A stretch of DNA of 33,000 bases, taken from contig CM119379.1 of assembly GCA_051294905.1 (NCBI GenBank), positions 20,150,001-20,183,000 of the forward strand, in the 5' to 3' direction. Made by a program: the position numbers and the translations under genes. Positions 1-33,000 of this stretch are shown here, piece after piece. The notes beneath the pieces were generated by a model. The model was not told the DNA's origin and searched no databases. It was given only the letters and a program-made list of their open reading frames with translations. The stretch comes from Botryllus schlosseri. Taxonomy: Eukaryota. How positions within the stretch are numbered: position 1 is the stretch's first letter; each line of letters begins with the position of its first letter.

Positions 1-2476
1 ATGGCGATGGTGTCGTTGTAGTAAAACGTAGAATTAATCGACCTGCTGAATCTTGCGTTTTCCAAATAATTGGACGGGAAGACGCATTGCATTGCTGGGA
101 AAGACCGTGGGTGACGAGCACACCATGTAAAATAATTCGGGATTCATACACTTACTTTCACATTGAAAGCCGTCTATATCGGCAGACCACGTCCCGTCCG
201 ATTGGCAGGTGATGGAAAACACAGTGTCCGCGTTTTCACTGTTTTTCCGAGCACGGCCTTTATCGCATTCAAACACGAGCAATTCGTTAAAGGTTAACGA
301 AGCAGGCTCATGCAAAAGATGAGATCCGACTGGTGTGGAAATGTCCGGACATCTAGTGACTGCAAACAATTTTATACATCATCGGGCGTGAAGTTGCTAT
401 CGAAATTTCAATAAATTGCAGCTCCATTACGGTGGCGTTCTGAAGAAAACGGCTGATGCCAAAATTTTTACTTCGTTTTGCCCTTCAATTTGAGACCACA
501 TCGTATTTAGAGTGCAGTGCCCCTTTAATCTGACCACTGCTGCTATCCCGGTAAGACATCGTACTCTATCAATACCTTTACATTTGACATCTTCAGGACT
601 CCACCTCGCATTATCCGCACTGCATGTGATCGAAGTCTGTGCGATTCCGTTTTCCTGGTCGATCCAAAATCCTTTATCGCACACAATATCTCGTACATTG
701 CCGACGTAACTCCCACCAGATCTGATTACAGCGTTCTGAACGTACTCTGGTTGACCGCACATCACCTCTGTCGATTTTCAGTAATTTCAGTCTCGGTCAA
801 TAACAATCCACACACTTATCATACGTGTACACGTGACAGTATCCGGCGACGGAGACCATTCGCCGTCATTTTGACAATACAAGGTAGATGATAGCTTTCC
901 AGGAGTAATCCAATGCCCGCCATAGCATTTGTAGGTGATTCCATCTCCTATATTTGACATTGGCTTAGTATACCTTTCATGCTACCATACCTTATATCAC
1001 ATACTCACCAACTTTGTATTGGTAGTCCCACACTTTAGGTTCAGTCTGATAAGAAGATGGGACGTAACTAGGCGCGAGGCATGTCACCGCTATGAAATAA
1101 AATTGTAATCATTGAATAGTATATTCAATTGTATATTGAAGTTCTGTACCTCCAGGAAGCTTTTCAAAATTGTAATACTATATCAGAATTAGACGTGGTA
1201 CAATATTATGCATCAATTTTAAATCTTTGTAAATCTTGGCCCTCATTTACTGTGATAGCCACCACGTGATCGTTTTGAAATCAAAATAGTCAACAAACCA
1301 TTGGTTACAGCACATCTTGCATGGCTACCTAGGTCTAGAAACATTTTGTTCAATAGAAAGCCCGACCTTGACATGAGACACTTGCAACATTGGGTTTGAA
1401 CGAGCCATCGTTTTGACAGACTACAGTTGCTACAAATACACCAGGACTTATCCAATATCCTTCATCACATGTATACCTGTAAAAAGGGTACAGAAATATC
1501 CCAATAAAACAATTTGTGGTCATGATAGAACATTCATCACACTATCCATACCCGATAACATCATCGTATCCAATGACCGAGTCTATTTGATATGTTGCGT
1601 GTTCAACATCACCAGGATCTTGGCATTCGACAGCTGAAATGTAAAAGTTCATGACATTTGTCAAATCGGCTGTCTGAATGAGCGGATGTGACCAATTCAT
1701 TGAGTATTATATGTTTTACCACTAGTTTTAAGAGGGGTACGTTGATGTTGTTTTGCCTACTTACGTTTGCATTCAAATATAGAAGGATCCGGGTCCCAAA
1801 CACCATCTGCAGTACACTTAGTCATCCTGGAATATACAGCGATGTCCATCCAATACCCGATCGCGCAAGTGTATGTCACGGTCTTATCGTACGAAAAATC
1901 AGTGCCGACGATGTTAGCGTACAGAACAGTAGCGGGAGGGCGACACATCACAGCTGCAAATAATAAACATAGGGCTGTAATAATTGACGGAAAATGAAAA
2001 GACAATGTTCGATTCTTTGGAAATGGCAGAGTGTCTAGCAAAATGGCACGCCTCTGGATAACATTCATCATATAAATCCGAACACACTGAAATGGATATT
2101 AACTCCATTGGTGCGGTATTTGGGTGAGTAAAACTTGCGTTGTTTACCTATACATTCCACAGTGTCAAAAGAAGGATACCAATTCCCGGTGGCATCACAA
2201 ACAAACTTTTGTTTATCGGAAGTCTGTGAAATCCTCTTTCCCACTCCGCATTCGTAAATGACTTCAGCTCCGTACACAGTGCTTGGTGTCACTATTCAAC
2301 ATTCACATTTTAAGAAGCAAGCTTACAAAATACAAACGCTAGCTTACATAATTTGTGTGTTGTTCCTTCCAAGTCTGGTGGTTCTGAGCACCTTTGAAGG
2401 AAGCATTGGATGTCGCCAGCTGTTGGAGTCCAATATCCAAATCTCGTGCATGATATTGTCTCGGTAGGGGCCCCAT
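1..2476 (-). CDS. Sushi 5 C-half plus sushi 6-11 and the start of sushi 12
   Basis: Exons 2348-2476, 2148-2291, 1765-1953, 1367-1633 (split), 1009-1089 + 825-947, 576-767, 156-359, 1-94, all with CCP Cys/Trp spacing. Confidence 0.88.
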
Positions 2477-5400
2477 CTAAAAAATTAAGTGCAGGATTAT
2501 GTATTATAGGCTCCAACTTGCCTTGAGAAAACATTATGGCATATCTTGAATTTTTCAGTTTCATGTTGCAAGTCATTATATCTTACCAAGATAGGAGCAA
2601 ATATTATCAGTGGCGTCTTCTCCGCGGACATACCAGCTACTTGATGCGTCAGCGTATTGGTGCCCGGCTATTGCAATTAGATTGTCACTGTCGTTTACAG
2701 TTCTGTGATAAGTTAAATCAGTGACTGCATTCAATTAAAACTTCTTATTACATTTTATTGTTAAGAAAGAAAGATGTCAGACGTATACAATTCATGGCAC
2801 GATACGCTACCTTACTAGAACAGGTGGGTCCGAGTCTTTTATACTGAGCAAAACTTTGTTGCCACTGATAATAGGACAAGACCATTTCTGTCTAAAAAGA
2901 ACAGGGATATTCTACACACAGTTTCATTGGATACAGTATTCGTGGAAGCAGTTAAACTAGTTAAATTAGATGGATTTTACGTTTCGTCATTTATTCAGCA
3001 AGCTCATGGATTAAAAGATGCATAAGCAGTAAGTAAAACAGTAGATTAGATTAGGTTGGATTACATGAAGTCAAAATGCATTACAAACCTTGTCATCATA
3101 ATAGCCTTTTGACAGTTTGCAAACTATCATAATACTGCCAATAAAGGTCAAATAAAATGCAGAAAGACTAGGTACACAATCATCATCATCATTTATTACA
3201 ATTTTCATCAGTTGAAAAGAAGTGTGGAGTTAAAACAACTTGGAATTGCTTCATAGGCCAAAGGAGTTGCAATCACAAAACGTAGCATATAATATCCAAA
3301 CGAATTGATAAGAAACAAGAGAGATTATATTTTTCGAATCATTGATCTTGGTTGATACATTTTCAATGGTTTGTTTAAAATAATTACATACTTCGGCTCG
3401 GCGTGGTCACATCGACGGATGACAATATCGGCTGATTCATTTTCTGCTAGAGTAACAGATGCTCCGTCCTCCAATGACAAACACATCTAGCAGTACACTG
3501 GATTTAGTGCACGCAACACCACAATTCATGCTGCATAACAATCGCACCTTGGTTCCAACCATTCGAATTTGATCATCCCTTTCCCATATCCACGTGTACA
3601 AGTGATCCTTCCAATCACATTCACTGAACAAAGCTGCTTTGCTTCTGCTATCTATTCGCAGGCATTGTCCTCGATGTGCACTCATAATAACAAAACTACG
3701 TCGAAGTTCATGACCTTTAAGGAAAAGATTTCAAATCTTGTTGGCCCCCTGGCAGTTCACTCCCTTTGTTCTTACCTTCTTTATCGCAAGTATACTGAAG
3801 TGTGTCGGAAAACAAATATTGAGATACATTTCCTAACACAGCAGAGGTGTCTGGTTCGCTCTTTCCAGGCAATGGGCAAGTCACATCTGCCACAAAAATT
3901 TGGTTTAACATGGTGAAATACAATATGAAGTGACTGACACGTTGATAAAGAAGTATGACGTCGAATCACCTAAGTATGGAACAGTATGGAATCAAATGTA
4001 AAATTGCTCCAATAGAGTTTATATCCGTATGAACATAATGGCATCCGTCGTTTCGTTGAATTGAATAGTTAACTCAAAAACTAAAATTGGTGGTGTCTAT
4101 GAGCCAAAATTATGTCAATACTACCATCATGTTGTTGCTACCCATTACAAACTCAACCACTTTACACCAACGGCACAACCTATATAATAAACGCATACAG
4201 CATGAATAAAACTTACTTTCGCACCACGGCTCTGAAGGGTCCGGGTCCCATTTACCATATTTATCGCAAATAACGACTTTGTCGCGATCAATGTAGGCAT
4301 ATCCCAAGTCACAAATCACTATCAGCTTTGCATCATACCTAGTTACCAGATGGTTAAAATAAAGGAATATCCGAAGAAAATTCGTAACGGGAGCATACCT
4401 GTAGCTTGTAACAATCATATGTCCATGCGGAGGTTCAGAAGGTAGAGGACAGATAAGATCTTAATCGAACACAAAGAGATCACATTTCAACGTCAGCATT
4501 TTTACTGATTTACCATTTTACAACATTATCCGAGACCTTGAAACCAAAACAAGTCAAATTCAAGGAAATAAGTTAGATGCTACATACCGACGCAATCAAC
4601 GGTTTCCAACGGATTGGGTTCCCATGTTCCTTCGCCGGTGCATTCAAAACCGGTCACATTATGTAAGCCTTTTTCGATCCAATATCCGTCCAAGCACTCG
4701 TAAATGATTTGTGAGCCATAAGTGAATTCATTGCCAATGTACTTTGCATTTGGCGCACGAGGTGGGTAACCGCACGAGACGGCTAAAATATCATAGTCTA
4801 TTTTATAACTGGTGGTGGCGCATGAGAAGCAGTACTAACTCAAACATTGGAATGATTCCAGAGGTGGTTCCCATTTTTCTGTGGCTTGGCATTTACTAGA
4901 GAAATTTCTATGCTTTGCTGATGCGCCAATGCCGGTTCCGTAAACGCATTCGTAATAGACCGTGTCTTGATAACGGAACGTCGCAGGAGGCCTTGGTGTT
5001 AGCAGTGCCGCATTGGCAATAGTAATTGGATCAGGGCATATGAATCCTGAAAATGGGTCATAATATCCATTGAAGTATGATTAAAACCACGGTACATACG
5101 TACGTACATACATACGTACATATTGGGTGGATTATTTTAATGTCCATGTGAGGTTGTTAAAGGATATCATTATGTGATATAATAGTACAGATTTAAAAGA
5201 TCAATGCAATGTTACAATCTCAAGAAAAACTAGTAACTGCAACTGCGGTGGCATTTAACCACAGGTAAAATATGTAGTCTGCAAGTAATAACTAATATCA
5301 ATCCTTGATTACTTTCGCATGTCATAGTTGATGAATCAGGATTCCAAGTGGGTCCGAGAATAGGATCGCTCACACAAGCCAATTCAACTTCTGTGGCATT

Positions 5401-8400
5401 GGGATCCGCGCCAAATCCGAAACCGTGATAGCAACGAATAAGAACTCCGCGTCCGCCGATACGCCAATCTTCGAAAATCGTACGAGAATTCGGTGGTAGC
5501 GTAGGCTCGCGGCAAGTGTCAAGGATCTCTGTTGAAATTAAAAAGCTCAAATTTGTTAATGGATCATCGTGAAAAATGTCTTCATTCAATCATGTATGGC
5601 ACATCATATACACAAGCTGAATATGAAATCATCGCATCAGTACTACTGTAATTCCACATGAGGGGGTCGAAGTAAATGTTCCTGGGACTAAATTGGAAGT
5701 AAAAGTAACATCACAAATTTTTCTCTTTAAAAAGTAAAAGTAGCAATTTCCAGGAAAGTAAAACAGTGAATATCAGGGTTGTAATGACTCGAGACGTGCT
5801 TTTTTGGTGACTCGACTGGAATCGAGTCCTTTTTTGAAATGCGTAAAATGACTCGACTCGAGTCAATCTTAGTGGTGACTGGACTTGCACTCAAGTCATT
5901 ATGTATGACTCGAACTAAGTCATATTACTCGAGACTAAGGTGGCCAAGACGGACATTTCATTGTAACTTCGAAGAATAGTAAAGTTACCACATTATTGGT
6001 AATTCATCTATCAATTCTGATACTTGAAAAATAAGGCCAGAAACTGTTAAAATTGAGTAAAATTACTATATTATGAATACTATCCATTCTATATCATTCG
6101 AGCAGAGTTGAAAATAAGTGGGTCGAACTTGAAACTGAACATAATGACTTGGACTCGGACTCGAGTCAGAACACCACGACTCGGACTCGACCCTCTACTA
6201 GCTGACTTGGACTCTGACTTCGCTCGGTGGCGACTTGAAAATGACTCGAGTCAAAACTATAAAAGTGAGATTGACTTGTGACTCGGAACCTTGCGACTTG
6301 GTTACAACCCTAGTGAGTAATAGTGCAAGTAACGTAAAATCATCACCAATCGAGTGGTGCCGGTATGCAAAAGTACTTCGAAAAGTACTCCCACAAAGTC
6401 CGAATTTCGCTTACTCTTTTTGCACGCAAAGTAATGCGGATGGTGACAATTTCTTTCCTCGAATCCTACTTTGGCTTCGGACAGCAACGAAAATGTGACA
6501 CACCACCGAGTAAACTGCAAATCGCCCATCTTATTCTCACCATGCCGCCCCCTACCCATACAAAAATCACGATAACTTGAAGTCTCACCTAGATGAGTTA
6601 CTAATTACCTGTAGCACCAGGCAAACTTTGTGGGCTGGCCCCCACTGTCGCATACTGCTTCTCCGTTACCGAGATGAGTTATATCACATCCGTCATCTTT
6701 TACAGACATCACTGTGTAGTTGATGTGGTCGCTCCCTACCGCACATCTGCATCCATCGACAAATCCATCCTTGGTACCATCCGTCAAGTCCTTCTTATCA
6801 GCCCAAATACCGCCTATTCAAAATATGGGATGATCATAAGGTTCTTAATTCTATTATCATTACAAAGGATGCATATCGCTTTTCCGATAGTTGCATAATG
6901 CGCATTCAAAACAAATGGTACAAGCTATACATGCACAACTAAAGATTTTACCGAGCAATATGTGTGAGATCTTTCACGAATCAAACGTATTGTTTCAAAA
7001 ATTTTTCCAACCAAGTCACGAGTCACACAGTCAATCTTAAATGTGTAGGTATAGAGAGGATATAATGTTTGAGCTTTAAGGATGTTGGGGAATTTTCGCT
7101 GAAATGACCTCAGAATGACAAAGCTTTGTTGTTTGTGAAACATAACTTTTTTTCACCATTTATTGGGGCCCATGAATTCTATTTGCAGAGTCACATATCG
7201 CTGAAGATTAATTCAGACTTTTACAAAGCCTGAGCTAGTTTTCCTTAAACGATACGTTCATAATATATTTATGTATGGTTATAGTGATATTATATTGCCA
7301 ATGTTATTATGATGGCAGTTACAGACATGTTATAGCTGTTTTGTCGGCGACATATCATTGCTGAAGGAATTAACCACTTCGAAAACGTAAATAGAATGAA
7401 TCCAGGAAAAAGAGGATTAATATTGAAGATACGGCCTCTTATCAGTGTGTCTCCGAAGTTTCTAATGCTTCAACAAGTAGAATATTCGATGGCTTGAAAA
7501 TTTGTTTCTAAGTCATATCTATGTAACCACTTCCCAAATAATTGATTTCAAAATTGTACTATGGAACTAAGCGTTCCATTGCACCAGTTGCATCGAACAT
7601 CATGAAACAAGATCGATTCAAGGGCTGTAGATGATTTTTAAAGGCACAAATTTAGATGAGCACTTTGGTGTTGATCGCAGTGGAATAAGCATAACTTGAT
7701 ATCCAGATCAGAGCAACGATTAATGTAGATATATAACATTCAGTTATGAAGGTCACCTTTCAGAAAGCAGGATGCAGCAATATCGTTATCGTTAACAAAA
7801 GATCCCCGGTCGGTATCGGCATTACCACAAGAAGCATTTACGTTAGCGAGCTGACCACCCTTCTGAACCAGGAACAAATTTTCTGAACGTACAAACCTCA
7901 GTTGTGTTGGAATACTTGATAACAGCATTGTAAACCAACCTCCAGGCCTGTAACGATCGTCGCATACATAACGCAGCGAGTTTGCCGTTCTCCATTTCAT
8001 TTCACATGAATCTTCAAAATGTATCCCGGCAAGATGTAATCTGTCCCACGGTTCAACCTACTTAACACAAGTTGAGGACACATGAATCAAGGGTAATTGT
8101 AACGTAAGTCAACCCCATTAGCTAATTTGTAGCAGACTCAAGGCGCACATATAAATTTGTGAATGCAGTAAATTAACATCAATAGGATTTGTCACTCAAA
8201 TATGTAGTCTCGCGGTAGATCAACTGCTGACACAATGAACATCTTGCCTTGTCGTAGAGAAAATTATAACTGACACTCCTGAGTTTGATGTGGTATGGGT
8301 CCTTGGACCTGCAAATCCAGTGCTGCAACGGGTCGGTCAAATTGCAGGGGGTAACACGAATGCCTGGACCGACACCTAAACAACAAATCAAATTTACCTT

Positions 8401-11400
8401 TAGACTCACAGATTCAGAACAGATCAATTTAATTAGTAGTTTTTCATAACCGCTGCAATATGGTTACCATTCTGCTTCATAGAAAACCTGTGCATTTCCA
8501 TATGGAGAACTTTACTATAGCTGCATGTTAACAATCGATCTTTAGCCTGTGTTAAAGGTACTTAAATATTGACTTAAGACAAAAAAGATACCATTGCTGG
8601 AGGAGTCCGTAATAATATATGGCGCAGTCAAACAGCGTCCGCTAGCTACATGCATCAAGTGGTACGTCGAAGTCCAAACCCACTCCAAATCTTTCGAGTC
8701 GGCATAATCACACGAGCCACTGCGAAAGAACAGCACATTAACGCAAAATGCATCAAACAGCATATTCCATGCGATTCCTTTTGGTTCTGAAAATGTGTAG
8801 GCAACGTTACCTTCTTACGTAAAAGTGCTTCTCAAATCGATCGAATTGTCCGTAGGTGTGATTGCGTGTGTCTCCGTATATGCAACGTCTTTTGTATGGG
8901 AGTCGAGACTCTGGCAATTCTTCCGCTCCAATATTTGATATCATAAAAGTATCTGGGAACATAAGTTCAGAGGTGCTTCTACAATTTATTCACATATTCA
9001 GTATAGTGACAACAGCTTCAAGTTTTTTTGATATAATCCAACCAATATTTCGATAGTTCTTCAAGCCAGCTTAGCGGCTTTATATATTACTAGTTTTGTC
9101 GAGCACAAAGGAATGGTTTGTGTCTCGAAAACGTCATGACTGCATGGAATATGATTACAAAAGCTTTCTGGAGCAGTAGTATTACTCTAACTTGAATTGT
9201 ACAAATTTGTGATGTCTCGTTGGCTAAAGCAGGGCATGGTATGGTATGGAATGGAACGAGAATTTTCCATACTCCATACTTGCCCTACTCTCTCCATACC
9301 ATACTTGCAATTTTCCATACCATACCAACATTGTTCCATACCATACTTGATACATATTCCATACTTTCAAATACTTCAATATCATAAGTATAGTACCTTT
9401 TATAGCACCTATATTATTGATATCTCGGATGTCATTATTGCTTAAACTAGCGAATCTAATGCGAATCTAATTCCTGGTAATAGTTTTACAGAGTCTGTTT
9501 GGGTGAGGTTTAGTTCACTGTGGTGAGGTGTCATGTACGTCTACTCTACAGCTTCCGCGAGCGAAATGAGATAGTGAGCAGATCATTACGTCTACTCTAC
9601 AGCTTCCGCGAGCAAAATGAGATAGTGAGCAGATCATTATCTAGGACTGTCCATAAAAGGGACTTGCAACATACGGCCAGCGGGCCGGATGCGGCCCGCA
9701 ACAAGATTTTTTCCGGCCCGCGGACAGTTTCCCGTCTTACATAATAATGTGGCACGCGGCCCCAGTCTGCCAATATCCCCCCTACTTGCCTAAACGTCAA
9801 ATTTTAGTGACTGTATGTTATTATATAGGTGTGCGCACTGTGCAGCGTGCGAGAGTGGAGCTTACGCGTAAGTTCGTCGAAGCGAGAAGGCTTGCATTAT
9901 CGGCATTTACGATGTGCTGAACCCTAATGAATTGATTCTTGGTAAATTTTGGGTACCGGGCTTATCAAACGCTTTGAAATCATAATTAAGGATTGCACCG
10001 TGAGTTATTTGATCAGGGAGAAGCAGACACGGCGGCGCCTGTATGACAATGCTATTCTCAAATCAACATTGTATCGTCATTATCGGCGAGAAATGGCTTT
10101 GAAGTGACATTGCTGTCGATAGAATACATTCATTAAATACGATTTATTCCTGGTATACATGGGCGAATAATTTATCCATTAAGCAATCCGGCCCGCCAAG
10201 TACCTAATTTTCCTATTTCCGGCCCGCCCCTGTTCCATAAGGATATCATCTCATTTCCGGTACATTAGTATGAGGCACATGCAAGTTTGAAGTAAATACT
10301 CGCAAAATAATTTATAATATAGGCGCACCCATAAAATATCCCAGCTGCAGGCGATCAATACTGCAGCGATCTGCGTGATTATTAGTACAGTATTTGGTTG
10401 GGGTTAGCGTGGCGAGAATTCCAAACTATATCTACCCAACTCCCTGATCTATAATCCTACTGCGAGATCGTTTGAAGTATGACCAATAAGATATCTCGGT
10501 ATGTAAATAGTATAGATTTTTAGAATTTTTAGAATTTTAATACTGTGCACAGCAATGGCATAGAGTAAAGTGCGTTCTAGTGCAACTATGAATTATGATG
10601 CTATCGACAATTGACAAGTATTCATTATGACGTCACAAGCCGGCACGGCGGCACCTTTGTCTTCGTTGCTACATCGGATGTTACTGACGACTGACAGACT
10701 CTAGATTACTATAGATAACTAACCTACGGGTAGATTAGTAATCTATAGAGACCAGAAATGGCCAACCTTTTCGGCTAAAGGGACGCATGAAATTGACGAA
10801 CGAGCGCGCAGTCCACTAGCCGCGCCAAGCGGGTAATATTTTCAAAGTTTATAAATAAACTAGGTCAATAATATTATTACTTGAGTATACTGCGGGTCTA
10901 CTGTATACCGCCCGCTGGGCTCAGTTTGCAAAGACACGACTATTCGGTGTCTGGCCACATCGATATCGAAGGTCTCCGATACTATGCGACAACTATATGC
11001 CTACATTTCACCGTCGACGATCTTTATGCGAGCGCAAACGCGAAAAGACTTTCTCCCGTAATTGCGAATACAGTTAGACTCAGTCGGGTAAATTAGGCGT
11101 TGTTTTTTTTCATTTTCAGTAGGGGGTAGGCTACCAAGCAAGAAATCGTGTCACAATTAAACACGCGAAGCGTGAAGACAAATTTCACTACTATTTTAGT
11201 ATATCGTAATGTTGTATTGTAATGTACGACGATTTACTGAGAATGTGACTATACCCTGGATCTGCCAATGCGTCGGAACTGATATTTCAATCATCAACAT
11301 CCCAAGTGTCGCAGCCAGACTTGTAATTTTTGGTTGGCACTGCAATTTCACAATCTGAGCAATTCATTTTCGATAATACAATAGCAAATTACCTCGCGGG

Positions 11401-14400
11401 CCACGCAAAACCCTCTCGCGGTCCACATTTGGCCCGCGGGTTGGCCACCCCTGATATTGACAGGCCCATTCGATAATTTCAGAGCCAGAGCAGTGGTAAT
11501 AATGCGGCTCCGGAGCTGGAGCCGGAGCTAATGTATGATAGAAGAAAGCTCCGGAGCCGGAGCTGGAGCAGTTTAAATTTACGGCTGCTCCAAAGCCCTG
11601 CTACACAGCGTTCAATAGTTCACGCTCACACATAACAAAAGCGATCGTATTCCGTGAACAACGAGCAAGTACGCTTCGCTTCATGGAGCTTGCACAGATC
11701 ATGATAAAACAGGGCCGGCCAACCCGTGGCCCGCGAGAAGGTTTTGAGTGGCCCGCGAAGTAATTTCCGAAATTTCTAATATCACCAAGATGGGTTGCAC
11801 AGATTGTAAACTTGCAAGGTCAAACAAAAATTTGATTAGTGTCTGGCACTTGAGATGTGTTGACTAAAATATCAGTTCCGGCGCTTTGGCAGATCCATCA
11901 GCCAGTCACATATTGGTAGATATTCGTACACTACAATAAAGCAGAATAATTTGCGATGGGTTTATCAAATGTAAAAATTTTGGACAAGCTTCGCGCAACA
12001 TGTTGTCACTTGATTTCTTGTTTTTGATATTGTTGCCACTTTGTGTGAAAATGAAAGAACGCCTAATGTATCAGATTGAGTATAACTATATATTCGGGAT
12101 TACGAGACAAAGTGTCGTTCAACATATGCGACTTTGCGTTTGCACTCGCAGTAAGACCGTTCACTATGGAACCTAGGCATAAAATAATTGACGCATTTCC
12201 TATATCCAAGTGTTGGAGGTTTTTCTAGGCTACTCCTCGCCACCTCATCCGCGTAAGCGGTGTCTTACAAAAAGCCTGGAAGTGGGCCGTACTGTAAGTC
12301 GGCAGTTACGGAATATAAATAAAGAATATCGATCTGGTGTAAATGACATAGTAGTTGACAAACACCATGAATACCTCAAAACCAACCAACCAATTGACGC
12401 ATGTTGGTCGCATCTTTCGATATCGATATGTCCAGGCGCCGCGTAGCCCAGTCCTCGCAAATTTAGCCCAGCGAAATACAGCAGGCCCGCAATATAGTCA
12501 AGTGACAATATTATTGACCTATAAACTTAAAAAAAAATTCGCGCTTCGCGCGGCTGGTGGCCTGCGCAATAGTTCGTCAACCGAATGTGGCCCTTTGGCT
12601 GAAAAGGTTGGCTAGCCCTGCGATAAAATGTATAAAACACCAAAGTATGGAAGTATAGAATTGTCGTTCCATACCATAGATTAAAATCTTCCATTCCCTA
12701 CCATACTTGCATTGTTCCATATTCCATACCAAAATATCGATCCATACCATACCATACCATACCATGCCCTGGGCTAAAGGCGTCCAAAAGTGTCTGGGAC
12801 TTCGATATTCGACATTCGATATCACGAAACAGAGTTATAAAAAGTGGGTTTAGCAAGACTTTAACTGGAAACTGAGCAGTCAACACAATGACTTGGACTC
12901 GGGCTCGAGTCATAATACCACGACTCGGACTCGACCCTCTGCTCGCTGACTTGGACTCGGACTTGACTCGGTGGTGAAGTGAAAATGACTCGACTTGACT
13001 CGAGTCAAACCTATAAAAGTGAGATTGACTTGTGACTCGGAGGCTTGTGACTTGGTTACAACCCTGACTATGACAGACATTATGTGATATCAAAAATACC
13101 TTTCACGAAATTGATAGAGGTGTTTAATATTTCCTCAACACCATTAACGTTCCAAATCCAATTTCTCTCTCTAGGGTCGACTCTGTTAACAGCTGCTTTA
13201 TCTACGATTGGAATCCAGAATCTGTAAATATATCGCAAAGAAATAGATTGTGTCTATATGAATAGTGATGTATACCGACTCTGCCGAAAAGCGGTAACTT
13301 ACTTCAAAGAATGGTGATATTGGTATCCTGAGCTGATCAACACAATATCGCGAAGGAAATCAGCCGTAACTGTATCCCTTACATCAAACAGTTCCCTAAA
13401 AATTACACAGAGAGTCAACGACAACAAAAAATGAGACAGTAATGGTTCTGCTTGGTGGCCTTGGTAACAGACACAAAGTGACACTCAGATACATCCAATG
13501 GACATATCAAGCATTAATGCATTTAATTATATAGCTGCAATGGAAACATCTTGAAATAAGACACATCTGAAATTTCTGTGACAGATCAATAAGCTATTAC
13601 AAAATAATGATGAAATCCTTCATCTCAAACAAAAGTTGCATGAATTAAAAAATAGATACCCTCCAGATCGGGAACAATATTCATTAGCCATTTCCTGGAC
13701 ACTTCCATATGAACTGTTTTGTTCTTCGGATAAAACTGGTTCGTGTTGTAGATACACGCAATAATCACGATGATGAAACTTGTACGAAATAGGATAATCG
13801 CAACTTCCTGTACATATAAAGGAGTTGAAGTGATTAAATATTTACTTTTATGTGCATAATCCAAAATAAATAACCGAGAAGTTTTGAGCTTACGAGAGTA
13901 TCTTACTTTTCATGCAAATAAACGAATGCTTCGTCGAGCAATTATCCTCAAACCATTGCCAATCTTCTTCGCGATTCATCACAACACAATCGTTACTATT
14001 GTTCGAGGCAAAATTATCGACCACATCACTACTATTCCATCTGTGGATGTCTGCGTGCGCTGATACAAAAGGTTCCCCGCTTGACCAACGAAAAATTCCT
14101 GGACAAGGTTGAACAAATATCGATTTCAATTGAAATGGATCAGTATGTCTGAAGAGCCAAAGAAGTGACAATCAGCTTTGATTCCTGAGCAAAAATGAAT
14201 ATCTAGGTATGTCTTCTCGAGTTTCACTGTCGCGGCAATATTTTATGGTAATCAATGTTAAAATATGGCTTATCATTATCATATTCATCCAGATTGTATA
14301 TACCTTCAGTTTCACGATCACTCAATCCAATCCACCACAATTGAGATCCAATATCATCGGCGGAAATATCAATCTTCGGAAGAGCATAATTGTCTACTTC

Positions 14401-17400
14401 AAGTTTTGTTAACTGAATATTAATATGAGTTGATCGAATGAATGTCAATCGTAAGCACCAGTGTGGTTTACCGGCAACAATACAGCGTCATCCTTAGCAC
14501 ATGTAGCCTCTGCCTCTTCATAAGTTAGCGGCTTCAAATGAAACAGTAATTCCATTTCTTTTCCATTGGAGAAATTCACCAGAATATATTCTAAATTATA
14601 TCATGAAGTTTTCAAAATTTAATACATATTATGTGGTGCATTATCCAGCCCTTACCAGGCCCAAAACAGGCTTCCTCGTATAAGCCATATCCTGGACTAT
14701 CTTTTGCAAAGTTGGCGATTTTATTGACATGTATGGCCGCGGTTCTGGCGGTCGCATTACGAAACCTGGAAATATCCAGCACCGGACCGTGACCATCTTT
14801 GGAACACCCACTCTAGACAAAAAATACTCAGTGGTGAGGATTAATTATTTGAATCTATGTTTGAACCGCAGAATATATCTTGATGTGCCTTGGGCTGAAA
14901 GAATAATAGGCAGAAACTTCTTTTAAAACTCATTAAACTTTTTAATAAATGAACAATAATGTATAGGATATACAGGATACATGTTTGAATTCATGCAAGA
15001 AAACAACATGGAAAATATATTTCAATAGAAAAATTAATCGATAAAATTAATCGGGTACACAGTATCATTAACTTACTTCTAAAAGCAATGATCTCAGGCA
15101 GTCTCCAGTTACTGGTGGATTGTATGTGCAACGCTCTGGCAAAACTGAAAAAGTGATTGAAAGCTAGTTATTAATAGGGATAATAATTGGACACGGGTAA
15201 TAACAATAGGTCAATAATCATATACATTTATCAACTTGACGGCATATATTTTCCTCTTTTGCCTAAACGTGACCAAATCTTTAATGTTAGCATTTTTCCG
15301 TCATTCAAATACAGTCGGAAGAGCTCTCTCTAAAAAGATTTCGCTAACCAGATTCACAAATGAAAGGGTTTTTCTTGACACAGTGCAAGTCATTCCACAT
15401 AGGCGGCGAAATATCAAGATTGATAGCACCGCAATCTTCATCGCACCAAGCATTGTTTGGCTCTGTCGCAAAACCCCCACGTTTATGCCACCTCTCGAAC
15501 GGAAAAGGTCCTGAACAAAATCAATTTAGGTTACGTACATGAAAAAAATCTTAACGCAGCAATAGTTACCAAATTCACACAGCACAGGAAGCTTGGTAGC
15601 GCAATCAATGTCAATCCACTTCATATTTTCAGAAATGGCCCCGCAATGTTGCCGATTACCTGACAAGTCGCCGTTTGGTTCCGTGGCCTTGTCCCAGTTG
15701 GAATATGCTAAAGAGTATCTATAACTGATCGGATAATTCATTTCAACTAGAACATGTCTGCATACGTGCGAAACGCCTTTTATCAGGCACGGGAATGAAT
15801 TTCCTTCTGTACCATGATTCGTGTATGTAAACTTGTTGTCCATCAGCTTGTTTCCAAACAGCCAAGTCAGTCGTGTCTCCTCGCAATGCAAAGAAGAACT
15901 TCCGAAGACTTGATGACAACATCTAAATGCACGAGTTTTAATGAAATGTGCATTTCTACTTACAATATAAACCCCATATAATTTATCATAGTTCATAGAA
16001 AATTGTCTTTTAGCTTTACTGAAATATTTCTTTCTGATCTCCCTCTAGGTTTCAACACTCGATAATGATAATATCTAAAGAATGATAACGCCCGTTATCT
16101 TTCAATGAAAGTGAAATATAATCTTTACAGCAATACCTCATGAAAGATCTTTCATAAAAATGCTTCCAAGATCCTTCGGAGAAACATCAGGGCATATGTA
16201 AATACATTTATACAAGGTATACTTAACAATGGTAGTAGAGTGTTGGCTTAAATGCTGAGCTTGTAATTTCCAATGCATTACGTTCGGTCTTAAATATGCA
16301 TTTATAATTACACAAAATCCAAACTGTACTAAAATTTGTTCTTTTTCATAATAGAATTCACCTGTATTGTTTGTCCAATCGCCAGATTAATTTCAGCGGA
16401 AGTGATATTTGCCAAGGTCCCGCCATACTTGTTGCAAAAGCGTTCAGTCGCCGATGCATTTCCAACCAAATTGGCACCCCAAATCAACCAAATTTGATGG
16501 TCCAGAGTAACGTTGGTAGCATACCAAGGAACTGTCCCAGATTCGATATCGGACAACAAATCTGCAACGCATATAATGATGGAAAGATCCATTATCGTGT
16601 CCTAATGATCATACCTCCAAAATCAGGCTGAGGGTTAGCCATCATGCCGTCGGCATACAACCAATTGCTTTCGCTATCCCGGTCACTTATTCCTATCCAG
16701 ACATCTAAAACAAAGAACTTGATAAATGTATCTGGTACGTTACGGCTGTAAAATCCAACGAACCTTCTTTCAGACTAAAGTTCCCGTTCAGCATCTTTTC
16801 AACTATCCAATCGTGCAAGTCCCGCGTTTTTGGACACGCCAGCTTGCCCCAAATACCTTCATAGTAACATAAGCCCAGGAGTAAGTTATGAAGATTATAT
16901 GCACGATAGAGTGGAGTTTTGCACTTATAATCTTGAATAGCTGTGTGAAACAGCGAAATCAACATTCAGGTATTACATACACTAATTACATAACAGTGAA
17001 AAACTTTACATTGGTGACCCAGTTCTAATTTTTCCACTGTGTTCATAAATATCTCCCGACTGGGACCTTTGTTACTTAATATTCTAACTAAGCACAACGT
17101 GGAGTGCATAGACTTTGACATAAATTTAGGATGAAATCGAAACGACAATACCAAGAAAAACTTCACAGATAGTCGGAATCACCTTCACAGTATTCGAATG
17201 CACCTTCCCAAGGCATCGGGACATCAAAAAAAAGAAAACTCTCGTTATTACGCTTCACCTCCATCGCTGCGTAATGACCTGAATACCAGTGAGAGCGAGA
17301 AAAACACTTGAAACTTGAATTTCCATAGCCACCTTCAAAATTACCTTTAGTCACCGAGCAATTTTCCCCCGAAAATATGTCAGAGCAGACGCATTCTTGA

Positions 17401-20400
17401 TTGGAACAGTTGTAAGTCCCATCGCACTGGGACCTGCATGGCTCCTCTACATGACAAAGTTCTCTATGAATGATGATATCTCAAACACAACCACAAAAGC
17501 CACTTCACCTTCAAGAACAATGTATTGAGCTGGATAGAGGCACGTAACTGAATGATAATTACAATACTGAATGAAGCACGGATAACAATCATAGCCTTGT
17601 GTCGGATGCTTACTGTCCATGCAGATGAAAGGTAATGCGTCGTCACATTCGTCAAGAGACCACATGAAGCTGTTTTCCGAATTAAACGACGCGCAATGCC
17701 GAGACCCGTGACTGTATGTGAACGAGGAGTCCCAGTTGCTGTAGTTACTCAAAACATCATGTGTTTCGACACTCGCCCAGCGAAATATCCCTAGAATAGT
17801 AAGAGATGGATCAGATTTATTCTCGTCTGCATAATTGATGCTTTGATGATGGAGGTGCGATACAACCTTTTAGGCAAGGTTATCTAGTCTGAACCACCTT
17901 GATTTTTCTCCTCCATGCTATCCCTGAATGCTGAGCGCCTAGCGGAATAGCTAGCTATAGAGTCCTTGGTATGACCCGGCTGGGTATTACACCATCTCTA
18001 TTCAGGATGTTCACAATTTAACACGGCAACATCCATTCTAGTACACATAAACTTTTGGTCTGATCGACAGACCGTCTCATCACAGATAGAACAAAATAAC
18101 AATATATCTGTAACTTAAACATTCACTTCAGAAAATGTCTTCCACGAAGCTGACTGAGTCTGCATTAAACCAAGCCCAACACTACAAACTACAGTGAGGT
18201 TCATTTATTCCTCACAACTATGCACTTCGTCTTATACACATATTGTTATCTTTTTTTAAATTTCACTAGCCCTTGTGTGTGACGCTCAACAAATTATTAC
18301 TTTAATATTTTTATGGTAACTAACTGAGACTACACAATCCTACAACAATCCTTGATACAATATTAGTCTGCAGTTACCTTCATCCCAAAAGTCATCAAGA
18401 CCTAGCCACCACTTTGAAGTGTTGAAGTATTCGTTTGCATGACCAAGTTTTTCCTCCAACTTCTGCTGTATGGCGCTACTCTCAATCTAACGATAAGGTA
18501 CCTATGATATCCAGCTGTAATGCCACATATACAATGAAAAGAAATACCGAAAAATGTAGCAACGTATTGCGACTTCGACAATACGTCTTTGCATCTTGAT
18601 ACGATTTTTTCCCGGTGTGAACCAACACCTTCATGCCATTGGATATTTCAACAAATTCTAAAAAAAGAATGATTATTAAAGTCTGGAAGTTTTCATAATT
18701 TAGATGCAAGTAATTACGAGCTTCGTGACATGATTCGGCATCAATTCCCAAATACGGTATTTTGGAGGCGTTACGTATTGCAATGAAATCTTGATATATT
18801 AACCACAAATTTGTCCGGTTGTAATATTCAAATTTAGCGAAAGGAAGACGCCCGTTCACTGGATCGCAGCCGCTCTGCAAGATAACAAATGAGGATGACG
18901 CGATCAGAAAGAACCATAAAATATAAGGATGCCAACCTGGTTGAATAATTCTTCCAAGCATGCAAGGCTGTGTGGAGGGAAGTATGTACATATTTCGGGA
19001 AATTCTGCAAAATACGACCTCAAATTATCAAAACTTGAGCACTTACTAACGCTAGGAACATAATTCATTAATTCTCGCGAGGTTGAATAATAGTAGTACA
19101 AGGCACCCGAAATCAGAATGTCAATAAAGTACACAAAATAATTCTACAAAAAATTAAAGGGCGTTCAGTGTACATGCCTTTAACAATATGCAGCAGCAAA
19201 AGCATTCAATACATCAGAGTTGTGGGTATTCACAGACCAATGAAGTAAATATAATTGTTCTCATACCAAATCCATAGCATTCCATTTGATCAGTAGAGTT
19301 GACCGCCATTATATCCAACACTTTCCTCAAGTCGGACTCATTATAAAGATGCCATTTCCAACTCAACTCCAGCCGCAAAGGATATGCAGTTCCCATTTCG
19401 ACACACCTGGTCTCGTTAACCCACAAATAATGCAAACACTCATCGCGAAGCGTAGGAAGATAAGTACAACCCTTGGGATATGCTGTACGGCAAAGAAAAC
19501 ATTACAATGCCGGCAATGTTACCATAAAAATGGCCACAGACTGACTTCTTCCAAAGCACAACATCTGAGATTGCGGATCAGAGTCTATTTCGGCTTGATC
19601 CCTGATTGATGCCATGTACGAGAGCACTTCTCTGAATATCAAGATTAGAACACGCGTGAAAGTTATCATGCAAATATTGATCATTACAAATAAATGAAAT
19701 CACAATGGCAATGCTAGTAACCGATGATATCATTGCTCTCCCCTTGATCAACTGTGTTTTAATACGTCTGCAAAAACATGCTGTCAAGCCTACCTCTGAT
19801 TGTAAGTACTGTAAAGCAATGTACGGTTAAATTCGGGTAGTTTCTCAGGATAACCAGTTCCAAACGTCACGCAGCGGACTTCCTCGATAAATATTGAGTT
19901 CAGACAAGACAATCTCGGAGGTCCGTAATACGTCAGACAGTTATTGAAATATTCTGTGCAAACATGGGTGAAATCGCAAGTAAAATTCCAATGTCGACGG
20001 TACTATTCTCACCCATGCCAAAACAGGAGAGCTGGTCGAACAAGCTTCCATTGTCGGCATCATGTCGTGACTCATTCATTGCATCGATGATATCCCTAAG
20101 AGGATAATGTAATGAATTAGTTGTATTAGAGGTCTTATCATCTACTGAGTCTTTTGACACGAAAACAGTTTTGTAGTATGCAATATAATATCACTGACCA
20201 TAAATTTGTGACGTTGAGTTCTGCTATTTCCGGTGAAGATAAATTCTTCGGTTCTCCATAACCTTCCGCGACACATTCGACACTGGTGAATATTGTGGAA
20301 TAGCAGCTAACGTCATTTGGCCCGAAAAACTTGGTACAGTTGTCAGGAAAAACTGCCAATGGTAAATATCAGCATCATAATAAGCTTGGCACTGTCCACA

Positions 20401-23400
20401 TAGCAAGCGCTCAAAGACTTGACACATGAATTTAATTTTATTATATAACAAAAGTTGTGATGATAATGTACATTAGATTGTAACGGTTATGAACTCTAAT
20501 TGAAAATTGGTTCAACCATGTAAAAACTACAATGAAACCATTGGCTGCATCTTAAATTTTGGCATGTTACACTGACCATCTCCATAGCAATACACTTGAG
20601 CTTCCTCATCTCCATTGTTAGCAGGTTCCATGTACTTGTCAGTGACTTTACCATACGTTTCTCTAAATCAAGTTGTATGAGACAGATACCATCAATGACA
20701 TAGTCCATGTATCATTCACAACAAAGAGGCAATTTACAACTGGTATCAAAGACCAGATCAAAGACCATAAATCAGGAACACCTAATTCAATCAATGACAT
20801 AATCATTGCAATGCTCACCGCTGATCAAGATCCGAATAAACCAATCGCACTTCTGTGATGTTAACCTTGGTCGGGAATTTGGTTCCCATCAGTATACATC
20901 CAGCCTCCACCCATATCGTACCAATACATACCGGACCATGAGGACCATAATACGTTGTACAGTTTTCATAGTACTCTGAAAACATCGTACAATTCTTACT
21001 TAAAGAATAGTCTTCCATATCAAAAGGTCTATTCAGATTTCGCAATGTTTATCAAATTGCTACCCGTTCACAGCTTACCCATCCCAAAACACACAATTTG
21101 CGAAGAGATGTTTGGTGCATTCGCATTCCATCTTGTGTGATTAAAAGTGGCCTCCACACGACGCAAGTCCATAGAATCGAGCACAGTGTCCTCCGCTGCC
21201 GTTAATTTATCAGGAAACTTTGAGCCTTCCTCGATGCATTCAACATATTCCCATATCGTTATGAGGCATTCGGTAGGATGTGGTCCATAATAATGGGTGC
21301 AGTTTTCAGGAAACACTAAAACAAATGCTCAATAAATACACGGTTCAGTAGATGTCCAAAACGAGTATACCATACCAATTCCAAAACATTGCATTTGCTT
21401 TTCAGCACTTCCGTTGTGAGCAATGTCATTAAATTTCTTGAAATTATATATAATTTGCCTAAAAACAACAAACATAACCTCTCATCAATACATCAATGCG
21501 ATATTGACTAACCTGATATTCAAATGTCCATAATAGTTTGACTCCGTCGAATTCATTTTGGGAGGATGCTTGGTTCCTTGTGGTAAACACCTCACACGTC
21601 CCCAAATTGTGACTAAACAATCGACATTGTTGGGTCCATAATACAGCTTACAATGTTCCGGGTACTCTGTGATAATCTTGAACATTCATGAATGTGCCTC
21701 ACAAAATTACCGAGTTTCCTCACCCATTCCATAGCAGTTAAGCTGATTCGATACATTTCCATCATCGGCAGACAAGGCGATGGCCGCAAATTTATATTCG
21801 ACTTGCCTGTGACAGTTACCAAACATATGACTGAGGATCAAAGTAGTTCAGATGCGAATACATACAGCAAATTGATTGAGTTGGTGTGACTCAATTGTGG
21901 TGCAGTCATATTTGGAGGATGCATGTATCCTTGGTATAAGCAATTCGACTGATACCACATCGTTTGTAAGCAATTCATCAAGTGCGGTCCATGATATGTT
22001 GTGCAGTTCACTAAATGATAAGCAATCCTATTTTAATCTGGTACCAATAGTTATGTAATTGTGCTATGCTGATTTATCATAGTATTCATCAGTAAGCTTC
22101 AACATAGGAGACATAAAATACTAACCCACACCAAGACACTGCATCTGCATACTGGCATCACCATTCGCCGCCATGGTCATAATGTCCGTAAAATTCCCCA
22201 TAACATCTCTGGTAAAAGCTCCATAAATAACCGAGAGAAGGAAAATGATGTTTCAAGTTATACCTTATATTTTTTGAGTCCAAGGAATTGATTTCGGTCG
22301 TCGTGAGAAAGTCTGGATGCTTGGTACCTCTTATTGAGCAATTCGAATTTCCCCAAATAGTGATATAACAATCAATTGAGTTCGGGCCATAATATTTGGT
22401 GCAGTTGTCCGGATACACTGAACATAATAATGTTAAAGGTACTGAGAAATCATTACATTGATTACCACAGTGAAAATAAGAATTCAACTTCGTATGATAA
22501 TGGTAAAACAACTACGCAACTTACAGACACCCTTCGCGATACCATAAAAACCAAACGGATAAACAATGTTACCTAATCCATAGCAATTCAGCTGATTGGA
22601 TGTATTTCCTTGATCCGCGTCATACGCAGTGAAATTGTAAAAGCTTTGAACCTCTCTAAAAATAACATGATTCCATGCAAATTCAAAACAGCCGAGTTAC
22701 ACGCACAAGATCCCCATTACCTGATATTCATAATGTCCAAAATCTCATCTTGCGTTGGAGTTAATTTAACAGGATGCATGTCGCCTTGGTCCAAGCAGGA
22801 AACATTATTCCACATGGAAATCAAGCAGTCAGTGGAATGTGGCCCATAATAATATGTGCAATTGTCCGGATACACTAGAACAGGATACATCGGAATTCAA
22901 CACAAATTTATCATCCACTAAATTGTAGTGCATACCTAAGCCAAAACATTCCAGTTGTTTGGATATATTATTGTTGTCTGCAAGGTACTTGGTCTCATTA
23001 TACAGTGAAATGATCTCTCTACAATTGATAGGAAAGGCTTGTTAACAGCACAAGGTAAAATAGACAGGCATACCTAATGTTGAGAGTATCAAATTCATCC
23101 AGTTCGTCCTTTGATAATTTTAGGGGGTATTTTGTACCGTAAGGTAAACACGTCGCTGATTCCCATATGGTAAGCAAACACCCGATGGGATGTGGTCCAT
23201 AATAATTCGTGCAATTAGCCGGGTAGACTGGAAAATTCATTAAGCGTTATAAGCTAACAAAGGAAAATATTTTCGCGACCTCACCCATCCCGAAGCATTC
23301 TTTTTGGCTTGTAACATTTGCAGAATCTGCTGCCAAAGCGGTTTTCCTGTACCGGGAAGTAACTTCCCTAAAACAGAATTTGATAATGTTCCCCAATCAA

Positions 23401-26400
23401 CTGTCAACGCAACAACAGTAGTATATCATGGCAGTATAAAGGGCCCTACATCATAGGTAAAGGAAAGACATGATGTAAAATGTAATTGATTTTTCGAATC
23501 AGTAAACACTCCATTACCTTATGTTCATGGTGTCTAGTTCGGCGTTCTGAACAGCATTCAGCTTCTGCGGGTACAAATATCCTTGCGGGAGACATTTTGA
23601 ATTGTTCCACATTGTTTCCAGACATGCCGTTGGGTGTGGACCATAGTACAACAAACAGTTATCTGGATATACTAAAACAGCAAAAGAATGCTGGATGCAT
23701 TGTAGATAAAACAGTGATTGTAACTTACCGAGTCCAAAGCATTCTTCCTGCTTAGTATCATTCCCATCGTTAGCCAAATTAGACGTCTCATTGTACAATG
23801 AAATCACTTGTCTGAGATGTATAGTATCAAATTACCGCATATATTGATAAAAAATCAATCACATCATACCTCAAGTTCATCGCGTCCAAATTCTCGTGCT
23901 CAGACAAAGTCAGATTGCGAGGATATTTATATCCCTCACGTAAACACTTGACACCAAGCCAAATCGTAACAAGACAATCGGTGGAATGCGGACCATAATA
24001 CAAAGTACAATTTGCAGGATATTCTGTGACAAATTTAATATTATCATAAAATGAAGCAAACATCATTCCACATCATACCAAGTCCATAACATTCTCTTTG
24101 GCTCGGAACATCACCATTGTCAGAGTCAGATGCTGTTTTATTATACAGGAATATAATTTGCCTGAAAATATGTCACCATTTATGTCACAAAAGATTGGCA
24201 TACAAAATGTACTAGCAGTTGGCATTCTACTGAAGTTACGTGTGTTTTTTACCTGATGTTCCGAACATCCAGTTTGGAATGCTGACTTGAATTTAGCTTG
24301 TCTGGGTATAAGGATCCTTGAGGAAGGCATCTAGAATCATTCCACATTGTTTCGAGACAGTCCGTTGGGTGTGGACCATAGTAATTCTCACAAAAATCAG
24401 GATATGCTGGAAATGAAACATTACTGTTTAACGGCATAGGCAACATACTTCAACAACAAATGCCCCATTGCAAAACATATTGCTTCCACTGGGATAATGA
24501 ATGTAAATGGTTAGCACTATACCAAGTTGGGCAAATTGGGTAAATTACGGCTAAGGCCATAATCTAAAGGTGATAAAATAGGCATAATATATATCACTGT
24601 ATGTATTGCTAACATGCCTAATTCAGCTCCTATCATGTACCATTGCCAGTATACCAAGAAGTGAGATCAAACCCTACTATTATACCTGATGCAAATGAGT
24701 GTGCTCTGAAGATCTTTATTGTGTCATGACGCCAGGATGTATATGAAGTGTATCCTTGGAATTTGTTGGGGGCAGTACTACAGACACCAGGGCTAGATGC
24801 GGAAATGTACCCTATATTAATAATTTGTACCATCTACATTCTACGTCAAAGACTAATCCCAAAATAATTGAATAGCATTTCCAAGATAACAGTTAATCAA
24901 AATAAAAGTGTGCAGCAATGATTTCATACCCAGTCCAAAGCATTCCAACTGTTTGGTTACATTTCTGTCTTCCGACAAACGAAAAGTCTCATTAAATGAA
25001 GATATTATTTCTCTGTAAATGAGCAATACCTTTAACAAAATAAAAAATCACCTAATATCAGATGTACTTGCCTCAAATTCATCGCATCCAATCTGTCATG
25101 TTCAGTTTTAGTGAGATTATAAGGAAATTTATAGCCAGCACGGAGACACTTTGTACCAATCCATACCGTGACCAGACATTCAGTGGGGTGTGGACCATAA
25201 TACTTTGTGCAATTCGCGGGATAAGCTGATAATTATTGAAAATTGAAACACGTGATATGCGATAATTAACATGCCATTTCCAACCGAGTCCGTAGCATTC
25301 CTTTTGACTGGAAATGTCACCGCTATCAGCGTCAGCAGCCGTTTTCTCATATAAGGAAGTAGCTTGCCTGTCAACATCACACGGTAGACAACAGTAAGAA
25401 AGTTCCAATAAAATGTGTCAAGTAAATCCATTGGGGTGCTACAGATTAGGTATGTGAATGTCGGCAAATAAATATACGCGTTTTAGCTGAGCATCATCTT
25501 GTAATGTATGTCATTTGGGGCAATGAGTTCTATTCTGCAATGGAAAAATTTCAACTGAATTCATGTAACGTCTGGAATAGCAATGGATAATATGCAAAAT
25601 AGTCTGCAAAATAACTTTCACATACTTTCAAGTGGAATTTAAAAAAAATTAGGCTTTACAGTGTCATGAGAATTCAGCTTCATGGATATTTTTGTGTAAA
25701 ATCGATTTGTGCAAGTTTGCAGGCTTGCATTGCTTTTAAAGAACTGAATACTAGGAAAAAAACGTTCAATAGCAAGATTCACAGAATCATGGTGACAATG
25801 GCAATGACTGAAACAGTACAATGGGTCCTTCACCAGAGTACTAATTCTGGATGGTGATAGGTTTCAACACATACTGAATAGTATTTGTCAAGCTTATCGA
25901 CATACATAATGTGGAATTCTCCTAATTCATTTTCAATTCGAGCTCGAGATAAAGAGAGAATCACCAAGCATATCGCAATCACCAACTTTTCAATGTCGGG
26001 AATCATTCGAATAAAGATTACCTGATATTCATTGAGTCCAGTTCAGAATGCTGACTCGCATTCAATTTCTGTGGGTATAAATGACCTTGCGGTAAACACT
26101 TTGAGCTGTTCCACATTGTTTCCAAACAATCCGTGGGATGGGGACCATAGTACAGTTCACAGTTTTCAGGATAAACTATGCGCATGACAGAAAATACATG
26201 TAAACTAAATTGAGCAGGAAAAGTTCAGAATTTACCAAGTCCAAAACATTCTTTTTGCTTTGTCGCATTCCCAACATCCGCCAAACGGTATGTCTCATTG
26301 TACAATGAGATTACTTCCCTGTATATGGAAAGGTAAGCGGGAAATGAGGGGCTGACCAGGATATCTTCACCACAAACCTTAAATTCATGACGTCTAAATT

Positions 26401-29400
26401 TTCATGTTCAGTTGCAGTTAGATTATGAGGATACTTATATCCATGCCTCAAACATCTTGACCCGAGCCATATAGTAACTAGGCATTCGGTAGGGTGCGGA
26501 CCATAATAGTTGGTGCAGTTTGCGGGATATGCTATAGAAAATAGTAAATAGTTGAGGACAATCATGAGACTACTCATATTTGATATACTACCAAGTCCGA
26601 AGCATTTTTTCTGGCTGGAGACGTCCCCATTGTCTGCATCTGCGGCAGTTTCAAAATATTGCGAAGTAATTTCCCTGCATATAAAATATTTGACTTAAAA
26701 ATAGTGTTTGAGAGAAGCAGTCATTTCAAACCATGATAGATCCTATTTAACAGCCCGTTAACTAATAAATTTGGCAGGCCAACAGAAATGTGTCAATTTG
26801 AAGTTCTAAGAAATAATTAGCAAATATTTCACAATATGTTAACAATACCATGCAGGCGCGTAGCCAGCCGAAAAATAAGGGGTGGGTTTGAAATAAAAGA
26901 GGGGGGTTCGATTTTTTTCGAATTTAGTAACGTAGCATCGATTCATTAGGGTTAAGTACATGCGATGCGTAAATAACGATTATACAACATCCCCGTGTTC
27001 GCGATTATAGGCGTATGATAAGCTTGTCGACGAGTCCGGAAGTGCCGTTAATTAGCGACTCCCTGATCTGTCGTGAACAATGAAATACGCACGCCTCGAA
27101 CATTGGAATACGCGCGCGCTTATCAACGCGTCGAACAATTAAATTCGCCCGCTTATTAAAGCGTCCAACAATTAAATACGCCCGCTCATCAATGCGTCTT
27201 ACGTAGCATCGAGATTTGCGCCGATTTCAGGTGGTTCAAACCTTACCTCTTTTATAACTCAAGCCTACTGGACTATAACTGAAGACTAGTGGAAATCAAT
27301 TACGCATGTGCGCACGCGTCGAACATGATTGCGGACATTCGATGTCATTCGGTTACGAGATGTCACTCTTTAATCACAATTGCTAATCAACATATACTTA
27401 AATAGCATTTTATCCAAGCCATCGAGAAATAGGAGCCAAAGCATGGTATGCCCAAGACGTGGTAGTTAGGCTAGCGATATCTTTAGTCCTAGGCCTATTG
27501 CAGATGCGATTGTGTAGGCCAGCGAAGATATCGTGCACACCAAGCCAATGCAGATGTGATTGTGAAGGCCAGTGACGATGTCGTGCGCACAGGGCCTATT
27601 GCAGATGTGATTATTCAAGCCAGCGGAATTAGGCTTGTTGGAGACGCGGTAAATCAGGCTAGTAATGATTGCCGAACGCGCGACAATGAATGACCTGATT
27701 TCGCAATCATCTCAGCGGGAGATCGTGTCGCGTTACATTGTGCAGTGCAATGCGCAGAGCACATGGACGCTAATTAGCAACACGCCTTTCGTTAATTGGC
27801 CGCGCGCAATACTGATAATACGACTTATTGAATTGCAACCGGGTATTAGCGTCAGAGCGGTCATTTAAATAGGGCGAGGTTTCGCGTTAAAGGAGGGGGT
27901 TTCGCGTTTCTAAAGGAGTGGGTTTCGACCCCCGAAACCCCCCCTCTGGCTACGCGCCTGATACCATGTATGAACTGTAGGAATTCATACTATTTCCATA
28001 TTCATATTCATATCATTGAATTTGCCAGAACAATTTGCAGGGCATTGCCCATCTTAACAAAATCCAAACAAATATCCCCAGTTTGATCAACATCTACATT
28101 CTTACCTGGTTTATAAGATCTCCCTACCTGATGTCCATGTTGTCCATTAGCACATCTTGACTTGCGTTTAGCTTTTCCGGGTACAGTGAGCCTTGTGGCA
28201 AGCATCTGGAATTGTTCCACATCGTTTCTAAACATTCTGTTGGATGGGGGCCGTAGTATGCACCACAGCCGGATGGATATACTGTGAAGAGTACAAAATA
28301 GTTACACAATAGATATGTAATCTGCAACACATCTCTTACCTAGTCCAAAGCATTCCAATTGTTTAGTAGCATTTTGGCTATCCGCCAGACTGTATGTCTC
28401 GTTGTAGAGAGATATTATTTCCCTATGTGATAGTAAATGATTAAAAATCGTTGTAATTCAATTGTTTACAATACAGACCTCAAATTCATGCTATCCAAAA
28501 TCTCATGCTCAGCCGCAGTTAAATTGTGAGGATATTTATATCCCTTAGGCAAACATTTCGCACCAACCCATATTGTGACAAGACATTCGGTTGGATGAGG
28601 GCCGTAATATTTTGTGCAATTTGCAGGATATTCTATGAGAAATAGAATCCGTCAAAATTCACTCTAAACAGAAATAGAATTGAACGCTACCGAGTCCAAA
28701 GCATTCTTTTTGTCGGAAGATATCGCCATTGTCAGCTTCTTTCGCAGTATATTCATAGAATGCAGTAATTTGTCTGAATATAATAATAAATGTGTTTCTC
28801 ATCAGAAAATTTCATGATGCTGGAAAGTGAAAGATCAATGAAATAGAAATGTTGAATATGTTAAGTGATCAACACCATCTGACTGATAATAAGGTGCCTT
28901 CTGAAAATGTATCACCTGATATTCATGGCATCTTGTTCCGCATTTTGACTCGAATTGAGCTTTTCCGGAAACAAAGATCCTTGAGGCAAGCACTTGGAAT
29001 TATTCCACATGGATTCCAAACATTCCTTTGGGTGCGGACCGTAGTAGGACTCACAACCACTAGGATAAACTACAATAAACAAGTATTATTACCGTCAAAT
29101 AATAAAAAATATTGCATTTCATACCTATCCCGAAGCATTCCTCTTGCTTGGTGGTATTTCCATCATCAGCCAAACGAAACGTCTCATTGTATAAGTCAAT
29201 GACGTCTCTGGAAATAGCGGAGTAGTAATTGTCAGATGCATCATTTGCTCAATAAAGAAAATGCTTACCTAAGGTTCATAGCATCTAAGTTTTCATGTTC
29301 AATCGCAGTAAGATTGAAAGGATATTTATCCCCTGTTCGTAAACACTTTGCTCGAAGCCAGATGGTGACAAGACAGTATGTTGAATGTGGACCGTAGTAC

Positions 29401-32400
29401 TTGGTGCAATTAGTAGGATAAACTGCATGTAAGAAGTTTTTAAAGATATCAAAGCTTTTATGAGATGGCATTTAACAACATTCGTACCAAGTCCATAGCA
29501 TTTCTTTTGACTCGAAATATCACCATTGTCGGAATCTGATGCGGTTTTATTAAACTGGAAAGCAATCTCCCTGTAAGGACACAATCATAAATGTCATAGA
29601 TAAATACTCATAAATAGCAAACAAAACAATTTTTGTATAATAACTTGGACTCCAACCTGATGTTTCTACCATCCAGGTCAGAATGCTGGCTTGCATTCAA
29701 CTTATCCGGGAACAAAGATCCTTGAGGCAAGCATCTTGAATTGTTCCAAATTGTTTCTAAACAATCTGTCGGATGTGGGCCATAATAAGCTTCACAACCA
29801 TTAGGATACTCTGAAAAGTAAATCAAAAGTGTGGAATGTGTACCAGAAGGAAAAAAACAATTTCTTACCCAATCCAAAACACTCCTCTTGCTTGGTTGCA
29901 TTGGCATCATTGGCCAGATCGTACGTTTCATTATACTTCGATATTATTTCCCTAGAAAATCGCAGTGGGATCAGATATGCAGCAAGCAACAGTCAATTCA
30001 CATACCTCAGATTCATAGCATCTAATGCTTCATGCTCCCTTGCAGTCAGATTGTAAGGATATTTCTGTCCACTTATCAAACATCTTGCACCAAGCCATAT
30101 AGTAACCAGACATTCAGTTGGATGTGGACCATAATACTTTGTACAATTGCCAGGATATACTGTGACAGTTACAATATTAGGATATTTCAAGTGGAAGTGA
30201 TGCTATGCAATATCTCACCGAGTCCATAACACTCCTCTTGGCTGGAAACATCACCATTATCAGCATTTGTAGAGATTTGTTTATATAAAGAACCAGCTTG
30301 CCTGTGGATGGTAAACAATACGCAGAGTAAGCAGAATAGTGGAACAGAACTACTTGAGGTAGAATTAATCAATCTGATCTGCGATGAGTTTGAATAGCAC
30401 AACATTAATCATACATTCGAATTGATTTTAGTTGGTAAACATCACCCTTGGTTGCATAGAGGCCCACTGTCATAGAGCATACCTGATATTCATTGCATCC
30501 AACTCAGAATGCTGGCTTGCGTTTAACTTCTGTGGGTGTAAATGCCCTTGAGGTAGACACTTTGAGCTGTTCCACATTGTTTCCAGACATTCCGTCGTAT
30601 GCGGGCCAAAATACATGTCGCAATTATCAGGATAAACTATATAGATCATAGGAAATTCATGTCGTGTACATTATTATAAGAAAATCATACAAGAAGACTT
30701 TGATTTTACCGAGACCGAAGCATTCTTTTTGCTTAGTTGTATTCCCATCATCCGCCAAACGGTATGTTTCATTATACAACATTATTATTTCCCTAAAAAA
30801 CGAAGGAATCAAAACCATCCATACATTTAGAAAGAATGAAGCACATACCTCAAATTCATGGTGTCGAATCTGTCATGTTCAGATTTAGACAAATTCAAAG
30901 GATATTTATCACCTTGCTTTAAACATTTTGCACCCAACCAAATTGTAATGAGACATTCAGTTGAGTGCGGGCCATAATATTTATCGCAGTTGGTGGGATA
31001 TTCTGTTGGAGAAAAGTATTATTTGCCATTTATGGAAAACGGAAATAGCATGCAGATCACCTAGTCCATAGCATTGTTTTTGATTCAAAACATCGCCACT
31101 GTCTGCACTTGCAGCAATTCTGTCATATTCCGAGGAAATTTGCCTGCAGATTAAAATATCAGATTATGCTTCATACAAAAGAACACATAGTTACATAATA
31201 TTAAAATCATAGTCAAATTGACAAATCGAACCTGATATTCATAGCGTCTTGTTCAGCATTTTGACTGGAATTGAGCTTTTCAGGGAACAAGGATCCTTGA
31301 GGCAAGCACTTGGAATTATTCCACATGGATTCCAGGCATTCTGTCGGGTGTGGACCGTAGTACGCCTCACAACCACCAGGATACACTACAATAAACAGAT
31401 GTATTTAACTGTTGTAAAAACATAAATGGATTTCTTGCCTATTCCAAAGCATTCCTCTTGCTCGGTGGCATTGCCATTATCAGCCATGTCGAACGTCGTC
31501 TCATACAAGGCAATAATATCTCTGAAAATAGCAACATATGGAACGATGTACAAACTACATTCCTACTACTATACTGTAGCACTCACCTAAGGTTCATAGA
31601 GTCTAAATTTGTGTGTTCAATCATAGTAAGATTGTAGGGATATTTGTAGCCTGCGCGTAAACACTTTGCACCAAGCCACATTGTCACGAGACATTCGGTG
31701 GAGTGTGGACCATAATAGTTGGTGCAATTAGCAGGATACACTGTCATAAATAAAATACGTTAACTGAAATTTTTTTCAAAATGTCAATGTATCTTACCAA
31801 GACCGTAACATTGCTTTTGACTGGAAATATCCCCATTGTCTGCGTCTGATGCAGTTCGATTATAAAGAGATGATATTTTTCTACAAATACAAAAAAGATT
31901 CATATCTGCAATTTATGGCAATTATGGCAATACAAAATTACATATCAATATCAAACCATCATATATTTCACATCATGGCATCACAGTGCCATTAATTATT
32001 CATTTTATTGAAGTCAAGAATAATTACTGAATGCGGCCAAATTACGGCTTCGATATTTGAATATTAGCATTGATGGATTCCGAATTCAGTAAAAAAGTTC
32101 AAAAAAATTATTATCGGTATCTGTGAATATACAAAACTTCACTAATTGATATCTGACCTGACATTCATTGCATCAAGTTCAGCATTCTGACTTATATTCA
32201 ATTTCTCCGGGTACAGATCCCCTTCAGGTAGACAGTGGGATTCATTCCACATTGACTCGAGACAATTTGTGGATTTAGGACCATAGTATGAGTCGCAACC
32301 GTCCGGATAAACTGGAGACGCAAGACAAATTTAATATATGAACAGCAACAACCCAAAAGATAAATATAAGACGCACCAAGTCCTAAGCATTCCAACTGTT

Positions 32401-32811
32401 TGCTTGTATTTCCATTTTCAGCTAAACGGAACGTCTCATTGAACAGCGAAATTATGCCTCTGAAAACAGGCAAGTGGATGAAAAGATTGATTGGAAAAGG
32501 AGCACCTACCATATACCAACCTCAAGTTCACAGTGTCTAAATACAGCAGCTCACTAGTGGTCAAATTGAGAGGATATTTCGTTCCCTTCGACAAACATTT
32601 GGCAGCAAGCCAAATGGTTGAAAGACAGTCCGTTGAATGCGGACCGTAATACTTCGTGCAGTCAGCAGGATATTCTGTCACAAGCCAAATGTTATATAGC
32701 TATAAAAAAGTAACATGCAACATCTCACCGAGTCCGTAGCATTCTTTTTGTTTCGACACATCGCCACCGTCTGCTTCCCCTGCAATCTCATTGAATAACG
32801 ATGAAACTTGA
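1..32811 (-). CDS. Partial multi-exon gene for a giant extracellular mosaic protein (novel repeat array + CTLDs + EGF + ricin-B-like + Link-like + sushi); both ends outside the window
   Basis: Dozens of minus-strand exons with GT(GC)-AG boundaries join in compatible phases without stops from 32811 to 13100 and from 6924 to 1; recognisable Cys/Trp domain patterns; joins at 9090-8952 and 7750-6925 unresolved. Confidence 0.75.
2587..3714 (-). CDS. Ricin-B-like trefoil 2, inside sushi 5 (exons 3548-3714, 3392-3486, ~2811-2891, ~2587-2700)
   Basis: FVIMSAHRGQCLRID...SECDWKDHLYTWIW...QIRMVGTKMCLSL...IRRCDHAEPKQKWSC...SSWYVRG...DNICSYL. Confidence 0.75.
3776..3886 (-). CDS. Sushi domain 5, N-terminal half
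   Basis: DVTCPLPGKSEPDTSAVLGNVSQYLFSDTLQYTCDKE, then GHEL at the start of the next exon. Confidence 0.8.
4217..5528 (-). CDS. Sushi/CCP domains 1-4 (5313-5528, 4840-5046, 4588-4782, 4217-4459)
   Basis: Each shows C..P...YxC..G...C...G.W.P...C; phase 1-1 modules. Confidence 0.9.
5093..5122. repeat. TACA/TACG microsatellite, intronic
   Basis: tacatacgtacgtacatacatacgtacata. Confidence 0.7.
5774..6312. mobile_element. Non-autonomous hAT-like TIR element (GACTCGAGTC-rich family), full length
   Basis: Termini CAGGGTTGTAA / TTACAACCCTA; flanks GTGAATAT vs GTGAGTAA (6/8 TSD); subterminal GACTCG/GACTTG repeats; intronic. Confidence 0.8.
6415..6551 (-). CDS. Orphan CTLD C-terminal half
   Basis: Phase 2-1 exon after a 57-bp intron: RWCVTFSLLSEAKVGFEERNCHHPHYFACKK (C3...C2...FxC4 spacing). 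Confidence 0.7.
6609..6924 (-). CDS. Link (XLINK, hyaluronan-binding fold)-like module (exons 6864-6924, 6609-6813)
   Basis: KAIC...GIWADKKDLTDGTKDGFVDGC...INYTV...GC...G...FAWCYR follows the Link pattern C...G..LAT..QL..A...GF..C...YP...C...AYCY; divergent, lacks the GW motif. Confidence 0.55.
7323..7882 (-). CDS. Unassigned coding exons (7757-7882 clear; possible exons near 7624 and 7323-7467)
   Basis: 7757-7882 is a clean phase 1-1 exon (ENLFLVQKGGQLANVNASCG...ASCFLK); 7323-7467 is open and ends MICRRQNSYNMS at a GT; joins ambiguous. Confidence 0.35.
7940..8952 (-). CDS. Ricin-B (beta-trefoil) lectin-like domain 1 (exons 8811-8952, 8592-8719, 8248-8375, 7940-8057)
   Basis: FMISN...RCI / SCDYADSKDLEWVW...HLMHVASGRCL / VTPCNLTDPLQHWICR / KW...YVC: C-x(6-8)-[QE]xW and HxxSGxCL repeats. 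Confidence 0.72.
9090..9223 (-). CDS. Candidate exon: degenerate C-terminal part of CTLD 5
   Basis: Phase-1 acceptor inside the TSD at 9224-9225; open frame ANETSQICTIQ...RHKPFLCARQN ends in a CTLD-like PFLC but lacks one expected Cys; followed by TAG overlapping a possible GT donor; downstream join unresolved. Confidence 0.4.
9536..9637. repeat. 51-bp tandem duplication inside the composite element
   Basis: TACGTCTACTCTACAGCTTCCGCGAGC[G/A]AAATGAGATAGTGAGCAGATCAT x2, one mismatch. Confidence 0.9.
9657..10232. mobile_element. Nested hAT-like MITE with GGCCCGC subterminal repeats
   Basis: Flanks GTCCATAA / TTCCATAA (7/8); left end ...CATACGGCCAGCGGGCCGGATGCGGCCCGC, right end CCGGCCCGCCCCTG; TIR degenerate. 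Confidence 0.55.
10753..11453. mobile_element. Nested hAT-like MITE, family copy 1
   Basis: Termini CAGAAATGGCCAACC / GGTTGGCCACCCCTG; flanks ATAGAGAC vs ATATTGAC (6/8); homologous to 11710-12620 in opposite orientation. Confidence 0.75.
11504..11600. mobile_element. Terminal fragment of another TIR element (GGAGCCGGAGCT repeats)
   Basis: GGAGCTGGAGCCGGAGCT repeats ending GCTCCAAAGCCCTG; partner end not found. Confidence 0.45.
11710..12620. mobile_element. Nested hAT-like MITE, family copy 2 (inverted relative to copy 1)
   Basis: Termini CAGGGCCGGCCAACC / GGTTGGCTAGCCCTG (13/15); TSD TGATAAAA vs CGATAAAA (7/8). Confidence 0.85.
12812..13066. mobile_element. Truncated second copy of the 5774-6312 family (right end only)
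   Basis: Aligns by eye to about 6085-6312 and ends GACTTGGTTACAACCCTG. Confidence 0.8.
13100..13807 (-). CDS. CTLD 5, N-terminal part (exons 13660-13807, 13303-13395, 13100-13221)
   Basis: SCDYPISYKFHHRDYCVYL...ANEYCSRSGGELFDVRD...FWIPIVD...NWIWNVNG; phases 1-2, 2-2, 2-1. Confidence 0.75.
13907..14590 (-). CDS. CTLD 4 (exons 14472-14590, 14304-14412, 13907-14098)
   Basis: LTYEEAEATCAKDD...WWIGLSDRETEGIFRWSSG...DCVVMNREEDWQWFEDNCSTKHSFICMK; same exon phases and same 109-bp middle exon as CTLD 1. Confidence 0.9.
15349..15510 (-). CDS. CTLD C-terminal half with EPN and WND motifs (best assigned to CTLD 2)
   Basis: Phase 1-1 exon GPFPFERWHKRGGFATEPNNAWCDEDCGAINLDISPPMWNDLHCVKKNPFICES. Confidence 0.85.
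15570..16561 (-). CDS. CTLD 3, complete, lying between the two halves of CTLD 2 (exons 16362-16561, 15766-15922, 15570-15707)
   Basis: ATERFCNKYGGTLANITSAE...FFALRGD...WKQADG...YSNWDKATEPNG...HCGAISENMKWIDIDCATKLPVLCEF; middle exon boundaries are less certain. Confidence 0.78.
16615..17278 (-). CDS. CTLD 2, N-terminal half (exons 17183-17278, 16764-16856, 16615-16704)
   Basis: FLFFDVPMPWEGAFEYCEGIWGKLAC...DVWIGISDRDSESNWLYADG; ends at a phase-1 donor before the long-loop Trp/EPN region. Confidence 0.8.
17345..17446 (-). CDS. EGF-like exon
   Basis: Phase 1-1 exon EEPCRSQCDGTYNCSNQECVCSDIFSGENCSVTK with six Cys and a CxC...G..C ending. Confidence 0.75.
17614..18657 (-). CDS. C-type lectin domain 1 (exons 18548-18657, 18378-18486, 17614-17790)
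   Basis: SYQDAKTYCRSRN...WWLGLDDFWDEGIFRW...YSNW...HCASF...WSLDECDDALPFICM; lacks EPN/QPD and WND. Confidence 0.88.
18718..32811 (-). CDS. Tandem array of 29 complete (plus one partial) ~79-aa four-cysteine modules of unrecognised family
   Basis: Exon A (mostly 154 bp, phase 1 to 2), e.g. 32521-32674, 32158-32311, 31587-31740, 31232-31385, 30849-31002, 30483-30636, 30006-30159, 29657-29810, 29269-29422, 28916-29069, 28479-28632, 28128-28281, 26378-26531, 26022-26175, 25072-25225, 24253-24406, 23870-24023, 23518-23671, 23074-23227, 22721-22874, 22264-22417, 21866-22010, 21513-21666. These alternate with exon B (83 bp, phase 2 to 1), e.g. 32729-32811, 32377-32459, 31798-31880, 26592-26674, 21376-21458. 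Divergent units continue to 18718. Confidence 0.93.
26853..27960. mobile_element. 1.1-kb non-autonomous TIR element in an array intron
   Basis: Perfect 15-bp TIR CAGGCGCGTAGCCAG / CTGGCTACGCGCCTG; perfect 8-bp TSD ATACCATG; internal short tandem repeats; no transposase. Confidence 0.93.
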
Positions 32812-33000
32812 CTAAAAACACAAAAAATGGATTGGCTTAACAACTGAAATAACACCAAAACTGGACAGATTCAGAAAGGATTCTGATTTGAAGGCTTAGG
32901 CGTACCTTTACATGCATAATTTGGGAGCCTATGATTTGTTGTTGAAAATATTATCAATTTCAAGTGAGAGCACTTTTAAATGGATCAATTAGTTCACAGA

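Follow-up and report, generated by a model that had tools for sequence, protein, structure and literature searches.

A CCP (sushi) domain of a giant protein encoded in the window, a 33,000-nucleotide stretch of Botryllus schlosseri DNA, carries an R-type β-trefoil within it, and we put the probability that this is a constitutive nested-domain architecture at about 0.78. The gene lies on the minus strand, where four in-frame exons (B–E, 3714-2587) are situated between exons A and F, which encode one CCP. The insert arrangement is real and conserved, and it is an unusual example of known domain nesting. The host gene is a giant extracellular-type mosaic protein gene of ascidians, and the protein has an N-terminal array of an unnamed Cys repeat and further contains C-type lectin and Link-like domains, trefoils, and many CCPs in a long row. 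Among the splice joints listed, the other CCPs of the gene are single-exon or, in one case, split near the N terminus.

Exon layout of the nested unit

Exons B–E sum to 459 nt, or 153 codons, and the cassette is entered and left in phase 1. Every intron of the A–F layout is GT..AG, and the reading frame is continuous. The coordinates and phases given in a preliminary description of this locus all check out on the sequence. The exons and their predicted content are as follows.

Exon A, 3886-3776, minus strand, phase 1 in and phase 1 out: putative N-terminal half of the split CCP, with Cys1, Pro, the hypervariable loop, and Y-T-Cys2-D-K-E (basis: sequence; CCP profile positions 1-29/38).
Exon B, 3714-3548, minus strand, phase 1 to 0: the CCP strand G-H-E-L at its start, a 2-residue linker, and then predicted trefoil subdomain α, C-L...C...Y-T-W-I-W...I-R (basis: 48% identity with Styela P0004 residues 2295-2348 and 45% with the paralogue exon).
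Exon C, 3486-3392, minus strand, phase 0 to 2: first part of predicted trefoil subdomain β, M-C-L...R-R-C.
Exon D, 2891-2811, minus strand, phase 2 to 2: Q-K-W-S-C-P motif and predicted start of subdomain γ (basis: 57% identity with paralogue exon D' and a gap-free alignment to Styela).
Exon E, 2702-2587, minus strand, phase 2 to 1: predicted trefoil subdomain γ (S-S-W), followed by a linker of 11-13 residues with the sixth conserved Cys.
Exon F, 2476-2348, minus strand, phase 1 to 1: putative C-terminal half of the split CCP, D-G-A-P-T-E-T-I-S-C (Cys3)...G-Y-W-T-P...D-I-Q-C (Cys4), and then 14 residues that open the next CCP (basis: CCP profile positions 39/40-59).
Exon G, 2291-2148, minus strand: remainder of the next, ordinary CCP, which served as the positive control.

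The two flanking pieces match one CCP

A CCP (PF00084) is defined by a length of ∼60 residues, four Cys in the consensus order, a Pro after Cys1, an invariant Trp in the stretch from Cys3 to Cys4, and a Cys2 that lies in the pattern Y-x-C-x-x-G-[YF]-x-L. Scores were obtained with a home-made profile of 18 Styela CCPs, not with that of Pfam. In the intact protein, the N-terminal half covers profile positions 1-38, and the C-terminal half covers positions 40-59. When the insert is excised, the CCP is matched end to end (positions 1-59) with 29.4 bits for the window, 40.2 bits for the paralogue, and 34.9 bits for Styela. As a control, the ordinary CCP of exon G scores 39.6 bits on the same profile. 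The preliminary description had proposed that one sushi domain is interrupted and then resumed, and the profile match bears this out. Extra exons with separate CCP halves would speak for two domains, and no further CCP half or CCP-like open segment is present in 2300-3950 on either strand. As judged from the sequence, the flanking pieces complement each other and together make up one CCP.

The insert site is predicted to be a hairpin turn between two CCP strands, of which the strand before it would follow Cys2 (G-[YH]-E-[LIV]) and the strand after it would lead to Cys3 (D-G-x6-C). The ends of a β-trefoil lie adjacent to each other, and a single turn of the CCP would therefore suffice for the exit and return of the insert. 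The usual Cys1–Cys3 and Cys2–Cys4 bonds could still form, with the CCP closed around the insert. An AlphaFold model of the whole nested unit, made from a shallow alignment, has a pLDDT of 31, too low to be of use.

The insert resembles mannose-receptor CysR domains

An independent ricin-type trefoil profile was made from eight Pfam-identified trefoils of the same genome. It matches the window insert with 46.6 bits over positions 10-134 of 144, a score reached by none of 1000 shuffled inserts, the best of which scored 9.9 bits. The three trefoil sub-repeats stack on one another in MAFFT, and the insert contains three Trp motifs, Y-T-W, Q-K-W, and S-S-W, in agreement with the three-repeat ricin-like domain proposed earlier. 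Pfam searches with six single window exons gave no match. In six-frame scans of the Botryllus genome with PF00652 and PF24562, the window exons were likewise unmatched, and exon B' of the paralogue scored 22.7 bits. For the Styela insert the best Pfam family is PF24562 (CysR_MRC2_N), with 30.2 bits against a cut-off of 27, and its score for PF00652, 27.1 bits, is below the cut-off of 29. The Atlas neighbors belong almost entirely to β-trefoil families, and all 10 of the 10 best family-bearing matches are of the same family or clan as the top match.

The trefoil fold was modeled on the 45%-identical Styela homologue, not on the window protein. The AlphaFold model of the Styela insert has a pLDDT of 77.9, a pTM of 0.77, and ∼12 strands. 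Its top matches in the Protein Data Bank are the mannose-receptor CysR structures 5xts and 1dqg (E 3e-7 to 1e-6, TM 0.67/0.77), and R-type lectins are also among the best. The CysR domain (MRC1, MRC2/Endo180; PF24562; 1dqg, 5xts, 5ao5) is the best structural match, at E 3e-7, and a PDB sequence search gives weak but consistent matches between CysR and the insert. According to the model, the insert of ∼150 residues is an R-type β-trefoil, nearest to the CysR domain of the mannose-receptor family. Like the insert, CysR has six cysteines and occurs in a protein that also bears C-type lectin domains. The identity between the two is only ∼20%, and CysR is a free N-terminal domain in the mannose-receptor family, whereas the insert is buried in another domain. 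The trefoil is most likely a glycan-binding head, which would sit rigidly at the side of the CCP rod.

Conservation in a paralogue and in Styela clava

A paralogue is situated on the same chromosome, 130 kb away (C9:20021056-20023336). It is 41% identical and has the same seven exons and phases, with lengths of 111/164/92/81/116/129/144 compared with 111/167/95/81/116/129/144 in the window, and its cassette is likewise phase 1-1. The spliced A–G protein is collinear with residues 2258-2535 of the Styela clava protein XP_039270628.1 (4991 amino acids), with 45% identity over 280 amino acids, 2 gaps, and an E value of 9e-89, and the entire window gene is collinear with residues 22-2892 of this protein. 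All 14 Cys, including six in the insert, are conserved among the window, the paralogue, and Styela. Agreement of this extent is far beyond chance. The trefoil is 37-46% identical between homologues, which is below the identity of the CCP halves. Homologues were also sought in three length classes and with a profile, which recovered nothing beyond the Styela protein and two fragments of exons that continue into intron sequence. The nested layout is old: it has survived a gene duplication and, apparently, the separation from the Styela lineage.

Transcription and splicing

Splice joints were taken from X1, an RNA-like contig set whose RNA nature is a guess and which includes one intronic contig at depth 2. 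The joint between exons B and C (3548|3486) is seen at depth 5.9, the joint from the upstream exon to exon A (4217|3886) at depth 5.3, and the joint between exons F and G (2348|2291) at depth 6.2. A joint downstream of exon G (2148|1953) is also listed, and the depth in bin 2601-2800 fits a coverage of exon E of ∼4.5. Insert exons (5.9 and ∼4.5) and flanking CCP exons (5.3 and 6.2) are covered at similar depth. The contig with the 4217|3886 joint extends to 3774, two bases beyond the donor of exon A, and these bases agree with exon B, which begins GT..., but not with exon F, which begins AT.... The contig with exon C contains three polymorphisms, all of which are synonymous. Part of the insert is transcribed and correctly spliced. 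No X1 contig covers exon D, and among the joints listed no read or contig spans A–B, C–D, D–E, or E–F. In three bulk RNA runs (X9, X12, and X13), the gene is unexpressed as judged from the reads sampled.

Alternative readings

The trefoil exons could be an optional cassette, with transcripts that contain them and transcripts that lack them, so that the CCP occurs both plain and lectin-bearing. The preliminary description had claimed that skipping restores a contiguous CCP. With respect to the frame this stands, because the cassette is 459 nt long and phase 1-1, and the exon-skipped product remains CCP-like, with 24.5, 32.5, and 28.6 bits in the three homologues. The integrity of the CCP does not stand. 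The start of exon B encodes the conserved strand G-[YH]-E-[LIV], and skipping therefore deletes it, which leaves the product 4-7 bits below the clean excision in all three homologues. The profile scan with and without the insert, as suggested earlier, hence yields a full CCP on clean excision but a weaker one on exon skipping. Of the two acceptors named for the skip, 2476 gives the better CCP and occurs in the paralogue. Acceptor 2521 was rejected, as the resulting CCP has only 21.5 bits and the paralogue has no equivalent (its intron there is only 55 nt). Neither joint, 3776 to 2476 or 3776 to 2521, is among the X1 joints listed, and the matching depth on insert and flanking exons argues against skipping, as does the contig that leaves exon A in the direction of exon B. 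Both Styela isoforms retrieved include the insert. We consider an optional cassette improbable; in the nested architecture that we prefer, the cassette would be included constitutively. Still less probable is a combined proposal in which regulated inclusion of the phase 1-1 cassette switches the CCP between a plain and a lectin-bearing form and the ascidian gene family gained trefoils inside other domains more than once. If this were true, insertion into small disulfide modules would be a recurrent route to new tunicate recognition receptors. The earlier suggestion of recurring exon shuffling into intra-domain introns is not established. Symmetric phase-1 boundaries, as expected of a class 1-1 module, are present in the window and in the paralogue, but they do not fall at the domain boundaries, since exon B opens with the G-H-E-L strand of the CCP. 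A second nested insertion, also claimed for this gene, could not be demonstrated. The intron positions of the second trefoil differ from those of the nested one, and none are shared.

A different question is whether the trefoil acts as a lectin at all. Having lost the ability to bind sugars, it could instead serve as a structural spacer or bind proteins, in which case the nesting would matter for geometry and not for lectin activity. The modest identity of the trefoil relative to the CCP halves is compatible with such a role, as are the departures of the first and third "QxW" motifs (Y-T-W and S-S-W). The nested laminin domains L4 and LF, which are analogous, have a carbohydrate-binding-module fold and no known sugar binding (PMC5338690). 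The closest structures, however, are true lectin domains, namely the mannose-receptor CysR and the R-type lectins, and the mosaic gene abounds in other lectin-type domains. A spacer is a possible but unlikely alternative to a glycan-binding trefoil. Hardly credible is the reading of exons B–E as a separate intron-nested gene or as dead pseudo-exons, with the real mRNA joining the CCP halves directly. The lack of an A–B- or E–F-spanning contig among those listed and the lack of Pfam matches to single exons would agree with it, but the four exons are on the same strand with matching phases and open frames and are kept in the paralogue and Styela, and six of six insert Cys are conserved. In addition, exons B and C are spliced in the RNA-like contigs with synonymous polymorphisms, and the CCP's own G-H-E-L strand lies in exon B.

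Comparison with known nested and split domains

CCPs are commonly viewed as indivisible beads. In the nested architecture proposed here, a 60-residue CCP with two disulfides can carry a complete lectin domain of 150 residues in one hairpin turn. A search of the literature for phrases on split or interrupted sushi or CCP domains found nothing. In laminin, the globular, β-rich L4 domain, which has a carbohydrate-binding-module fold, sits between two cysteines of an LE module (PMC5338690). The likeness is that L4 and the insert are both β-rich guests within a small, disulfide-held module. The laminin host is a laminin-type EGF-like (LE) module and its guest a CBM35-like sandwich, whereas here the host is a CCP and the guest a trefoil. 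To our knowledge, laminin is universal in animals; the nested CCP-trefoil, in contrast, was found only in ascidian sequences.

In vertebrates, split SCRs have their intron near the Gly that comes after Cys2, a position similar to that of the A|B intron here. Vertebrate complement regulators have CCPs split over two exons, namely the second SCR of each CR1 repeat and SCR2 of C4BP α (PMC2189269, PMC2118859). Nothing lies between these half-exons, whereas here 459 nt code for another domain. Exon insertion into ancestral introns accounts for <10% of high-confidence domain gains in animals (PMC2926785). The small class of mid-protein domain gains is enlarged by the nested trefoil, a clean case with several exons and phase symmetry. 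Its cassette boundary does not agree with the simple model of insertion into an intron. Protein engineers may find here a CCP loop that tolerates large insertions. The nested trefoil also marks an uncharacterized family of giant, lectin-rich proteins in tunicates.

The same two domain types occur in the same genome in a CCP-trefoil mosaic protease with an open frame of 3085 amino acids (C15:7389391 onward). Its five trefoils share with the nested trefoil the subfamily pattern C-L...C...W-x-W...R-x-V-x-T-x-C-L...C...Q-x-W-x-C. They differ from it in that each follows a complete CCP, as beads on a string and not nested, in a stretch without introns.

Gene Model and the Split CCP Domain

The window (C9:20150001-20183000; G+C 39%, no N) carries a long multi-exon gene on its minus strand. 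Seven exons, A–G, were defined by reading the minus strand between 2200 and 4100 and locating the splice sites, which are identical to those proposed for the split CCP (sushi) domain and its insert in the preliminary description.

Exons of the split CCP and its insert
Exon A, 3886-3776, minus strand: Cys1-Pro through Y-T-Cys2-D-K-E
Exon B, 3714-3548, minus strand: first insert exon, beginning with residues G-H-E-L
Exon C, 3486-3392, minus strand: insert
Exon D, 2891-2811, minus strand: insert
Exon E, 2702-2587, minus strand: insert
Exon F, 2476-2348, minus strand: starts D-G, then Cys3, G-Y-W-T-P, Cys4 and the start of the next CCP
Exon G, 2291-2148, minus strand: rest of the next CCP

Every intron has GT..AG boundaries, and the phases run 1|1, 1|0, 0|2, 2|2, 2|1 and 1|1. 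The insert exons B–E add up to 459 nt.

The CCP profile used here is based on 18 canonical CCPs in the Styela clava homologue described below. The intact window protein matches it in two pieces, the N-terminal one covering positions 1-38 and the C-terminal one positions 40-59, and excision of the insert with G-H-E-L retained gives an end-to-end match (positions 1-59). A neighbouring ordinary CCP, used as a control, scores 39.6 bits.

CCP profile scores (bits) for window copy, paralogue and Styela
Insert excised, G-H-E-L kept: 29.4, 40.2, 34.9
Exon A joined to exon F (plain skip): 24.5, 32.5, 28.6
Alternative exon F acceptor at 2521: 21.5, not applicable, not applicable

In a six-frame scan of 2300-3950, the profile matched only the frames of exon A and exon F, and all other open segments scored below 5 bits. 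The region thus contains no extra half-CCP exons, and the earlier proposal of a single split CCP holds. The insert enters the CCP at the turn that joins the strand following Cys2 to the one running up to Cys3, with a linker of two residues on the N-terminal side and one of 11–13 residues, including a conserved cysteine, on the C-terminal side. The termini of a β-trefoil adjoin each other. Because AlphaFold gave a pLDDT of 31 for the whole nested unit, that the CCP closes around the insert is something we infer.

The Insert Is a Ricin-type Trefoil

Pfam searches with single window exons gave no match, and a six-frame scan of the B. schlosseri genome (495 Mb) with PF00652 did not match the window. 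The corresponding Styela unit (residues 2255-2472) matches CysR_MRC2_N (PF24562) with 30.2 bits (cut-off 27, E 4e-7) and Ricin_B_lectin (PF00652) with 27.1 bits, under the cut-off of 29, and exon B' of the paralogue alone matches PF24562 with 22.7 bits. A sequence search of the PDB returned weak matches to MRC2, the mannose-receptor CysR domain and the lectin domain of GalNAc-T2. ESM-Atlas neighbours belong nearly all to β-trefoil families, and all of the 10 best family-bearing matches fall into the family or clan of the best one. Eight trefoils that Pfam detects independently in the same genome (five in a 3085-aa open frame on C15, one on C13 and two in GalNAc-transferase genes) were made into a trefoil profile. 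The spliced window insert scores 46.6 bits against it (positions 10-134 of 144), compared with a best of 9.9 bits for 1000 shuffles of the same insert.

The Styela insert, aligned with the eight genome trefoils and the window and paralogue exon pieces, was modelled with AlphaFold; the model, which is of a 45%-identical homologue of the window protein, has about 12 strands, a pLDDT of 77.9 and a pTM of 0.77. With Foldseek against the PDB, the mannose-receptor CysR domain ranks at the top (5xts and 1dqg, E 3e-7 to 1e-6, TM 0.67/0.77), followed by actinohivin, mistletoe and ricin-like B chains and other R-type lectins. On the agreement of Pfam, PDB, ESM-Atlas, the genome-trefoil profile and Foldseek, the insert is a ricin-type β-trefoil of the CysR flavour, its fold being that modelled on the Styela homologue.

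The Nested Unit in Styela and in a Paralogue

When exon B was searched with HMMER against 1.84 billion representative proteins, three relevant matches were found. One is the 4991-aa Styela clava XP_039270628.1 ("uncharacterized protein LOC120345301"); the other two, both from a single public sample, are short ORF-call fragments in which exon B-like sequence runs into the intron. The spliced A–G protein aligns with residues 2258-2535 of XP_039270628.1 at 45% identity over 280 residues (E 9e-89) with two gaps, so that an independent gene model reproduces each predicted junction. Collinearity with this protein, from residue 22 to 2892, extends over the whole window gene, and the nested unit is also present in the newer 7864-aa isoform X2.

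The only other match to exon B within its own genome lies 130 kb off on the same strand, in a paralogous gene or segment downstream (C9:20021056-20033999) that carries the same nested unit. When modelled from the genomic DNA, the paralogue shows the same seven exons and phases, with GT..AG throughout; exons A–G measure 111/164/92/81/116/129/144 nt, against 111/167/95/81/116/129/144 nt in the window. The nested layout is therefore older than the duplication. The window copy, the paralogue and Styela share all 14 cysteine columns: four in the split CCP, six in the insert and four in the next CCP. The paralogue protein is 41% identical to the window copy and 52% identical to Styela, to which the window copy is 45% identical. 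Since the paralogue is nearer to Styela than to the window copy, the duplication itself may, judging from sequence identity, predate the split from the lineage of Styela.

Transcript Evidence and Exon Skipping

Four runs were placed on window positions 1-6000: X1, a run of Logan contigs whose RNA nature is only a guess, and three bulk RNA runs, in which the window gene is not covered across this range. The minus-strand GT..AG joints listed for X1 are 5312|5045, 4840|4782, 4217|3886, 3548|3486, 2348|2291 and 2148|1953. The B–C junction (3548|3486), inside the insert, and the joints flanking the nested unit are thus seen directly. None of the listed joints spans A–B, C–D, D–E or E–F, and exon D has no X1 contig.

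Skipping of the insert would yield the A–F product. The bin depths of X1 are reproduced exactly by assuming exon-only coverage: a depth of 5.92 over 139 exonic bases yields the mean of 4.11 reported for bin 3401-3600, and one of 6.16 over 144 bases yields the 4.43 reported for bin 2201-2400. The depth is 5.3 for exon A, 5.9 for B–C, about 4.5 for E and 6.2 for F–G. The insert exons have the same abundance as the CCP exons, which argues against predominant skipping in the X1 sample. The contig of exon A has two bases aligned beyond the donor, then five unaligned letters; suggestively, this overrun fits exon B ("GT") and neither exon F ("AT") nor the 2521 extension ("GC"). In exon C, all three differences of the contig from the reference are synonymous. 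In exon A, at 3836-3856, the contig has E-to-G and L-to-V changes in the variable loop of the CCP.

An intronic X1 contig at depth 2 points to some unspliced or genomic material. In bin 2401-2600, the depth of 6.4 exceeds what exons E and F account for on their own; the E–F intron is probably covered by some contig, which may be unspliced RNA or genomic DNA or else an unrelated match. Short intronic stretches at 3182-3213, 1122-1168, 401-528 and 5793-5999 are covered very deeply by every RNA run and have loose ends at either side; about 1600 reads of X9, a bulk RNA run, match 3182-3213 only. The reads come from abundant transcripts or repeats elsewhere that match here over a short length, and do not represent expression of the window gene.

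Origin of the Nesting

The B–E cassette is symmetric (phase 1-1), as in exon-shuffled modules. In its first exon, however, four to six residues are part of the CCP. Simply placing a trefoil module in an intron already present at one or other boundary is not enough to produce this arrangement. Among the listed joints, the other CCPs of the window gene are single exons or, in one case, split near the N terminus. CR1 and C4BP alpha are known to contain split CCPs (PMC2189269, PMC2118859). Among the domain gains of animals, those by exon insertion into ancestral introns form a minority (PMC2926785).

The same gene has a second trefoil-like region at about 8953-7755 (minus strand), with the motifs L-E-W-V-W, L-Q-H-W-I-C and E-M-K-W. 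Pfam supports it weakly (about 19 bits), and one donor in it seems to be GC in place of GT. The equivalent in Styela is residues 1659-1877, which are flanked by a partial Lectin_C match (profile positions 6-64) and by a match to the Link domain. The paralogue, too, has a second trefoil, about 4.4 kb upstream of its nested unit. The preliminary description had seen a recurring mode of shuffling into intra-domain introns; we regard this as unproven, because exon B carries CCP residues and the second trefoil, at most a candidate for nesting, differs in its intron positions from the CCP-nested one.

Comparison with Known Systems

The laminin L4 domain is the closest analogue in kind to the nested trefoil. 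The nearest relative of the guest domain is the CysR domain, which is a free N-terminal domain in the mannose receptor. The Styela sequence family is already public, "uncharacterized" and with precomputed Pfam domains; the nesting appears to be undescribed, and exact-phrase searches of the open-access literature found no description of a split or interrupted sushi domain.

In the C15 protease gene of the same genome, CCPs and trefoils stand in tandem and are not nested as in the window gene. Its uninterrupted 3085-aa open frame, from C15:7389391 onward and apparently without introns, appears to encode many CCPs, five ricin-type trefoils each following a complete CCP, a stretch resembling CUB and, at the C terminus, a trypsin-like protease.

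At the N-terminal end of the window gene, about twenty tandem exons (32330-21488, minus strand) each encode a cysteine-containing repeat of about 60 residues with the pattern Y-P-x-x-C-x-x-Y-Y-G-P-H-P-x-x-C-L-E-x-M-W-N-x-S-x-C-L-P-Q-G... The Styela equivalent (residues 22-390) matches no Pfam family, and the array in the window is the larger of the two.

Follow-up and report, generated by a model that had tools for sequence, protein, structure and literature searches.

C-type lectin-like domains (CTLDs) rank with the best-studied recognition modules in animals, and to our knowledge they have been described as contiguous units that occur singly or in tandem. Domain insertion in itself is a familiar phenomenon: the beta-I domain of integrins sits in the hybrid domain, which itself sits in the PSI domain, and the PH domain of PLC-gamma is split. 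Full-text literature searches, some of them directed at ascidian lectin genes, turned up no account of a C-type lectin domain that is split or nested or that hosts another domain.

Here we describe a region of a large minus-strand gene in which the exons of a complete CTLD (hereafter, the insert or inner domain) lie between those for the N-terminal and C-terminal parts of another (the outer domain). The window analyzed is a stretch of 33,000 nt of DNA; all coordinates below are positions in this window, read on the minus strand. We consider it reasonably probable that the complete CTLD is genuinely inserted inside the other one, in what would be a giant mosaic cell-surface protein.

Exon organization of the split lectin region

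Exon boundaries were set by motif and homology. All introns are GT-AG, and splicing leaves an open frame through all nine exons from an EGF-like exon to a linker module. The EGF-like exon (17446–17345) adjoins the split lectin domain on its upstream side. It is in phase 1 at both ends, has a weak match to Pfam EGF_TEN/EGF_Teneurin, and is collinear with two proteins of Styela clava (P0005 and P0009; see below).

The N-terminal part of the outer domain (N-part) is encoded by three exons. The first (N2a, 17278–17183) covers beta1 and the start of alpha1, with cysteine C1 in 'EYC', the second (N2b, 16856–16764; 'IWGKLACPKT...') covers the end of alpha1 and alpha2, and the third (N2c, 16704–16615; 'VWIGISDRDSESNWLYADG...PDFG') runs up to the insertion point, where it ends in phase 1. 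A phase-1 intron of only 53 nt (16614–16562, GT..AG) leads into the insert, which is itself made of three exons totaling 495 nt. Of these, N3a (16561–16362) covers beta1, alpha1 (with cysteine C1 in 'ERFC') and alpha2, N3b (15922–15766) encodes 'FFFALRGD...VWKQADGQQV...PVPDKRRFA', its extent being set by collinearity with 'WYRKMYLPVPDKEDFA' of Styela, and the C-part exon C3 (15707–15570) encodes 'YSNW..EPNGD..RQHC..WID..C..VLCEF', a C-terminal part with a degenerate calcium site.

The insert is left through another short phase-1 intron (15569–15511, 59 nt, GT..AG), beyond which lies an extra C-part exon of 162 nt (Cx, 15510–15349; 'PFPFERW..EPNNAWCDEDC..MWNDLHC..PFICES') with cysteines C2, C3 and C4, which we assign to the outer domain. 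Like the insert, Cx is flanked by phase-1 introns. The next exon (15144–15077) is entered from 15349 in phase 1 and encodes the first half of a Cys-rich linker module, the junction 'ICES|V|LPERC' being collinear with Styela; it is followed by an exon at 14812–14656. Retention of the 53-nt intron would bring a stop after 7 codons and that of the 59-nt intron a stop after 14 codons.

As encoded, the chain of the outer domain is broken by 165 residues between its 'W.W.DG' strand and its 'Y.NW' motif, and it does not form the single contiguous segment of about 110–130 residues expected of such a domain. When N2c is joined computationally to Cx (16615 to 15510), an uninterrupted lectin-domain sequence results. 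Coverage of the region by the DNA run X5 is even, and a 967-nt contig spans 15075–16043; the exon order is therefore not an assembly error.

The first-pass annotation of this stretch had proposed an N-half, a whole CTLD and a second C-half in this order, with a phase-1 intron on either side of the insert and a 16615-to-15510 join that restores an intact CTLD. Translations and Pfam bear out the order and the coordinates save for three exon edges, both bounding introns are phase 1 and GT-AG, and the computed splice yields the intact domain as proposed. An overlooked N-half exon between 15570 and 15510, which would have undone the proposal, has no room in an intron of 59 nt. The three edges had to be revised: the middle exon of the insert, thought to end at about 15811, extends to 15766 (donor CAC|GTATGC), the Styela proteins sharing 'WY..(x)..PVPD...FA' there; the start of C3 was corrected to 15707; and Cx is followed not by an exon at 14590 but by 15144–15077 and then 14812–14656.

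Relatives in Styela clava and conservation of the arrangement

When the first insert exon was searched against 1.84 billion representatives, seven proteins matched. Among them, P0001 (85%) and P0002 (57%) are short fragments of a related organism from one sample, and P0005 (46% identity) is XP_039270628.1, a protein of 4,991 residues from LOC120345301 of Styela clava. Isoform X2 of this gene (P0008) was taken from the cluster listing, and the product of a Styela clava paralogue, LOC120346535 (P0009), was found by a further search with a long query, in which the only genes matched were the two of Styela. A fragment query for ORFs that span the junctions returned a single ORF, P0001, which is of genomic type, and a protein search with residues 5130–5580 of Styela P0009 (451 residues, with the nested region scored) found no relatives of intermediate length. 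An annotated protein of the window itself was not among the matches of any of these searches.

Collinearity between P0005 and the window extends over ~2,900 residues, indicating that the window carries the orthologue of LOC120345301. To judge from these best matches, the window probably belongs to an ascidian other than Styela clava. The comparison of orthologues that the first-pass annotation had called for shows the same order of parts in both paralogues: the proteins of LOC120345301 (P0005 and P0008) and of LOC120346535 (P0009) have an N-part, a complete domain and a C-part as in the window, and the Styela junctions 'PDFG|D...' and '...CEF|GPFPFERW' are equal in length to those of the window. 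These three proteins are RefSeq predictions, each with all parts in one predicted protein. Both genes, LOC120345301 (XP_039270628.1, XP_077971250.1) and LOC120346535, are uncharacterized and have the same nested region as the window, and LOC120345301 has 46 additional residues within the inner C-part.

The identity between the window and Styela is 29–47% for the EGF-like exon, 41–45% for the N-part and 47–50% for the insert, and it is highest for the extra C-part (65–67%). As the arrangement is common to the two Styela paralogues, it is older than their duplication and older than the split between Styela and the lineage of the window.

Profile and motif evidence for two domains

On single exons of the window, the Pfam Lectin_C profile (PF00059) matched Cx over profile positions 71–106 (E = 1.5e-5), C3 over 68–107 (E = 2.8e-5) and N2c over 42–65 (E = 0.075). 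In the contiguous region of Styela P0009, the insert (residues 5285–5462) has a single, complete match (4–107, E = 5.3e-9), within which the counterpart of N3a falls. The outer domain covers the whole profile only as two complementary pieces, the N-part at 2–64 (E = 1.3e-8; this includes the counterpart of N2a) and the extra C-part at 66–106 (E = 6.7e-5). The complementarity of 2–64 and 66–106 indicates that the outer pieces are the halves of one domain around a complete insert. For annotation, this means that in such a protein domain callers find one full domain flanked by two halves, a result that resembles fragments or errors.

The cysteines of the outer domain (in 'EYC', 'EDC', 'LHC' and 'FIC'), together with a 'VWIGI' core, are conserved in the window and in both Styela genes, and C1 in the N-part ('[ED]YC') and C4 in the extra C-part ('F[IV]CE') are invariant across the window, P0005 and P0009. 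The inner domain has a set of its own in the window ('ERFC', 'QHC', 'IDC' and 'VLC'), alongside its complete profile match. The extra C-part contains a fifth conserved cysteine, in 'NAWC', with no obvious partner.

Read evidence for splicing

Four sequencing runs were compared with the region: the contig runs X3 (RNA-like) and X5 (DNA), and the raw RNA runs X13 and X15. Matches of the X13 and X15 reads are confined to a high-copy repeat at 17876–18049, which had no match in Rfam, and none fall on the gene. X3, at a depth of 3–13 and partly unspliced, shows three splices only, namely 16764|16704 (joining N2b to N2c), 15077|14812 and 14656|14590. These splices indicate that introns of 59–65 nt are spliced normally in this gene. 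In the four runs, no read or contig spans the joins 16615 to 16561, 16615 to 15510 or 15570 to 15510. The 59-nt intron at 15569–15511 is unspliced in one low-depth X3 contig, and the 204-nt intron after Cx, with an unusual donor (GTTAGC), is kept in another, from which the protein would end in 'FICESG*'. At this depth, the unspliced contigs are most simply explained as pre-mRNA.

The contig that runs through the unusual Cx donor to a stop is also what one might expect if the extra C-part exon, or the N-part, were a decaying leftover of a duplication that lies outside the functional protein. We give this reading very little credence, as its two candidate relics do not look like decaying sequence. 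No segment is better conserved than the extra C-part, in which all five calcium ligands and cysteines C2–C4 are intact, and in three sequences the frame of the N-part is open, with 'WIGI' and C1 retained. Judged by sequence, conservation nearly excludes a relic.

Regulated splicing of the same exons deserves more weight, and we regard it as an unlikely but substantial alternative that may also coexist with a nested isoform. The 495-nt inner domain may be skipped in some isoforms, or C3 and Cx may be used alternatively with the N-part, which would toggle between the canonical EPN/WND site of Cx and the degenerate one of C3. All of the boundaries are in phase 1, and the joins N2c+Cx, N2c+C3, C3+M1 and EGF+N3a are all in frame and lectin-like. 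C3 and Cx lie only 59 nt apart, and their mutual similarity (z 6–11) extends to the top of the values for non-orthologous C-halves, a range that other pairs overlap. On the other hand, the two C-parts keep the frame when used together, unlike many mutually exclusive pairs, and steric exclusion across the short intron is unlikely because a 59-nt intron is spliced elsewhere in the gene, at the N2b–N2c junction. In Styela, the RefSeq models of the two genes, three in all, also hold all parts together, and a form that joins the N-part to C3 would leave the N-part of the insert without a partner.

Predicted structure of the nested region

The structure prediction suggested in the first-pass annotation was carried out with AlphaFold2 for the nested form, using residues 5190–5520 of Styela P0009 to stand in for the protein of the window. 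With an alignment of 11 rows the mean pLDDT was 35. MAFFT misplaced ordinary lectin halves in deeper alignments, and we used an alignment of 24 rows (A1), for which the mean pLDDT was 49. In the A1 model, the N-part (residues 1–65) is confidently predicted in blocks of pLDDT 82–93, as is the last block of the extra C-part (321–330, 'FPFVCEVE', which carries C4; pLDDT 88). The pLDDT stays below 50 for the EPN loop, beta3–beta4 and the entire inner domain, and below 30 for the last strand of the inner domain. The prediction thus bears on the N-part and the final strand encoded by Cx, and is of low confidence for the EPN loop and beta3–beta4. The ordinary C-halves added in A1 were aligned on the inner C-part and not on the extra C-part, so the alignment was biased against an outcome that pairs the N-part with the extra C-part.

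Solved carbohydrate-recognition domains (CRDs) superpose on model residues 8..330 with their chains end to end (VIA-align; Z 10–11, rmsd ~2 Å over 80–93 residues), and the structural matches include collectin-11, langerin, DC-SIGN, lithostathine and many snaclecs. The model supports a single lectin fold around the insert, formed by the N-part together with the terminal portion of the extra C-part.

With two N-halves and two C-halves in one chain, the pairs could in principle be crossed, so that the inner C-part completes the N-part and the extra C-part completes the inner N-part, or halves could be swapped between two molecules. There is a precedent in the snake-venom snaclecs, where long loops are swapped and which are among the best structural matches here. 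We nevertheless think crossed pairing improbable: the inner N- and C-parts are contiguous, normally spaced and covered by one Pfam match, and the last strand that AlphaFold places confidently with the N-part is that of the extra C-part, not that of the inner domain. The first-pass annotation had left three readings side by side, a CTLD within a CTLD in the manner of a Russian doll, a skippable cassette, and mutually exclusive C-halves; it is the first of these that collinearity with Styela, the conservation of Cx and the partial packing in the AlphaFold model favor.

Calcium and sugar sites of the two domains

The five ligands of the sugar-binding calcium in mannose-binding protein and the selectins are provided by the EPN, E and WND residues. 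In the outer domain these are all encoded by Cx. The extra C-part aligns with residues 79–117 of E- and P-selectin, its best solved relatives, and the spacing of EPNN-x3-DEDC and WND is identical: EPNN-AWCD-EDC ... MWND in the outer domain, EPNN-RQKD-EDC ... MWND in E-selectin. In the N-part, the D and E that follow WIGI ('ISDRDSES') are presumably auxiliary residues of the calcium-site-1 type, by MBP-A numbering. The outer domain is thus predicted to keep a full calcium-sugar site of the mannose/fucose type.

The site of the inner domain has diverged. In the window and in Styela P0005 and P0009, Q-H-C replaces E-x-C and WID replaces WND, and the EPN motif reads DPN in Styela. Two of the five calcium ligands are lost, which falls short of a functional site, and to judge from these residues the inner domain is probably inactive in calcium and sugar binding. 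It would more likely serve as a module for binding something other than sugar, or as a spacer, held beside the sugar site of the outer domain.

A model for domain insertion

We propose that a CTLD module of three exons and 495 nt, in phase 1 at both ends, entered a phase-1 intron in the long-loop region of a host CTLD. The N-part (beta1, alpha1, alpha2, beta2 and the 'W.Y.DG' strand) and the extra C-part ('FERW', the EPN loop and beta3–beta5) would then meet around the insert, with the canonical C1–C4 disulfide of the outer domain spanning the insertion. Such nesting would be possible because the two ends of a CTLD adjoin each other, the termini of CTLDs being generally close in space through the pairing of beta1 and beta5.

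A tandem-duplication origin, in which the order 'N N C C' arose locally, was also considered and is weakened, as each N-part has closer relatives than the other one. The outer N-part scores z 5–8 against neighboring lectin N-parts of the same gene and z 0.4–3.5 against the N-part of the insert, which scores better with unrelated lectins. These similarities weakly favor exon shuffling, in which a phase 1-1 module of foreign origin was inserted, over two tandem duplications at the locus.

If the insertion is genuine, the long-loop region of a CTLD can accommodate a whole domain, and exon shuffling into a phase-1 intron within a domain can work. The protein would also offer a natural template for engineered lectins in which an accessory domain is fixed next to the sugar site. 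A more far-reaching proposal, which we consider doubtful, is that, in this family of ascidian proteins, the CTLD long loop serves repeatedly as a docking site for whole domains. The CTLD within a CTLD, next to an intact calcium-sugar site, would be one case; a second CTLD, downstream, may carry a ricin-type module; and splicing of the phase-1 cassette in or out would switch between a plain and a 'gated' sugar-binding receptor.

Comparison with known lectins and nested domains

Among lectins, the outer domain can be compared with the CRDs of selectins, collectins, langerin and DC-SIGN, with which it shares a core of the WIGL type, cysteines C1–C4 and, in its motifs, the spacing of E-selectin. 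CTLD, EGF and sushi modules, all found in selectins, are all present in this protein as well, in a different arrangement. In contrast to canonical CRDs, its chain is interrupted by the insert and has the additional cysteine in 'NAWC', and its sugar binding is a prediction. In the snaclecs, which provide top structural matches, the long loop is likewise the plastic element of the fold; there it extends to a partner subunit, whereas here it would carry a whole domain of the same chain. Members of the mannose receptor family such as DEC-205, the best solved match of the N-part, are also large surface proteins with several CTLDs, but theirs are strictly in tandem and not nested.

The insertion itself is closest to what is established for integrin beta and PLC-gamma, in which a complete domain occupies a surface loop of its parent and the two pieces of the parent fold together. 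In those proteins, as proposed here, the termini of the insert are adjacent, and symmetric intron phases permit exon shuffling. The present case differs in that parent and insert belong to one fold family, both being C-type lectin-like.

RNA-like contigs and cysteines in the proposed nested lectin region

In X3, a low-depth and partly unspliced RNA-like contig run, one contig kept the intron 3' of the exon for the extra lectin C-part (intron 15348-15145), which has an unusual donor, GTTAGC. This contig was the deepest on the gene (13.4) and had the following two introns spliced out; read-through into the kept intron leads to a stop at 'FICESG*'. Another X3 contig ran from the C-part exon of the inner domain (15707-15570) through the unspliced 59-nt intron (15569-15511) and departed from the genome at 15492, an internal AG|GT 19 nt inside the extra C-part exon (15510-15349), with 30 letters unplaced. 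This breakpoint may mark a cryptic donor, or else the point where the assembly stopped.

The extra C-part has a fifth cysteine within 'NAWCDEDC' (codons 15460-15440), common to the window and both Styela genes, and no evident partner for it was found inside either lectin domain. Within the inner C-part, the Styela clava protein P0005 (LOC120345301) has 46 additional residues with two cysteines (approximately residues 1207-1252), which are missing in the Styela paralogue and in the window; they represent an insertion specific to that lineage or else an intron retained in the gene model.

A possible second interrupted lectin domain

Exons on the minus strand (13841-13101, 8953-8248 and 8057-7755) possibly make up a second interrupted lectin domain. 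The Styela counterpart of its N-part matches only positions 6-64 of the Lectin_C profile (E 1e-3, below the Pfam cut-off), and the N-part is followed by a 4.1-kb intron, ricin-B-like exons (weak, E 4e-4) and then 'HFEDSC..RYVCDD'. This last segment looks like a lectin C-end; Pfam did not recognise it.

Repeats and probable paralogues

On the minus strand, 26400-19200 holds a two-exon cysteine-rich repeat in ~20 copies, with 'YP.NC..YYGPHP..CL.T.W...C...G..P' in exon one and then 'N.T...AD.GN...Q..CFG', which had no match among Pfam families. In Styela isoform P0008 the repeat seems to occur several dozen times. An intron holds a very high-copy repeat (17876-18049) with a core of ~50 nt (about 17903-17952), with a summed depth of 91,518 in the DNA run X5. 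Both raw RNA runs matched the window only at this repeat, some reads having poly-T tails, and comparison with Rfam gave no match for it.

Logan sample SRR25569784 contained two distinct copies of the insert's first exon (16561-16362), the protein fragments P0001 and P0002, with 85% and 57% identity to the window, respectively. With both recovered from one sample, a related organism likewise seems to have two paralogous genes bearing the insert's domain.

Follow-up and report, generated by a model that had tools for sequence, protein, structure and literature searches.

Analysis of a 33,000-nt stretch of Botryllus schlosseri DNA (the window) uncovered a tandem array of a small four-cysteine module on the minus strand at 18931–32810, comprising 29 units and the last exon of a 30th. 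Profiles of the two module exons, run over all six frames of the window, recovered exon A 29 times on the minus strand, between 32672 and 18931 (26 of these matches score 65–101 bits and the other three 62, 24, and 16.5 bits), along with the corresponding exon-B set between 32810 and 19268; no profile match above 9 bits was found on the plus strand. The gene strand is corrected to minus relative to an earlier sequence-only reading of this DNA. That reading had described at least 29 tandem copies of a ~79-aa module, encoded by a 237-nt unit, totaling about 2,300 aa and continuing past the window end, all of which agrees with the profile scans, splice sites, and spliced units reported here. The unit consists of exon A (154 nt) and exon B (83 nt), the 29 units amount to 2,291 aa (29 × 79), and 20 further exon-A copies extend to ~17.9 kb past the window end, giving a total array of ~49 units. 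A signal-peptide first exon was sought upstream of the array and none was picked out, and the 3′ end of the gene falls outside the window.

Organization of the array

The array enters the window with exon B of a partial unit (32729–32811, 54 bits, AG/GT splice sites), with its exon A just outside the window, at 33346–33495 in extended coordinates. It is followed by 20 canonical units, each with an exon A of exactly 154 nt and an exon B of exactly 83 nt. All 20 splice in silico to an open 79-aa frame, and their splice sites are AG/GT with the single exception of one GC donor in unit 15. Each was placed by its splice sites and spliced unit, units 3 and 9 by profile as well. Two subtypes, L and N, alternate strictly along the array, so that the working repeat is a 158-residue pair.

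The L units, with exon A and exon B in brackets, are unit 1 at 32377–32674 (32521–32674, 32377–32459), unit 3 at 31439–31740 (31587–31740, 31439–31521), unit 5 at 30710–31002 (30849–31002, 30710–30792), unit 7 at 29869–30159 (30006–30159, 29869–29951), unit 9 at 29125–29422 (29269–29422, 29125–29207), unit 11 at 28340–28632 (28479–28632, 28340–28422), unit 13 at 26236–26531 (26378–26531, 26236–26318), unit 15 at 24930–25225 (25072–25225 with the GC donor, 24930–25012), unit 17 at 23729–24023 (23870–24023, 23729–23811), and the L-like unit 19 at 22936–23227 (23074–23227, 22936–23018). Interleaved with them are the N units: unit 2 at 31798–32311 (32158–32311, 31798–31880), unit 4 at 31061–31385 (31232–31385, 31061–31143), unit 6 at 30219–30636 (30483–30636, 30219–30301), unit 8 at 29488–29810 (29657–29810, 29488–29570), unit 10 at 28691–29069 (28916–29069, 28691–28773), unit 12 at 26592–28281 (28128–28281, 26592–26674), whose 1,453-nt intron contains short tandem repeats, unit 14 at 25285–26175 (26022–26175, 25285–25367), with a 654-nt intron, unit 16 at 24079–24406 (24253–24406, 24079–24161), unit 18 at 23285–23671 (23518–23671, 23285–23367), and the N-like unit 20 at 22573–22874 (22721–22874, 22573–22655).

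The remaining units were placed by profile and are mostly divergent. Unit 21 (22130–22415) has an in-frame exon A at 22266–22415 (82 bits) and a weak exon B at 22130–22171 (13 bits), unit 22 (21725–22008) an exon A at 21868–22008 (62 bits) and an exon B at 21725–21805 (47 bits), and unit 23 (21380–21664) an exon A at 21515–21664 (81 bits) and a weak exon B at 21380–21451 (14 bits). Two units are intronless: unit 24 (21080–21316), which is complete with 79 codons in a single open frame, and the degenerate unit 28 (19268–19480), with an A part at 19358–19480 (24 bits) and a B part at 19268–19348 (33 bits). Between them lie unit 25, represented by exon A at 20830–20973 (74 bits) with no exon B found, unit 26 (20014–20350), placed also by its splice sites, with exon A at 20201–20350 (72 bits) and exon B at 20014–20094 (47 bits), and unit 27, with exon A at 19805–19951 (65 bits) and no exon B confidently found. 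The last, unit 29 (18931–19002, 16.5 bits, FPEICTYFPPHSLACLEELF...), is degenerate and of half length and precedes the first C-type lectin domain; its position matches that of the last degenerate unit of Styela P0155.

The surrounding 165-kb cluster holds at least 130 copies of the module, spread over several paralogous genes. Downstream of the array, minus-strand C-type lectin exons are found at 17447–17752, 15526–15996, and 13890–14171 (Pfam Lectin_C E 0.0034, 1e-4, and 1e-6), and further downstream Sushi/CCP exons at 1757–2071, 427–765, and 34–369 (Pfam Sushi E 5e-6 to 8e-5, each exceeding the gathering score).

Conserved features of the module

In an alignment of 57 units, drawn from the window, four ascidians, and viruses, C6, C17, C27, and C76 are invariant, as are G11, P12, W22, G31, and P35. 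The cysteine spacing C-x10-C-x9-C-x48-C within the 79-aa unit is kept in all 20 spliced window units. The consensus of three alignments reads YPxxCxxYYGPHxxxCLxTxWxxxxCLxxGxxxP in the core, followed by a tail ADxGxxxxQxxC[FY]G, and window exons match it at 65–101 bits. The near-invariant motif and four cysteines of the sequence-only reading are thus recovered, as is its C[FY]GL ending, but the final glycine proposed there is a split codon (G before and AA or TN after a gt...ag intron), and the protein reads C[FY]GL-[E/V/A]-YP. The four cysteines most likely form two disulfides per module, perhaps paired C1–C4 and C2–C3; natural units missing a cysteine pair, which could reveal the pairing, were searched for and none was found. 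N-glycosylation sequons average 3.05 per unit, at fixed positions.

Window units share 64–68% identity within a subtype and 47% across subtypes. Between units dN/dS is ~0.12–0.14 with synonymous sites saturated, and a value of ~0.13 means that selection has on the whole been purifying, not diversifying.

Relatives in other ascidians

The unnamed module is not unique to the B. schlosseri genome: it occurs in RefSeq models of several ascidians, and the genomes of Ciona and Styela likewise contain large module clusters. All named relatives are “uncharacterized” ascidian proteins (Styela, Ciona, Phallusia, Clavelina). Styela clava LOC120345301 is likely the orthologue of the window gene. Its isoform X2 (XP_077971250.1, 7,864 aa) carries 45 exactly spaced 79-aa copies, whose two-subtype alternation is in register with the window units at 53–62% identity per best-matching unit, the Styela model being N-terminally incomplete. 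The 45 units are followed by three Lectin_C domains, CysR/Ricin_B, at least ten Sushi domains, F5_F8_type_C, and hydrophobic membrane segments, and the array ends in degenerate units before the lectins, as the window array does. Lectin and CCP/Sushi domains share one polypeptide, in the manner of selectins or mannose receptors, in the predicted Styela orthologue, while in the window they are same-strand exons; the expected position of the array, N-terminal to a lectin/complement cassette, is borne out by this common order. The predicted Styela model alone shows the hydrophobic segments of a membrane anchor, and its multi-pass C-terminus may stem from a fusion of gene models.

Styela paralogues of this gene include LOC120346536/38/44/48. 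Paralogues vary in architecture, some consisting of modules only and some having modules C-terminal to Sushi or lectin domains, so the module may have a role that is independent of the lectin cassette.

Comparison with described domain families

Pfam searches with window units, including the intronless one, returned no family at E ≤ 1, and searches with ascidian and viral proteins at E ≤ 10 gave none above the gathering cut-offs for the module. EGF, Sushi/CCP, CUB, TSP1, LDLa, Kringle, WSC, Ig, and FN3, the standard families that the sequence-only reading had already failed to recognize, gave no Pfam match to the module reaching the gathering score, and the predicted fold is all-helical. Whole ascidian proteins returned sub-threshold or repeat-summed noise, the nearest among the matches listed being EGF_4 (E 0.48). 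Chromo_2, TRI12, Bclx_interact, and other Pfam families listed for P0001 were discarded because no stretch passes alone and the scores are sums of weak repeat matches. The rusticalin repeats of ascidians (33–34 aa, Cx6Cx6-7Cx8Cx7CC, beta-defensin-like; PMC6339383) were set aside after comparison of the published text with the unit alignment, since length, cysteine number, and spacing are all unlike those of the module. Literature searches on the relevant ascidian genes, on ascidian lectin/Sushi proteins with novel repeats, and on giant-virus PA14/TSP1 proteins yielded nothing relevant.

AlphaFold predicts a four-helix fold for a single unit (the intronless unit 24; pLDDT 94.5, pTM 0.83), with helices at 15–24, 40–47, 51–65, and 70–77, so that the helical character noted earlier for the tail applies to the whole module. 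In the model of a two-unit pair the same helices appear twice over (pLDDT 97.0, pTM 0.86, although pTM can be inflated for repeats); stiffness of the array may be read from this one pTM value. Structure-based searches revealed no convincing relatives among solved proteins: a sequence-profile search of the PDB with the module gave a best E of 0.59, Foldseek of the predicted fold against the PDB a best E of 4.9, a BFVD search a best E of 2.2, and the ESM Atlas no convincing match by shape or by features. The best solved-structure match is the alpha (lid) sub-domain of Lon and other AAA+ proteins, at 5–16% identity and with a score at background level for helical models. AAA+ lid domains are cytoplasmic and lack disulfides and the cysteines of the module, and we treat the likeness of the predicted fold as one of shape only.

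The module thus lies outside Pfam and any domain database, and is so far found only in sea squirts and marine giant viruses. The suggestion that it might be an undescribed domain stands insofar as no curated family covers it; it is, however, already present, unnamed, in ascidian RefSeq models and giant-virus proteins. The checks proposed with that suggestion (Pfam, a protein search including viral metagenomes, structure prediction, and Foldseek) matched no characterized domain and led to the viral homologues.

Homologues in giant viruses

Profile search of a 1.84-billion-protein library recovered viral relatives at E 4.1e-10. Alignment of the ascidian and viral modules with hhalign gives a probability of 98.2% and E 2.8e-14 over 75 columns with the four cysteines aligned, and Foldseek gives a probability of 1.00 and TM 0.69–0.74, with E 1.4e-5 for the pair. 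These relatives comprise the P0121 family (49 members) and AlphaFold DB entries A0A6C0C423, A0A6C0JBU9, A0A6C0KQZ1, and others, all uncultured, unnamed, membrane-anchored proteins of environmental Nucleocytoviricota, and an NCLDV major capsid gene shares a contig with a viral module protein. A word-based search with the module region of P0121 returned P0121 itself only.

The viral and ascidian modules share the four cysteines, the GPH..CL...W...GC..G..P core, and the predicted four-helix fold. The viral partner domains PA14, F5/8C, TSP1, and PAN form a mosaic of extracellular type, with lectin-like partners as in the ascidian gene. Unlike the ascidian array, the viral proteins carry only two copies each, share 21% identity with the ascidian module, and lack both introns and an ADxGD/N motif. 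A hydrophobic anchor stands at their N-terminus, and their module pair is oriented differently (pair rmsd 8–11 Å). Occurrence of a two-copy module beside lectin-like domains fits a general extracellular structural or adhesive role.

A tentative explanation of this distribution, which we hold possible though doubtful, is that the module is tunicate-only among cellular organisms and was transferred horizontally from a marine giant virus into the tunicate lineage, or the other way round, and then amplified. Ascidians would in that case have expanded it to more than 100 copies in each genome and employed it as a new component of their cell surface or tunic.

Interpretation of the array

We think it probable that the array belongs to a very large mosaic surface glycoprotein of the ascidian, of which it forms the N-terminal, membrane-distal part as a long, stiff, N-glycosylated rod or filament. 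Its ~49 tandem two-exon modules, all-helical and most likely with two disulfides each, would make up the N-terminal part of the protein, and each 158-residue L+N pair would, as predicted, pack in a fixed geometry. With about three conserved N-glycosylation sites per module the rod would be heavily glycosylated, and its periodic surface would be displayed on the outside of the cell, on top of a carbohydrate-binding and complement-control-type cassette of C-type lectins, ricin-B/CysR, Sushi, and F5/8C domains that ends in a membrane anchor in the orthologue. The “very long stalk” of the sequence-only reading is doubtful because the array is the membrane-distal end in the Styela orthologue. Small disulfide-bonded tandem modules are familiar from animal surface proteins, as in the CCP/Sushi arrays of CR1 or SVEP1 and the SRCR arrays of DMBT1, whose modules span 60–110 aa, are mostly encoded by one or two exons of symmetric phases, and occur with lectin and CCP domains in extracellular proteins of very large size; the mannose receptor family has a CysR-CTLD layout. 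The window gene resembles these in combining tandem modules with Lectin_C and Sushi exons, but their modules are beta-rich and recognized by Pfam, whereas the present one is predicted to be all-helical, has four cysteines, and matches none.

The module might instead be a domain that itself recognizes glycans, microbes, or self/non-self, in which case the array would be a multivalent, diversified surface for pattern recognition or allorecognition. Several observations favor this: the core is fixed while other positions vary, to the identities given above within and between subtypes; local expansion is massive in the 165-kb cluster, with similar clusters in Ciona and Styela; lectin, CCP, PA14, F5/8C, and TSP1 partners are typical of innate-immune and adhesion proteins; and unit 1 shows several substitutions in contigs from other samples of the species. 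Selection on the units is nevertheless purifying overall rather than diversifying, and the conserved sequons suggest a surface largely shielded by glycans, which leaves a recognition role rather unlikely in our judgment. That the searches missed a divergent member of a described family, such as a saposin-like or other small disulfide-bonded helical domain, is improbable. The module is small and helical with termini probably tied by a disulfide, and saposin-like domains are close to it in length; they have six cysteines in three disulfides against its four, no SapB match was obtained, and saposin chains are absent from the best 50 of 48,161 solved chains in structure comparison. Neither Pfam nor the PDB profile and Foldseek searches produced a family, and the AAA+ lids differ in compartment and cysteines.

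We regard it as highly improbable that the array is a decaying or silent repeat (a pseudogene or annotation artefact) from which no protein is made. No reads fell on the stretch in three bulk RNA-seq runs, each sampled at only 6–13%, and among the runs containing the stretch in Logan none is RNA (run X1, guessed to be RNA, is probably DNA because its contigs are unspliced); the C-terminal units are degenerate, and some exon-B copies were not found. Against this, every canonical unit splices correctly in silico to an open frame of exact length, purifying selection is strong despite saturated synonymous divergence, the subtype register is kept in the Styela orthologue, and the last units are degenerate in the Styela protein as well. 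In addition, the three-module protein CAB3262894.1 of Phallusia mammillata presumably derives from mRNA. A glycosylated extracellular rod or multivalent surface remains the reading that we favor.

Implications

The module represents a missing family: it makes up thousands of residues in each protein and is present in at least 130 copies in the genome, yet the proteins that contain it are annotated “uncharacterized”. With a curated family in place, dozens of ascidian gene models that are now fragmentary would be repaired at once. The two-unit block, small and predicted to be well folded, should lend itself readily to expression and structure determination. For the viral proteins, the ascidian likeness suggests surface adhesion as a possible role. 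The cellulose synthase of tunicates is known to be of bacterial origin, and the transfer considered here, if true, would stand beside it as a second, virus-linked case and would be a hint that tunicates, or organisms closely associated with them, are or once were hosts of giant viruses. The copies in giant-virus membrane proteins offer a concrete and testable instance of a domain that giant viruses share with a chordate lineage.

A tandem array of two-exon units

Translation of the minus strand of the window revealed two peptide blocks that recur as a pair, block A of 50 aa in frame (YPxNCxxYYGPHxTxCLxTIWxxxxCLxxGxKYPxKLxxxExxxLDxMNx) and block B of 27 aa ([EQ]IxSLYNETxxLADxGNxTKQxEC[FY]GL). 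Scanning with profiles of the blocks recovered exon A 29 times between 32672 and 18931, together with the exon-B copies that belong to it, always on the minus strand, and gave no match above 9 bits on the plus strand of the window. In the canonical units (units 1–20), exon A measures 154 nt and exon B 83 nt in 20/20, each block is bordered by AG and GT with a single GC donor as the sole exception, and exon A has a start phase of 1 and an end phase of 2. In silico splicing yields an open 79-aa unit in 20/20 of these units. Introns are mostly 53–91 nt long, along with four of 142–277 nt and others of 523, 654 and 1,453 nt. The array is far beyond chance, and the profiles and splicing bear out what a sequence-only reading had proposed for position, unit length and copy number (at least 29). 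The “GLG” ending of that reading needs correction: the last base of exon B (G) is completed to a codon (E, V or A) by two bases from the start of the exon A that follows, and the true ending is therefore GL plus a codon split across the two exons.

The nine last units lie at lower coordinates of the minus strand, and so on the C-terminal side, and are increasingly divergent; two of them are intronless (21080–21316 and 19268–19480, both minus strand). The 1,453-nt intron of unit 12 contains, at 27107–27927, short tandem repeats in four arrays (periods 33, 21, 50 and 23), and GC content there is raised to 47%; a repeat or transposon insertion is the probable source. At 32623–32811, contigs from other samples labelled as this species show several differences from the window in unit 1, amino-acid changes among them, which may represent high polymorphism or a close paralogue.

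A profile scan of the 495.5-Mb genome containing the window (20150001–20183000 of its contig) placed at least 130 exon-A matches, all on contig C9 (CM119379.1) at 20.035–20.200 Mb, a lower bound because 150 of 186 candidates were scored. As had been anticipated, the array runs past the window end, with 20 further exon-A copies on the same strand to about 17.9 kb beyond, and the gene therefore holds about 49 units, roughly 3,900 aa. A neighbouring block (C9:20034752–20086729, minus strand) carries at least 85 further exon-A copies, and two small groups of three copies each lie on the plus strand (C9:20103380–20104479 and C9:20128791–20129802). These neighbouring copies look like paralogous genes, as in Styela clava (LOC120346536/38/44/48), where some paralogues consist of modules only or place Sushi domains N-terminal to the array.

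Two alternating subtypes under constraint

Two subtypes, L (...CLVTIWLGAKCL..G.KYP.NLT..EH...REIISLYNETYRLAD.GN.TKQ.ECFGL) and N (...CLE.MWNNS.CLPQGSL.P.KLN.SQ...RQI.S.Y..TA.DADNGD.SSQK.CYGL), alternate without exception across units 1–20, with identities of 68% and 64% inside subtypes and 47% across them. Synonymous sites are saturated from unit to unit, dN is only 0.23, and median dN/dS inside subtypes is 0.12–0.14; these are old copies, constrained by purifying selection. N-x-S/T sequons average 3.05 per unit and occupy fixed positions (5, 23, 37/39, 59 and 69).

An exhaustive HMMER search of 1.84 billion representative proteins with the exon-A profile returned 497 matches at E<=0.001, and among the best 150 of these all named matches are ascidian “uncharacterized” proteins. 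They include Styela clava XP_039272237 (25 units) and XP_077971250 (45 units, 7,864 aa), Phallusia mammillata CAB3262894 (a C-type lectin, then three modules), Clavelina lepadiformis and about 30 fragmentary models from a single 10.2-Mb chromosome of Ciona intestinalis. These short “uncharacterized” Ciona RefSeq models (P0008, P0209–P0232) each cover part of a module array, and automatic annotation appears to have broken the arrays up badly.

On sequence comparison, we take Styela XP_077971250 as the probable orthologue of the window gene. Its 45 exactly spaced units are followed by three Lectin_C domains, CysR/ricin-B, at least ten Sushi domains, F5/8C and hydrophobic membrane segments. The best partners there are even-numbered units for window L and odd-numbered units for window N, and inside the Styela protein the register makes a large difference (69% vs 48% identity); the two-unit repeat is older than the Botryllus–Styela split.

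In the window, minus-strand exons downstream of the array match Lectin_C (E 1e-6, 1e-4 and 0.0034) or Sushi (E between 5e-6 and 8e-5), so the lectin/complement cassette, with the array N-terminal to it, proved real. Two open frames at 8179–8763 (minus strand) contain QxW-like motifs (…LQHWICRS…, …LEWVWTS…) where the Styela protein has its CysR/ricin-B domain; Pfam gave no match for these fragments. Between 9229 and 12767, nested inverted repeats (10761–10970 and 12416–12612; arms of 51–93 nt, 78–84% complementary) have CCATA-type microsatellites and a 51-nt duplication (9536–9637) on their flanks, in what looks like a transposon-like insertion within an intron of the lectin part of the gene.

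Relatives of the module in giant viruses

The intronless unit at 21080–21316, folded with a 57-row alignment, gave a model with pLDDT 94.5 and pTM 0.83 and helices at 15–24, 40–47, 51–65 and 70–77. A Styela L+N-type pair (pLDDT 97.0, pTM 0.86) suggests that neighbouring units pack in a defined way, with a confidence that repeat alignments may inflate. No convincing structural match to the module was found in BFVD or the ESM Atlas. The only confident matches among 2.3 million AlphaFold DB clusters were nine A0A6C0-series entries (probability 0.99–1.00; TM 0.69–0.74 for most single-unit matches; pair E down to 1.4e-5), with names including “Major capsid protein N-terminal domain-containing”, “Spondin-like TSP1” and “Link domain-containing”. 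We take this accession block to be giant-virus metagenome data.

The exon-A profile also matches P0121 (E 4.1e-10), a 702-aa non-animal protein encoded on a 5-kb contig with tightly spaced genes and composed of a hydrophobic anchor at the N-terminus, a cysteine-rich region, two module copies and PA14. Relatives occur on IMG/VR contigs, one named as a giant-virus metagenome bin, and on contig L012 a gene for an NCLDV major capsid protein (Capsid_NCLDV, E 2e-59) lies about 3 kb away. The family (n=49) is entirely environmental and unnamed, lies on contigs of up to 306 kb, and varies in its C-terminal domains (PA14, F5/8C, TSP1 or PAN). Aligned by hhalign, profiles of 40 ascidian units and six viral modules match with a probability of 98.2% (E 2.8e-14) over 75/79 columns, with four of four cysteines aligned; judged from these profiles, the ascidian and viral modules are homologous.

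On contigs L011, L012 and L013, the module-bearing viral proteins also have in common a conserved cysteine-rich region that precedes the module (…C..ITSCDQLDGTNCGYCFYND…ICAWCPT…), which looks PSI-like and has no match in Pfam; their C-terminal domains swap among PA14, F5/8C, TSP1/PAN and one with weak Link-like similarity. Of all these results, the most surprising is that ascidians and giant viruses share the module, for which horizontal transfer is a possible, if doubtful, explanation.

Interpretation of the array

The module is a genuine extracellular domain that has yet to be curated, and it is new to the literature and databases searched. That a known family stands here in disguise is improbable. 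More improbable still is a silent array, given the purifying selection described for both subtypes; the 0 reads that three subsampled RNA-seq runs gave on the stretch are no test of expression. The main rival, that the module is itself a recognition domain, is a more serious one, though we consider it rather unlikely.

We favour, as the probable reading, an array that would form a rod or periodic surface, long, probably stiff and heavily N-glycosylated, as the outermost part of a surface protein that bears lectin domains. The sequence-only reading had offered a stalk or a multivalent surface; in the predicted Styela protein the array is membrane-distal, so that an outer filament or multivalent surface describes it better than a stalk raising the lectins. 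A mosaic protein that joins tandem modules to lectin and CCP domains is an already known kind of architecture.
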